In this document: positions 1-64,000 of the stretch, piece by piece | Position numbering within the stretch: position 1 is the stretch's first letter | Layout of the letters: the number at the start of each line of letters is the position of its first letter | From: Podarcis gaigeae | Taxonomy: Eukaryota | Assembly: GCA_964106915.2 (NCBI GenBank) | Contig: OZ066915.1 | DNA length: 64,000 bases | Strand: one strand, 5' to 3' | Made by a program: the position numbers and the translations under genes | The notes under the pieces: model-generated | Database searches by the model: none | What the model was told of the DNA's origin: nothing | The model's input: only the letters and a program-made list of their open reading frames with translations

Positions 1-694
1 TTCCTTTTTAGCTTACGACTGAAGGGCACTGAAATATACAAGTAAATATGAGAAAGAGAAACCACTTTCTTTCAGACATCAAAGACTTATCCATTGTCTT
101 GGAAGTCCTGCGCAAGTTTCAGAGGAATTATTGGCATAGTCTAACCCTTAGGGAGAAGTCTTCACAACATTGGTATTTAGGCTATTCTAACTTGCTCAGG
201 TAATCAGGTGACATTTTGAGAGGACATAAAAGTAATATTTTTCCTAGGAGAATTTGAGCAAATTATTTCTGAAAAGCAAAATGAACATGCAGGAAAGTTT
301 CTCAAAAAACTAGTAAAAACTCACTACAAATAAAAAAGAGAGATGTTTTCATGGAGCCCAACTTTATCTCAGAACCTTTTCCAGAGAAGAGGGTCAGAGA
401 AAATAGGTTCTAGGCATTCATTTTACAACCTACCTTCTCTGAGCTTCTTTTTACACCACTCTTAAGCTGAAAAAAATTCCAGAGGCAGTTTATAGAGATC
501 AGCTCTTTCCCTCAGGCTTACAATCTAAACAGCATGAAACAAAAGAAAAGGACTTTAGAAGGTAGGATAAAATGTTTAATACATGGCATTTGATTGCAAG
601 ATCATTATAAAAAACAATGTTTAGAACATAATTTTAGAGAATTTACAAAATTATATATTTTGTACTAGTATCACATCACAAGAAGTTATAATCT

Positions 695-695
<1 letters not shown>

Positions 696-726
<31 letters not shown>
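696..726. repeat. (CA)n microsatellite
   Basis: Pure AC run seen directly. Confidence 0.95.
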
Positions 727-729
<3 letters not shown>

Positions 730-1207
730 TAAACACAGTTTCTTTAATGTAAATATACTGAGTGATCTAGCATCAGTCTTACTCATTGTAGACCCATTGA
801 GAGCAATGGACTTCATTTCAGTGGGTATTTTCTAAGTATGAGTAGCACTGGATATTACCCATAGTTCATTTTGAAAATTGAATTACATTTTACTTTTTTT
901 AAAATGGGATAAGTGGGTTGTTCTCAATATAGCTCTTACATTAATGTTCCATCAGCACAAAGATTTTTGCTTGCACAATGTAACATTCCTTCCCTCTCCT
1001 TCCCTGCATGCCTCCTAAATCTGTTCCAGGAATCCCACAACCCCCTGGAGCTGATCTGGAGTGGGCATGGGGTGCAGAGAGCAGGGAAATCCCATGGCAT
1101 AAGCAAAAAATATTGTGCTGATGGGATTGGTTAGTTGAATGCCACCCTATGTTTATTTTAAAAAAATATTACATGCAACTTTCCCAACATTTTTCCAAAA
1201 CAGCTTA

Positions 1208-1433
1208 CAGTGGTACCTCAGGTTACATACGCTTCAGGTTACAGACTCCGCTAACCCAGAAATAGTGCTTTAGGTTAAGAACTTTGCTTCAGGATGAGAC
1301 CAGAAATCATGCTCCGGCGGCACGGCAGCAGCGGGAAGCCCCATTAGCTAAAGTGGTGCTTCAGGTTAAGAACAGTTTCAGGTTAAGTACGGACCTCCGA
1401 AATGAATTAAGTACTTAACCTGAGGTACCACTG
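1208..1433 (+). mobile_element. Tigger/pogo-like (Tc1/mariner superfamily) MITE, family A
   Basis: TIRs CAGTGGTACCTCAGGTTA...TAACCTGAGGTACCACTG, TA on both sides; near-identical copies at 2561, 4426 and 34209. Confidence 0.9.
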
Positions 1434-2560
1434 TACTTGACACACAGGGAGAGAAATGCAGTTGTACCTGTGTGGAAATAATATATATTTTTGGTAGTGG
1501 ACAGAAATTGTTTTTCAAATATCCTTATTGTTTAGTGTTCTGTAGCTTCTTGAGAATGCAGTGTTTGCCTCTTTAAGGCAAAGTGTCAGAAAAGGCAAGC
1601 ATTTTGCTAGGACTTATTTAAGCTCATTATTTGTTTCACAGTGGTCTGAGAGGGTGCCAGATATTATGCAGCACATATGAAATGAAATATTTGGTTTCTC
1701 TCTCTTAAGAGCTAAGAGCACTTTTGTTTCCTAATTGTTCTGGGATTCCAAAACCCCTTTCCAGTTTAATTCATGCCAAAATTTATAATTCCTGAAAGTA
1801 GCTGGGGGAATTTTTCACATGTGCCCTTTACCTTAATCAGAAAATGTGTTGTGTGAGATTTTTGTAGTTTTATTTCTTTTAAAAAAAACACTGCATCGGT
1901 GAAATTGTGCAAATGATATGTATCTCCATCTCCATTATTTTGGGTTTTGTATTGCTTTGTTTTAGGGGAGGGAAGAAAAGGCTTTGTTTGGTGGGCTAGG
2001 CTTTTATAAAATCTTACTTTGAAACAACTTCTGTAACCATCCTTAATTAAGGATCACCTTGTCAGTCCATTGGAAAGTCTTGAATAGGGATGGAATTTTC
2101 TGAAAATCTCAATGTCAAGCAGATTCACACTGATTTATTTATTTTTTAATTCTTTAAATAGGGAAATGGGCATGCTGTAGGCCAAAATTCTAAATGCATT
2201 TGTAGATTGCCCAGTATTATTCATATTGATTCTAATGGAAGGGTAAAACAGAATGGCCAAGAATGTATTAGCAACAAAAGCAAGTCTTTGAAAGAGATGC
2301 ATTCTAGTTGCCTTAAGGTGTTTGGGAGTTCAACTTCTTTCTCCCTGACTATTGGCCCTACTGGCAAGGGCTGATGGAAGTTGGAATCTGGATGCCTTAT
2401 GGGGACAACTGCCTGGTTTTTGGTATGCAGTGGTGGTGTTTTAAGCCAGCAAAAAAAAAAAAAAGCCTCCAAGAAACAAAGTACTATCAAAAAACTTTAA
2501 CAAACTTGTTGCTTATGCTTTTGTGGCAGCAAGAATATGTTTACACTTTGTAATGGTGTA

Positions 2561-2776
2561 CAGTGGTACCTAGGGTTACAGACACTTTAGGTTACAGACT
2601 CTGCTAACCCAGAAATAGTACTTCAGGTTAAGAACTTTGCTTCAGGATGAGAACTGAAATCGTGCAGCGGTGGCATGGCAGCAGCGGGAGGCCCCATTAG
2701 CTAAAGTGGTACCTCAGGTTAAGAACAGTTTCAGGTTAAAAACGTACCTCCAGAACGAATACCTGAGGTACCGCTG
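2561..2776 (+). mobile_element. Tigger/pogo-like MITE, family A
   Basis: TA|CAGTGGTACC...GGTACCGCTG|TA; interior matches 1208-1433. Confidence 0.9.
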
Positions 2777-2888
2777 TATATGGTAACTATTCATAAAAAT
2801 AAGTAACTATAATAACTTACAATATTATGTGCTGCATTTTGTATATTTGGCTTCATCATGGCTCATAGATTAGACCAGTATTCATTTA

Positions 2889-3125
2889 CAATGGTACCTC
2901 AGTTTTTGAACGTCTCCATTGAAGAACATTTCAGTTTTCGAACACCGTGAACCCAGAAGTAAATGCTTCAGTTTTCGAACACACCTCAGAAGTCGAAAAT
3001 GCCACGCAACTTCCACTGAGTACAAGATCCTGAGGCCTATCTGTCAGCTATTGAGTTTTCAGTTTTTGAATGTTTCAGAACTCAAATGGTCTTCCAGAAC
3101 AGATTACATTCAAAAACCAAGGTTG
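2889..3125. mobile_element. Tigger/pogo-like MITE, second family (right TIR degraded)
   Basis: Starts TA|CAATGGTACCTCAGTTTTTGAA; internal repeats of TTCAGTTTTCGAAC; ends TTCAAAAACCAAGGT. Confidence 0.65.
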
Positions 3126-4425
3126 TGGACTTCTTTGGTTCCTGGTGATGGTGGTTGTAAGCGACCACTTAGTGATAGCAGCTGGGAAATACAGTGTGCC
3201 CATGCACCCCTCCATGGGACATAATGTTCAAATCACACTGTTATGAAATGCCCCTGGTCAAATTATTGCAGACTGGAAGAGTTAAAACAGAGCACTTTGA
3301 TTTTAAATATTAACATTTCTCCCATCCCGAAGGTTCTTCTGAAATTCTAAGATCCCTTGCTATTTTTTCTGCATTTTTGTTTTTGAAATCTTCATTAACG
3401 TTAGTATAAAAATAGCAATAAAAAGAAAACAGTTTGTATTTTTTAAAATGTATGAAGTCCAGGAAGGTTGTGAAGCTGTGTTGTATATTCAGTAGATTGC
3501 AATGGCACAAAACAAAACAACAAGGCTTTTTTTCCCCTGGGGTGGGGGGTCTTGGGCCAGTGCCCCTTTAATATTTCAGTTTCTCTGAGTATGCATGATA
3601 CAGATCAGAAAGAAAGAAGAATAGATATTGCATGAAATGGTAATAATATGATCCTTTGATCAAAGTAACATCCTTTTGAAAAGAAAAAGTTTTTAAAGAG
3701 TCCAAAGCCAGCAATATACCAGCTGCTCCCATGACCTTCAAACAGCCTAGTTTCAGTCCAGAAAACAGCACCATTGGCAGGATGCAATAACTAGAAGGGT
3801 GTTTACATTAGAAAAATGGGCTCATAACACAGCAAGTCAGCACTGTGATAATAATTACTTGTCAAATGTTTATCTGGATAGCTACTTCCTTAACAATTGT
3901 AAAACCTTGAAGATAGATGAATAGCCCCATTTGGCCTTGCTTGCTGAGGAGTGCTGATGCTGAAGGATGATGATACCATGCTTGCTAATACTATCGGAAA
4001 TGTTTTAGTTCTTCTACGGGGAGGTCTGGGTGGCAGAGCTTCAATGAGCCGCAGGTGGGAGAAGGATGTGGCTGCTAGTTGACTCTACAAGCTGACATAG
4101 ATGCTTTTATTGTGCTGCATTTTGAAAGATGTAGAGAGCTGGATGTTGTCCTGACAGGAATGAGATGGAATGGTATCCCGTGGGGCTGGATGTGCTGATT
4201 GACAGCAGTAGGGAGGAAACGATCACCCTTCCTCAAAGAATGCCCAAAGCAGTGCTTAATTCAAAGCATATATAAATTTAATAAATAAATAAACATAAAT
4301 AAAAAAGCATAGCAATTTGGTTCTATTTGCACAACCCTGTTAATTTTTTCTTACTTACACTTTGGAAGAACCAAAAGCCTTTTTTTCATAATCTAAACTT
4401 AGCATAGTTCTGTTGGACTGAATTA

Positions 4426-4667
4426 CAGTGGTACCTCAGGTTACATATGCTTCAGGTTACAGACGCTTCAGGTTACAGACTCCTCTAACCCAGAAATAGT
4501 ACCTCGGGTTAAGAACTTTGCTTCAGGATGAGAACAGAAATTGTGCTCCTGCGGCACAACGGCAGCGGGAGGCCCCATTAGCTAAAGTGGTGCTTCAGGT
4601 TAAGAACAATTTCAGGTTAAGAATGGACCTCTGGAACAAATTAAGTACTTAACCCAAGGTACCACTG
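4426..4667 (+). mobile_element. Tigger/pogo-like MITE, family A
   Basis: TA|CAGTGGTACCTCAGG...CCAAGGTACCACTG|TA; one extra GCTTCAGGTTACAGAC subterminal repeat. Confidence 0.9.
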
Positions 4668-6546
4668 TATATCTAGATTTTAAACATGTGCTTTAGCAGC
4701 TGTGCCTGATGCTCTATCACCTATGAAGTAGGAAGCATGAGTAAAGTCCAGTTTAGAAGTGTCTTCTCTAAGTAATCATTATGTGGGCTTCTGATGGCTC
4801 AGCTCTCCAAGTGGAGGAGCTCAGAATCTGAAAAGGTTCTGCACCCATGCCTTAGGTCCTTAGGGATACACTAGACAAGGGCACAACTCTCTTCCTTCCC
4901 TCACTTCAGAAGTCATCTAAAATGCATTTTTTTCCTGCTGTTCTTCAGTCCTACAAGTCCCATAGCTGCGTCTGGCCTTTACATAACCTTACCTGTTGAG
5001 AGAATGCCTGTGTTAAATACTGTTATAGTCCTATTAGACAAACAGGTGTGATTTCACTGCTATTTAGGAGCTTTCAGTAGAAGTGGATTTGGACCATATA
5101 TTGAGGCACAAACAGAACAACCAGAGCGATAATCAGGGGTCTTCTCTTGTCAAGGCTGTTCTCAGTCATTGTGTATACTCAACAGCAAACCAACAGGCCT
5201 GCAGTTTATTATTTCAGATGCTTCTGGGAGAAAACCAAGGGAGTAAAAGCAATCACTTGCCTCAAAGCGTGTAAAATGGCAAAATCATTAATTTCATTCA
5301 AATCACAGAAATACCATTCAAATCTTCTATGCTGATGGTGAAACAGCAAGACAAATCCTCCCATTTTTTGTTATTATTCTTTGCAAATGTATTTAATCCA
5401 GGTGGGAAATGACTAATTTGTGCCTTTCACTTTACGGTGTTAAATGAAGGGTTTATGTTTCATTCAAAATCATGCTTTATTGCTCACAAACAGAATACAG
5501 GTGGAGATTATTTTTTCCTCATGAAATGATATCTGTGCAGAGGGCTCTTACAGCAGCTGTGGATCTATGCTGCATTTATGGTATTTAAAAATTTAGAATA
5601 CTATTAGAATGTGCCTTACCCCCACTGCATCGATAAATGTGCAGAACAGTGATGTAAGACGAGAACATAGCTTTGACATTTATCCTAGCAAACTCAGAAT
5701 CTATCATTTCCTCTGTGGAAATCGCAAGAAACCTCTTACACAAGGTAAAGGCAAAAACAGGCCAGGGACTAGTGGTTCTCCTGTTATAATAATACGTTCC
5801 TTTCCAGGAGAGAAGAACACTGTGTGCACAAGGAGCAGACACTTTAAAAAAAAAACAAAAAACTTTGCTGTTTGTTTAACTATGAATCATTTCACTGGCA
5901 GTGAAATATTTGAATTCTACTTTGACTCTCAAAATATTTTAGTAGAAGTAAATATTTAGTGGCAGCTTTGCTCAATTTTTATTTATTTTTTTACAATTCT
6001 CTCATTTGCTTTTATACACAAAGGGTGCCATCCTGTCTACACTTGCATGGGAGTAAGACCCACTGAACTCAATAGGACTTACTTCTGAGAAGACATTTAT
6101 TTTGTTTTTTTATCAAACCCTGCCCTTTGTTGTAACCTGCCCTGGGGTCTACAAACAAAGAACACAAAATTATTAAATATTAAAAGGAGTTGAAATAAAC
6201 GTTCCTTGACCAGCAGTCTGTGGCCCAGGCATGTACTATATCAAAAGCATGTCAAAAGAACCACCTTTTCAGTTTCTATCTAAAGCTAAGCCGGGTTTGT
6301 GCCAACCAAATGTCCCTGGCAGATGTGTTCCATAACTGGGGTGCTATAACTGGGTCCTAAGCCATGTAATACAGCATTTTATAGACTAAAAGTAGTGTTA
6401 TGCCACAAATTTTTTTGCTCTGCTTTGTGCTTTTCCTCAATCGAATGAGACAAGGAATTGCATTCGAATTGATAATTCTATGGATATATATATATATATA
6501 TGCAGGTTTTGGTGTCCTCGGGTGTCTTCCCGTGTAAAAGTTGGGG

Positions 6547-6596
6547 TGTCTAGGCGACGTTTCGACGAGGTCTCACTCGTCATCTTCAGGCTGGTG
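6547..6596 (-). ncRNA. minimal type I hammerhead ribozyme motif (left arm of palindrome)
   Basis: Exact reverse complement of the motif at 6891-6940. Confidence 0.7.
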
Positions 6597-6890
6597 CTTT
6601 CGGCTTCTTGTTACTGGAACAGAGCGGGATCTCAATGTTTGAGTTCCTATAAATACTGTAGAGGGGGTGTGGTGTCTAGCCTCCAATGTTCTGGGCAGAG
6701 AGGAAGTTCCCAGGCTAGTGTGCCTTTTCTTCTTTTGTTAATTAAGGAACAAAAGAAGAAAAGGCACACTAGCCTGGGAACTTCCTCTCTGCCCAGAACA
6801 TTGGAGGCTAGACACCACACCCCCTCTACAGTATTTATAGGAACTCAAACATTGAGATCCCGCTCTGTTCCAGTAACAAGAAGCCGAAAG

Positions 6891-6940
6891 CACCAGCCTG
6901 AAGATGACGAGTGAGACCTCGTCGAAACGTCGCCTAGACA
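6891..6940 (+). ncRNA. minimal type I hammerhead ribozyme motif (right arm of palindrome)
   Basis: CTGAAGA (6898-6904), extra T, stem II GACGAG/CTCGTC with TGAGAC loop, GAAA (6924-6927), CG, TC; predicted cleavage after C6931. Stem III is the palindrome ACGT. Stem I is weak (2 clear bp). Confidence 0.7.
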
Positions 6941-7017
6941 CCCCAACTTTTACACGGGAAGACACCCGAGGACACCAAAACCTGCATTCCTGTACCCGTG
7001 AAAATCTACGAAAGCAA

Positions 7018-7018
<1 letters not shown>

Positions 7019-7079
<61 letters not shown>

Positions 7080-7101
7080 ATATACACACACACATATACA
7101 C
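7019..7101. repeat. compound (TA)n(CA)n microsatellite
   Basis: Seen directly; continues the (AT)n at 6484-6500 on the other side of the PLE. Confidence 0.95.
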
Positions 7102-8087
7102 TGAGTGAAATGCAGAATTTTGTTCTATTTACCTTACATTCAAGGTTGTCAGGGAGTGTTTGTGACCTTTCTTTCATTCTATAAACCTCCTTCTTGGCTG
7201 CTTGCATTTCCTGAGAAAATCCCAGGAAATCCTCAGCTGGGTTTTCACATAAGCACAGGAAAGCAGGAAGGCTGCCAACTGTGCTCCTAACAGTTGTTCT
7301 TTATTATTATTTTAATAAAGCCATTTTAAAGTGAAGCCTTTTCTTACTAGAAATCAGTGTGGGAAGATAGTTTATAGAGGTTAAAAGAAAATCAATCAGC
7401 ATACAAAATCAATTGGTATCCAGCATCCCATGCTTCAGTTAAAGCCCAGGGAAAGATACCATGAGGTAACCCCTCCCATTAAGCTTTTTCCATTCAGGGA
7501 TATTGGGCACCTGGGGAGGCTGCAGAATAGTGGGGTAATGTTTAATGGAAACATTAAACATTGCCCATGGCCACTTTGCAACAATAAAAGTCAGCTCAAC
7601 CCTGTACCCACCAAAATTCTGAAGAAATTCAAAGGAAATTTGAAAGCATCCCGAGACAGAGGGAGAAAATTTGAAGTCTTTTCCACAGGGGAATTGATGA
7701 TGATGATGTTGTTGATGATGATGGAGAAACTGGACAAGACGTTTCAATACAGCACTAACTATAAAACATTGAATTGGGCTCAACTGGCAGTGAGTGCAAA
7801 TGTTGTGGCACTGCATGTGAGCTCTTTGAAACTCTTTACCACTATATTCCCATTGTTTGTACTTTGAGTAAGCATGCATCAATAGGTCACATGTGTCAAT
7901 ATTATTTTCATTGATTTTAGCTTGGATAAAATATTGGAACAGGTGTGGAATCAACATAGGACATTATTTTTATATTTAGACTTTTCCAGCATTGGTCCAT
8001 TTTTTCAGAGTTGTGGCTATATAATAGCTTTGATTGTTGACTGGTTTTGCTACTCCGATTTCCTGCATACTTAAAGTTTTGGCCAAT

Positions 8088-8795
8088 AATAATAATATTA
8101 TTATTATTAATAATAATAATAATAATAATAATAAATTTTATTTATATCCCGCCGCCCCCAGCCGAAGCCAGGCTCAGGGCAGCTAACACAATCAAATAAT
8201 CAAACAATCAAATAATCCAACATTCTAAAAACATTTCATTATAAAAATTAAAATCAAGTTAATGGCAACCGTTAAGCAAAATTCTGTGCAGGTTGCCAGA
8301 GGAGGGAGTCAGGCTGCGCCCTGACCAAAGGCCAGGTGGAACAGCTCTGTCTTGCAGGCCCTGCGGAAAGATGTCAGGTCCCGCAGGGCCCTAGTCTCTT
8401 GTGACAGAGCGTTCCACCAGATCGGAGCCGCAGCCGAAAAAGCCCTGGCTCTAGTTGAGGCCAGCCTAACCTCTCTGTGGCCTGGGACCTTTTTATTTGA
8501 AGACCGTAAGTTTCTCTGTGGGACATACCAGGAGAGGCGGTCCCGTAGGTACTCCACCAGGAGCCAGTGCAGCTGGTATAGCACCGGATGAATGTGATCT
8601 CTAAGCGAAGACCCCGTAAGGAGTCTCGCTGCAGCATTCTGCACCCGCTGGAGTTTCTGGGTCAGTCTCAAGGGCAGCCCCACGTAGAGCGAGTTACAAT
8701 AATCCAGTCTGGAGGTGACCGTCCCGTGGATCACAGTGGCTAGGTCAGGGCGAGAGAGATAAGGGGCCAACTGCTTAGCTTGGCGGAGATGTACA
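8088..8795 (-). mobile_element. L2 LINE 3' fragment (ORF2 C-terminus, 3'UTR, AAT/TTA tail)
   Basis: ORF 8309-8851 contains SRLDYCNSLYVGLP...KLQRVQNAAARLLTG...HIHPVLYQLHWL, typical of the L2 ORF2 end; simple-repeat tail at 8088-8140. Confidence 0.9.
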
Positions 8796-9984
8796 TTGTT
8801 CTGCAGGGTTCCCCCCCCCCCCCTTTTGATATTCTTTAAATTCCCCATCATTTTAAGTTTAGGAATGGAGCAATAGCCCGTCCTTCAACATTTCACTTTG
8901 CTGAAGGCCAGAGAGACCAAACCAGGTTCCCGTCTGTCTCTTGGAACAAAAGAAGCTGATTGCAGAGGTGTCACCAACTGGTGCAACCCTCTGGCCAAAC
9001 CGGAGTAATTTATAAGCTACTTGATTCACAAAGTTGAATGCCAATGCTAAATGCACTGTCTGTAGTCTGAATCCCTTTTTTAAAAAGAGAATGAAATCTT
9101 AATAACCATTTTAAGAAATAGATTTGCTTGTCTTCCACAGTAATCCCAAAGTCAAAATAGCTTTGCAGTTTGTTCACTTTGATTCCACATTAATCACTTG
9201 TTACATTTTAAAGGTCAATATGTAACTACTACTATTACATCTCAGAACACTAAAAAAGGCTTTGTTTACACATATTAGAATTAGACTCACTTAATATTTA
9301 AGTGTTCCTTTTTAAGGCAGATTGAATTCTTAAAAAAAAAAGCCAACGTAATTACAATTTTAACCCCCTTAATTGCTGCTTCAATTACTGATTTGGCTAT
9401 TTTGAATCACCAGCAGCATAATAAAGAAAGTGGAAAGGTTGTCTGTGGATATTGTTTGTCATTTAAAATTATAGTATAATGGCTCAGCTCTTCTGTATCA
9501 GAGTCATTATGTTGAGGATGAAATTATTTTGCTTGTTAAAGCTTAATAGGCTCGTGTTACATGATAAGCTGTTTTCTAGAACACATGCACTTGGTTTTGT
9601 TTGTTCATTCCATATTCCATATAAAGGCATTCTATGTAAAAAACTGCAAGTCTCTACTTGTGGGCAGATTTCAAGCCTGCTACTGAATAAATGATAAACA
9701 TCATACAGAATAGATTGTCTGAAGTGTTGGTCTGGAATTTTAAAGATGGTTTCTTCATCTTTTCTTGAACAAAATCTTAGTCTGGACCTAAGCTGAAGCA
9801 CAGTCAGTTTCCCCCCTTGTTAGACAAAATGAAAGAACATATCAATGAACAGAAAATTGCATATTAAGAGCATGGTTTTATTTTATTATTTTTTCTGCTA
9901 CCTGCTTAGCTGCTTTGAGCAATTGGAGGAAAGGATGCCAGTTGCTGGAAATCTTGGGGGAAGTGCTCTTGTGCTCAAATCCTG

Positions 9985-10087
9985 CTTGGGAGTTTCCCAC
10001 AGCCATCCAGTTAGTGACTGTGAGAACAGGTTTCTGGACTAAATAGACCATTGGCCTAAACAGGTATGCCCTTCTCATGTTTTTACC
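9985..10087 (+). mobile_element. degenerate CR1-type LINE 3' end
   Basis: CTGTGAGAACAGG...CTGGACTAAATAGACCATTGGCC...CTTCTCATGTTTTTA; similar to 59295-59390. Confidence 0.5.
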
Positions 10088-11282
10088 CCAGTTGGATCTC
10101 TCTTGCAATAGTCCTTCTGCTTTTTAACTGAGTAGGTGTCAGGAGTAATGTTTATTTCAGTATTTTGGGGTAGATCTAGAACTGAAATAGATAGTCAGCT
10201 ATCTAATTTTCCTTACCCATTTACCTCCTGGGTTGCCATGGTAAGGATGCGGGATATGGAAGTCCAAAGGGCTCCTAGAACACCATATGTCTGGTCAAAT
10301 GATGTGCACTATGGAAGAGAAAGGAACCCATACCCACTTGGCCCCTGCCCATTCAATAGGCTGAAATCATTTGCAACTGTGGTGGTCCACTGGGAGTTCA
10401 GACGAGGTAGAAGAAGGTCCAGCTCCTGCAGCTGCACATAAATCTGGACATAAAAACAATTATCTACTTGATTGTTTGTGCATGAATTGAGCAGATAATG
10501 TGAATAAATTCTGTGAATGTTATCATCACGTCTGGCTTGATGATTAAGTCAACATACATGAAAATGTCCCATCATCTTGAATGTGGAGCCATGAAATCTG
10601 TCAATCACCATTTCATTTGTGATTGCTGAACTCATTTGAAATTTCTCCAGTGTGAAATGACTTCTCCTTAGGTTTTTTTAAAAAATAAATAAAAGACAGG
10701 TTAGAAAGCTTCATGGATAGAACAGATGGGAGAAAAAAACTAGAAGTACTGTCTTTGCTGGGGCAAAGCAAGCTGTTAAAACAGTTCCCTTACTCCTTTA
10801 AACTGCAAAGGGGGTAGATGTTTCAGCAGCTTGGGTCCTAGGAGTGTGGTAAGCAGGGGTGGACCACCCCGTATGACCACCTGAGGTATAATGGGAATGT
10901 GCTGCCCCTTGCCCACGGCTCACTACCACACACTGCCTCACCTGCCACCCTGCCCTGCCTGCCCCACTACTTCTACTACTGCTGGAATGCCCCCCTCTTT
11001 CTGAACTTGCCAAGAGGGGGGCATTCTGCAAGACTTTGCTGCTCATCTTCTCCACCCCAGAGGTGGGAAAAATGAGTGGCAAGGCCACATGCTGGAGTGC
11101 CTCCCTCTTGCTAAACTCTGTGTGAGGACAGCTTTTCTAGCAGCACTGGAAGTGGTGGAAAGGGCTGGGTACCACCTCTTGCACTTTTGCCACCTGAGGC
11201 AACTGCTTCTCCCCACTTCATGGGTGGGCCAGCTCTGGTGGGGGAGGATATGGAAGATAGGTGTAATGGGAACTGCCTTGTA

Positions 11283-11392
11283 CCAGGGATTGAGGCAAGA
11301 GTCTTTCCTAGCTCTACTGTATGTTCCTGGGGGTGAACCTGAGACCTTTTGCATAGTAAGCACATGTTATACCACTGAAGCTGCAGCCCTTT
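11283..11392 (-). mobile_element. degenerate tRNA-derived SINE 5' part
   Basis: Minus strand gives AGGGCTGCAGCTTCAGTGGTATAAC (box A-like) ... GGTTCACCCCCAGG (box B-like). Confidence 0.5.
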
Positions 11393-12525
11393 AACTCTAG
11401 GCTTTGAGCATGTCTGCTTAAAGGCATGCTTTTTCTGTGATCAATTCCTTCTTACACTTTGGTAGAATCACTTCCTTCCATGATTGCCTGCTGAGCTGCC
11501 AAGCTAAGATCTGTCTGCCAACTTTTCCCTGCCATTAGTACTCACAGGCCTCTGCACATTTTGTGGATAAAATATATCTGCATACCTGGGAGGCCCCATG
11601 ATATGTATGGATCTGCTTCCTTCTCGTTCCCTCCTTTTTGCAGCCAGCTTATTGTCACATGGTATTTCCTGTTTGAAAATGTGGGGTGTGATTGTGATCT
11701 GCATGCAGTATACCTGTTCAACACTATATCCTCTTTCAGAGATACTAGGCACCTCAGAGTCCTTTATCCCATTTCCAGCTGGGTGAAAACAGCCACAGCA
11801 GAAATCTCAGGCACTGCCTTAGTTCTTAACTGCTATACCTTATTATATTCTTTGTTGATTAGTAGGAAGGTGGTAAAGGTATAGCACTCCATCAAAATAT
11901 TCATGAATTTGAAAATAAATTGCATGGAGATAAAGGTTCACATGTTTCTAGTTGCTCTTGAAACTTCCCCACCTCTTCCCCCCTGCATATTGCAAACATT
12001 TCCCCACTGAATAGAAAATGCTTTCCTTCACTATTCACTGCTGAGTCTGCTGCAGAATTACAGTAGATTCTTTCAACTGTGGATCTTAAAGCAAGGATTA
12101 CAGGCTGTTAAGTTTTTCAGCAAAATAGAACTTCATTTGCCTTGGCCCAAGATGTTTCAACACATTTATTCATAAGCAGGATGATTGGCATACCAAAGTA
12201 GATTCACAGTGTGTATTTGCCCTTCCATTGAGAAGAGATTTGCAGTCTGTCAGTTTAACTGTAGCCGACATTTCAGTCGAGGTTTTAATTTGTTTGTTTG
12301 GGATTTTGAATTGCTGTTAGGGGTTATACTCTTGAAAAGCATCCCTCCCCCCAAAAAAACTATTTTTATTCTTGCTCCATAAAGAAGAGTATTCACTTAT
12401 TCGGTTCAGCAGCCGATGTGGTGTACCTTCCATACTCTTCCCATCAGAAATAGATTCCATCATTTCAAAAAACTATGTTAACACAATTAGAGTCAACCAC
12501 AATGAAGTCAACTGCGTCTAACATA

Positions 12526-13076
12526 CCGTATTTTTCGCTCTATAGGACGCACTTTTCCTCCTCCAAAAATTAAGGGAAAATGTATGTGCGTCTTACAGGC
12601 TCAGCAGTGAATAGTGAAGGAAATGCGAATGCAGGCTCCTTGGCTTCAGCGATAGCAATGCGAAGCCTCCGAAGCACAGAGGGAGCGCTCCCTCCACGCT
12701 CCGGAGGCTTCGCGTTGCTTTCGCTGAAGCCTGGAGAATCGTTCTCCAGGCTTCAGGGATAGACTCTCCTGGCTTCAGCAAAAGGAACCTGAAGCCTCCG
12801 GAGCGCAGCGGGAGGTCCCGCGGTGCTCCGAAGGCTTTGGGTTGCTTTCGCTGAAGCCAGGAGTGCAAGACTCTCCTGGCTTCAGCAGAGAGGGAGAGCT
12901 GTGCAGCGCCCCTTCAGCGAAGTGGGAGGAGAAATTGGAAGGGGCTCCGTTTCTCCTGCCGCTTCGCTGAAGGGGCGCTAGGCAGAGAAGGGGAGATTTT
13001 TTTTCCTCTTGTTCTCCCCCCTATAAAACAAGGTGCATCCTATGGTTGGGTACGTCCTATAGAGCGAAAAATACGG
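12526..13076. mobile_element. Tc2/pogo-like MITE (551 bp) with multi-hairpin GC-rich interior
   Basis: TIRs CCGTATTTTTCGCTCTATAGGACG...CGTCCTATAGAGCGAAAAATACGG; TA at 12524-12525 and 13077-13078. Confidence 0.9.
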
Positions 13077-13086
13077 TACTTTGACT

Positions 13087-13825
13087 TGTGAGTCGAGGCC
13101 CCGTGCCCTGCTTTATGATGAAATAAGACACATGGACACCAGTATTTTAGGTTAATGGGCTAAAAATGGCCACAACTTTATTGGTTACAGAATGTGAGTA
13201 GTATTGGCTTAGGGCACTGGATCTGAACAGACTACATTTGACTCCTGCCCGCTCTACAGGGAGTCACACAACCTGTAGGGGGAGCCTGTTGATGCAAATC
13301 AACTGGAAGCTTTCCCCGTGAGTCACCAGAGGGTCGTGCCATGGCCCTAGCCACTACCTGGGCATCAGACAGGAACCATGAACACCAGATTCTTTTAACG
13401 GAACACCCATAAAGGGGAGGGGTAGGTGATGGCCACAACCTCCCCTCCAACACGCAACAGTGCCTAACCGCCAAACCTTACAAAGTTGTGACAATTTGCT
13501 ATGAGGTAGGCAAAAAACCAAATGGCTGGTGCCAATCTGCCAAGTGGGGGGGGGGGGGAAATTCCTACCAGGCCCCTTCAACAGGCGACCAACCGAGGTC
13601 CATAGTAAGGTCAGGTGTGGAATGCACGAGAATAGAGGGAAGGAGGGAGATCTATGTGTGCAGGAAACAAACAGGCTGAGCCACAGTCCCACACTCATTT
13701 AAGAGCGGCAAACCATGCCCCCCCCCCAGGCTGGCTGTGGGCCTGACACAGGCCAGGGACTCTCTGTGACGCAGTGGGCCATCCACGCCCACTGCGAAGC
13801 ATGGGAAGCAAGACCCGTTCACAAC
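13087..13825 (-). mobile_element. LTR-like element (probable solo LTR; superfamily unresolved), copy A
   Basis: TGTGA...TCACA ends; AATAAAGTTGTGGCC on - strand (13168-13182); about 150-bp core clearly homologous to 56947-57098. No TSD found; ends approximate. Confidence 0.65.
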
Positions 13826-15003
13826 CTCTCCCCTCGGGGAAGAGGAGAGGCTTTGTTGGCTAAAGTTTGCCTAATTGACTTCAGAAAGAGTGGTTTAACT
13901 GTCAGAATCAAAAAAAGGAAGTGTGTTTTTACTTTGGAAACACAAACTGTTGTATGTTACTAAGGGCATTCTTGTTGCGTAATGTAAACTCAGCTGGATC
14001 TGGCCTGCCTAAACCACAGGAAGTGGCCCCACAGCTTTATCTCCAGATCTGATTGGGAGATAACATTTTAGAGTGTTCTCTAAGTAGCAAACAGAGTGCT
14101 TTATCTCTCAGTTGGATAGAGAGATAAAAGATACCTTTAGAGAGGTGCCTTCTAAGAGTAAATCCCATACACAGCCTTCCTTGTCCTCAGCATCTTCAGT
14201 ATCCGTATATCTGCCAGACCTCTGAGTCATCACAGAATTGTAGCCCCTCGCTTGCAGGGCACCTGACTGTGGCAAGTCAACTGGGCACATTGAGACTGTT
14301 TCCCCCACCCTGGCCAAATTACAGCATAGCGCCTGGTCTTTATTAGTTGCCCAAAGGACTAGTAAAATTCTACCTTCATTGAGAGAGGATGAAGGTATCA
14401 GAATATGCCTTAATTTTTCTTTCAAGAACTAATGTTCGCTTTTGAGGCAGCTGTGAAGAGGGCATCCCAAGTCACAAGCCCTTGCATTGTTTCTTTATTC
14501 ACTGTAAACTGCTGGGGCAGATCTTCAAATTTAGTGAACCACTCAAACCACTCAAAATGACTCTTAAAACTGTATTTCTAAATGACAAGAGGGCCAGAGG
14601 AGCAGAAAAATGTTATTAGCACTAAGATTCATCTCCTATTAGAGGCTACTCCTGAAAATGCCTCTCATATGAGTGTGAATGGGAAAGAGCATGAGTTTTC
14701 AGCTGGGGTGTGGCGAGAACCTATGTAGAGACAGGACTAATTAAACTATCAGTGAAATAGACCAAATTATTTCAGATAGGCTGAAGTCAGATTTTTATTG
14801 TTTTGATTAAATCAAAAATTATGATGGAGGTGCACCCATAATAAATTGAAGAATTAGCATGTAGCATAAGAAAGCTGTCAGGTTCTGGCATATGAATGAG
14901 AAGGAATCATCAGAATGCACTACTTCTGGCTTGCCAGTGATGGGGTAGACAACAATGCTATGCTGTTTTAAAAAGGCCAAAGCTTTACTTGGTTGTATAA
15001 TGT

Positions 15004-15004
15004 T

Positions 15005-15071
<67 letters not shown>
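15004..15071. repeat. compound (TG)n(GA)n microsatellite
   Basis: Seen directly. Confidence 0.95.
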
Positions 15072-15073
<2 letters not shown>

Positions 15074-15260
15074 CTTACCAGTTACCTGCAACTGTGTTGC
15101 AGAGCTGAAAAGAGGCACACTCCGCCCCCTGCCAACAGATTGGTTACATAGGACCACAGACAGACCACACCCTTGTATTTCAGGAAGAACATCATGGCAA
15201 AGGGAAGACCAAACTAGTCCTATCCATTGTTGCTTGAAGCTCCCATGGAAGGAGCAGCCT

Positions 15261-15640
15261 TGGCCCAGTATACCTGAAGGAGCGTCTCCACCCCCATTGT
15301 TCAGCCCAGACATTGAGGTACATCTCCAAGGGCCTCCTGGTGATTCCCTCACTGTGAGAAGTGATGTTACAGGGAACCAGGCAGAGGGCCTTCTTGGTAG
15401 TGGGGCCCGCTCTGTCAAATGCCTGCCCATCATATGTCAAGGAAATAAACAACTATCTGACTTTTAGAAGACATATGAAGGCAGCCCTGTTCAGGGAACT
15501 TTTTAATGTCTGATGTTTTATTGCTTTATTATCATCATCATCATCATCACTTATGTTGGGAGCCTCCCAGAGTGGCTGGGGAAAGCCAGCCAGATGGGCA
15601 GGGTATAAATAAATTATTATTAATAATAATAATAATAATA
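15261..15640 (+). mobile_element. L2 LINE 3' fragment
   Basis: GGCCCAGTATACCTGAAGGAGCGTCTC (GPVYLKERL) ... ACCAGGCAGAGGGCCTTC (TRQRAF); terminal stem-loop CCCAGAGTGGCTGGGG...GGGTATAAAT; (AAT)n tail. Confidence 0.8.
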
Positions 15641-16552
15641 AAGCTTGCTTTCCTCTCACCACCTCTCCCCCCATTTTGTGAAGTATTAGAATCTGAACCT
15701 GGGCAAGAACTGTCTCAACTTTTAATACTTACAAAATTTAAGAAACTTTGGACAAAATTGCTAAACCTTTTTTTAAAGAAAAAAAACCCTACTGCTACTA
15801 CTTATTACTATTTTGCTAAATAATTATTCATAATAGGTTGTATCCATTGTTAGTTCTATGCAGAGTAGACCCATTTCAATTAATGGGCATGACTAATCTC
15901 AGCCAATGAATTTCAATGGATATACACTGCATAGGACTTACCAGTAGTTGGAGTCATCATGCCAAATAGAAAATCAAGTTGCTATAGTTATATCCATTGT
16001 ACAATGAAACTGGCAGCTTTAGCTTTAGGTGTGACCTTAGCCTTGTGCAGATTACATATTCAGAGACAAAGAAAGTGTGCCCTTTGGCCTGCCCTCCAAC
16101 CTTCACATATTAATTCACCCTTGTGACCAACTCAGTACAGCATGCAGACTCAGAAGGCTACATAAACACAGGGAACTGGGATGAATAGTACTGGTGGCAC
16201 AACCCTGACCCTTCCTTTAGTTGTTTTCTCTGGATGTGTTGTCTGCCCAAGGCTACTGAACCAATGGCATGTGCTGCTGAAGCAAAACAGTGAAGAAGCT
16301 TCTAGGATCAACAAAAGCCATGGGATGCAGTTCAAGCAGGCTGAAAGGAACCGTGCTTCACACCTGATGGAGTGGCACATACTTATTTAAATCTTTGTTT
16401 TACAGCACCAGTCATGAAAATTCATAGAGGGGAAAAACAATAAAAACAACATTCAGTAAACCAAAACAAATTACATCAATAAATCAGCGAAAGCAACAGT
16501 CCCAGTAAACGGCCAATAAAATAAGCACAACTACCCTGAAAGTACCGGTAAA

Positions 16553-16903
16553 GGTAAAGGTACCCCTGCCCGTACGGGCCAGTCGTGTCCGACTCTAGGG
16601 TTGTGCGCTCATCTCACTTAAGAGGCCGGGGGCCAGCACTGTCCGGAGACACTTCCGGGTCACGTGGCCAGCGTGATGAAGCTGCCCTGGCGAGCCAGCA
16701 CCAGCGCTGCACACGGAAACAGCGTTTACCTTCCCACTATAAAGCGGTACCTATTTATCTACTTGCACTTAGGGGTGCTTTCGAACTGCTAGGTGGGCAG
16801 GAGCTGGGACCGAATGGTGGGAGCTCACCCCGCCGCGGGGATTCGAACCGCCGACCATACGATCGGCGAGTCCTAGGCACTGAGGTTTTACCCACAGCGC
16901 CAC
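16553..16903 (-). mobile_element. Sauria (Squam1) SINE
   Basis: Minus-strand tRNA-like head GGGTGGCGCTGTGGG...GGTTCGAATCCC, (ACCTTT)n tail; TSD CCCTGA[A/C]AGTACCGGTAAA on both sides. Confidence 0.92.
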
Positions 16904-17249
16904 CCCTGACAGTACCGGTAAATAGTGTTAAAAATGAAAGTTCTTCTGAAAAGTGACAGCCTTCAACTGCCAAAAAAAAAAAACTAGCAGGGACAAGACT
17001 AAATGAATCTCTTTTGGAGGATAATTCTAGAGCATTGGGGCTGATCCTTGTAGACTCCCCATAAAATGTTGCTAAGTTGATCCCAGAGAACACAAAACAA
17101 AGAAGAGGTAAGAAAAACATGCTTGCTTCCTAATGAGGTTTTCACAGCCATAACCACTGCAAGCTGACTCTGAATGTTTATATTGTTTTTATCAATCTGC
17201 AATGCCATGGGTACATCCTTGCAATGAGTGTGAAACTAATATGGAGAAG

Positions 17250-17378
17250 TTACAGATAGGTAGCCGTGTTGGTCTGCCATAGTCAAAACAAAAAAAATTC
17301 CTTCCAGTAGCACCTTAAAGACCAACTAAGTTAGTTCTTGGTATGAGCTTTCGTGTGCATGCACACTTCTTCAGATAC
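17250..17378 (-). mobile_element. Penelope-like element pseudo-LTR 3' fragment (different family from 6500-7018)
   Basis: Minus strand: hammerhead core followed by GTTGGTCTTTAAGGTGCTAC...CAGACCAACACGGCTACC, which I recognise as a reptile PLE terminus; flanked by ATA[T/C]GGAGAAG repeats. Confidence 0.8.
17341..17378 (-). ncRNA. minimal type I hammerhead ribozyme motif
   Basis: Minus strand GTAT-CTGAAGA-A-GTGTG-CATG-CACAC-GAAA-GC-TC-ATAC: stem I GTAT/ATAC, stem II 5 bp, palindromic stem III AGCT, intact core. Confidence 0.8.
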
Positions 17379-20300
17379 GGAGAAGAACTTCTTCAGATAT
17401 GGAGAAGGTTTGGGTGGGAGAAACCTAAGTTAAAATCCTCATCTCTGCCAAATTGCATGTTATAGCAGATCTTGAGCTGTAGCCATATATGGCTGGCCAA
17501 TGCCATGTTCTTCACTTTTGCATTTCAGTGTAGGTTTGCTTACTTATACTGTTACTACATCATCTCAACATTAATTTACCAGCCTCTCATTGGCAGTAGC
17601 CAACAAACTGGAGAACTGGGGCAGGGCAATGCATGATGTGACAATGGGAAGACTTGGGGCAAATGTTGGGTTCATTTGTCCCTGTTTGCTGTAATATGCT
17701 CACTGAGATAACTTGGGGCCCAACCCTACATCCCATAGTCATCAAGAAGTAAAAGATGCATCTTAAGTGTTTTAAAAGTGGGTGCGAAGTAAATTGTTTA
17801 GTGTGAGTAATTGCACTTATCAATTGGTATTTCCCTAACTAACCTTTGCTTGTTTCTCCTTACATTCATATAGCCATTATTTCCTCGTATTTTTGGCATG
17901 CTGCTAGCTGGCTTCTTTTTGTTGTTGTTTGCTTTGGGATTGCAAAAAAGCCTAAGATTCAACAGCACAGGCTTTTCTCACATGCTTTCTTCCCAGATCC
18001 ATTAACCACTCCCCCAGCACAGTTTGACAAACAGTAATAGGAAATCCAGCTGTGCAGGTGGGAAAGGAGGAAAGACAAAAGAACTCTGGGGAAATGGACA
18101 GGAGAAGACATAGTTGTTGAGTCTCTCCCTTAATCAATAAATGTAAAGATATAGCAACAATTTCCAGGTTGTAACTGACAACCCTAGTTACACTTTCTGA
18201 ACTACAGCTAATTAGGTCTTGGTCCAATAAATCATTTTAAAACATACATTTTTGCACAATGTGTCTCTCTGTTTCATGTCCACATAGTAAATTATTATAG
18301 GTATGAAAATGTTACAGGCATTAACATTGAAAGACCTGTTTTCCAGCAATCCTACATGAATTCTATTTACTACCAAGAACAGCCATAACTTGAACACTAT
18401 CTCTTTAGAGAGACGTACAGCAAGAACCCTTCTATGGGTGTTTAAAATCTAGTCTTTTTAAACCTGTGAGATAATATGAATGCTGCATAGGTGATAACAT
18501 CCGCAGGCAGGCAGAAATAAGATAATAAAAAATATTTTTTTCTGTCTGGGTTCTGAATGCTGGCAGGTCATACTTTTGACTCAAAGCACATACGCTTCTG
18601 GAACTGAGCAAGACAGAGAGATAAAGTTAAAACGAACACACATCTCTGTCAAGCTGAAAAGACAAAATGTTCATAATAGAAGCCACTCTAAAGCTATTTT
18701 GTTTCTGACGTATTAGTGGAAAAGGCATTAATACAATGCCTTTTCCACTTAAAAGATTTGCAATGTATTTTTTTTCCTTTTTAAAACCCTGTTATTAATA
18801 AATTGAAGTTGCTTATCAGACCATTTCTAACAGCTAGAAGAAAGTGAAATCTTGAGAAAAGCCAGTTTAGCTGATAACCATATTTTATACTTTATTTTAA
18901 ATCTGAAGGTTTTTAGGGTTGAGAGCTGTTTTTCTGCCACCAAGTACTAAGTATAGATTTGGTGGTGGTGGTGGTTTTTTACCTTTTCACTTCAAAATGA
19001 TCTGATTTGTATATTGAATATTATATGAACTTGTGCAAGAGGGTTGTGCAGTATTTCTGCTGAGAAGTTCTGGGTGAAATGACTGGTGGGTTGAGTGTGG
19101 CAATTAATACCTCACATTTGCGTTTGCTATATCTTAACATAACCTAAGCCCAACTTATGTTGTCTGTTGGTCTTTTGGTCTAAAAGCCCAATAGGGAATG
19201 CAATCCAGGCTGTTAGAGTATTTGGCAGGCTTCTATGTGATACAAAAGTTAAAACAACGATATATTTGTAGATGATCAATTCAGACTCACATCATAAAAC
19301 TAGCACCTGCTATGCAAATTGTTCCCCTTGGGAAGTTGGCGCTCTTATTTTTCCTCTTCCATAGCCAGTCCCCATTCAGCAACATTTCCCTCGCAGTTTC
19401 AACTATAGAGCATGCCATAATAATATCCATCCTTGATTATTCTTTGGCATCTACGGAGCCGCATTAGCAATCACATTGATGGATTAAGTGGAACACATGA
19501 ATGAAGAAGCAGACAATATTAACTAATTGCAGTTGTTGAGTAGATGGGAAAGAGATGGATGTGGCGTGGTAGGACTCAATCGATCATCAGCTTGAAGGAA
19601 CAAGTAGAAGGTTATGACCCCTCATAGTTGGACTTTTTGAAACAAAAGCAATGTTGAACAGCTCAGGGACTAAATGCATCTTTCAACTGGTTTCTAGTTT
19701 TAGGGCTCTTCCAGACAAGTTGCTCATTGAGCAATCATTCTGCTTTGGTTGCTTAGAGGCAATATGACATTGCTGTCATCCCACACTTTCCTGTTCATTT
19801 TCTGTCACTTTTCTTACCACAGAAATGTTGTTGTATGCAAGAGGGCCAGATTTGCTTTAATTGCACAACTGAAATTTGCTGGCAGAGTACTGAATATCAT
19901 CTACAAAATAGTATAGTCCGAAAGTAGCCTTAGACTATGTTTGGAAGTTAGCACTTTCACAGCATGCATTCAACCAAATAGCAACAAACATGTTGCTTTA
20001 AAAAAAACAAAAACCATGCAAAGCATGACACTGCTCAGTAGCCATCTAACCAGGGCATTTCGTTAGAGTAGAAGATGAGCTTGAATGCCACCTTTTGAAA
20101 AGTTAATTAGCAACTTAATAATCTGCAACCACAGCAACTATTTTTTTAAAAACCAACCCATAAGATGGAGTTGTTGACTTCTTCTAGCAAGATTCTGTAC
20201 AGAAAAACATATGTGCAAGTTACACAAGGGGACTGTGTGTGGGTTGCACATATGGCTTGCAAACTTTTCTCCCCCTTAATGCTCCTGCTCCTGTGATCTC

Positions 20301-21559
20301 GGGTCCCTGGTAGTCACAGCTTCTTGTGCTTTTGCCTCCTAGCTATGATTATATGGCATCATTTTTAAGATACTTAAATTTTTGCAGGCATTCTTTCGTG
20401 CAAAGATGTAGACATATTGCAATATTTGGGTAGCATCACTGTGAGCTTTATGAATTTGGACCCACCCGATTTCACAAATCATTTGCATAAATTTTAATAT
20501 GTATACCTCACCCTTTTTGGTTCAATCCAGAGTATTTTACTATTCACCTATCTTAATTAATGAGGAGTTAGTTTGTTAAGGAAAGTGAATGCATTCTAGA
20601 AGATTAACACTGCCATATACTGACAGAACTGGTTTTTGATACCAAGGCTTTGATTGCAGGCTTCTATCTCTCTCTCTTTTTGGTTGGCTTTTTTATTTTA
20701 TGATATCGTGATGGGGTTGCTTCTGTAGATGCAAGCTTCCTAATAGTGCTATTTATCACTGTGACAAAGGCTCAAGCAGAAGAAAGCTTTAACTGAATGA
20801 AAGAATAGCATTTTTATTATTTTAGCAGCTGAATGTGATATTACAACAGAGTTTGAATTGTGCAGCAAATTGCAAACTGAGGCAAAATTGTTTTAAAGAG
20901 CATCCATATGTGTTTTCTAAACCATGATAAAGGCATTCGGTGATGTTTTAAAATGTTTTTCTTGTCTCGGCTAAACTGCTCTGATGTGCTTTCATATTAG
21001 GGCAAAGCAGTGGGATTGCTATTTCTTCCAAATGCTTGGGGTAGAATTTATATATTGTTATGAAATCTAGAAAGCCAATATCACATGGAGCTACTTCACA
21101 CATGATATTTACAGTACCTCAATCATGGTTAAAGGGGTGGGCCATTAGACCTTGGGAGGCCCTCTGTCCTTACTAGAGCAAATTCCCTCCACATGCCCTC
21201 CTAGCCTTACTCTTGATTAGGTGTAATGTTAGCCAGGATTCAGGTTCATTATTTTTATTCTTTAACACAAAAACAAAGGGCTGATTTTTTACAAAAGGGT
21301 ATGAAACATACAAATGGACCTTGGATGGGCATGTCGTAAAACAAGTTAGTAATTGAAAATACTTGAGAGTTACTTTTCAGTCCATTCTATCCAGGTCACT
21401 TTGAATTCAAAATATTGCATTGAGTGCATGGACTATTCCAGTGGCATTGTTGAGGTTCTGCTGTGCAAAGGATGGTGAGCATATACCTTTAGTTTGAAGG
21501 TGCCCCCAAAACAAAGGAATTACCAAAATTATGTACATAATCCAGGTGTGCATATTAGG

Positions 21560-21611
21560 AATGAATGAATGAATGAATCAATCAATCAATCAATCAATCA
21601 GTCAATCAATC
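21560..21611. repeat. (GAAT)n(CAAT)n tetranucleotide microsatellite
   Basis: Seen directly. Confidence 0.9.
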
Positions 21612-23715
21612 GCAAGAGAGGAGAGGACACAAACTATTTTTTTGAGATCTTTGGTGCCCCAGCAGTATAGGCTTTGTCTATATTCATCCTCAACAGATTA
21701 TGACTACCTATCCCTGGCTTTTTTTTTGATAGCTCAACTTGCTCCTGGATTCAGCAACAAAGTCAACACCATCTTCTGTCACTTGGGTTAGAAAAAGCAA
21801 CCAGCTACATTAAAGGGGCTTCTAGATCATAACTTGCAAAATTTGTCAAGTCTGACATATTGGGGGTGTTTTTTTCCACCACTGTCCTTTTGTCTAGAAC
21901 CTAAAAGAGATCATTGATTTGCTAGGTATTTAGCAATTTTGAATATCCCTAGGTAACAGAAGAACATTTCCATGTGCTGGTTCAGTTCTTTGCTATCAGC
22001 ATTTAGGGTCAATTTGCCAGGCTGCCCTTGGCACTTGACAGTTTGTCCCTTGCAAAAACAGCTCAATTGAAACAATAGCTCATGTCCTCCTATACTGTAA
22101 CTTTTATAGAAAGATACCAATCTGAGCTAAAGATTTTAGAAGGAATGACTATAGCAGGCACCAAATTGCCAATAGACATTATTTCTATTTATAACTCTTT
22201 CTGATTATTCATGGAGTTTCTTATACTCTCATGTTAAAAGGTGCATGCATGTATTGTCTTGATAACTGTATGTACTGTATTTGATGTTATGATTTGTAGA
22301 CCAGATATACTGAAAGCGATCATAGAAAAGCACAACCTAAAACAATATAACATTTAGTAACCTTAATAATACTTAACTAGCAAAACTATGCAAAATATAA
22401 ATGAATCTTTAAAATAGAGTTGGCGTTACCCTTGACAATTATTTAAAAGGCTTCTATCAGGAATGCCAGTCCTATTTTTAAGGAGTTTATATTTAATTTT
22501 TAGATATAAATATAATATTTTTAAACAGACATTTATATGGCACTTTGTTCATTGAATGCCCTTTAAATTTAATTTCATAAATCATGCAGTGGTTGATTTT
22601 TCTTATTTCTCTTGGGCAGGAAGCCAGCTTCAGATCAATGGTTTCAAATCCTGGGTATTGCTAAATTCTGCTTGGCACCAAGACATTGTAGATATGTTTG
22701 TATGCTAAGAAGGGATACAATTTTTTTTAGTTGACTATGATAATTTGATGGACTGTAACATAGCAAATGTACAAAACTACTCAAACAGAGGAATCTTAGT
22801 ATTGTGCAACTGCAACAGATTGGAGGGTGGGCACAATGTCAGTGGACATTGGACTACCAAGTGTCAAATTTTATTTTATCCATGGTGTCATTCACTCCTG
22901 TATGAAAAAGGAGGCCATAGTTCTCATACCATTGGTGATTCAGGGGTAGCAGAGGCTTTCAATATCACAATATAGAATCTAAAATCCAACAAGTTAAAAA
23001 AGACCCTAGATCTGAAACCCCATAATATAACAGTTAAAGTACTGAAGAGAAGAAGTGAGAACATCAATGACACAGTCAAGATAGCCATTCATTTTTGAAG
23101 TTTCAGATATCCAGAGTGGTACATTGCAGGCTTTTCAATAGCTTTAGAAACGTTCATAATCTAAAAATGGGCACATTGCAAAGCACAAGGAAATGTGAAC
23201 ATTGTAGTAGACAAAGTCATAGGAGTGACCTCAGCTGTGCATTGCCCCATTTTAGAATATTTCCTATGAGATTAAAAAATAAAATCAGCTTAACAATATA
23301 TTCCTTAAATAGCAGGCCACTGGAAACAGAAATATAAAATCATAGTATCTAGCTCACTCATCAACTGAATGAGCTTCTTCGTACATACCAACTTTAATAT
23401 TAAGCTAGTTGTCAACATTGGTTATACTGAATGGGGTTTTCTTCTTGTTACTTTTCATTTTAGAAGGATCCCTAAAATAGTTTAAAAGCATATAAAGCTA
23501 CATTGTAAGGCTGTCCTCCTAGCTGAGTATTAGCAGCCCTGACTGGCAACTGCAATCCAGGGTGTCAGGCAAGAGTCTTTTCTCCCCCTACCTGATGATG
23601 CCAGAATTCAAATATGGTGCTTTCTGCATGCATGTGCTCGAATAACATGTTAGGGAGAATGCTAGACAAAAAATGCTTCCACTTAAAATTGTAGCTCTCT
23701 ATGTATAATCTGTTT

Positions 23716-24070
23716 GGGACGCGGGTGGCGCTGTGGGTTAAACCACAGAGCCTAGGACTTGCCAATCAGAAGGTTGGTGGTTCGAATCCCCGTGACGGGG
23801 TGAGCTCCCATTGCTCGGTCCCTGCTCCTGCCAACCTAGCAGTTCAAAAGCATGTCAAAGTGCAAGTAGATAAATAGGTACCGCTCTGGCGGGAAGGTAA
23901 ACGGCATTTCCGTGCGCTGCTCTGGTTCACCAGAAGCGGCTTAGTCATGCTGGCCACATGACCCGGAAGCTGTACGCCGGCTCCCCCGGCCAGTAAAGCT
24001 AGATGAGTGCCGCAGCCCCAGAGTCAGTCACGACTGGACCTAATGGTCAGGGGGTCCCTTTACCTTTACC
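23716..24070 (+). mobile_element. Sauria (Squam1) SINE, full length
   Basis: GGGACGCGGGTGGCGCTGTGGG head, box B GGTTCGAATCCC, CCTTTACCTTTACC tail; TSD CTATG[T/C]ATAATCT. Confidence 0.93.
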
Positions 24071-24543
24071 TATGCATAATCTTAGCTTCACTTTCCCATT
24101 CAATACATCCATCTCTTATCTAAAACATATAAAATACATTCTGGATATCCCTATCATCCACATTTCTATTACTGTATCTTAAATAATTATTTTTGTTGTT
24201 GTTGTTGCTGCTGGTGCTGGTGCTGCTGGTGCTTTTTTGTTATTATATGCTGTTTTTATGCTATTGCTAGTTTTCATGTTATTTCTGTCTCCTACAGCTT
24301 TTATTGTTTTTCTCGTACAACCAATAACAATAATCATTTTGTTATATAACTACTGGAAATAAACAATATTGCTTTGCCAGCAATTACAAATTCACTCTTT
24401 AGCTGGCCCTGAAATGTGCTTAGGCAGAATTAGATCCAAAAGGATTCCATGCACAAAATTTAGATTGTTTTCAGGCTTAGATTTGGCAGAGACTTGTCTT
24501 AGTTGTCTATCACATTCACACAGACCCCCGCCTTCTCTTCCAG

Positions 24544-24676
24544 CCTTCGGCAAAAGAAAGGAAACCTTCCCCAGAGGCACTGGAATGGACCAGCTAATTT
24601 AGTAAAATGCAAGCCATGCCCTCTGATGCATGCCAGTGCAGTTTGTGGCTCCGATGGACATACTTACACAACAAAG
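24544..24676 (+). CDS. SPOCK1: internal coding exon of testican-1 (SPOCK1), start of Kazal/follistatin-like domain
   Basis: Acceptor ccttctcttccAG (24542-24543), donor AAG|GTAATG (24677). 133 bp = 1 nt + 44 codons: LRQKKGNLPQRHWNGPANLVKCKPCPLMHASAVCGSDGHTYTTK, matching my recollection of mammalian SPOCK1 RQKKGNVAQKHWVGPSNLVKCKPCPVAQSAMVCGSDGHSYTSK better than SPOCK2/3. Confidence 0.92.
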
Positions 24677-26048
24677 GTAATGACAAAAGCGTTTCTGCCG
24701 TAATTCGGGCATTTGCAAAAGTACCATTTAGGAATGTGAGCTTTCAAACCCAAGCCGTTTAATGAAACATGTAAGACTGTGAGTAAGGAAGGCTGTTACC
24801 CTGATGCTCCTCATGTCAACTGAAAGTGCCAGTAGTTCAAGAGAGTTCCTCTACACCCCAGACTGGAAAGTGAAAGGGGGTCCACATTTAGAAGCAGTTT
24901 TTCATGGTATTGTAAGATTGCCAGATTAGATGCCAAACTTCCTGCACAATGGAAATAACGTGGATCTTGTGTTTAGAGTGTGCAGAAAAAGCAGTAACAA
25001 TTGATTGAAGACACCTGTTATGTGAATCTGTGGCTTTATGTTTCCTTATATTTCCTTTTCTTTATGGTGTAGCATAACACATTAAAATGAACGATGTGCA
25101 CTGCATTTATATCACTCAATGCATGGTTGTTAGAGAGTAAAAACCTTGGTGGGAAGTGTAACATTTGACTTTATAGTGAAAATATAATTCACTTGGTGTG
25201 CTGCATAGGTCATATATATTCTAAACCAGTACACCAAAGGCATAGCTAAAACACTAAAGGATTTCCACATCTGAGAGCAGATAATGCAGTCAGTGGATAT
25301 TTTTCATTGGCCTGATTATTAATGCCTTAGGTGTTGATTTGGTAAAAAATACAAAACACCTCCTTAGTCATGTTTAATTCAAGTGTTGATACTTCACTTT
25401 TTAAGTGGAATTAAGATTTTCATGTTTTGTTCTTTGCGGTGTACTATGTTGGATTAATCATTTATTCATACATTCATTGCTATAGACATATAATATACAC
25501 TATTCACAAAGGTTTTGCTTGGATATGATACTTTATGGTAACAAGTCTGAAAACATAAACATAAAGAAGAAAAGATAAAATGCATCAATATATACCATCT
25601 AAAAAGTGCCCCAAAGGGCTGTAACTGTGGTGACCTAACTCACTTTAATGTATATTTAGCTCCTACGTTGTATTAGCAAGTATCCAGGTGATAGAAATTG
25701 CATGATCCATGCACCAAAGATTTATCATCTATATCAAGATAGCAAAGTTTGGCTTCAATTGTGTAAAGGAGATGCCGTAACAGAATCAAGCGGATGCAGT
25801 AGGTGAGGGTGTGAGAAGAAATGTGGGTTAGAATGAATATATAGTGATCTTGAGTGGTGGCATAGAGAAAGGAAGACAAATTGCAGGAGAAGAATTGTTC
25901 CAGGCACAGGAAACAACAGGTTAGAAGGTATGGAGACAAACCAGATGAGTGGTTGCAGAAAGGAAGGAGCATGAAGTTATAAAGGGCCATGAAAAGAGAA
26001 ATCTGATGCCAATTCACTCATGCATGTTGAGATCCTCATATGGGAACT

Positions 26049-26050
<2 letters not shown>

Positions 26051-26087
<37 letters not shown>
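26051..26087. repeat. (CA)n microsatellite
   Basis: Seen directly. Confidence 0.95.
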
Positions 26088-26088
<1 letters not shown>

Positions 26089-26544
26089 CCCATACGCAAT
26101 TCTATGTATGAGAGAGGGGGGCGCAATATGAATGCATTTGCTTCTGAATATTCTTAATTTGAATCAGGGCCAGAGAGGAGCAGAGCTAGGGGGGAGGACC
26201 TAGTTTTTGAATTAAATGTGGAACATGACAACTTGTGGAACATGACAAAGAGGCAATGTGACAATTGTGGAGAAGTTGAGTTATCCATAGTGATAAGACA
26301 GACTAATTTTGCCAAGATATGCTCAATCAAGCACCAGAGGGCAAGGTGTATATTGGGAAGTTCCATTAGCTGAGCTAGCACTTGGCTGTCCATCTAGGTT
26401 AGATGGCAAAATATCATCTGTGAACTGTGTAATCCCATAGTAACAATGAATTATTGCACTTGAATATGTGTTGTACATTTAAGGGAGCACTCATAGCTTG
26501 GTGATATAGCACACTCTTTTTATAGCTTCAGTTCCTAATATCCT

Positions 26545-26735
26545 CAGGGCCGGATTAAACCCTGTGGAGGCCCCTGGGCAGTCGAAATCTCGGGGAGGGG
26601 GCTTGCAAATTATATCTAAATACTTTTTGTAATTTTCTTTCAAGAGCAAATAAATATTATTTTGATCCATTGTTGAAGGGCCCCTAATAGGCTTGGGGCC
26701 CATAGGCCAGTGCCTACTCTGCCTATTTGGTGACC
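26545..26735. mobile_element. hAT-like non-autonomous DNA transposon remnant
   Basis: Starts CAGGGCCGGATTAA with GGCCCC subterminal motifs near both ends; right TIR not intact. Confidence 0.45.
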
Positions 26736-27530
26736 TAGCAATGAATATTCCCAGCCAAAAGTATGTCCAGTATCAGGACTGGAAAATATCTTTTCCAGCA
26801 AACCAGGAGAGTTTCTGTCTGTCTGGGGAGGCTGTAGTGAGCTCAATGGACCATTGGTGTGAGTAAGACAGCTCCATATGAACCAGCACTTGCTTTCATA
26901 TGGCACTTATGTATGCACCAACTAGATTCTCTGTTACTGATTCCTTTAAGTCTTCTTTCAAAAATACATTTCCATTCTCTTGTGATTATCTTGCTCTTCC
27001 ATGCTCTTCTTAGCCACTTAGAATATGCTCAGATAAAACAAAATGGGATTGACTTGATAAATCCATGGTAAATGCCTTTTATTGTATATTCAGTCAATCT
27101 GTTCCACTGGCTTATCGTGCTTTTACTGCATGATTTAGGCTGAGCCCCAGATCTTTCAGAAGCCCCTTTGATTATTTATCACTACATCCAAATACTTTTT
27201 TGATCCAGAGCCATTGATATTGTTAGTTCACTAACCTTCTCTGGCTCAGTTTTGATTCTGCTAGTTATAATGAAGACGTCTAATGCCTCCTGCTGTTGCC
27301 TATAGCTGTCTGGGAAAGGCAGGCTCTTCCACCCCTCAGTCCACTTTGAAAGAGATCTAGGTAAAATCTGTGTGTGGATGGGAGGTCAGCATCTCACCCA
27401 TTGGCATCATTTCCTCCTTACCTCCTATATTAGGTACATAGACTTGACAAGGTACATGTGCAATTATACCCAGGAGGCTTGCAAGGTAGAGATTTCAGAG
27501 GGTATAGATTTTCCATGCACCTTGTACATA

Positions 27531-27892
27531 AGGTAAAGGTAAAGGTACCCCTGCCCGTACGGGCCAGTCTTGACAGACTCTGGGGTTGTGCGCCCATCTC
27601 ACTCAAGAGGCCAGGGGCCAGCGCTGTCCGGAGACACTTCCGGGTCACGTGGCCAGCGTGACATCGCTGCTCTGGCGAGCCAGAGCTGCACACGGAAACG
27701 CCGTTTACCTTCCCGCTGGTAAGCGGTCCCTATTTATCTACTTGCACCCGGAGGTGCTTTCGAACTGCTAGGTTGGCAGGCGCTGGGACCGAGCAGCGGG
27801 AGCGCACCCCGCCGCAGGGATTCGAACCGCCGACCTTTCGATCGGCAAGTCCTAGGCGCTGAGGCTTTAACCCACAGCGCCACCTGTGTCCC
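27531..27892 (-). mobile_element. Sauria (Squam1) SINE, full length
   Basis: Perfect 13-bp TSD CACCTTGTACATA (27518-27530, 27893-27905); (AAAGGT)n tail; CpG-rich, so young. Confidence 0.95.
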
Positions 27893-30800
27893 CACCTTGT
27901 ACATACATATGCTCTATTTGAAGAAACATGTGGAAGGTGGGGTCAAGAAGAAATAATTGGTGATTGGTGATTAGTAATACCACCACACCCATCTGATTAG
28001 GTTGCCCCAGCTATCTCTCAACTCCCCACATATTCATTCTACTGCGTTTTTATCTGTATAGGACTTAAGTCTTTTAATAATGTGTTTAAAGAATAATGTC
28101 CTATAATTCCCATTTCAGTGGTTTGTGGTCCCCACAAGGATTGTAAGAAAACTTATTTTGACACCAGTTTCTGGAAAATGCAGCAAGGATGACTGTTTAT
28201 TTTCCCCCAGTAGTGTACTATACTCCTTCCCATATGCTGGGCAATTATAGTTTCATTGGCTTTCATTTTAATCAAGTCCAGAATTCTTCTGCTATTGTTT
28301 TTTTTTTCCCTCCTTCTGTTGCATGCGTCTAGCAGGTTTGCTTGAAAATTTGGATTGAAGTTTCTGCAGGTGACAGTTATAATGAATAGCAATTTCTCAA
28401 AGGATATGTCAGTCACAGCTACCAAACACAGACTTCTTTTGACCTTTATCCTACAAGGAAGTGGTCCATTGTCAGAGTGCTTTCTTGTAATAGTACTTTG
28501 TTGCAAATGATGCAAAACAAACGTGTATCAGGTTTCACAGCTTGACTTGGGTAACATTAAAAATCTCTGACTCCAGTTTTTTGTTTCTTTCAATATAAAC
28601 TTTTCATCACTCACCCAAAATAAGTAGTATTTTTGTGCAGTACTTCTCTTGAAACCAGTTCTGTCACATGTTTATTAGTAAATCATAACAAAGTCTTAGA
28701 TTCTCCAAAAAAAATGAGCTAAAAGTCAGAATAGAATAAGAAAATTTATAAGAAATAATAATGCATACAAAAGACTTCGCGGTTTGCTTGTTCGGAGATT
28801 TCTAAACCACCTCTGAGGGTGCGTTGCCCTCCCAAGGCACTGTACAACATTCTGCCACAAAAATATATGATATAAAACCATCTGAATAAAGCAATGTTTC
28901 AGCCGCGTTGTTTAAAACATGATACTACATAAAAACCATTGTTCCATTCCAAGTGACAGCTCAGCAGTATAAGGCAAAAGTTTATGTTCAGGTAAGCCGA
29001 ACAAAGTAAGGAATAGTAGGGCAAGGCTATTCACTGGCACCCCGGTGTCAAAATTCTATCTGATCCAGAACTCACAATTGCCCCAAGGCAACTTGAAGTG
29101 CCTCATATCATTGATGTCTCACTTGGGCTTTGCATAATACCTACATCCACATGTTGCAGCCTGTCTTGATCCCTAATTCTTCTCATATTCCACTGCATTT
29201 CTATAGTAAAATTTCTAAATTTTGTAAATATGCAGATATATGGGGATGAGAATGTTATATCTACCACCACCTCAAGTAGGAGGGAAATCTTTTGAAGTAA
29301 AATGCCTGCTTACACTCACAGAGGATTCCCTCACAATTTAAAACCCAGTTTTCCAGTGTTCTAAATGTGTGTGGAGCCTCCATATGCGCAGCAGGTTCTC
29401 TGCATCAGAAAATGACCCTCCAACTCATGGAGAGTGATCCGAAGAGTGACAGAGAGGTGGAGCATGTCCCCATGGTGTTTACTGAACTCATTCAAAGGAT
29501 GTCTGAAGTGTGCTCATGTGTCTCAGAGATTCTGTGCAACAGACAAACTCCAGCACTCTTCCCAGACACAGAGCGGCAGCAGAGGGTGATGAATTGTCCT
29601 GGACTTCATACTGAATTTCAGAGACCTGTCCCATGATCCTACCCCATAGGGCAGGCCAGGGTTCTTGCAACCACAACATTTGATTAGCAACCAATGATCT
29701 CTGTACATACATTTTGGTCATTGCACAGTTTTTCCATTTTCTGGGTGCATAATTTTAGTTATATGGAAACCTTAGTACGCTATAGAAGCCAACTTCTACC
29801 CTTTGCTGTTTGAAAATTTCTGTTTGCAATGAGTAAATGGTTTACCAGGGCCATTCTCTAAGGAGAAATGTAAAACTGACAAGTGTAATGCAGGATTCCC
29901 CCCCACTCTAATGTTACCCACATGGTTCTCAGCAGTGCCAGCTTTTATGGGCTTGGCATTTATTTCAGCTGTTTGACTTCACACAAGGTTTCATTTCCCA
30001 GGCAGTCTAAATTGTTTCAAGCAACTGCTGTGAAACTAAAGGTCAAGATTTAATGTCCTAGCAAATAAAATGTTGATGATTGTAAGTAATTATCAGGAAA
30101 TTCTAATGCCTGCCCAAAATTTCAGGGAATGTTCTAGGCTTCAGCAAGCAAATGCCTTAATGAGCTTTACAAAATTCAGAACAGCAAAAGTGGCATTTAT
30201 GGATTATCATTGTTTTGAAATGTAACACAGAAGACACAATGCATCTGACATAATAGAGATAACACTGTCGTATCATATAGCTTCCATGTGTATCTAGAGT
30301 GGAGAAAATTAGTTGTCCTCCAGGGGCCAAACTTATCAGAAGAGCTAAGAATTGGTGTCCCTATCTTGGAACATGATTTGCAGGATCCCCTTTGTTGTGT
30401 ATTTGTTAGTCCCCACAGCCCAGGAATATAATGTCAGAATGCATAAATATCCACAAGTATAAAGGATTTATCCAAAACAAAGTTAACACAAACAAAAATC
30501 AGAAGGAAGACACCATGGGACATGCCCGCACCATGCATCTCAAGGGTACGGTTTCAGCATTACATTTATTGCTTCTATCTGAACTAGTCAATTATTTCCC
30601 GTAAAAGTGCTGTAAACCCCAGTATTCCCCAAACATCATTTTTGGTGGAATCAGACTCAGTTTTAAATCTAAGCACTACTTATTCTTTGAGGGACAATAA
30701 AACTTGTGTGGTCCTTTTAAACTGGAATGCCAGTACATTACATGATGGAGTGGGTTTATGATAACCAAAGCCACTGTCAGATGAATATCAGCTCTTCGGT

Positions 30801-33800
30801 TGTTTTGGCTGTCCACAGCAGGGCAACCTTTTATAACAAATGGCCACAGTGTTTCTGTTTTCAAGCGCTCCCGTGGCTCCTACTGTGCTGTCAAAATTAT
30901 TGCACAGACTGCAATCACACAACAAGCCACCACGGAGACTCTTTCCAGTTTCAGCAAAGGTTGAATCTCACCAGCTGCAGTTCTGCTGAAAGTTGTTGGC
31001 CAGAGGGGACAGTGATATTTGTGAATTACTGTGTTTGTCCTTGTTCAAACACATAGTACCTGGGCAGCTGCATGTAACCCAATTGTCAATAATGACGGCT
31101 GCGTCCCAGCACTTTCCCATTCGTCATTCTCTGGTAATGATGGATGGCGATGTTTGTACCATATTTTGTTGCTGTTGGTTGTTGCAGATTAACACCAGTA
31201 ATAACATTTTGGCTTGCGGTTCACTCACTGGCAATCCAGCTTTTGTATCTGAAAATTGGATTTTGGATGCTTTCTGTCATGAAGCTGTAGAGCACACAGG
31301 TTGAGTACATAATAGCAAAACAAAACAAAATTCTGGTGCCAGAGACTGACTTTATTTTGTACAATAATTATTATTTCAGAACATTGATGATAATTTTATA
31401 GAATTCTCCACATTGAAAGTCTGGCATAAGTGTTAATTACAGTCTCACAGAAATCTGGACCTTGATATGCTACTCACAATAACAGTAGCAAGTCCTCCAA
31501 ACCAGTGGTGGTACCAGAGGGGGCGGAAATGATGGCTGCTCCCTGTGGTTATTTGAAGAACACTCACATTTCACATATAAATTGTAACTGGATCATAAAC
31601 TTGAAATTAAAAATAAGGCTGCCATTCTAAGCATGCTAAATCCACTTAAGTAAACAAGGCATATTTCACATTGGGGCAAAGTTTGTTCCATTTGGTTACC
31701 TTTTAACCCCCCACCCCCCACCCCCGTCCTTTCTGGTGACACCATTCTCAATACTGTACCACAGTGTGGATATCCAGTTCATTTGGATAATAAGGCACTG
31801 AGACTCTGCACTGAATGGAAACAACGTCTATTAATGATAATGGCAGTAAAATGGAATTGCCAACTCAATATAGCATTTGCCTGGAACAGCAGGAGATCCA
31901 GGGAAAGAGAATTTAGCATACATTCCTGCTGTGTATTGTATGATTCTCAAATCACATCCCATAATGCTTGAGCTGGCAGTGTTCTAAATTCTAGAGGAGG
32001 GGAAAATTGAGAACTGCAAAATATTCCTGGATTATCTCCATTTCCTGGACTTTGTGACAATATTGGGTGTACATCTTGGATATAGCCTCTTTACTAAATT
32101 AATTTCAAGACGCTTTTATAGTTAAATGACACATTGTGGTTGTAGAGTTCACTTTAAAGAAAGTAATCTAAAAGATAAAAAATGTAACACAATGCAGTTT
32201 GTATTTTGTAGCTCTTTCCAAACTACAACTTCTCCAGTACCCTTACAAACTTATGGCTATTCTTTAAAGAACACATTCCTCAAAAACAAAACAAAAAAAC
32301 CCATAAACATCTGTTGGCAGCAGTTCTATTCCATTCAGTGGAACCTACCCACCTATATCTGATATTACATTCAAAATTCATATTCTTGTACTTCTAAACA
32401 GACAGTGCACTGATTGTCAATTTGAATATACCCAGGATCATATTCCTATACATCTTTGAATTGTCAAGTTCTTAGTACACCGAAATCATAATTAAATTAA
32501 TTAGACACTGGGGAAAGGCTGGGTGGCTTATTACTTCTCAGCTTGTCCTTGAACACATTTTTGTGGAAACGAAGACCTGGGCAAATGATATTAAAACTAG
32601 TGATGGTGAACATATGGAGTGTGAGACCGGGGCTGTGCCTTCTGGCCCTTCTCCGAATCTCATGGTGTGGATCTTCTTTATGGACCGAATACACAAGTTG
32701 TATCCTGTCACCTGCCCAGGGCTGATGCTTCAATGGAGCTTGTTTTTAAGGAATTGGATTTAGGTTCAAAGCCTTTCCCTGCTTGTTGAAAGAATCATAA
32801 ACCACACAACTGATGTTCAGGTAGAACTTTATCTTGTTCTCTGGCATCACACCAAGTACCAATTCATAGCATTTCCATCATACTCTTCACAAATGAATTA
32901 CGCCAGCAAATATTCCAGGCCTCTAAAAGGAATATGTAAGCAATTAGTTAGCACTTTTTCCTGAGCAACACATTAAGCAGAATAACTGCGTAGCTGCCAC
33001 TTTTACAGGATGTGTAATTAAGCTAGTTAATAAAGCAATTACCTGAACATGACGACGACTGTTCTTCACTAATCAGAAAATGAAAATAAGGGTAATCTTA
33101 AATTACCAAATACTTCCTCAGTGACTAACAGCCCTTTCAGTGATTGGAAGGTACACATAGGTATAATTATTGTGCCTCCAAGTATGTACATTGTTGTTGG
33201 GCAAATTTAATTAAATGATTGTAAACAAATTAATCCAATTATCAAGCCTCTTGTTTGAAAATAGGAACAAAAAGTGCCTACTGTTGTCATAGCACTCACT
33301 AATTCGGCAAGAAAAATGGGAGGCAAGCAGTGTTTCCAGAAATTTGGGAGGGGAGAAGATGCAGTATTTGATGCCTTAGTGAACCAGTGAATTTCTCTTT
33401 GCTTTATTGTATTCACCAATGGTCACCTCTACATTGTCACTGTTTTGTGAGTGAGAGGGATTTAGTCACATACCAGACATTTAGGTTTTCACAGTTAAGT
33501 GGCTTAGAGTGTTTCTGGTGTTCTAGCACAACAAATCCACTTTTTTAGAAAAAGACTTGTGGTAAAGAAAGTGACAGGAAATGAACTAAAAAGTGTGGAA
33601 TAACTATTGATGGAAGAGAAGTCACATAACCTCCAAGCAAACAGATCAAATGGAATGTTCAATAAAGAGGTTATCAGGACAAGCTATGCGTCTGCATATG
33701 TGACTCACTAACAATGGAGAACCTGCTTAGTCCCTGATAGGCATTAATAGCCAGAATCAAAGGAAGATTGTGCTCCTGTATTTTTAATGGCACGTAGAAG

Positions 33801-34208
33801 AGGGGAATTCCAGTAGTTGCAGCTTTGCTAGCCCCAGGGGTGGATTTAGGGCTGTATGAACAGTGCACACGCACTGGGAACTGTCTCAAAGCCAGATAAG
33901 TGACTCACTGGGCTTTGAGAAGGAGGCGTGAGGCTCTCACAGGGTCCTAGAGTCCTCCTCCTTCCAAAAGCCAAGTTAGTGTTTTCATGCCTTTGGGAAG
34001 GCAGCACAAGGATGGGGGGAGTGCGCCACTGCTTACCCAGCATGGCAGATGCATTTAGTACCTGTAGCAGTTTAGTGTTAGACAACTATTTGTATCTCTT
34101 TCTGCCAAAGTCACAACAGCCAAGTAAAGCTGCTTCTGTTCCTAGACTGTACAAAAACCACACCTATAAAGCAGACCTGAGAAGCAATGAACTGGTAGAA
34201 TGCTCATA

Positions 34209-34447
34209 CAGTGGTACCTCAGGTTACGAACTTAATTCGTTCCGGAGGTCTGTTCTTAACCCAAAACCGTTCTTAACCTGAGGCGCGCTTTCGCTAGTGG
34301 GGCCTCCTGCTGCCGCTGCCGCCGCCGCACAATTTCTATTCTCATCCTCGGGCAAAGTTCTCAACCCAAGGTACTACTTCTGGGTTAGCGGAATTTGTAA
34401 CCTGAAGTGTTTGTAACCCAAAGCATTTGTAACCTGAGGTGCCACTG
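34209..34447 (-). mobile_element. Tigger/pogo-like MITE, family A (inverted relative to 1208 copy)
   Basis: TA|CAGTGGTACCTCAGG...CCTGAGGTGCCACTG|TA; interior is the reverse complement of family A. Confidence 0.9.
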
Positions 34448-37400
34448 TATTTATTAATTATAATAGAAGATCTTCAACCTGATTAGGCAAATTCAGAAAG
34501 CATGGGCAGGTGAGGTTCTGTGGAAATCTGGTAGGTGTCCTGCTCTGGCTCTAAAACACACAAGCAGAAGCTCTTTCTTATAAGGAAGGAAGGAATATTT
34601 ACTCAGGCAGGTAACAGTGCAGCTTAGCAAAGACACATTGCTCAGGAATCATGGTTTAGGAGCTCAGGAGCAGGGCAAGAAGTTCTGAACTGGGAGAAAA
34701 TGACAAAAAAAATCCTGACAAGTTTCCACACTCCATCTGCCAAGCTTTTAATGATGAGTGCTCAGTCACCTTGTGGGAATATCAGGATTGCTAAGATGTA
34801 CACATGCTCATAAACCTCAACCTTTACTGGCTGGAGCAACACAACGGTACGTAAGGGGTGTGACTACATCCACAGAACTTTTCTCAAGTTAGTTGCAACC
34901 CACCACCAGTGTGGATGGGAAAAACCACACTCACTCCCTAATAACAGTGACATGTGACCAAAGGTGCAGCAGTCAGTCAGTTTCAGGTTAAAAACATCAA
35001 AGAGCAACTGTACCACTATAGAAGAAGTACAGAAAGACCTAAGTCTTCCTAAGTCCCTCAATGACACCAAGCTTTTTCCCTAAACATGATGTGCCTGCGT
35101 TTTTATTCTCTCCGCTCAGAACCCCCTATCCAATCACAAGGTTCTTGGAATTCCGATACCTCATGGGACTATAACTAAGGACCAATAAGTTTAAATGGAA
35201 TGGCCACTGAATGATCTATCACACTTTGCCCTTTTTGGTTTCTACTGACCTCTATCAAAATTGAGTTCCATAACTGTTCTAATGGAAAATCTGAAAAGAT
35301 TCAGCCTCCTCTTTAGTAATTGTATCAGCCTAGCTGTTTCTTGCCAAACTGGCAACTGAAGAACCCCTATACAACATATCTCCTTTATTGAGGTAACTTA
35401 TATGCTAACCAGTTTTTATATCATAATATTGTAACATTGACTTTTCTGCTCAACATGTCACAGCATTCCACTTCACTAGGCATAGGGAATAAAATTTTCA
35501 GTTTAATGTTTATTCCTGATGGATCTCCACAATGGGTTTAAGGTGGATCTATTAGATCTAAGAGTCCATGAAAGTAAGCGGAACTTCATTATCTTAAAAT
35601 ATCCCAAATATAAGACCATTTGCCAGTTCAAATGCTTATTGTTTGTAGCAAACCTGCTTTATTTCCTCTTTGCATGCTTAGTATTTGTTTGCTTTAGTAT
35701 GTAATAAAGATTTAAATTGCCCTTTTCTGAGGTCCCAGATGTCGTTCTGATTTTGTTGTTAAGATTGGCGTTAAGGTTGAAATTGCCCAATATTTGAGAT
35801 CAAGCTTGATCAAGGTAGCTGAAACTAAAGAGGAATCTCACTGGGATGATTAAGTCATGCTAGGCTTCCTTCTGTCAACTCTAGTTGCTCCTGTCTTAAT
35901 GTAATAATCTAGTGTATGCTTCACATGTCATCCCCCTTCTCTTCAGCTTTCCTGGGCGGCTGATTCACAAAGATCAAAGACAGAGCACACTATTAATCCA
36001 TTGAAAGATGGTTGAGGAAGTGCTGACACAGACAATAATAAACTATGCATTGTAATGTTTGACACTGTAAACAAACATCACCATCATCAGTGTAGCTGCT
36101 ATAGCTTCCAAATAAATCTTGCAGCATTCCTTCAAACTGTTTTTCACATCTGGATTATCCTGCTTATGTAGCATGATGAGTGTTAATGGCACTCAGTAAC
36201 CCAAATTCTCATTTGAATTGGACCAAATTATTGCTTTTGTTGTAATTGGAGCAGCTCTATCCCCCCTTTAGCATCTCACCAGTTTTTACCAGAAGCATGG
36301 AGAAGACAAGTTATTTTTCAAGTCATCCTGGAGAGAAATGCCAGCCTCCCCCATGGCTACCAAACTGAGACCCAATAAGAGGCAGCTAACAGTGACCCAA
36401 AAGAGGTCCAGCTAGGATGCAAAGACTAACAACAGGAAATGCAGGTCCATCCATTCAATTTGAAAGGTTCTACAGCATTATTGAAAATCATTTCACCATA
36501 TCTATATCTCTAGATCTATCGATCGATCAATCAGTCAATCAATAGAAGATAGATAGATAGATAGATGATACATATAGATCTACTGAAGTAATAAGCAGTA
36601 ATATCCAATAAAACAAAGGGTTACTTGAGGATGGGATACGTTGGAAGAAGAAAAATATTACTGGTGAATGAACCAAACTATAAGCTTCTAAATCCTAATG
36701 TGGTAGTTAAATGGAGAGGATGGGGTAGCCCAGAATTATTAGTGTCCAAAACTTGGCTAAAATGCTTTGTAGCTGTGAGAAGATCTGTAGTTGTGATTTT
36801 AAAAAATATTTTACTTCCATGTTCGAAAGTGCCTCAAACGTATGCACCTGGTCATATTAGAGGGCTATTATGTGAATTCTCGTCATTGCATAGTTTTCAT
36901 TGTTTCCTTTCCACTTCCTTTTCACCTGGCTTTTGAGTAATTGCTAAAATTTGGAAGGATTTTCACCCAAGGAACCAGTAAGATTCAGTGACATTCTTCC
37001 AATGTGCTTCCAGAAATTTAAAGAAGTAGCTCACTTTCTCCCTCAGATACTCAGCTTAGATGTGAAAAATTCGGCAAATCCCACAGCCAATTACAATAAT
37101 GGAACTCTTCCCTATTTCCAGATATATATTTTAAACAAAAACTGATATTTTTGAAAATCAGAAACATTGTTAGAGATGCCTGTGCTTTGTTTGGCATTTA
37201 ATAAGTGTTTCATTTTATATGCTGAAGAGGGTCTCCCTACTCTTACACTCCACATGCAGTCTCTGGCAATGGAATTTCTGTTTCTGTTGTGACTAATGAT
37301 CCAAATAGTAAAAACTGACTGAGTGCAGACTTTCCCAGACATTTAGCATGATCTAGATAAAGAATTCTACATACAGAAGCAGGCTTCTTCTTATGCATCT

Positions 37401-38906
37401 CTTCCTAACTCAGAATGGGTATAAATAATATGCGTATTCAAATTATTGGAATACACATCTAAGTGTGAATGCCATCTATTCACATTTGCACTGCTTTTAC
37501 TTGAGTGCACTGTTCAATGCTTATCACCATCATGGCAAAACTAGTTGTGTGTAAAATACCAATACTAAAGAGTGACTAGAGCAGATCAGGTGATCAGCTT
37601 TTTTATTAAAAATAAAAAGTATGGAATTATCTAAATTCAGCATCTCCAGCCCCTTTGTATATGCGCCTGGTGCTGATAAATTCAGGAGTTAATATGTGGC
37701 TAAAGAGGAAGGAAAATGGTGGGGGGAAAGATGGACTAGTCAACACAGGAAATTGATTAGTAGAGAGCCAATACAGTTCCTATGATTAGTAGAGAGCAAA
37801 CCTAGACACCTACAAAAACAAGAGATACTGTGGAAATTTTGAACTTTGTGTATTTTAATTGCAAAATGGAACAAAGCCAGAGTCTAGAGATGATTCTAAA
37901 CCTAAATCTAGGTTCTTTATCTGTTCATATATTGAACCCTGGCCGTAACTTGTCACAGGATAGTTAAAGAGAAAAAGGTGCCTTATGGCCAGTCCTTAGA
38001 TGAGCCATTCATTTTAGTGCTGCCAGAGAGCCCTTGTCCAGATGATGTGTGTAGAAGTCTGGTTTTGTCTGCCATCTCAGTGTCTTCATAAAAAATCTGA
38101 AACACTGGAGCAATCTATTTAAAGAAAAACCAAAGTTTTTGGAGCTAGAGCAGCTACTCCATTTAGTAGAGAGTTTTGACCAATCCATCATCAAGCAGGA
38201 GAGCTGTGATCTTTGCCTTCCCTCTGCACATTTCCTACTATGTCATCCTGCAAGGACTGACAATATTATTAATGTATCATTATTTCATGCCTTGAGTATG
38301 GCTGTTGAAAGAGTTTTCCTCTGAAGGGAAAAGGATCCCTTCTGTAATACACTGCTCAGCGATGACAGGTGCCATTCAGCTCTCTCATCTTTACAACATC
38401 CCAATGCTAGCCTTTAAGTCCAGCTCTGAATGTAGGTGTATATGATAATACGAACTAAGCAGCCGCCTGATCATTGATTCCTTGTGTTAGAGGAAAGCTT
38501 GTTTTCACTGATTAGATGCTTATTGTCATTTATTTGCCAGGACTCTGCATACTCCTTGCATATGCATTTTGGTTGAATTAGGTACCTTTTAATCATTCCT
38601 TTCTTACTCCTTTTCAGGCCCTTTTGTTTGTGCAAAAATGCTTGGAAGTATAAATAAAATGTCTTGTGAGTCTTTATAAAACAAGAAGTGTTTCTAGAGC
38701 TTAGCAGATAGCATTTCAGTGTCTTGCTGTACACATGACTAGTATTCTTCCATAACTCGTCTTGTGCTGTCTCACCCCCCAGCTACTTGAGTCCCCATCT
38801 CTTTCCATTTTCTCCTCCCCAGTATCCCCTTCCACTCTTAACTTCACCAAAATATGAACCCTAACAGACTTGTTAACATCACAATTAAAAAATTGTATTT
38901 ACGCAT

Positions 38907-39058
38907 TATTCATTCATTCATTACTGTATCTATACCCCCAACTTTCCTACAAGATGCTCAAAGTGGATTCCATAGTTCTCCTCCTCATTTGATCCTCACA
39001 ACAACCCTGTGGGGTAGGCTAGGTGACTAAGAGACTGACTGGCCCAGTGAGCTTCATT
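38907..39058 (-). mobile_element. MIR/CORE-like SINE fragment
   Basis: ATCCTCACAACAACCCTGTGGGGTAGG core motif and (TTCA)n tail. Confidence 0.6.
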
Positions 39059-39109
39059 GATGATATTATCCACAGAGGTAGCTATTACTCAAATAGGTAT
39101 ATCGTAAGA

Positions 39110-39243
39110 CAGGCATACGCAAATTCCGGGCCTCTAAATGTTTGGGACTACAATTCCCATCATCCCTGACCACTGGTCCTGTTAGCTAGGGATGATGGGA
39201 ATTGTAGTCCCAAACATCTAGGGCCAGAGTTTGCCTATGCCTG
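39110..39243. mobile_element. hAT-type palindromic MITE
   Basis: TIRs CAGGCATA.GCAAA...TTTGC.TATGCCTG; internal hairpin ATGTTTGGGACTACAATTCCCATCATCCCT/AGGGATGATGGGAATTGTAGTCCCAAACAT; degenerate 8-bp TSD TCGTAAGA/TCATATGA. Confidence 0.85.
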
Positions 39244-40974
39244 TCATATGACACTGACCCAATTGCATCCTAATATTTAATCAGTGTCACTGATTAAATT
39301 CTAGTTAGTTCTGGCTAGGGGGAAAAGTCATGGGATTTCCATGAAAGACATACCCAGATTTGGTTGCAGTTTGAAGTTACATTTTCCAGCTGCTTATTTT
39401 GGACTTCCCAAAGAAGGATGTAAGACCTAAGAGATCCCCTCATAGAAATTGCTTGCTGGAAGTTTGAAATTGCAATAAATTCAAATCCCCTCTGTTAGCC
39501 TATGTTTTCTCCACTTTGTTTTGATGCTATAGCCTGTTTTCACTGCTCCTGCTGTATCACTGAATGAGTAGATATGTTGACAAAGGCATGCATGCATGCA
39601 TGCATAAATGCACCCAGCATTGTCATCATCATTGGATTAATGGACCAATATATCTGCAAAGCATTATATTGGAATTGTGGTCTTGTCTGACAGTTTCCCT
39701 TTAATTATTTGTCATGAGTTCCACCATCAAACTTTATGTAGCAACATGGGTTAAATTCTAATGACAGCATGTCTGCCAGCAATGTGGAATGTACATAACC
39801 TTTTCCTGACCTTGTCTAACACATTATTTTCATGTTTTTTTCCCTTTGTTTTTTGTTTGTTTGTTTTTTGGTGTTAATGTTGCATAGACAAAGCAATTTA
39901 TAGATTTTTTCCCCCTAGGGTGTTAAGGAATAGGTTTCTTACAGTTAGTTTTTCTTGTGTGGTTAAGATGTTTTGTCAGTTTATTGATCCCTACTTTTTA
40001 TTCATAAACCTTTTATTTTCAGAGGCAAGTACTTTTTCACAGTTGCCTGGTTTTAATTGTGATCAGGAAGCCACAGTATTTTGAAGACAGTTTTTCTAGT
40101 AAATTGCAAGCCATCATCTTTTTGTATTGAATTAAAAATTAGAGGACTGCAATACAAAAGGAATACCCATTATATTTTATGTGCAGTAACCATTGCTCTG
40201 CTTGCTGTGCATGCATTTTAGTATTGTAACTGCCTATCAGAGTATTTGGACATCACAGGTGTGGAATAGAGGACTTCCGCAGGGCTAAATAGGATCTCTG
40301 CCATCATCAGGGACCTCCTACCCTGTTGCAAATGAAAAAATTCCCAAACCAACACTAACCAAGGATTGTACATCACTGGCAGTAGAGAACATCTCATATG
40401 CACAGCCCTTCACCAGAGATGGCTGGAAGTTTGGATGTCTGAATAGAAGTAAATGAAACTTGGGCACACTTTTGGCACCCCTAGGTTTCCTCTCACCAGA
40501 CAATGCCATGGATTCATTGGGCAATGGACTCTAATGCACCTGAGTGCCCCTTGCCAGTTGGGAGGGGAACTCTGTTCCCATCCGTAGCAGCCCTGCTAGT
40601 TCATTGTGGATACCTACTGACATCTTTAATATATGCCTGTTCTGTCTCATTAGCATCATATCCGTGGGCAGTGCTATTTTTCTAGAAAAAGAGGTGCCAG
40701 AGCTCACCATGAACTTCTCCCTTGTTCTCTTAGAATAACAATGGCGCCCACCTGAGAGGTGCTGGATCTGAGCTTCAGTGGACTCTTGCTGGAAAAAGCC
40801 CTGTCCCTGAGTAGCAAAGAAATGGTCATTAGGAAGAGACTGCATGGAAGCAGACTTGATCCTCACTGGATGCTTAAGTAAAAATGGCTGTAATTGAGGG
40901 CACAGGGTTGAATCAAATGCTGTCCTACTCAGAGAAGACTTGTTGAAATTTATAAACATGACTAACATTTCCCA

Positions 40975-41565
40975 CTTCTACAATATCCTTTTTGAGGGGA
41001 GACAATCAAAACAGCACACAGTATCAGTGGTATACTTTGCGCCTTAACATTTCAGCAGCGTGCTCTGCAACACTAAAATGTTGGGCAAAAACTGGCCGTG
41101 CTCCCATCAATCCACCTCTGAAAGTATTCCAAATTTAGTCTCACTATGAATTTGCATAACAGCATTATGATACAGGCAGTTTTGTTTTCAATCCTGTTCC
41201 TAGTGATCCCTAACATGGAATTTGCCACAGCTGTTGCACACTGGGTCAACATCTTCACTTAGCTATCCATCACAGTGTTAGGGTCTCTTCCCTGGATCCC
41301 ACTAGCATATATGTGGAGTTTGGAATTTTGGGTGCCTTTGTGCATCATTTTGCATGCTTACATTGAATTGCATTTGCCCTTTTAGTGCCCATTCACCCAG
41401 TTTGGGGAGATCCTTTGGAGCTCTTCACAATCACTTTTTGTTTGTTTGTTTCCACCCTGAACAATGCAGTGTTAGCAGCAAACATGCTGCATCTTTCTGC
41501 TCACTTGTAACACCTGGTTATTTAGGAACAAGTTAAAAAGCACAGGTCCTGATACTGTTCCTTGT
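40975..41565 (-). mobile_element. degenerate CR1 LINE ORF2 (RT) fragment
   Basis: Minus-strand translation remnants QCATAVANSMLGITRNRIENK...IVRLNLEY and a QGTVSGPVLFN-like motif near 41530-41563; frameshifted. Confidence 0.75.
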
Positions 41566-41687
41566 TACCTCCCTCCATTGTGAGAAATATTCCTCCTGTG
41601 CAGTAGGAATAAGCAGTCATCCATCACTTTGTCGGACGGAACCATCTTCCCTCTCCTCCCCTCTTTTGCAGGTTTTCCTGACCTCCC

Positions 41688-41989
41688 CAGAAATAATTGT
41701 GGGGTGTGGGAGGGGAGGGGTGAAAGCCCCATTAGTGGGAGTCCTTGCACTGACTTCCACTAGTAGGGCTCAGTGGTTGAATTCTGCCCTCTGCTTCCAG
41801 TTCTTGAACTAGTTACTAATCTATAAATAATCTATAAATAAATACTAATCAGAAATAATTGTGGGGTGTGGGAGGGGAGGGGTGAAAGCCCCATTAGTGG
41901 GAGTCCTTGCACTGACTTCCACTAGTAGGGCTCAGTGGTTGAATTCTGCCCTCTGCTTCCAGTTCTTGAACTAGTTACTAATCTATAAA
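41688..41989. repeat. perfect 140-bp direct tandem duplication with 22-bp filler
   Basis: 41688-41827 equals 41850-41989. Confidence 0.95.
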
Positions 41990-43674
41990 AGACCTGCCTT
42001 CTTATCTGCTAAGCTGATGAGTCTTTTGTGATGGAATATATGTAAAATATGAGATAGTGAAGATCATGGCAAACTTTTGGGAGAAGGATATCTCTGATGC
42101 TCACATGCTTTGCACAATGAAACCCTGACCTATTACCGCTAAATAAGCAGTATACTGTTATTGGTGACATGAATAATAGTGTTAGCAATTCTGGAGTTTC
42201 TGGCATAGTATCTTCCCAAGCAGTTGTTGTTGTTGTTGTTTTATCCACTTCATTTATACGCTGTACAGTATTACTGGCTGTTTCCCATAAACTTCACTCA
42301 TGATGGCCTCTTTGGGTTTATTTGCCCAGTGGCAGTAAGAAATATTAGATATTTAGTGGGAGAGAAAGCATAATTATAGGATTTGTTTTGAAAGGCATGG
42401 AAGAGGTGTGCTCTGAATGACAGCAGGCAACGTGCTTCATAATAACCTTCTGCATTAAAATTACAGTAGTTGCACAGGGAGAAGAGGCATTGAATAGGCT
42501 ATGCCATGCTTACTTTGAATTAGCATGTCAGTAATGATGGATGGAGCAAACAAAAAAAATTGACCTGTCACGTTATGATTATGAGCCGGAAAGCCTTAAG
42601 GCATTTGTAATTGGCTCCAACCAGCAGTGTTAACAAAGAGGAATTGGAAAATGAGATTATTAGGGTGATATGATCTTCTTTACATTTTTAGTATGCAAAA
42701 AAGAAAGAAATTGCAAGCTACTTTTTTTAAAATGTAAGCCATAAGGCTCACGATTGCAAACTCTCATTCATTCCCTTGAAAAAATAGAAATAAAGGAATA
42801 GTGCCTTTTAAGCTGACAGTTTAGACCATGAAAAATACATGAGCTACTGGAAACTAAGACGCTGGGCCTCATTCTGAAACTGTATAGGAAGTTGGCCTAA
42901 ACTTCTCTTTGCCCATACTAGGATTGATATGTGTTCATTTTTTCTATACATTATGCATCGTTCTCCAGAGGGTCTCTGTGGGTTTCAGTGCCAATGGAAA
43001 TGACTGTTTTTCACTTGGTGAATTTTCAACATACAGCAAAGAAAGTAAATGTGTAATGCAATACATGCCCCCGATGCAAGAAATAAGCATTGATGTTAGA
43101 ATTAGCATCATCACATTCCCTGCCTAAAATATTTCTTTTAAAAAATAGTCCATAAATATTGAGGGCTAGATTCAACTCCTCAGTTCCATTAGAGGAAGCC
43201 AGTTCAAGGATTCCTAGCAGCATAATAGGGCTTCCCTCCTCCTTCCTCTGCATGTCTCCTATGCGTCCCCCAAATCCACTCTGGAGGGTTGAGACAGTAC
43301 ATAGGGAAAAGAAAAAAGAAATTGTTCCATTGAGAAAGCAGAAATTCCTTAGCTCTACATTGAATTCTACCCTGACAGTGTATCATGCAGAAAAGAATAG
43401 GAACTAAGCTTTGGGCCACACTTGCATGAAAGTATCTTGTACCAGGTGGCATTGAATTGCAGCCAATACTTCATTTGGGTACAGAATACTGTCAGGCAAA
43501 TTGCTCCCATGCCAATCATAGCAAATATATGCAGGAAAAAAATATGGAACTGAGGTGGGCACCCCACAAGCTAGACATCATGTCTGCCATGTTTTTCATT
43601 CTAAACTAGGTCTTCTGTGCCATCAAAGTGGACATTTCTGTATGAGTTTCTTCAGAGGCCTGTTACAGGGACTG

Positions 43675-43818
43675 GACATGGGTGGCTAATCTGTGTCTCT
43701 CAAGATGTTGTTGGACTCCCAGCACCTATCAGAGCTAGCCAGTATGACCAATGCTCAGGGATCATGGGAGCTGGAGTTCAACAACTTTTGGATGGCCACA
43801 GGTTGGTTTCACTTGCTT
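43675..43818. mobile_element. degenerate hAT-type palindromic MITE (related to 39110-39243)
   Basis: GATGTTGTTGGACTCCCAGC...GGGAGCTGGAGTTCAACAAC hairpin arms. Confidence 0.55.
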
Positions 43819-46257
43819 TAAAGTCTTGGCGTGAATTTTGTCTTTTTGTTGTTACAGTCTGCCTCGTTCTGGAATTTCCCCCTAGTTATAGATGTTCCTA
43901 CAGCTGCAGCAACATTCCATGCAAACCAGCTGGAAGAGATAAATCTCAACACACACACTTTGTGACTTGCAAACTCACTATTGCCTTTCTGGGTAACTAC
44001 AGACTCATTTGATTCAGATTCAGCAGGGAGAAGCTGATCCTAGATGCTACTGGTGCAGGAAAAGTGGTCCACACAGCATTGTTACTTTCAGATAACAATC
44101 CATGCTGCTTGGCTGTACTTTCATAGCTTACTTGTAAATAAAAGCTTTACAGATCTTTTTTCTATTTGTAACTAAAGCTGCCCTAACCTCTGAATAGCTG
44201 TTATTCCTCTCTGACAAAGGGGAGCTGCATGCAGGTTGCTTACTCCAGCACTTGATCTCTCTGCCATGGCAGACGTGAACTCAGTATGAGGCCGGTATGA
44301 GGAAGGTCATAAAAGTGTGTTCTTGCTTCTCCACCTGTTTATCTGATGCAAACAAATGTATTTGTAGGAGCAAATTATTCACAGGGTTTGGAGGAATATG
44401 CAGAACAAAGCTCTCTTCCCACAGCAGCAGAACAATTCTCTCTTAAGAATATGTTCTTTAGAGCATCTTTGAGAGCCTAATCCAGGAAAGATGACATGAG
44501 GACTGTAACATACATATGTAGCATGCACATCATCAAGCACTCTTGGGACTAGGTAGAAAAGCACTTAGGCTTGATTAAGCAGAGGAAAGGAATCTGTGCA
44601 TTTGTGAGCCACTTAGCCTTACCTTTTCTTCCTATCAAGATAAAGCTCATTACCTCCACAGCATGCTGCCTCTCCATAGGTTTGGAATGATACTAGATAA
44701 CTCCAGCAGCACAGCCAAGTGTTTTACATCACAAGCAAGTGCTGAAGCGGCATTTTCTGGCTCCTGAAGTTAGCAAATCTAAAAAGAAACACCAATAGGT
44801 CTCCCCAAGGGCACCTACTGCCATTTCACACCAAAAGTAGCAATCTTTAAAAAATCAATAGGGTTTTCTTAAACACTGGAACAAAAATTGAATAGAAATA
44901 TCCTTCAAGTTATTATTAATTTTATCCTTCAGATGTTTTATACTGCTGAACTGGTATTGCTGATGTCTCCTGTAGCCAGATCTCTTTTTTGGGGGGGGGG
45001 CAAGGAATTCAAGTGGGTTTTATAAAAGGGTTCTTAGCCTACATAGCAGCATTAAACTGAACAACGAAGCCAACGTCAACAGATTTTAAGCAAGTCTTCC
45101 TTTAATTTATGGGTACATACTGATCCCTTTGGCGTGATTACTGTTGTAAATTAGATGAAGTGGAGAAAGACAATTTGATGTTGGTAATTCAAGTGTAAGC
45201 TAAGTTTTCCTATTGTCATGTGCACTGTGTGCTTTGCAGTCTTGGGCTGGACATTGGCTGGCTTAGCAACTCATCAGAAGAAGGTAGGATTCCATTCTCA
45301 TTTTTCATTAGTTGGGTAATGGAATGCAATTTGGCACAGCTGGCAGCTTCTGCTAAAGAAACATCCTGTATTAAATGAGAATGGTGTCAAAAGGCCAGAA
45401 AGAACTGCAGTGCTGTAACAGCTCTCTGCAGAGAAACTTGCATGTTGTATTTTTCATATATTAATATTTATTACTGACTTCACATTACTCTAGTACCCAA
45501 ATACTCAGCAAAAAAATCACAGAGAGCTTTTTCCTCTCTTAACATCCCAGGAGCAAAGGGAGCAAAACATATGAGCATCACCAGAATAATTAAGAGGTTA
45601 AAGGGAGGCCCTTTCAAGAGAATGAGGGCATTCCTCCTTTAATTTGATCATTCCTCAGGAACACCTATATTTATTTCCAACTGAATGATTCTGCTTGGTG
45701 AACGAATATTGGTTTAAACAATTAATTGGGTTGGTATGCCAGCTATGCTTACCAAAGCCACAGTTCCAGCAGTAACAGTATCAGGGCTTTAAAAGATAAT
45801 TAGGTTTTTTTAGCTATTGATCCCACCCTGGGCCTGCCAAGCTCTGCCTTTGACTGTCATATACCTCCAGATTTAAACCTGCCTGCAGCTAGGAATGGAT
45901 GAATCTGTCAATCCGGTAAGCCTTGCAGCCATGATGCATTCCCTTATGGCCTGCTCAAATTGTCCTCAAAACCATTGCTCAGATCTGCCCCAGGAGACCA
46001 ACAATGTGCAAAGTTGCAGCAGTTTGCTGTGGAATTGCAAAGCAACAAGGGTGGCAATGAGATAGCATGCCATTTCTATGAGAACACACACACACACACC
46101 CGGTTACGGGATGCTCTCCTCAAGGAAGTTTACCTGGTGCTCGCTCTGTCATTTTTCAGCAGCAGGCAAAAATATTTTTGTTTCCCCAAACATTTGGGCT
46201 GTGTTAATGGTCCAGCTTCTGCCATCAGTTGGGTAAGGGTGGCTATTCTGTGTTTTA

Positions 46258-46615
46258 AAAGGTAAAGGTACCCCTGCCCGTACGGGCCAGTCTTGCCAGA
46301 CTCTAGGGTTGTGTGCTCATCTCACTCTAGAGGCCGGGAGCCAGCGCTGTCTGCAGACACTTCCGGGTCACGTGGCCAGAGTGACAAGCTGCATCTGGCG
46401 AGCCAGCGCAGCACACGGAATGCCGTTTACCTTCCCGCTGGTAAGCGGTCCCTATTTATCTACTTGCACCAGGAGGTGCTTTCAAACTGCTAGGTTGGCA
46501 GGCGCTGGGACCGAACGACGGGAGCGCACCACGCCACAGGGATTCGAACCGCCGACCATGCAATCAGCAAGTCCTAGGCGCTGAGGTTTTACCCACAGCG
46601 CCACCTGCATCCCGA
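46258..46615 (-). mobile_element. Sauria (Squam1) SINE, full length
   Basis: Perfect 13-bp TSD ATTCTGTGTTTTA (46245-46257, 46616-46628); closely similar to 27531-27892. Confidence 0.95.
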
Positions 46616-49215
46616 ATTCTGTGTTTTAGGTGATTTCAAATGAAAACATTTAGTATACGTTTATTGTTTTTAACAGATATTTTATTCTGTAGTATTCTGT
46701 TTTACTTCTCATGTAAATCACGACAGGACTCCTTTTGATTGTGTTAACTAAGCATAATAAACTAAAGTGATGAAGGTGACTCTACTACTTACCTTCTGGT
46801 TACTGAAATAGCTAGTAAGGGAAAGAAGTTTTTGGACCTATGTTCTACCTTAGTTCATTATTCATCTATGGAGAGTGATTTCCTCTGGATATTTTGAAGA
46901 TTCCTGCTGTGTAAAGAGGAACTGACCTTTTGCCATCCACTTCAAGCTTCTCACAGAATCAGAGCTTGCAGTATTGCATGCTGGTGCCCTTGGCTAGGGC
47001 ACAGACAAAGAGATCTTTGAGCAGACCTAAGCAATTTTCATCTCTCTCTCCCCACTGAAACAATAGGAAGAGAAGAGACAGGAGACTACTGCGATTATAC
47101 AGCTTGAAGGTAGGCAGGCCATCCAGAACTGCTTTAGTTGTTAATTTCATGCCTGTAGGCAGCAGCATTTTCTAAGTTGTTCTTGGTTGATTTAACCAGC
47201 TTGGATAGCACTCGTTGGCCACAAGCCTGCACCTTTGATGTGTGTGTTCTTTTTCTGACCAAGGGAATATTCACAATGAGTCCTCATTTGAAGCAAGATC
47301 CATCAAACATGTGAAACAGTATTTGAACTGAAACATAGCTCTCCTTCCAAGTTTGCACTCGTCTCAATTTCGGTACGCAGTTTGCCAGTCTATATTTACA
47401 AAAACGCGTACATCGGAGGAAACTGCTTGCAGAAAAATGTGTACATTAATCAGAACGGTATCTAAAATGTGTTTCTTAACAACAACAAAATGCAGTAAAA
47501 TTATTGTTGGCATCCATCTGTCTTGAAAGACAATGAAAGAGTACACTTTTGCAGGTGAAGTCAAACTGTTGGAAGGTTGCAGCGTCTGGGGCAGATGAAG
47601 GCTGCTGTTGTTTGCTGTTTGCAAAAAAAAATTGTGTACATAATTCAAAACCACATCTTAAACCACTGAGAACTGAATTTGAGATCCAAAAAAATGAGAA
47701 ACTGGGATAACTGAAATTGACATATGCTTCTATCACTAGTCATCACCATAGGAAAAAAATATATTCCTACACACGTGGGATCTGAGCTTCAGTGATGGGC
47801 ACATATTCCTTTAATACATCTGTCTAAAACAGCACTCTTACTCTGTTCTCTTCTCTAAAACTCATTTTCTTCCTTTTTGTGTGCAGATAAATCAGAATCC
47901 TTCCACAGATAACTTGTTCAGCTCATATTACACCCACTTCACCAGCCATAAAAGAAAATGCCTTCTGTCAATATTTGTGCGTGTGTTTTAAATACGTAGA
48001 CTTTTATGTAAATGAGTAAGTTTTAAGGCAATGTTGTAACTACATCATACATTCTGCCTATCTACAGCTCTCGTCCTTTTCATTACTTTGCTGAAAGTGC
48101 AGAGCATAATGCAAAAATAATTAAAAGAATCTCCTTAAATATCATCATGCAAATGTAGCTTGGCAGCAGCAGCGTTTTCTGTAAATGACGGAAATTACTG
48201 CAGAAAGCACAGGCATTGTTGCACGCAGTGATGGGGTTATTACTGAGACAAAATTGTCGCACACAGAAATGTTGTTCATTTTCATCTTATGTCTCTCTGA
48301 AATGTCTTGGAGCTGTACTTATTCTTGGACCTCAATTTAAAACTCAGGTTTACCAAAGGAAAAGGCTACATCTCATCTGTGGAATTTATTTCTACATTGA
48401 CCTGTGCTATTGACCCTGCCAAATGGGTATCACAAATCCACTTTAACACTTTAGTTTTAGTGGAGCCGAGTGCTTGCTCTTGGTCTGGGGCAAAAGGTTG
48501 AAGGACTTTGTACAGTTCTTGAAAAGAGGTGTCCAAGCTGTTTTAAAAGGTTCTTTTATAGTTAAAGAAATGATCCTTCCTCATTTTCAAAGTCCTGCTA
48601 ACGGTGCAGGTTGTAAGCACATCTGTAACAACAAAAACAACCGTCGTAGTCAGAGCCACAGTAGTAGTCATAGGAAAAAAGAAGCAGCAGCAAATATATA
48701 CTAGTTTCCCTGTGGATTTCAAATGCTGCACATACATTATCTCATACCAACCCACTATTGCATACAAAAGAGACAGGGGGTTGAGAAACTGAGGTTCTTG
48801 CCAAAGGCAATCTAGTAAGTTTGTGGTTCATGTGCGGTTTAAAGCACGGACTTCCTGGCTCACAGCCACTGCAAATGCTGTTTGGGTTATCAGCTTTTAA
48901 AAGGAGGGGAGGTGGGAGTAGGGAGGTATATTTGAGATTTCCACAGCACTACATGAAAAGACTGAGGTCTGCACTAATTTGTTTCTCTGTACCTGAACTC
49001 TACCTACAAAAGTTCATGGTAGCTCCCAAACAAGAGCCTCAGCATATACTAAAAGATAAAATAAAAGTAACTTTTCACAGCAGACCAAGAGTTAAAACAG
49101 CAACAATAAAAATCGGGTGTTCAGTTTTTAAAAACACGGTTAGAAAGCACTCCCAAGACAGCATTGCTGACCAGGGGGTGAAGTCAGAGGGGGTGAAGGA
49201 GGAAAGGCCTTAGTA

Positions 49216-49358
49216 TCATAGAATTGTAGAGTTGGAAGGGACCTGAGGGTCATGTCATCCAACCCCCTGTGATGCAGGAATCTCCACTAAAGCAGCCATG
49301 ACAGATGGCCATCCAACCTCTACTTAAAAACCTCCAAGAAAGGAAGAGTCCACAACTA
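49216..49358 (-). mobile_element. CR1 LINE 3' end
   Basis: ATCATAGAATTGTAGAGTTGGAAGGGACC is the reverse complement of the CR1 terminus GGTCCCTTCCAACTCTA..ATTCTATGAT. Confidence 0.85.
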
Positions 49359-51195
49359 TCAGGAGGCTTCATGCAACCAGAGTGGGGGAGTCTAAACGCA
49401 TCCAAATAAGGACTGATTATGCCCCATAGTAATAGAACACTGTGTTTGTTGAAAATGAAAACTGGGAGGCAACGGAAATGGAAGTGGTTGGCTGGAAGTA
49501 GCCACAGCAGCAAGGAGGCTGCAAAACTCTTGATCTGCTTGTCAGAGAGGCTGTTTGAGAGAACATGCAAGGAGCTCAGAGCTGGGCAAGGTGGAGAGTA
49601 GAAAGCTTTCTATGTCTTCCCGCATTGTCCTTTTTTGCCATTTTTCTTCGTTTTCCTTCTCCAAAAGCAAGAAGCACAAGTAGGCAGAAGAAGGGACATG
49701 TGCATACAAAAATGTGAGAGAAAACCCATCTCATTTTCTGAATAGGTCATTTCCCGAGAAACTATTGTTTACATGTCCCCAGCTTTAGTAAAAGAGATGA
49801 ATGTGAAATCCAAGATTTTAACATAGCTGAAATTAGACACCGGTGCATCTATCCCCCACCCCACCCAAAAAACACCTCCCAAGATGTAGTAGGAAATATA
49901 CGTGTTCCATGTATTTCTAAATCAGTTCTTATTTAGTGTAATGTGTTTTCCTTAAATAGCTTTACTAATGCAAATTCTAAAGAAAATGCAGTTCAGTGTT
50001 TCCATATTGTAGGTTAGGGCATGCATTGTAGTTCACACTGAATACTGCAGATCATGTGTGAAGTGCTTTATAACCACCCTTCAGAATCACCCATCTCTTT
50101 ATGCTACACCCCGTGTAACATAAAAAGACATCTGGCGAGTACAACACAGGGGAAGACTGGGCTATAGTTTTCTGGTGTTCTAATTATGAGTGACCTGGAG
50201 TGGTTAGAGAAAGGCGAGATTTGGTTGCTGAAAAATCAATTTGCTATTCACCAGAAACTGGCAACCCAACAAAATTTATTAAGACCAATATTACTAGAGT
50301 CAAAAGTATGCGTAACATTCATGAAGCTGCTGCCATTTCCTCTACTTTGACCACATGCTAACTTTTATAAAGATTGCTTTGCCTGTGAGTTAGTTTTAAT
50401 GTGGTTGCAAGCAGAAGTTAGTAACTGAATATGATGTGATGTTGTTGCTATTGCTCCCTTTAACTGCCTCAGAAACTGCCCTGTTAAAGATAACATATAC
50501 AGGGAGATAATTGATTGAATTAATTATGTGTAGGAATTACATGATTATGTGAGATAGCAACATCAGTTCTATTTATTAGTTTTGAATAGAGAATATATGG
50601 AGCCATTAAATGACATATTGCATCAAGTTCTGTATTAATTAATCTCATTTGTAGAGAGAAAGCACATACCTAGGACTGCATTAAATGCCAAATAAAATTC
50701 AGTGGATTACTTAAAGTCTGTGGTAGATCATGGTTTCGTATTGTTAATGGCCTTTACCCTGTAGATGTCAGATGTCCAGTTTTTCTAAGGAAACCTAGTC
50801 TCTCATCCATAAGAGAACTGCTCACTGGAAATTCCAATTTTAAAGTCATCATGTGTAACATGTTTGAGGGAGACATGTCAAGGAGCAACATGGTGCCAAG
50901 AGGGGTTAAGCGCAGTTGTTGATGGAAGCATGAAATCTGACGATTGGGCATTTTTGTAGAACACACACACACAACCAATTTTGATTTGAAAGGAGCTGAA
51001 GTGAAAAAGCCATTTGAGCCTCTGCAGTGTGTTGGAATGAAACACAATCAGGTCACAATCAGGAGAAAGGATATCAGTTGCAGACTGCATTTTGCCTAGT
51101 TCCTATCTATACTATCAAAATATTTCTTGTAAAGCCACACAAATGAAAGGCAAATAGCCAAAATCTATCATACCAAACCCTCTTCAGGAAAGTGC

Positions 51196-51200
<5 letters not shown>

Positions 51201-51227
<27 letters not shown>
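51201..51227. repeat. poly(T) tract
   Basis: 27 consecutive T. Confidence 0.95.
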
Positions 51228-53012
51228 GTTATTATTGCAATAGGTTTTGTGCAGGTAACAACAGCGAAAAAGAACAAAACAGGTTTCGTAATTCAGTACT
51301 AAAGTGTCTCGTTTCATTTTTTTAATTTGTAAGACAAGGGTTATACTCTCCCCTAAATGATGTCACATTTAATTTTTACCACTAATCTGGTACATCTGAG
51401 TATTTTGCAAAAGTGCGAGTCATTCTGCGGTATGTAAACCCTTCAGTGCCCCGTCCCCATTGTTACAAGGTTTAGCTGCAGTTTTTTTAAAGTATAAAGA
51501 AATAATTATAGTCTAAAAACGTATGGATGAGAAATGTATTGTGCTATGTGATCTATAATTATTAGTGATGGAGGCAAAGTTCAAATTGGAAGAGCTTGGA
51601 ATACAAACTCCCAGATCAAAATGCCTCAGCTAAACACCCTTTCAGATATTTTGTTTTTATGTGGTAATCAATGTGTAACTAGTGCAAGCCACATTTCCTG
51701 TGTTGTGGACCATTCTGACCTCACCCCTGGTATCTGAAGGTTAAGGGTAGATGTCTGAATAGGGGAAATGTGCCTAGACATTCCCTCTTCATACACTGAT
51801 GCTCAATGTATGGACATTGTGACTAGCTTGTTGGGCCCTGCTTGGGAATTGGTTACAAGCTTTTGTCAAAATTTCTGATAATGGCAAATATTTTATTTCC
51901 TTTATTACCTCAGGAAATGTGTATACAATTTGATTTGATTTTTAAAAAAAACAACACCCCTCAAATATGAGCTGAGCATAGATTCTTCCAGATCTAGTCC
52001 TGGGCTCACCAAGCTTTCTGACTGTCAGTCTTCCCCATTCCCCTTCTTTTCTCCCAATTTTACCTGGCAAAATCTTTCCTGATTCTCCTGCCCCTCTTTC
52101 TGGCTTTTAGAATGGAAAAAAGAGTTCTCAGCATTCCTGAACTGATATAGATATGATGGACATATACAGCTACTAGTGCTATGTATAGAAATCAATAGCA
52201 TTCTGCAAAAATACACAGGGTTATAGAATTAGGAGAGTGTCATGGAGAAACCATATACAAGCACAGCAACAGATATACTTTGAGTGAAAGACACCTGGAG
52301 GCACTATCAGTAGTGTGTAAGTGCATTGCTGATGGCTCTTTTGTGAAAGATAAGAAGAATCTGGTTTTAAAATATTCTTTTGAATTCTTGGGGCAAGTCC
52401 TGCTAGTGGAAGCCTGTGCAATGGCTTCCACTTGCACAGTGGGACTCCCCCTCTTCCTCTGTGCACCCCATAAACTGTCTCTGGGGGGTCAGGAGAACCC
52501 CTGGAATAGTGTGCTTGTGGGGCAGGGAAAGGGGATCATTCCATCCGGCAAGCTGAAATACTTGTGCTGACAAAAAGGTTACCATACTGTTGCACTGAAT
52601 TTTTTCCTTGAACCACATGTATCTCAGTAATGGTGTCAACTATACTATACCTTAATACAAGTTTTAAAACTAATATGTTTTTTAATGCTTAAAGAGTTAT
52701 CTTCCCAACAATTTTGTCACCATTCCAGGAACCCCTGCACGAGACCATGTGTGCCCATGTGTCCCCTGGGTTAAAAGCAAAACAAAAAAATATTATTCTT
52801 CTTGAGTGCTGGGTGTGTACGATGTTACTAATATAACAGGAGCAATTTAATTTGCCCCAGATAAAATTCCACAGAATGGCAGAAAGTCTCCTGGAGTCGT
52901 TAGAACAAATTATATAGTCTGCAATAACTTTGGTGCCTAGTTCACTTTTATGTAAATTTAGCATGTACACTTTTCAGACTTCGGTTTCAATGGTTTCAAA
53001 TGACACATTAGT

Positions 53013-53067
53013 TAGGGTTGCCATATTTCAAAAAGTAAAAACCAGAACACCCTGAAAATGTTTTTTA

Positions 53068-53111
<44 letters not shown>

Positions 53112-53189
53112 GGACTTGCCTAAGATCCAGGACAAATTCCCCCAGGACCTCAATTCCGCCTTTGAAATCCTGGACATATGGCAGCCCTA
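53013..53189. mobile_element. hAT-type MITE with internal (CTAT)n
   Basis: TIRs TAGGGTTGCCATAT/ATATGGCAGCCCTA; perfect 8-bp TSD ACATTAGT (53005-53012, 53190-53197). Confidence 0.92.
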
Positions 53190-55185
53190 ACATTAGTTTG
53201 GTAGGACCTACACTCACTTTGTAGCCTTCTGGAAACCAGTTCTGTGTATAAAGATACACATAGGCTTGCTAAAACTTCAGAACCTTTGAAAACTATGCGC
53301 CTTTAGCTATTTTTATTTTAAAGCTACAAACATCATGGTGTAGTGATACTTTGATCTTTGTCAAAGGCTTGCCAGCAGCTTCCCTTCATGCAGGAATTCT
53401 CATTATGTATCATAACACAGGCTCTGGTTCAGCAAAGTAGTCCTTTCAAAAGCTAGCAGGTGTGCTTCATACATAGTAGTCAAGATTTGGGTGTGTCAGG
53501 CAAAATGAGTCAATGCAGGAAAAACAATCAGACCAGAAATAATTAATCAGCGCAGCTGTTCAAGAAGTTCATCAGTCACAGATTGCCTTTGGAGCAAACC
53601 CTTTCAAAAGTGTATTCAGTGTGTAAGTGTAAGGGTGATGTTGTGTGCAATTTTGTGCATCCTTTGTGCAAATAATGTAAGCTGCTCCCTCCCCCCCATA
53701 TTTTATTTAAAGGGCAAGAGAGTTAAATGAGTAACAGATGACTTACATAAAACATACAGGGTTTTCAGTCATTCTCAGTACAAACAAAGACAAGAGAAGA
53801 ATACCAAATGAGAGATAAACCACAGAAAAAGTCAGTCTTGCATTTCAAAATGCATGTGGAATTCAAGCAGGCATCGAGCAAGACTTGGATAAAGAAGGGG
53901 GCACCTTTGGGCTGAATGCCAAACTCAGATGGTTCTCAATCAGGATATCAGTTCCATGCAATATTTGTTGTTGGCTCAAGTAGTGGGCACAATTCATACA
54001 CTGAAAAAAATTACGCTTCAATTCTTTTATAACTTTTATGTTGGCAAAGCTTTGTAACAAATTCAGGCCTTACTTACACATCATCGTCATATGTTTTCTA
54101 TTTCTATTCCCTTTTTTTGTTTGCTTCTGCTGGTTAATATAATCGTGCACATTTACAGAATGGTGTTTTGCATCCCCCCACATCTAATCTGACCTTGGTA
54201 ATGGTACCTAACAGATATATGGCCATCACCTGACTTCTGTTTGGGTTCAGCCTCATATGAGCACTGAATTGATTTTATGAATAAGGGCTTCTCTTTTATC
54301 TATTTCAAAGGTGGATGCATTTTCAAATGTTTACCTGACGTTTTATCTTGCATATGCATAGTCGAAATTGTTTGTTTATGCTGTGTATGTGTGGGGAGCT
54401 TGAAACATGAACCCCTTCTGCCTCCTGAAAAATCTGGCTAGTCAACTTTCTTAATTAATTTTTTTACGCACATGCTTAAAAAGGATTTATGTTGGTTAAC
54501 ATTGGTGGCATCAAACCTAAAGAAACAGCGAAGCCAGAGCAGCATAGTTTCACATGAGCAATTCAATACATTTCCCCCCCTTGTATGCACCTTGCTGTGC
54601 ATTATCTAGGCATGCCGGTCATTTAATGAACACTATCTGAACCACAATCATTTTTTACCTAGGTAGATCTTTCAGCTTCTGTGATTTTGTATTATGTGGG
54701 AGGGGTGTGTGAAACATTTGACTATTGAAGTGAATTGACTTTGAATATGTAAATAGGCTCCCCAAACACACATATTGTCAGCATGAAGCATGCAAATGAG
54801 ACCTGCATGTTCTCTTTCCAAGGCTTCCTAGGAGGTAAATATTTGTAAGATTTGCCTTGTTTGCTTTATTTCATTCACGTTTAGCAGCACAGTGTTTTAT
54901 CTATACTAGAAGAGCTGGCCTTTTCCACTTCAAGGCATCTATTAATATGTATGAAGTCATTGAACATCTTATTGCAATAAAACATTTTTAAACTTCTGAG
55001 CCTTGGAGTTCTTCAGGAGATAACATCTAAGTCCTACTAATAACTTTTTGCTAATTCCCAACTGTTTCTAAAATGTAAAGTAAAAGCTATCACATGTGCA
55101 GACTGATATACAGGAGACTGAAAATATGTGGAGCCCAGAAAGCAGTAATTCTGATACAATGTTAATTTCTGACTAATTTAGCCTG

Positions 55186-55270
55186 GGTGGAAGACAGGAG
55201 TGCCTGGCGTGCTCTGGTCTATGGGGTCACGAAGAGTCGGACACGAATAAACGACTAAACAACAACAACA
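55186..55270 (+). mobile_element. RTE-BovB LINE 3' end
   Basis: GCCTGGCGTGCT...ATGGGGTCACGAAGAGTCGGACACGA...ACGACTAAAC followed by (AAC)n, the BovB 3' terminal signature. Confidence 0.85.
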
Positions 55271-55409
55271 AAAATTTAGACTGTATTTTGTACCACGATT
55301 ATAATAGCCTCTCATTAGAAATGCTGTTAGGTACAGAGTCTCTGGGAAATTTAGTGCCTTGACCCACAAGAAAAGAAAGAGTAGCAAAAATGAATTGCAA
55401 AAAGGCTTT

Positions 55410-55552
55410 ACAGTCACACTTCTCTGAAGTCTCTCAGCCCCACTCACCCCATAGAGTGTTTGTTGTGGGGAGGAAGGGAAAGGAGGTTGTGAACCGCTTT
55501 GAGACTCCTTAGGGTAGTGATAAAGCGGAATATCAAATCCAATCCAAATCCA
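55410..55552 (+). mobile_element. squamate SINE 3' half (L2-like tail) with (AATCC)n end
   Basis: CTCTCAGCCCCACTCACC...TGTGAACCGCTTTGAGACTCCTTAGGGTAGTGATAAAGCGG stem-loop and short repeat tail. Confidence 0.6.
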
Positions 55553-56719
55553 AATTAAGTTCTTAACCCGAGGTACCACTGTAGTTTAGCAAGGATGCAT
55601 GTTGCAGAATACCTTATAAGAGCAATAGACGTCATCAAACTTCTGGGAATCAATAATGTGCATTTCCAAACTCCCCAAATAGCTCTGACTCTTTAATTCT
55701 ATCCTCTGTGTATTCAGACCCATGCAGACCTTAAAAACTGCTTGTCATATGGCAGTGCAGAATTTAAGATGACACCTACAAACAAACACACCAGGCCCTC
55801 CAAAAAACTACACATATACCGCCACCAACCTTGAGCTATGAAAAACAACCTTTTTGAGGCTTTCAGACTGATAAACAAGAAATGTGTAGTTGTCATTTAT
55901 GTGTCAAATTGCCCAAAGAACACAAAGGCATAGAGCGAACTAATGGCATGTCTTGTACAACCTTGACAAAAAGAAGGTTAATGAGAATTCTAAAAATATA
56001 ATGTAAAAAATAATGTGCAATAATCCGAGTAGAGCCTACAGGGAACCAGAATAAGCCATAGTTCAACTTGCTTACAACTTTCATCACCTTTTGGGAAATA
56101 TCCTTCAAATGCCACCGTATATCTTCTTTGAATGTATCATTTGGAAATATTCAGCTGTACCACACTGGAATTCTTCACCACAGAGATAAGAACAACAGCA
56201 GTAAAAATGAAATATTAAAAATGGAGACACTTACAAGATTCCTGGTATCTCCGCAAAATGTGGCTGTATGCACATTTAGTATTGCCGCCACATAGGACCA
56301 ACAAAATGAAATTGTGCAATCTCAGTTAACATGAAACACTCCCTTTTGTTTTTTAATCTGATTCTCATAAACCTGCGTAAAAGTGGTGGCTTGTGCCCAC
56401 TGGAACTGGTAGGTCATAAGGAAGGAGACAAATAGTAGATGGAGTTAGAGTCAATGACAGACAGAACCAAGTAATTTTATCCCCATCTTCCTCCGTGCTG
56501 ATCTCTACAAATGGACTGGATGTAAGTAAGGAAGCAAACAGCAGAGGACTGGCAGCAGTTGGCAAGGCAAAGCCCCATTTGTCCTAATGGACCACCCTCC
56601 ACAGCTACTAATATAGGAAAGAATGATATCACTGTGGTGAAGGGGCAGGATTTAAAAAAACCCAAAGCCAGGAATTGAAGCTGAACCAACAAAGCGTGTT
56701 CTCCTTCATGGAGAGCACG

Positions 56720-57481
56720 TGTTGCGGTGGGGGCCGCCAGGACACTCCAAAGTTGGGGGCGGGCTAACTGATCGTTGGCCACTGATGCGATTGGGGCTTC
56801 CCTTGTTGTTGGGAAGAAATTAATGTTGCCATTTATTGATTGACAGCCAGAAATGCTAAAACTCCTTGCACGAGGCTAGGGCTTCCTCTTTTCGCCCGTG
56901 CAGCGGATTGCCCGTCCCTCCCTCCCTAGAATAGGGTTGTTCGCTTTGACCTTGCTATGCCTGTCATGGGGTCGTCTGCTTTGGAGCGGGGGCCTGGTAG
57001 GAATTTTGTCCATCTGGCTGATTGGCTGGGGCCATTTGGTTTTTGCCTACTGCGTAGCAAATCGTCACAACTTGTAAGGTTGTGGTTAGGCATTGGTTTA
57101 TGGTTTGGTTGGTTGAGGGGCATGGATTGGCTGTGCCTGCCCCTCTAATGCTGCTGCTGCAAGGGATTCCGTTAAAGGAATTGGGGGCTAACTATTGCTT
57201 GTCCACTCTGTCAAGGGGGCTCGGGCCATAGCAATGAGCTCCTGGTTGCATTTGGGGTGAGGGCAGGTTCCCTGCTCCGCGTAACCCCCAAGTGTATTCC
57301 CCCATTCTGACTTTCGCATCGTGCGGAATGTCAGTCTGTCCCCGCTGGGGGCAGATAGCCGCAACCAATGCCTAAGCAACCACTCACAAATTTGTATTTT
57401 AATAAAGTTGTGGCCAAAATTATGCCAAAAACCTTAAACAAAAATTCTGTGTGATGGACCTGGGGACCTCGACACGCAACA
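56720..57481 (+). mobile_element. LTR-like element (probable solo LTR), copy B
   Basis: TGTTGCG...CGCAACA 7-bp inverted termini, AATAAAGTTGTGGCC at 57401, CpG-rich, core homologous to copy A; no TSD found. Confidence 0.7.
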
Positions 57482-57563
57482 AATAGATTGGTTCATTCAT
57501 GAAGTAGTAGAAACAGAGAGCAGAAGTGATCAAGGTCTGCATTCCAGAGAGGCCTATAGACCC

Positions 57564-57944
57564 GGGCACGGGTGGAGCTGTGCTCTAAACCACTGAGCCT
57601 CTTGGGCTTGCCAATCAGAAGGTTGGCAGTTTAAATCCCGCGACGGGTGAGCTCTGGTTGCTTTGTCCCAGCTCCTGCCAACCTAGCAGTTTGAAAGCAC
57701 GCCAGTGCAAGTAGATAAATAGGTACCGCTGTAGTGGGAAGGTAAACGGCATTTCCATGCACTTTGGTTTGCATCACGGTGTTCTGTTGTGCCAGAAGCT
57801 GTTTAGTCATGCTGGCCACGTGACTTAGAAAGCTGTCTGTGGACAAACACCGGCTCCCTCAGCCTGAAAGCGAGATGAGCACCACAACCCCATAGTCATC
57901 TTTGACTGGACTTAACCGTCCAGGGGGCATTTACCTTTTACCTT
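57564..57944 (+). mobile_element. Sauria (Squam1) SINE, older/longer subfamily
   Basis: Head GGGTGGAGCTGTG, TTTACCTTTTACCTTT tail, TSD TAGACCCGG. Confidence 0.9.
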
Positions 57945-57955
57945 TAGACCCGGAA

Positions 57956-58100
57956 CAGGGACCCTGTGGCTGTCCAGGAGTTGCTGAAGTGCAACTGCCA
58001 TCATTCTGACCATTGGTCATAATGGCTAGGGCTAATGGTGGGAGCTGGGAGTCCAACCTCATCCAGGAGGTTGTGTGGGCAAGGGCTTCCTATCACTGCA
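57956..58100. mobile_element. degenerate hAT-type palindromic MITE
   Basis: CCATCATTCTGACCATTGGTCATAATGGCTAGGGCTAATGGTGGGAGCTGGGAGTCC, similar to 39110-39243. Confidence 0.5.
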
Positions 58101-58203
58101 GTAGACTTTTTACACATGTAGACTTCACACATGCAGATCCATTACACATATACATGTGTGCCTCCATCACAAAATGAATGCATCAACAAGCACTGATTTG
58201 CTT

Positions 58204-58308
58204 CTAATGAAATGAAAGCTTGTGCCATAACCATTTTGTTAGTCTAAGTATTATGTGGCTCTCTCTTGTTTTGCCGCAACAGACTAACCTAGCTGTCCTC
58301 TTGGAAAT
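58204..58308 (+). mobile_element. old Penelope-like pseudo-LTR remnant with decayed hammerhead
   Basis: GAAAGCTT...GTTAGTCT...TTGTTTTG...CAGACTAAC..GCT is collinear with the minus strand of 17250-17378. Confidence 0.55.
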
Positions 58309-59294
58309 ATCATAAAGCATCTCTGATCAACCGTGGAACTTTAACATCACCTCAAATATCACAGTTCTAGACATTTAGCTCATCATATAACATATGAATA
58401 TGATTACCATTTGAATATTATATTCAGCTTATCACATGAAAGTGTGTAGGTGTTTTCAGAGCTGGCCTTATTAAAGGGGTCGGATGGGGGGGAGTAGAGG
58501 GGTAAAGATTGTTTCTCCAGAATTTCCATATTAAGCATATGAAAATATGTTGTAATTTTGGATGAAAAAGGCAGTTAAAAAGTAAGCATGCTTCTCCTTT
58601 ATTATATGATTTTGAACCTGCCTCTAATAAAAAACAAAACAAGCTTCTCTAGATCAATTTACTGAAATCATTGTGAGTTGTACATCAATTTCATTATAGT
58701 ACTTTAGAAGTTTTTGAAGTTTTGTGGCAGAGCCATCCATTGTGGCAAAGTTTTGCAAGGCGATGATGGATCATAAAAAATCACAGAAAGGTGCTTTGCG
58801 ATATATGGCCCATTTCACACAAGGGACATATGTCTCTTCTTTTGGGAGTTCAGCCGTGAAATAGCAGGAGATGTACAGCTTGAAAAGTATATAAGAAATT
58901 GCCATTGAACTACTGGTTAATATTTTAGTTAGCGTGTTCTCAAACTGTGAAATAAAGGTTAGCGGTAGCCATTGTGTGGTTGTTCAATTAGAGGAACTCA
59001 TCAAAAATAAGAAATTATGTAAATTACAAAATTGGGAAGATGCTAATATGAACATTTATACCCATATCTTTCTCCAAAGTGCCTAAAGAGTAACCAGGGA
59101 TTAAAGGAATCTCTACTAATTATTATTTTTCCACACCTGTGCCCTGTTTGCCTTTCAAAAAGCTCAGAACACTTTGCATATGCCATCACAGCAGTCCTAG
59201 TAGTGCTCAGGGTCAAACTGCCTGCTTCTGAATACTAGTTAATGGTGAACATGAGTGAGGAGGTTCGAATGTGATGCTCACGCCTTGCTTGCAG

Positions 59295-59390
59295 GCTTCT
59301 ATAGGCATTTGGTAGGCCACTGTGAGAACAGGATGTTGCACTAAATCAGCTTTTGGTCTGGTCCAGCAGGGCTCTTCCTATGTTCTTAAG
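59295..59390 (+). mobile_element. CR1-type LINE 3' end
   Basis: GGCCACTGTGAGAACAGGATG...TTGGTCTGGTCCAGCAGGGCTCTTCCTATGTTCTTA terminus. Confidence 0.65.
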
Positions 59391-59458
59391 CATATTTTTA
59401 CCAATTACACTTGTACTTTGAGAACATTCAGACTCTGTATGCTACTAATTCTTAAAAC

Positions 59459-59603
59459 CAGTGCTTTCTTTTCCTTTAAAAAAATGTTTAGGGGTATTCT
59501 TGTTTTCCTACTCATATTGAAATACTGCCCATCAATGAGGCCAAACTTAGATTCACAAAATGTTTAGGGGTATGCATACCGCTGCGTACCCCCAGAAAAA
59601 AGC
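59459..59603. mobile_element. hAT-like MITE remnant
   Basis: CAGTGCTTT start, duplicated AAAATGTTTAGGGGTAT motif, GGGGTATGCA...GCGTACCCC hairpin, AAAAAAGC end. Confidence 0.5.
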
Positions 59604-59759
59604 TTAAAAGATTAGTTGATTTCACCACTCCAATGTTATGACAATGTTCTCTGCAACTGGTGTAGTGTTTTGTCTAAGACTCTGATCTCTGGTCAGATAA
59701 ATTCCTGGTTCAGCTCTTCCTTCCACCAACCAATCTTTGGAAAGTTACCGGTATTTTCT

Positions 59760-60046
59760 TTTAGCTTCACATCAGCAATATGGGGGCAACAATATTGATC
59801 TACCTTGTAGGATTGTTGTTAGAATTGCTCTGAAGAATCTGAAGTGAGATAGATGATAGATAGTTAGATAGTTAATAGATAGACCTAGATAGATAGATGA
59901 TAGATAGAGAGATGATAGAGATAATAAGCATAGCCATTCTATTTTCTGTCTACAGAATCTAGTTGCCTGCATATCTTTTCTATGAACCACCCTGAGACCT
60001 CCGGGTATAAGGTTGTATATAAATTCAATAAATAATAGTAATAATA
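59760..60046 (+). mobile_element. MIR/CORE-like SINE remnant interrupted by (GATA)n
   Basis: CTACCTTGTAGGATTGTTGTTAGAATT core, GATA repeats at 59848-59920, L2-like tail ending in AAT repeats. Confidence 0.45.
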
Positions 60047-63000
60047 CCAATGCAACTCCAAACTATGTGTACCCGCAGGGGAAAAATTAAAAAACATATA
60101 CTGTTGGGAGAATGTTGTTTTATTTTCTCTTCCAGTTGACACCTAAATCACTACTTAAGCAAGATTGGGTTTTCTACTTTTGTAAAATTGGTTCTTAGCA
60201 GGCACACAATTAATTTTAAAGATCAATGTATTTTTTAATTACCAGTTGTTTGTTTATGCCTAAAGCCAGTATAATTTAAAAACTGTTGATAAATGGGGGT
60301 CATGTAAAAGTGGACAAGTATTGATAACTCTTCCAACATCATTTGTATAGCTAAGACATGTACATAAATTTACATGGACAAAGGAGTGTGTAAGTGACAT
60401 AGCATGGTGTACATAAGTGATAAACCATGACATAGTGATCAGAGGACTAACCACCATAGGCTGCCCCACTAGCAAAAATTCTGTTATATGTAAGCTCCCA
60501 TATGGGAGTGAATACAGTAGTCAAGGATGGCAGAAAAGGAATGCACATAGGTGGTCGAACTGTTTCTCGGGTATATATTGACTAAAAATTAGACATGTAA
60601 ACTTTTTATGACTTTTTATGACGTAGGCAATCAAGTTCAAACTAATGAACAGTCTATGGAATGAGGTGGCCTTGCATTGCAATTAATAACCCCTGAAAGT
60701 GGCACGGTACAACTTGTGCGCTTCCTAGACACTAATTTCATATTGTAAGAAAAGATCAAATGTATTTTCAGACTTGGCTAAAACCAATTTATTAAAGGCA
60801 GAGACACATGAATATGGCAAAGGGGATTAGCTGTGGTTGCTTTGTTTTGGAACTAAAACAATTTGTAAAGCATTTCTGTATGGGTTTCAGTCACAATTCA
60901 TCCATTTTTTTCCTCCCAGACATTTAGTGTAGACCCGTAATGTGTTGAACTGCATTTTGCTTGTTCTTGTTCTTTTTGCAGATTTTAATATTGTTCAACA
61001 TGAAGCAACTGGATGCATAAAAACTGACTCTTAGTGGAATAAAACATTGCCCAGACCCATTAGATATTATTCAAAACTTTACTTGGAGACTTTACTTTCT
61101 TCAAATAATACATCCAAATAATACCATACAATATCTTGTGCATGTTCAGCACAGGCTCAGCATCTTATAAACAGACCTAGAAGCAAGGGTCTCTATCCTT
61201 ACAGCCTCCATTTTGCCTGGAGCTGGATTCACTCTCAGAGAGGCTCATGTACAAAGCCTGGGAACAAAGACTAAAGGCAACTCTCTTGTTTGCCACAAAC
61301 CTTAATTTTAAAACTGTTCATAGTTAAGTCGGGCTTTTCTGCATATATATTCAGTAGTGGACAGCAGTGTGGAGCAGCAGCACTTGACTGACTCACAGTG
61401 GGTGGGTCACTGTTGCTTACCCAGAGGCACAGTGGGAGGAGCAAGGTGGTGGGGGAGGTCAATGCTGTTAGAATGCAGCAGTAGAGCCAATATGACACTC
61501 CTGCTAGGGTGTTTGCACAGCACCAATCTCCCTGTGGCTCCTCCCACTCTCCCAGTAAGTGGCAGCAACTCTGCTGCCAGGAAGTCGAGTAAATGCCATC
61601 TGCTTTTGTGTGTGTGTCGTTTCATTGGCTGCCAGTAGTTTTGTTCCATAACTGTTTACTCTGAATTAAATGTTGCTTGTTCAGTTATTTTTGTAAATAC
61701 AGGGATTTTAAATGCATTGGATTGGCAAATAGATAAACTGACCTTGTTTTTAAACAATCTCTCCTATTAAATAGGCTGTGAAATGGAATACAGTCAGTTT
61801 CCAAGAGCATTTTGCACAAAAGATTTTCATTGAATATGCTCAGAAAGTAACTTTTGCATTTCCCCTCGTCCTGGAAAGGGCATATAACTCAACAGTATTT
61901 TGTGTGCTGGCTATTATTTCTCCCTGTGGTGCTTTTTATTAGAGTGGGAGGTTCTACTTGTTTGGCACACCCAGAGTAAATACCTATCGGTGATCTTACA
62001 GCAACTGCTACAAGGTTTGTTTGTCTCCTGACGTATGACTCCCAAGAGTGTATCCTTTCTATTTCAGCAGTGCATGCTTTAATTCAGGCATGGGGAGAAC
62101 ATCTACAGGTTAGCAAATTATGAAAGGTATTCCTGTTGGCATCCATCTGTCTCAAGAGACAATGGATTGTGCCTCTGGGGGTGAAGCCAAATTGCTGCAT
62201 TAGCAAGCCTAAGCAGTGTGTATGGAGATCTTGGGCTGCCCAAAAGCCCCACTGATGTTGTCCAAATGAAAGCATACTGTATAGGTATAGGCATAGGTGT
62301 TAACTAAACTATCACCCTTGACTTTATTTACCTATTATTGGTTCCATCAATGACAGACAACATTGTATGGGAGTGTAGGGCTCAGTAGTACAGTGAATAC
62401 TTTCCATGCAGAGGAAGGACAGTTCAGTCTAGCATCACAATTTTTAAGAAAGCATATTGTGGTAGCAGGGGTAGCAAACCTTGGTCTGACATCTTGGAGA
62501 GTTAGTAGCTGCTAGAATCAACATTACCTGCTAAGAAACCTGATTTATCTATTCAACCCTTGTCCAAAAACATAGCTTACTTTACTAACACCTCTGGGTA
62601 AAAGGTTGACCCCTTAGAAATAGCTTGTTCTCACTAATTGGAAAATGATCTCATGACTTGCACCTGTGCTGAGTCTTCAGCAACAATGGCAGTTAACTAA
62701 TCAAAAGATACCTCAGCTGTGAGACAGAAGGCTCTCTCTCAAGTTTTGGAAGGTTACAGCTTGCTTGTACCTTGATTGGGTAGGAAGGCTTAGCTCAGTA
62801 CCTAGGCCAAACTTTTTCTTTTCTTGTCTGGTGCCTCACACTTTGATTTCTGACACCTCTGGTTATGTTTCTATGCAGTCCGTTGCTCTGAATGGTTTAT
62901 ATTAGAGCCGGGTAAGTTATCTTTATTGGTTTTTGCTCAGTTTTGGCATTAACAAATGTACTCCTAACTATTTTCTCACTGGTACACAGTTTCTTTCTAT

Positions 63001-63311
63001 GCTGCTTTTAAAAAATCATTTTAAATCCATATCTTCAACTCTTGTGTATTTTCTCAGTGAAAGCCTTGGCGCTGAGTCCAATTATCTTGGCCTCTTGGTC
63101 AAACTGCTACTATGGAGCTTTCGTGGGCCTGAGGCTCAAGGACAGGAAGCCTGGTTTTTAGTTTTGGTAGCTGTGAATCTCAGCTGACATCTGGTAACAT
63201 CTGGGAGCCTCCTGACCCAAACTGTGTTTTACCTTGCAGGGTTGGTTCTTGATTCTGGTTACCTGGCAAATGAACAAGGGCTGGTTCCCAGGGTTTGGGG
63301 ACCCCAGTAAC

Positions 63312-63312
<1 letters not shown>

Positions 63313-63350
<38 letters not shown>
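63313..63350. repeat. (CA)n microsatellite
   Basis: Seen directly. Confidence 0.95.
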
Positions 63351-63353
<3 letters not shown>

Positions 63354-64000
63354 CTTTAAATAGTATGATCTACACGGGCTTTTGCCTTGGAGAAACCAAA
63401 CTGGTAATTAGAAATGTTAAAATAGACTACAGTCTGATAATAGCAAAGGAATTTAAAGCAATATTTAAAGGAAAAAACCAAGTGCACTAGTCACCCATTA
63501 TATAGTAATCAGTATGTTGGGAAAGAGAATAAGTACTCGCATGTGAAAGTAGCAGAAGGCAGATTATTAGTCAGTTACATTATACAACCCACAGGAATCT
63601 GGTATGTGTTTTCAAGCAGGAAACATTGGCCCTTGTGTACATTCAGAAAATCATAAATAACAAAAGGGCATTTCTCTTCCTTAGAAGTGTGAGTTATGAG
63701 GTACAATTGCTGTTCACCTTTCACTGCTTGTTGAAAACTTATCCATTCACTCAAGCCTTTGTGTGGACTGATGCGATACATGTTTTAGAAATTGACTGCT
63801 GCTGCTTGTTAATGAAATACAGTTGGCTGCCAGTTGTGCAAATATTTAGTTGAGTCCAGCCATTATGTTTTGTGTTTGTAAGGAGTCTTTGCCCTCTTTT
63901 GTGTGGTTGCTTTTCAGTTATTTATAGCGTGTTATCATGTCCCCCTCAGTCCTCTTCTCTCATAAAAGGCCTGTTGCCCACATTAAATGTTTTGTTTGCA

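Follow-up and report, generated by a model that had tools for sequence, protein, structure and literature searches.

What is the perfect palindrome that separates two (AT)n tracts in this lizard DNA, and how might it have been made? In the 64-kb stretch analysed here (64,000 nt from Podarcis gaigeae, "the window"), nucleotides 6748-6987 are the exact reverse complement of nucleotides 6500-6739 (240/240 nt), with no outward extension of the pairing, and a 31-nt tail (6988-7018) follows the right arm only; in both respects an earlier note on this DNA, made from the sequence letters, had described the structure correctly. The spacer between the arms is 8 nt long (AATTAAGG, 6740-6747). The centre is occupied by an 8-nt palindrome, TTAATTAA (6738-6745), which lies 2 nt off the symmetry axis of the arms; equivalently, the junction can be viewed as a palindrome centred on TTAA/TTAA, with the left copy 4 nt short. 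The arm pair is the longest among the 94 inverted pairs of at least 25 nt in the window and the sole pair with 100% identity among the 25 listed of these 94. The runner-up perfect stem in the window with a spacer of at most 50 nt measures 30 nt. No further arm copy was found in the window by blastn, the remaining matches being at most 19 nt long (E ≥0.6). Repeats in the window that are presumably Sauria-SINE-like, together with the squamate relatives named below, fit a squamate host. A search for a host gene among the 150 longest of the 262 stop-to-stop frames of at least 60 aa gave 0 Pfam families, a scope in which shorter exons would be missed. The features discussed below are collected in the table.

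Table. Features of the palindromic insertion and its borders (window positions; signed numbers count from the ATG)
Feature	Position	Strand	Remarks
Left (AT)9 target tract	6484-6501		Final AT shared with the outer end of the left arm
Left arm, inverted 5'-truncated copy (pseudo-LTR)	6500-6739	element sense on -	Ends at +84 from ATG, without tail
First 28 codons of the PLE ORF, left copy	6500-6583	-	tblastn with P0002 and P0003
Hammerhead motif, left copy (predicted)	6554-6591	-	Core starts at 6589 on -; mirror of 6896-6933
Head-to-head junction	6738-6749		TTAATTAA 6738-6745; spacer 6740-6747; 2-nt AA/TT microhomology closing an 8-nt loop
Probable C-terminal tail of PLE ORF	6741-6914	+	57 open codons, PVTRSR; stop TGA 6912-6914 inside the ribozyme
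Right arm, 5'-truncated copy (pseudo-LTR)	6748-6987	+	-156 to +84 from ATG
TATA-like TATAAATA, candidate, antisense to element	6832-6839	-	Mirror copy 6648-6655 on +
Hammerhead motif, right copy (predicted)	6896-6933	+	Core CUGAAGA at 6898; predicted cut after 6931
First 38 codons of a Penelope/Poseidon-type ORF	6904-7017	+	A of ATG is ribozyme position A9
Tail, +85 to +115, encoding residues 29-38	6988-7018	+	Sequence; protein register to PAc
Right (AT)10 tract, then (AC)n	7018-7094		(AT)10 is 7018-7037; (AC)n up to 7094

The identity of the insertion is supported by its coding end. From the ATG at 6904 the frame is open through 38 codons, up to the end of the tail. Comparison of these 38 residues with 1.84 billion proteins (phmmer) gave two matches, P0001 and P0002. 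P0002 is identical at 26 of the 38 positions (68%) from residue 1 onwards (E 1e-4); the better-scoring P0001 (E 1.4e-7) is a tandem-repeat protein with 35% identity and was set aside as spurious. Searching with P0002 returned one longer relative among 397 candidates, the Crotalus adamanteus protein P0003 (NXF25_010538; 65%), to which the window peptide is 61% identical. With P0003 as query, 457 of 3000 candidates matched, and 118 of the 120 matches listed contain PF00078 (reverse transcriptase, RT). The closest to P0003 among the matches listed is P0021 of Podarcis muralis (LOC144326219; 113/137 identical, 82%), which has an RVT_1 domain (E 4e-16) and a GIY-YIG domain (E 1e-3; 19.8 bits against a Pfam cut-off of 22.6). 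P0021 is a gene model that starts downstream of the N-terminus, and the connection from the window to P0021 runs via P0003. By this chain of ORF-start homology (P0002/P0003 to P0021), the parent ORF would encode a Penelope-like element (PLE) type RT with a C-terminal GIY-YIG endonuclease. The link to an RT/GIY-YIG element that had been looked for is present along this route, in agreement with the PLE origin and the inverted pseudo-LTR (pLTR) with a one-sided tail that the earlier note proposed. Pfam gave nothing useful on P0002 and P0003, a word-index protein search with 40 aa gave no candidate, and a scan of a prokaryotic genome collection gave 0 matches. The Atlas clusters holding P0003 are eukaryotic and carry PF28514/DUF8422, without a function. 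Two weak ribosomal-protein matches from a PDB search with P0003 were disregarded. When 122 proteins were compared with the window by tblastn (E ≤0.05), seven rows were obtained, four in the arms and three weak ones elsewhere (E 0.025-0.031), and no RT or endonuclease remnant was detected in the window. The insertion had been called ORF-less; this holds for the RT and the endonuclease, but the ORF start survives in the arms over 28 and 38 codons, and its last ~57 codons are probably present too.

The CX2-5CxxC linker between RT and endonuclease is described as a feature of Neptune elements (PMC8557442). None of the 99 parsable proteins among the 120 listed relatives (0/99), a set without a Neptune protein, has it within 90 aa on the N-terminal side of the endonuclease; an Anolis Poseidon protein is among the relatives of P0003. 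The absence of the linker points to the Penelope/Poseidon clade rather than Neptune. The first residues of the Anolis protein P0017 are, by eye, those of the published RNA of PAc (Poseidon_Ac of Anolis carolinensis). Membership of the Poseidon_Ac family was considered and rejected: P0017 is 40% identical to P0003 and sits on a separate branch, and it gives no tblastn match to the window at E 0.05. In a quick tree (44 of 121 proteins) the Crotalus and Podarcis proteins form a pair (SH-aLRT 98) away from PAc. The locus points to another Poseidon-type lineage of squamates besides PAc, one that appears recently active. The source of the palindrome is almost certainly a squamate PLE of the Penelope/Poseidon clade, represented here by a heavily 5'-truncated insertion with a head-to-head inverted copy.

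Each arm contains one minimal type I hammerhead motif overlapping an ATG. The motif consists of CUGAAGA, an extra nucleotide before G10.1, a 6-bp stem II opened by a G-C pair, GAAA, a palindromic ACGU replacing stem III, and a GUC cleavage triplet (6898-6931 on the + strand, 6589-6556 on the - strand). Stem I is only 2 bp long; a helix I of 2 bp is reported for Drosophila virilis (PMC4209133). The features given there for minimal PLE hammerheads, namely the core, the extra nucleotide after A9, the G10.1-C11.1 pair and the palindromic 15.2-16.2 positions, are all found in the motif of each arm. A strict minimal-hammerhead descriptor, drawn up after the motif had been seen, has three matches in the window, two of which are the arms, and 0 matches in 200 simulated 64-kb sequences. 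Rfam gave no hammerhead match in 6300-7200, in a single arm, where there was 1 chance match to another family, or in the whole window, and folding of the ribozyme region produces stem II only, with z-scores of 0.02 to -1.09. The two cores are on opposite strands, 309 nt apart. We regard the motifs as predicted ribozymes with a predicted cut after 6931 (+28 from the ATG). The PAc ribozyme is described as cleaving only with protein present (PMC11167929).

Two classes of hairpin-bearing sequence were also considered. A MITE or fold-back DNA transposon was rejected in view of the one-sided 31-nt extension, the 8-nt interior and the retroelement ORF start and ribozyme in the arms. A microRNA precursor was discarded as well: the 53 Rfam matches in 6300-7200 are hairpin-driven and all below the gathering scores, and the whole window has 0 matches at gathering score.

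Upstream of the ribozyme the right arm may carry the other end of the ORF. The frame 6741-6911 is open (shuffle P 0.057), and it contains a motif, picked after inspection, with a shuffle P of 0.018. Among the 120 listed relatives 64 tails could be parsed, and 13 of them have the motif TR[SA][RQKMN], with 1.8 expected. It occurs in 10 of the 12 proteins of P0021's clade, there as the TRS[RQKM] type, and in 1 of 14 parsed tails (of 31) in the other tree rows. Several tails of P0021's clade begin W-K-x-L-I/L-K, and the L-I-K at 6738-6746 fits. Against the tail of Podarcis P0021 the frame has no significant alignment (p 0.89). Local alignment of the upstream arm with ORF tails is unconvincing as a whole: it reaches p 0.015 for P0004, and p ≤0.05 is obtained with 4 of 55 tails for the candidate frame as compared to 1 and 2 for other frames. 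With moderate confidence, we take 6741-6914 to be the last ~57 codons of the ORF. If this is right, the arms would be 5'-truncated copies that end just after the endonuclease domain, and TTAATTAA might be native to the element.

The outer ends of the insert lie in AT repeats, (AT)9 on the left and (AT)10 on the right, which bears out the (TA)n insertion suggested earlier. They are the only two tracts with at least 5 AT units in the 64 kb, and they adjoin the two ends of the insert. Each junction is ambiguous by about 2 nt, as the AT tracts overlap the left arm by its first 2 nt and the tail by its last nt. The first AT of the right tract can also be read as part of the Ile codon with which the homologues continue. 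AT is common to insert and tract at either outer junction (GC/AT left, CAA/AT right; n=1), a priming-like mark that is only suggestive in a single insertion. With (AT)n on both sides, target site duplications of 0 to about 16-18 nt all look alike. By protein register (E33 here, E34 in P0017) the tail end at +115 corresponds to PAc +117/118. Reverse transcription of PAc is reported to start in the region +111-118, and the 30-40-nt PLE tail to lie between two RT start sites (PMC11167929); elsewhere the tail is ascribed to endonuclease-mediated resolution (PMC8557442). One-sided 30-40-bp tails together with inverted 5'-truncated copies constitute the standard PLE scheme (PMC8557442, PMC8969392).

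The 0 differences in 240 nt limit the divergence of the arms to about 1.25% or less (95% upper bound). The neutral rate is near 2e-9 per site per year. At this rate the insertion would be up to roughly 3 million years old. The earlier description of the insertion as very young is bounded only loosely in this way, and polishing or arm-to-arm conversion could hide or erase further differences. The CpG observed/expected ratio is 0.70 over arm and tail, compared with a median of 0.15, and this value is reached by 3.7% of 1258 windows; by part it is 1.21 in the ribozyme and ORF start and 0.24 upstream. Both frames are intact. A recent insertion is plausible. Palindromes with long identical arms and short spacers are described as the least stable class (PMC7999016).

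How the palindrome arose is a matter of reconstruction. With modest confidence, we favour a single retrotransposition event in which target-primed cDNA synthesis is followed by snap-back at the 3' end of the cDNA. An autonomous copy elsewhere would supply the GIY-YIG endonuclease that nicks the (TA)n tract, and the nick would prime reverse transcription at the internal ORF start site at +115, with a stop ~280 nt on, near -166. Pairing of AA with TT over 2 nt next to TTAATTAA would let the cDNA 3' end fold back around an 8-nt loop and be extended on its own strand. At the tail boundary (+84) the second arm would then be cleaved or captured, and AT would connect it with the opposite side of the tract. 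This would yield a dead-on-arrival head-to-head pair of pseudo-LTRs which lacks RT and endonuclease and keeps the ORF ends. The inner ends at most 8 nt apart and the identical arms support the snap-back. Inverted junctions of PLEs are reported to be head-to-head and palindromic and are read as self-priming (PMC3846280), the size of PLE inverted repeats differs between copies (PMC2377424), and fold-back junctions in yeast have spacers of 3-12 nt (PMC7999016). No 3' hairpin formed on its own in the modelled cDNA end, so the snap-back would rest on 2 bp and need the enzyme. Snap-back by itself gives no reason for the left arm to end at the tail boundary; a separate resolution at +84 is required. 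Fold-back during reverse transcription, as the earlier note had it, is the most likely mechanism, which we infer from one insertion (n=1).

Priming by both nicked target strands would directly predict both outer ends and better explains the one at +84, where an RT start site is located by the PAc data, which also show both target strands to be extended. The cDNAs would start at +115 and +84, both would stop where the RNA 5' end lies, near -160/-166, and their 3' ends would be joined via AA/TT, or via TTAATTAA followed by a 4-nt deletion. PAc, for which there is a dimer model, is reported to cleave both strands and to extend both, and its tail lies between two RT start sites (PMC11167929); both outer ends here resemble priming junctions on AT. 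The promoter of Drosophila Penelope is internal to the pLTR (PMC2377424), so that a short run-off ending at the 5' end of the RNA is plausible. However, the two runs must end 4-10 nt apart, that is, at a presumed fixed RNA end, and both the size-variable inverted repeats (PMC2377424) and the palindromic junctions (PMC3846280) fit snap-back better; we regard such dual priming as the main rival, possible though doubtful. The palindrome might also be a programmed product of the Crotalus/Podarcis PLE lineage rather than a random truncation, with reverse transcription proceeding from the two tail-bounding sites close to the mRNA 5' end on both nicked strands to a fixed end at a native TTAATTAA and the cDNAs being sealed. 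This we consider unlikely. In that case TTAATTAA would be the kind of ATT site preferred by the PAc endonuclease. Programmed formation would predict that (TA)n tracts across the genome contain numerous palindromes of one stereotyped form, ~240 bp in size and carrying the ribozyme. These would serve as a genomic read-out of PLE inverted-repeat and tail formation and would repeatedly give rise to dsRNA and fragile sites. Alternatively, the self-priming may have used an antisense RNA template, a proposal of Arkhipova et al. (2013), with transcription driven by an antisense pLTR promoter. The head-to-head polarity and the palindromic junction are as in that proposal (PMC3846280), and each arm has an antisense TATAAATA; this 8-mer occurs 7 times on the + strand of the window and is weak as a signal, and the PAc template in vitro is sense (PMC11167929), which leaves the antisense template improbable.

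As a second option, the earlier note named membership of a non-autonomous hairpin family mobilised in trans. The cis parts tied to PLE mobility (ribozyme and tail) are present, pLTRs of Adineta mobilised a host gene in trans (PMC3846280), and for retrozymes an origin as non-autonomous derivatives of PLEs has been argued (10.64898/2026.07.22.740005). Against this, the RNA of the palindrome would hide both ribozyme and arm in its own 240-bp stem: in the folded read-through RNA (about -525 kcal/mol) 34 of 34 ribozyme positions are paired. The insert moreover ends at ORF nt +115, and by analogy with PAc, which requires the first 172 nt in vitro (PMC11167929), the missing ORF nt 116-172 would be needed. 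Retrozymes are tandem direct repeats, unlike a palindrome (10.64898/2026.07.22.740005), and the single copy in 64 kb is a further, weak argument. We therefore judge a family of this kind very improbable. Since any transcript reading through the locus would form a 240-bp stem with the ribozyme enclosed in it, the locus is more likely to act as a source of dsRNA, and to be potentially fragile, than to be mobile. A fold-back point shared among copies, which the note would have read as the mark of a family, could also be explained by a fixed RNA 5' end or a native palindrome. Least probable of all is an artefact of assembly or of a folded-back read. A fold-back read or polishing would give arms of 100% identity, and inverted PLE structures are known to trouble assemblies (PMC8557442). 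However, the 5-kb left and 5-kb right flanks share no similarity at E 0.01, so the fold-back stops short of the flanking DNA; the window contains 0 N, and the arms end at element-specific positions with the canonical 31-nt asymmetry.

As a single insertion the palindrome carries little weight. Fragments of PLEs are common in lizards and often polymorphic, and 16,208 Penelope insertions are tabulated for green anole populations (PMC7561263). Its architecture is already in print for PLEs (inverted pLTRs, 30-40-nt tails, palindromic junctions, opposite-strand hammerhead pairs) and is ordinary for them. The value of the locus is that of an unusually clean minimal example in which every junction can be read. 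The origin of the tandem and inverted structures of PLEs and their microsatellite bias are stated to be open (PMC8557442), and the later steps of PLE insertion are 'yet to be validated' (PMC11167929). In the literature searched, which consisted mostly of papers available without subscription, there was no report of the Crotalus/Podarcis PLE lineage or of a census of PLE inversion junctions. Such a census in one genome would tell snap-back from dual priming.

Several known systems share parts of this arrangement. The non-LTR retrozymes (10.64898/2026.07.22.740005) are likewise short, PLE-derived and devoid of RT coding, with a type I hammerhead. As described there, they are head-to-tail tandem units with at least 2 ribozymes on the same strand, whereas here there is one ribozyme per strand in inverted orientation. 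Assignment to the non-LTR retrozymes was rejected, as the window has no tandem or direct arm repeat and the ribozymes are on opposite strands. Schistosoma has pairs of minimal hammerheads on opposite strands 100-700 bp apart (PMC4209133), a range that includes the 309 nt seen here. Tailed structures with inverted pLTRs, such as Pen2a_Av of Adineta (PMC3846280), resemble the window in their head-to-head pLTRs (about 200-250 nt), the tail on a single copy (31 bp in Adineta), the first ORF codons inside the pLTR and the palindrome at the junction. In the general scheme of PLEs with an inverted pLTR (PMC8557442) the difference lies in the main copy, which here is also pLTR-sized, so that the whole insert is a near-perfect palindrome. 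The lineage of Crotalus P0003 and Podarcis P0021, compared by protein, shares the N-terminus and the tail motif. With PAc (P0017; PMC11167929) there are both differences and likenesses. The two ATG frames differ by 1 nt in their offset from the core end (KRR vs ETS). In PAc there is a 126-nt UTR, whereas in the window the tail of the ORF probably extends into the ribozyme, and the window copy is without RT or endonuclease. In both, the hammerhead lies over the start codon and has the GAAACGUC core end; the PAc ORF is reported to begin at stem II (PMC11167929). The cut is 26 nt after the ATG in PAc and predicted at +28 here, both targets are AT-rich, and a TAATTAA 7-mer lies upstream in both elements (PMC11167929). 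The tail ends at the equivalent codon in both elements, with E33-N-L-R in the window and E34-S-L-R in P0017.

The second minimal hammerhead motif in the window has a stem II of 6 bp, a palindromic AGCU and a stem I of 4 bp, and is unrelated to the one in the arms of the Penelope-like element (PLE) palindrome at 6500-7018. It is enclosed in a fragment of about 150 nt, the 5' part of which is duplicated in tandem (22 nt; 17365-17407). The fragment is probably a solo pseudo-LTR of a PLE family other than that of the palindrome; reptile repeats resembling it are, we assume, Neptune-like.

Repeats in the window outside the palindrome
Feature	Coordinates	Strand	Details
Fragment with the second minimal hammerhead motif	17255-17407	-	core start 17374
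Interspersed repeat, ~350 nt, CpG-rich (n=5)	16547-16905, 23713-23962, 27532-27872, 46255-46616, 57645-57824
Repeat, ~240 nt (n=4)	1195-1435, 2548-2788, 4413-4670, 34206-34452		one of four inverted
Tandem duplication, 162-nt period	41688-41989		140 nt, 100% identity
Array, ~129-nt units, GC- and CpG-rich	12636-12979
Inverted repeat, 34 nt, spacer 20 nt	39134-39221		complementarity 97%

The copies of the CpG-rich repeat, which we take to be Sauria-SINE-like, are 78-92% identical. Those of the ~240-nt repeat (79-89% identity) start with TACAGTGGTACCT and presumably resemble a non-autonomous DNA transposon inserted at TA. The duplication with a 162-nt period is either very recent or an assembly slip. 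The array units are built from nested short inverted repeats and possibly represent a degenerate MITE or a satellite-like repeat; the 34-nt inverted repeat is labelled a MITE-like remnant.

In a quick, unrooted tree of 44 of 121 proteins (P0003, P0021, P0022, P0024, P0011 and P0017 being concerned here), the lineage of Crotalus (P0003) and Podarcis (P0021) and that of Poseidon_Ac from Anolis (P0017) lie on separate branches. Poseidon_Ac clusters with beetle proteins and further records, the Crotalus/Podarcis pair with other records. This separation hints that the two lineages may have entered squamates independently.

The C-terminus of P0006, one of the PLE-related proteins compared with the window, reads …KRRAETSS… and its N-terminus MAPKGEPKRR…; the two look like two frames across one ribozyme region. 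An ORF end would then overlap an ORF start in P0006, just as we infer for the window element.

What the first reader, a model, noticed from the sequence alone, without database searches (positions are those of the whole stretch)
6547..6940. Two divergently oriented minimal hammerhead ribozyme motifs, one per palindrome arm
Seen: CTGAAGA-T-GACGAG(TGAGAC)CTCGTC-GAAA-CG-TC at 6898-6931 (+) and its mirror at 6556-6589 (-). The catalytic core is intact, there is one extra nucleotide between A9 and stem II, and stem III is reduced to the palindrome ACGT. Established: PLE pLTRs carry minimal type I hammerheads with palindromic stem III that are thought to cleave as dimers. Inference: transcription from either strand yields one ribozyme preceded by its exact antisense. 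Caveat: stem I shows only about 2 contiguous pairs, so activity is uncertain.
Basis: partly seen in the sequence, partly recalled or inferred. Interest (0 to 1): 0.75.

Follow-up and report, generated by a model that had tools for sequence, protein, structure and literature searches.

The report
Mirrored Penelope retrotransposon end with hammerhead
This is the stub of a known kind of reptile jumping gene (a Penelope element) that was inserted as a perfect mirror image of itself, so its ordinary built-in self-cutting RNA motif appears twice; RNA from this family is heavily edited by the host, including at the letters the motif needs in order to cut.

Summary
The two motifs are real and exactly placed (6898-6931 +, 6556-6589 -), but they are one motif mirrored. 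The locus is a 5'-truncated Penelope/Poseidon-type PLE end (6739-7019) plus its perfect 240-nt inverted copy, with a 32-nt tail on one arm only, inserted in (TA)n. The arm encodes the C-terminus of an RT + GIY-YIG protein whose stop codon lies in hammerhead loop II. Minimal hammerheads with the extra 9/10.1 base, opposite-strand pairs, inverted copies and one-sided tails are all published PLE features. The ribozyme is probably inactive here: stem I has 2 bp; read-through RNA buries it in a 240-bp hairpin; the two copies cannot dimerise in cis; family RNA shows no ends at the cut site. What the tools added: family RNA reads from a related organism carry strand-specific A>G/T>C changes (65 of 77 variant places), i.e. 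A-to-I hyper-editing, reaching core A6, A13, A14 and A15.1 in 16-38% of sense reads. Other copies have equally symmetric fold-back centres. This would explain why lizard Penelope is a reported hyper-editing outlier. Verdict: new member of a known kind, with a modest, testable twist.

The parts
6484..6501 (.). (AT)9 target microsatellite at the left junction; its last AT overlaps the arm end
   Evidence: sequence
6500..6739 (-). Inverted, tail-less copy of the PLE 3' end; ends at the position equivalent to 6987, a recurrent family end
   Evidence: loose ends behind 6987 into (AT)n in X1 (4 contigs), X7 (10 contigs), X23 (16 reads)
6556..6589 (-). Mirror copy of the minimal hammerhead
6740..6747 (+). 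8-nt spacer / hairpin loop; genuine element sequence of the right-hand copy (family sequence continues upstream of 6739/6740)
   Evidence: loose ends before 6739/6740 in all four runs; P0001 aligns through it
6739..7019 (+). 5'-truncated PLE copy (pLTR-type 3' end with tail)
6738..6914 (+). Last 58 codons of the PLE RT-EN ORF (first codon altered by the junction), ending HQPEDDE with stop TGA 6912-6914 in hammerhead loop II
   Evidence: 98% identity to the C-terminus of P0001/P0152
6896..6933 (+). Minimal type I hammerhead: stem I 2 bp, core 6898-6904, extra U6905, stem II 6 bp, GAAA, ACGT palindrome, predicted cut after C6931
6904..7020 (+). Probable start of the ORF of the next tandem copy (ATG 6904 at A9/extra U/G10.1; 39 open codons), overlapping the upstream ORF's stop
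   Evidence: open frame; by analogy to PAc; profile test inconclusive
6988..7019 (+). 32-nt tail, on the right arm only; ends at +116 from ATG 6904 (other copies end at +113)
   Evidence: loose ends behind 7016/7017 into TA-rich sequence in X7, X23, X21
7018..7100 (.). (AT)10 then (AC)n microsatellite at the right junction; target-site duplication not definable
   Evidence: sequence

Best explanation
A single retrotransposition event of a young, multicopy Penelope/Poseidon-type PLE of a squamate (probably a lacertid lizard; inferred) put a 5'-truncated 3' end into an (AT)n microsatellite together with its inverted copy. The hammerhead is the element's ordinary pLTR ribozyme and appears twice only through that symmetry. 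SHOWN: anatomy; PLE protein identity; two recurrent 3' ends 29-32 nt apart; other copies with 2-4 nt fold-back loops; strand-specific A>G/T>C changes in family RNA; no RNA ends at the cut site. INFERRED: (1) the arm with the tail was primed at the downstream RT start site (+113 to +116) and the tail-less arm ends at the upstream site (+82 to +84); the near-coincident 5' breakpoints mean both arms derive from one template, either by priming of both nicked target strands on the same RNA or by snap-back of the first cDNA (about even odds). (2) In an intact tandem element the motif is a weak, protein-assisted self-cleaver, as shown for PAc. (3) At this locus it is silent: read-through RNA folds into a 240-bp duplex that sequesters it, and ADAR deaminates such duplexes, including core A6, A13, A14 and A15.1, which would disable those molecules even if they unfolded.
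For:: perfect 240-nt arms, 8-nt loop, tail on one arm, (AT)n at both ends. P0152 (514 aa) has YVDD RT, GIY-YIG, no CX2-5CXXC linker, and ends in the window's 58 codons; 7 of 7 longer relatives scanned (679-841 aa) pass the RVT_1 cut-off (the eighth protein, fragment P0058, has no hit); 20 runs, 12 studies, 9 organism codes hold at least half of the words; 606 contigs laid in X1, 541 at >=99% likeness; ends at 6987 and 7016; 3 of the 6 X1 loose-end rows shown are reverse complements of the adjacent element sequence (verified; loops 2, 2, 4 nt); three partial-tandem joints 7019->(AT)n->6864/6899/6902. Editing: X23 has A>G at 34 and T>C at 31 of 77 variant places, X21 25 and 8 of 48; over 26 listed places A>G is 301 of 1149 in first-mate-minus versus 6 of 532 in first-mate-plus reads, T>C 142 of 388 versus 4 of 699; 25 of 26 places individually asymmetric at p<0.05 (two both-orientation T>C rows, 6825 and 6852, dropped as DNA variants). 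Core sites in sense reads: 6901 12/76, 6925 17/88, 6926 33/87, 6927 32/87. Sense depth 86.8/88.3/85.8 across the cut site, no begin/end pile there. Folding: stem I probability <=0.023 as a monomer, 0 in read-through. Literature: PMC4209133, PMC11167929, PMC8557442, PMC5625713, PMC3681739.
Against: The RNA runs are from organism B, not the window's best-matching organism A; no DNA run of B was laid, and the tool warns that alleles can mimic editing (the orientation split argues against that). Reads cannot be assigned to this locus, and no host exon or transcript was found for the window, so transcription of this copy is unshown. ADAR's usual avoidance of a 5' G (recalled) was not significant (5 of 26 versus 33 of 118, p=0.33). 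Edited duplexes could also come from two separate nearby inverted copies or from sense/antisense pairs. 45 variant rows, 109 loose-end rows and 1848 pieces were hidden, and only about 12% and 6% of the RNA runs were read. This locus's own centre junction was not seen in an independent read. Absence of cut ends is weak evidence with ordinary libraries. The start-codon profile test was not significant (E=8.8).
Confidence: 0.85

Rival explanations
1. The motifs are functional at this locus: a pLTR-internal promoter in each arm fires outward, giving short RNAs without the antisense arm that pair in trans through ACGU and self-cleave as dimers.
For: Core intact; stem II forms with probability about 0.99 in arm-only RNA; a TATA-like TATTTATA lies at 6832-6839 (sequence; untested); dimers of a Schistosoma min-HHR cleave weakly in vitro (PMC4209133).
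Against: Stem I probability <=0.023; the cofolded dimer does not adopt the hammerhead fold and the ACGU duplex is -1.7 kcal/mol; no RNA ends at 6931/6932 in two RNA runs; the PAc ribozyme needs the PLE protein, and insertion needs RNA to +172, while this copy stops at +116 (analogy).
Confidence: 0.08
2. The palindrome is an assembly or library artefact (fold-back chimeric read).
For: Arms 100% identical; the centre junction of this copy was not independently seen.
Against: The symmetry stops exactly at a recurrent family end (6987) followed by (AT)n, the flanks differ, only one arm has the tail; short-read contigs show other fold-back centres; the structure is the published PLE one.
Confidence: 0.04
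3. A host-domesticated hairpin gene (miRNA or regulatory dsRNA) or a MITE/foldback DNA transposon.
For: Rfam miRNA models match 6673-6811 at up to 64 bits.
Against: All those matches are below their gathering scores except none that fits the locus, and follow from any perfect hairpin; the arms are 98% identical to a PLE ORF end; ends are PLE tail sites; no divergence between arms to suggest age or selection.
Confidence: 0.03

Closest known systems
Minimal type I hammerheads of metazoan PLE pLTRs (Cervera & de la Pena 2014, PMC4209133; read parts 1-2 of 4 of the text)
   Same: CUGANGA/GAAA/UH core, extra base between A9 and G10.1, G10.1-C11.1 pair, long stem II, palindromic 15.2-16.2 without loop III; found in reptiles; pairs on opposite strands 100-700 bp apart already noted.
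   Different: Helix I here is 2 bp rather than 4-5 (like the D. virilis variant); that paper does not, in the parts read, describe editing or the ORF overlap.
Poseidon_Ac (PAc) of Anolis carolinensis (Frangieh et al. 2024, PMC11167929; read parts 1-2 of 4, passages, supplements 1-3; figure content of supplement 2 and the .gbk file not visible)
   Same: ATG at the start of stem II with the cut about 25-26 nt downstream; two 3' ends defining a ~30-nt tail, the downstream one at +111-118 (here +113 to +116); AT-rich targets; no RNA ends at the cut site in RNA-seq; tail resembles by eye the RNA in supplement 1 (shared TGAAA and CGA motifs in the same order).
   Different: A different family (different stem II; not aligned by tool). 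Here the RT-EN ORF runs through the whole pLTR to a stop inside loop II; whether PAc does so could not be seen. Fold-back insertions are not discussed in the passages read.
Inverted 5'-truncated PLE copies with one-sided 30-40 bp tail (Craig et al. 2021, PMC8557442; passages)
   Same: Same architecture, and (TA)n target bias.
   Different: Here reduced to two near-equal arms with an 8-nt loop; symmetric breakpoints point to one template.
Hyper-edited lizard Penelope (Porath et al. 2017, PMC5625713; passages and section 7) and siRNAs from inverted Penelope copies in Drosophila (PMC3681739; passages)
   Same: Penelope is the most edited repeat in lizard (>40 K sites); inverted Penelope copies yield dsRNA.
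   Different: In the text seen, Porath et al. invoke self-palindromes for frog Harbinger only and do not link lizard Penelope editing to fold-back insertions or to the ribozyme core; their supplements were not seen.
Non-LTR retrozymes (bioRxiv 10.64898/2026.07.22.740005; part 1 of 5 and passages)
   Same: Type I hammerhead of PLE origin in a non-autonomous unit.
   Different: Retrozymes are head-to-tail tandem repeats with at least two same-strand hammerheads; this is an inverted pair.

Membership tests
PLE minimal type I hammerhead | Core C3-A9 (CUGANGA), G12-A15.1 (GAAA), U16.1-H17 | tested here: met
PLE minimal type I hammerhead | Extra nucleotide between A9 and 10.1; G10.1-C11.1 pair; long helix II | tested here: met
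   U6905; G6906-C6923; 6 bp, pairing probability about 0.99
PLE minimal type I hammerhead | Palindromic 15.2-16.2, no loop III | tested here: met
   ACGT 6927-6930
PLE minimal type I hammerhead | Helix I of 4-5 bp | tested here: not met
   2 contiguous pairs, probability <=0.023; a 2-bp helix I is a published variant (D. virilis); no DNA variant improving it among the rows shown
PLE minimal type I hammerhead | Covariation or preferential conservation across copies | tested here: inconclusive
   Family too young for covariation; P0058 (50% identical) keeps HQPEDDE, 7 of 7 terminal residues; four distant loci had no motif
PLE minimal type I hammerhead | Site-specific self-cleavage | not testable with these tools
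   No RNA ends at 6931/6932 in two RNA runs; needs a bench assay
Rfam hammerhead families | Covariance-model match | tested here: not met
   0 of 39 hits at E<=10 were hammerhead models
EN+ PLE, Penelope/Poseidon clade | Single ORF with RT and C-terminal GIY-YIG endonuclease | tested here: met
   P0152: RVT_1 E 4e-5 (partial, below cut-off) and GIY-YIG E 4e-4 (below cut-off), YVDD present; longer relatives pass RVT_1
EN+ PLE, Penelope/Poseidon clade | No Zn-finger-like CX2-5CXXC linker between RT and EN (present in Neptune/Nematis) | tested here: met
   no match upstream of the GIY motif in P0152 (criterion)
EN+ PLE, Penelope/Poseidon clade | 5' truncation, partial tandems, inverted copy, 30-40 nt tail at one end | tested here: met
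EN+ PLE, Penelope/Poseidon clade | ORF start inside the hammerhead | tested here: inconclusive
   ATG 6904 opens 39 codons; homology search empty; profile score E=8.8
EN+ PLE, Penelope/Poseidon clade | Placement by RT phylogeny | not tested
   no named reference PLE proteins were held
Non-LTR retrozyme | Tandem units with at least two same-strand hammerheads | tested here: not met
   one motif per strand, inverted
ADAR A-to-I hyper-edited repeat | A>G excess specific to the transcribed strand, absent from DNA | tested here: met
   DNA control from other organisms only (X1, X7), family level, not this locus
ADAR A-to-I hyper-edited repeat | Depletion of G 5' of edited A (recalled preference) | tested here: inconclusive
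   5 of 26 versus 33 of 118, p=0.33

The most novel reading that the evidence does not exclude
Fold-back insertions such as this one are the main source of the exceptional A-to-I hyper-editing of lizard Penelope: the element's own insertion mechanism (both arms from one RNA, ending at the two RT start sites) scatters perfect hairpins through the genome, and ADAR editing of them strikes the hammerhead core and the overlapping stop/start region, so PLE mobility feeds a host dsRNA response against itself. In addition, in this lineage the hammerhead doubles as an ORF junction (ATG 6904 overlapping stop 6912), allowing translational coupling in tandem transcripts.
Probability: 0.4. Interest if true: 0.5.

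Novelty: new member of a known kind. Interest (0 to 1): 0.3.

Why it matters
The motif itself is textbook for PLEs. Its value is as a clean specimen: a 520-bp insertion that records both RT start sites seen in vitro for PAc and constrains how inverted PLE copies form, a step that is still unresolved. If family editing comes from such hairpins, it explains a published oddity (Penelope as the dominant hyper-edited repeat in lizard) and gives a rare case of host editing hitting a ribozyme core. It does not reveal a new ribozyme class or a demonstrated function.

Tried and rejected
No assembly is held for this window, so copy number, the empty site and locus-specific transcription could not be examined. 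Rfam: no hammerhead match; miRNA matches rejected as hairpin artefacts below cut-off. No RNA holder listed on record in the run search: not evidence. Exact-core pattern: 0 matches in metagenome and viral contigs; P0152 relatives: none in viral or prokaryote contigs, 4 distant loci (33-38%) in metagenomes, none with a hammerhead by descriptor (0 of 4). N-terminal peptide search: 0 hits among 2 candidates; profile from 4 of 10 long relatives, picked for an E[SN]LR-like motif (circular), ranked the tail frame 16th of 2905 segments, E=8.8. Host gene: 0 of 127 stop-to-stop frames >=75 aa and 0 of 10 exon-like candidates passed a Pfam cut-off (the splice scores were approximate, recalled tables). 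A splice acceptor at AG 6895-6896, which would supply another stem I strand as in D. virilis, scored poorly (-11.7); the 10 X23 reads with foreign sequence before 6895 remain unexplained. The sigma-70 promoter scan does not apply to a vertebrate. Earlier findings: nothing by sequence or words. Literature searches with no paper linking fold-back PLE copies, ADAR and the hammerhead: (open-licence library only; listings seen, only the papers named were opened). Binomial p-values overstate significance because edited places share reads.

Full report
Observation. A descriptor found 3 hits in the window and 0 in 300 shuffles. Rfam's models miss it (0 of 39 hits at E<=10). The two copies sit in a perfect inverted repeat, arms 6500-6739 and 6748-6987, 8-nt loop, so they count as one motif mirrored.

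What the locus is. The right arm continues 32 nt beyond the symmetry (6988-7019) and both ends abut (AT)n. The frame 6738-6911 is 98% identical to the C-terminus of P0001 and of its cluster mate P0152, which carries a YVDD reverse transcriptase, a GIY-YIG nuclease and no CX2-5CXXC linker; 7 of 7 longer relatives scanned pass the RVT_1 cut-off. That is the Penelope/Poseidon layout described in PMC8557442, which also describes inverted 5'-truncated copies, one-sided 30-40 nt tails and (TA)n targets (passages). Named close relatives are squamate (Podarcis muralis 93%; Phrynocephalus 84% over the nuclease); that the window is lacertid is my inference. The family is young and widespread: 20 runs of 12 studies and 9 organism codes hold at least half of its words, and 541 of 606 contigs laid from the best DNA run are >=99% alike (that run may be the window's own sample).

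How it was inserted. Family contigs and reads leave the element into TA-rich sequence at two places, 6987 and 7016-7017, i.e. +84 and +113 to +116 from ATG 6904. For the anole element PAc, reverse transcription starts in vitro at two internal sites that bound the tail, the main one at +111-118, on both nicked target strands (PMC11167929). This copy has one arm ending at each site. Three of the six loose-end rows shown for X1 are reverse complements of the adjacent element sequence, i.e. other fold-back centres with loops of 2, 2 and 4 nt at 6890, 6896 and 6934 (one contig each, 109 rows hidden), and three joints show partial tandems (tail, (AT)n, restart at 6864, 6899 or 6902). Independent truncations would not coincide so closely, so I infer one template for both arms: either two primings on the same RNA or snap-back of the first cDNA. 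The data do not separate the two.

The ribozyme's context. The RT-EN ORF runs through the whole pLTR and ends HQPEDDE-stop, the stop (6912-6914) lying in loop II, 8 nt after an ATG (6904) that opens 39 codons through the tail. P0058, 50% identical overall, ends in the same seven residues, which are encoded by the 5' strand of stem I, the core and the 5' arm of stem II: the only evidence here of preferential conservation. In PAc the ORF likewise starts at stem II with the cut 26 nt downstream; here it is 25 nt after the codon. That ATG 6904 is the true start is by analogy; direct tests were empty or not significant.

Is it active? Probably not at this locus. Stem II folds (probability about 0.99) but stem I does not (<=0.023) in arm-only RNA; in read-through RNA the 240-bp hairpin (-509 kcal/mol) removes both. 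Each strand's transcript has only one sense copy, so no dimer forms in cis. PAc's hammerhead cleaves only with its protein and is dispensable for insertion in vitro. In two RNA runs of a related organism no molecules pile up at 6931/6932 and sense depth is flat across the site (86.8, 88.3, 85.8), as also reported for PAc; ordinary libraries make this weak evidence.

What family RNA shows. In bulk run X23, 65 of 77 variant places are A>G (34) or T>C (31); in single-cell run X21, 33 of 48. Over 26 listed places (28 such rows among the 40 shown, two dropped because they occur in both orientations), A>G stands in 301 of 1149 first-mate-minus read positions against 6 of 532 first-mate-plus, and T>C in 142 of 388 plus against 4 of 699 minus; 25 of 26 places are individually asymmetric. 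DNA contigs of two other organisms show none of these at >=3%. This is the signature of A-to-I editing of both strands. It reaches the catalytic core: A6 12/76, A13 17/88, A14 33/87, A15.1 32/87 of sense reads (16-38%). Against: no DNA of the same organism, no assignment to this locus, no significant 5'-neighbour bias (p=0.33), part of the tables hidden, and no host gene found in the window.

Comparison with what is known. PMC4209133 describes these minimal hammerheads, the extra base, the palindrome, their presence in reptiles, a 2-bp helix I variant, and pairs on opposite strands 100-700 bp apart. PMC5625713 reports lizard Penelope as massively hyper-edited (>40 K sites) without, in the text seen, tying this to fold-back copies or the ribozyme (supplements not seen). 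PMC3681739 reports siRNAs from inverted Penelope copies in flies. Six searches of the open-licence library found no paper joining fold-back PLE copies, ADAR and the hammerhead core. It is not a retrozyme (no same-strand tandem).

Verdict. Observation confirmed; interpretation partly supported; new member of a known kind. Interest 0.3: the ribozyme is ordinary and likely inert here; the editing of its core, the symmetric insertion geometry and the stop/start overlap are small, testable additions.

Noticed in passing
window 17341-17374 (-), remnant about 17250-17407: A second minimal hammerhead of a different PLE family: core, extra A, 5-bp stem II, AGCT palindrome and a 4-bp stem I, preceded by a 21-nt near-duplicate of the core's 5' half 22 nt upstream. 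Better formed than the one under study; its clade (Neptune-like) is recalled, not tested.
   Followed up: partly
P0002 (UniRef A0A670HLY4): A Podarcis muralis TSNAX (translin-associated factor X) protein model ends in about 105 residues of this PLE's C-terminus: exonisation of a copy or a gene-model artefact. TSNAX exons are not in this window.
   Followed up: partly
P0008, P0062, P0058: Besides this family's own three entries, 3 of 152 stored proteins end within a few residues of a PED motif, which the hammerhead's 5' half would encode: ORF read-through into the ribozyme may be common among PLEs.
   Followed up: partly
P0005, P0007: The family's nuclease is 84% identical to an agamid protein and 50% over 257 residues to a firefly (Aquatica leii) protein; possible insect-squamate horizontal history, not tested by a tree.
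   Followed up: no
window 6895 (run X23): 10 RNA reads carry the same foreign sequence directly before 6895, at the 5' strand of stem I: a transcribed copy truncated there or a splice into the motif; the acceptor scores poorly.
   Followed up: partly
window 6832-6839 (+) and mirror 6648-6655: TATTTATA about 60 nt upstream of the ribozyme, reading TATAAATA on the other strand; candidate pLTR promoter element, and 5 of 14 X21 molecules begin at 6831. Untested.
   Followed up: no
window 12641-12863: GC-rich array of alternating direct and inverted copies of a roughly 45-57 nt unit (D12, I12, I14, I15, I17), another potential dsRNA source.
   Followed up: no
window 1195-1438, 2548-2788, 4413-4672, 34206-34452, 55553-55586: Family of short elements with terminal inverted repeats flanked by TA (MITE-like; Tc1/mariner label recalled) (D2, D7, D8, I5-I9).
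   Followed up: no
window 16547-16905, 23713-23962, 27532-27872, 46255-46616, 57601-57824: Dispersed SINE copies, 78-92% alike; the name Sauria SINE is recalled.
   Followed up: no
window 41688-41989: Perfect 140-nt direct repeat, start-to-start 162 nt (D6).
   Followed up: no
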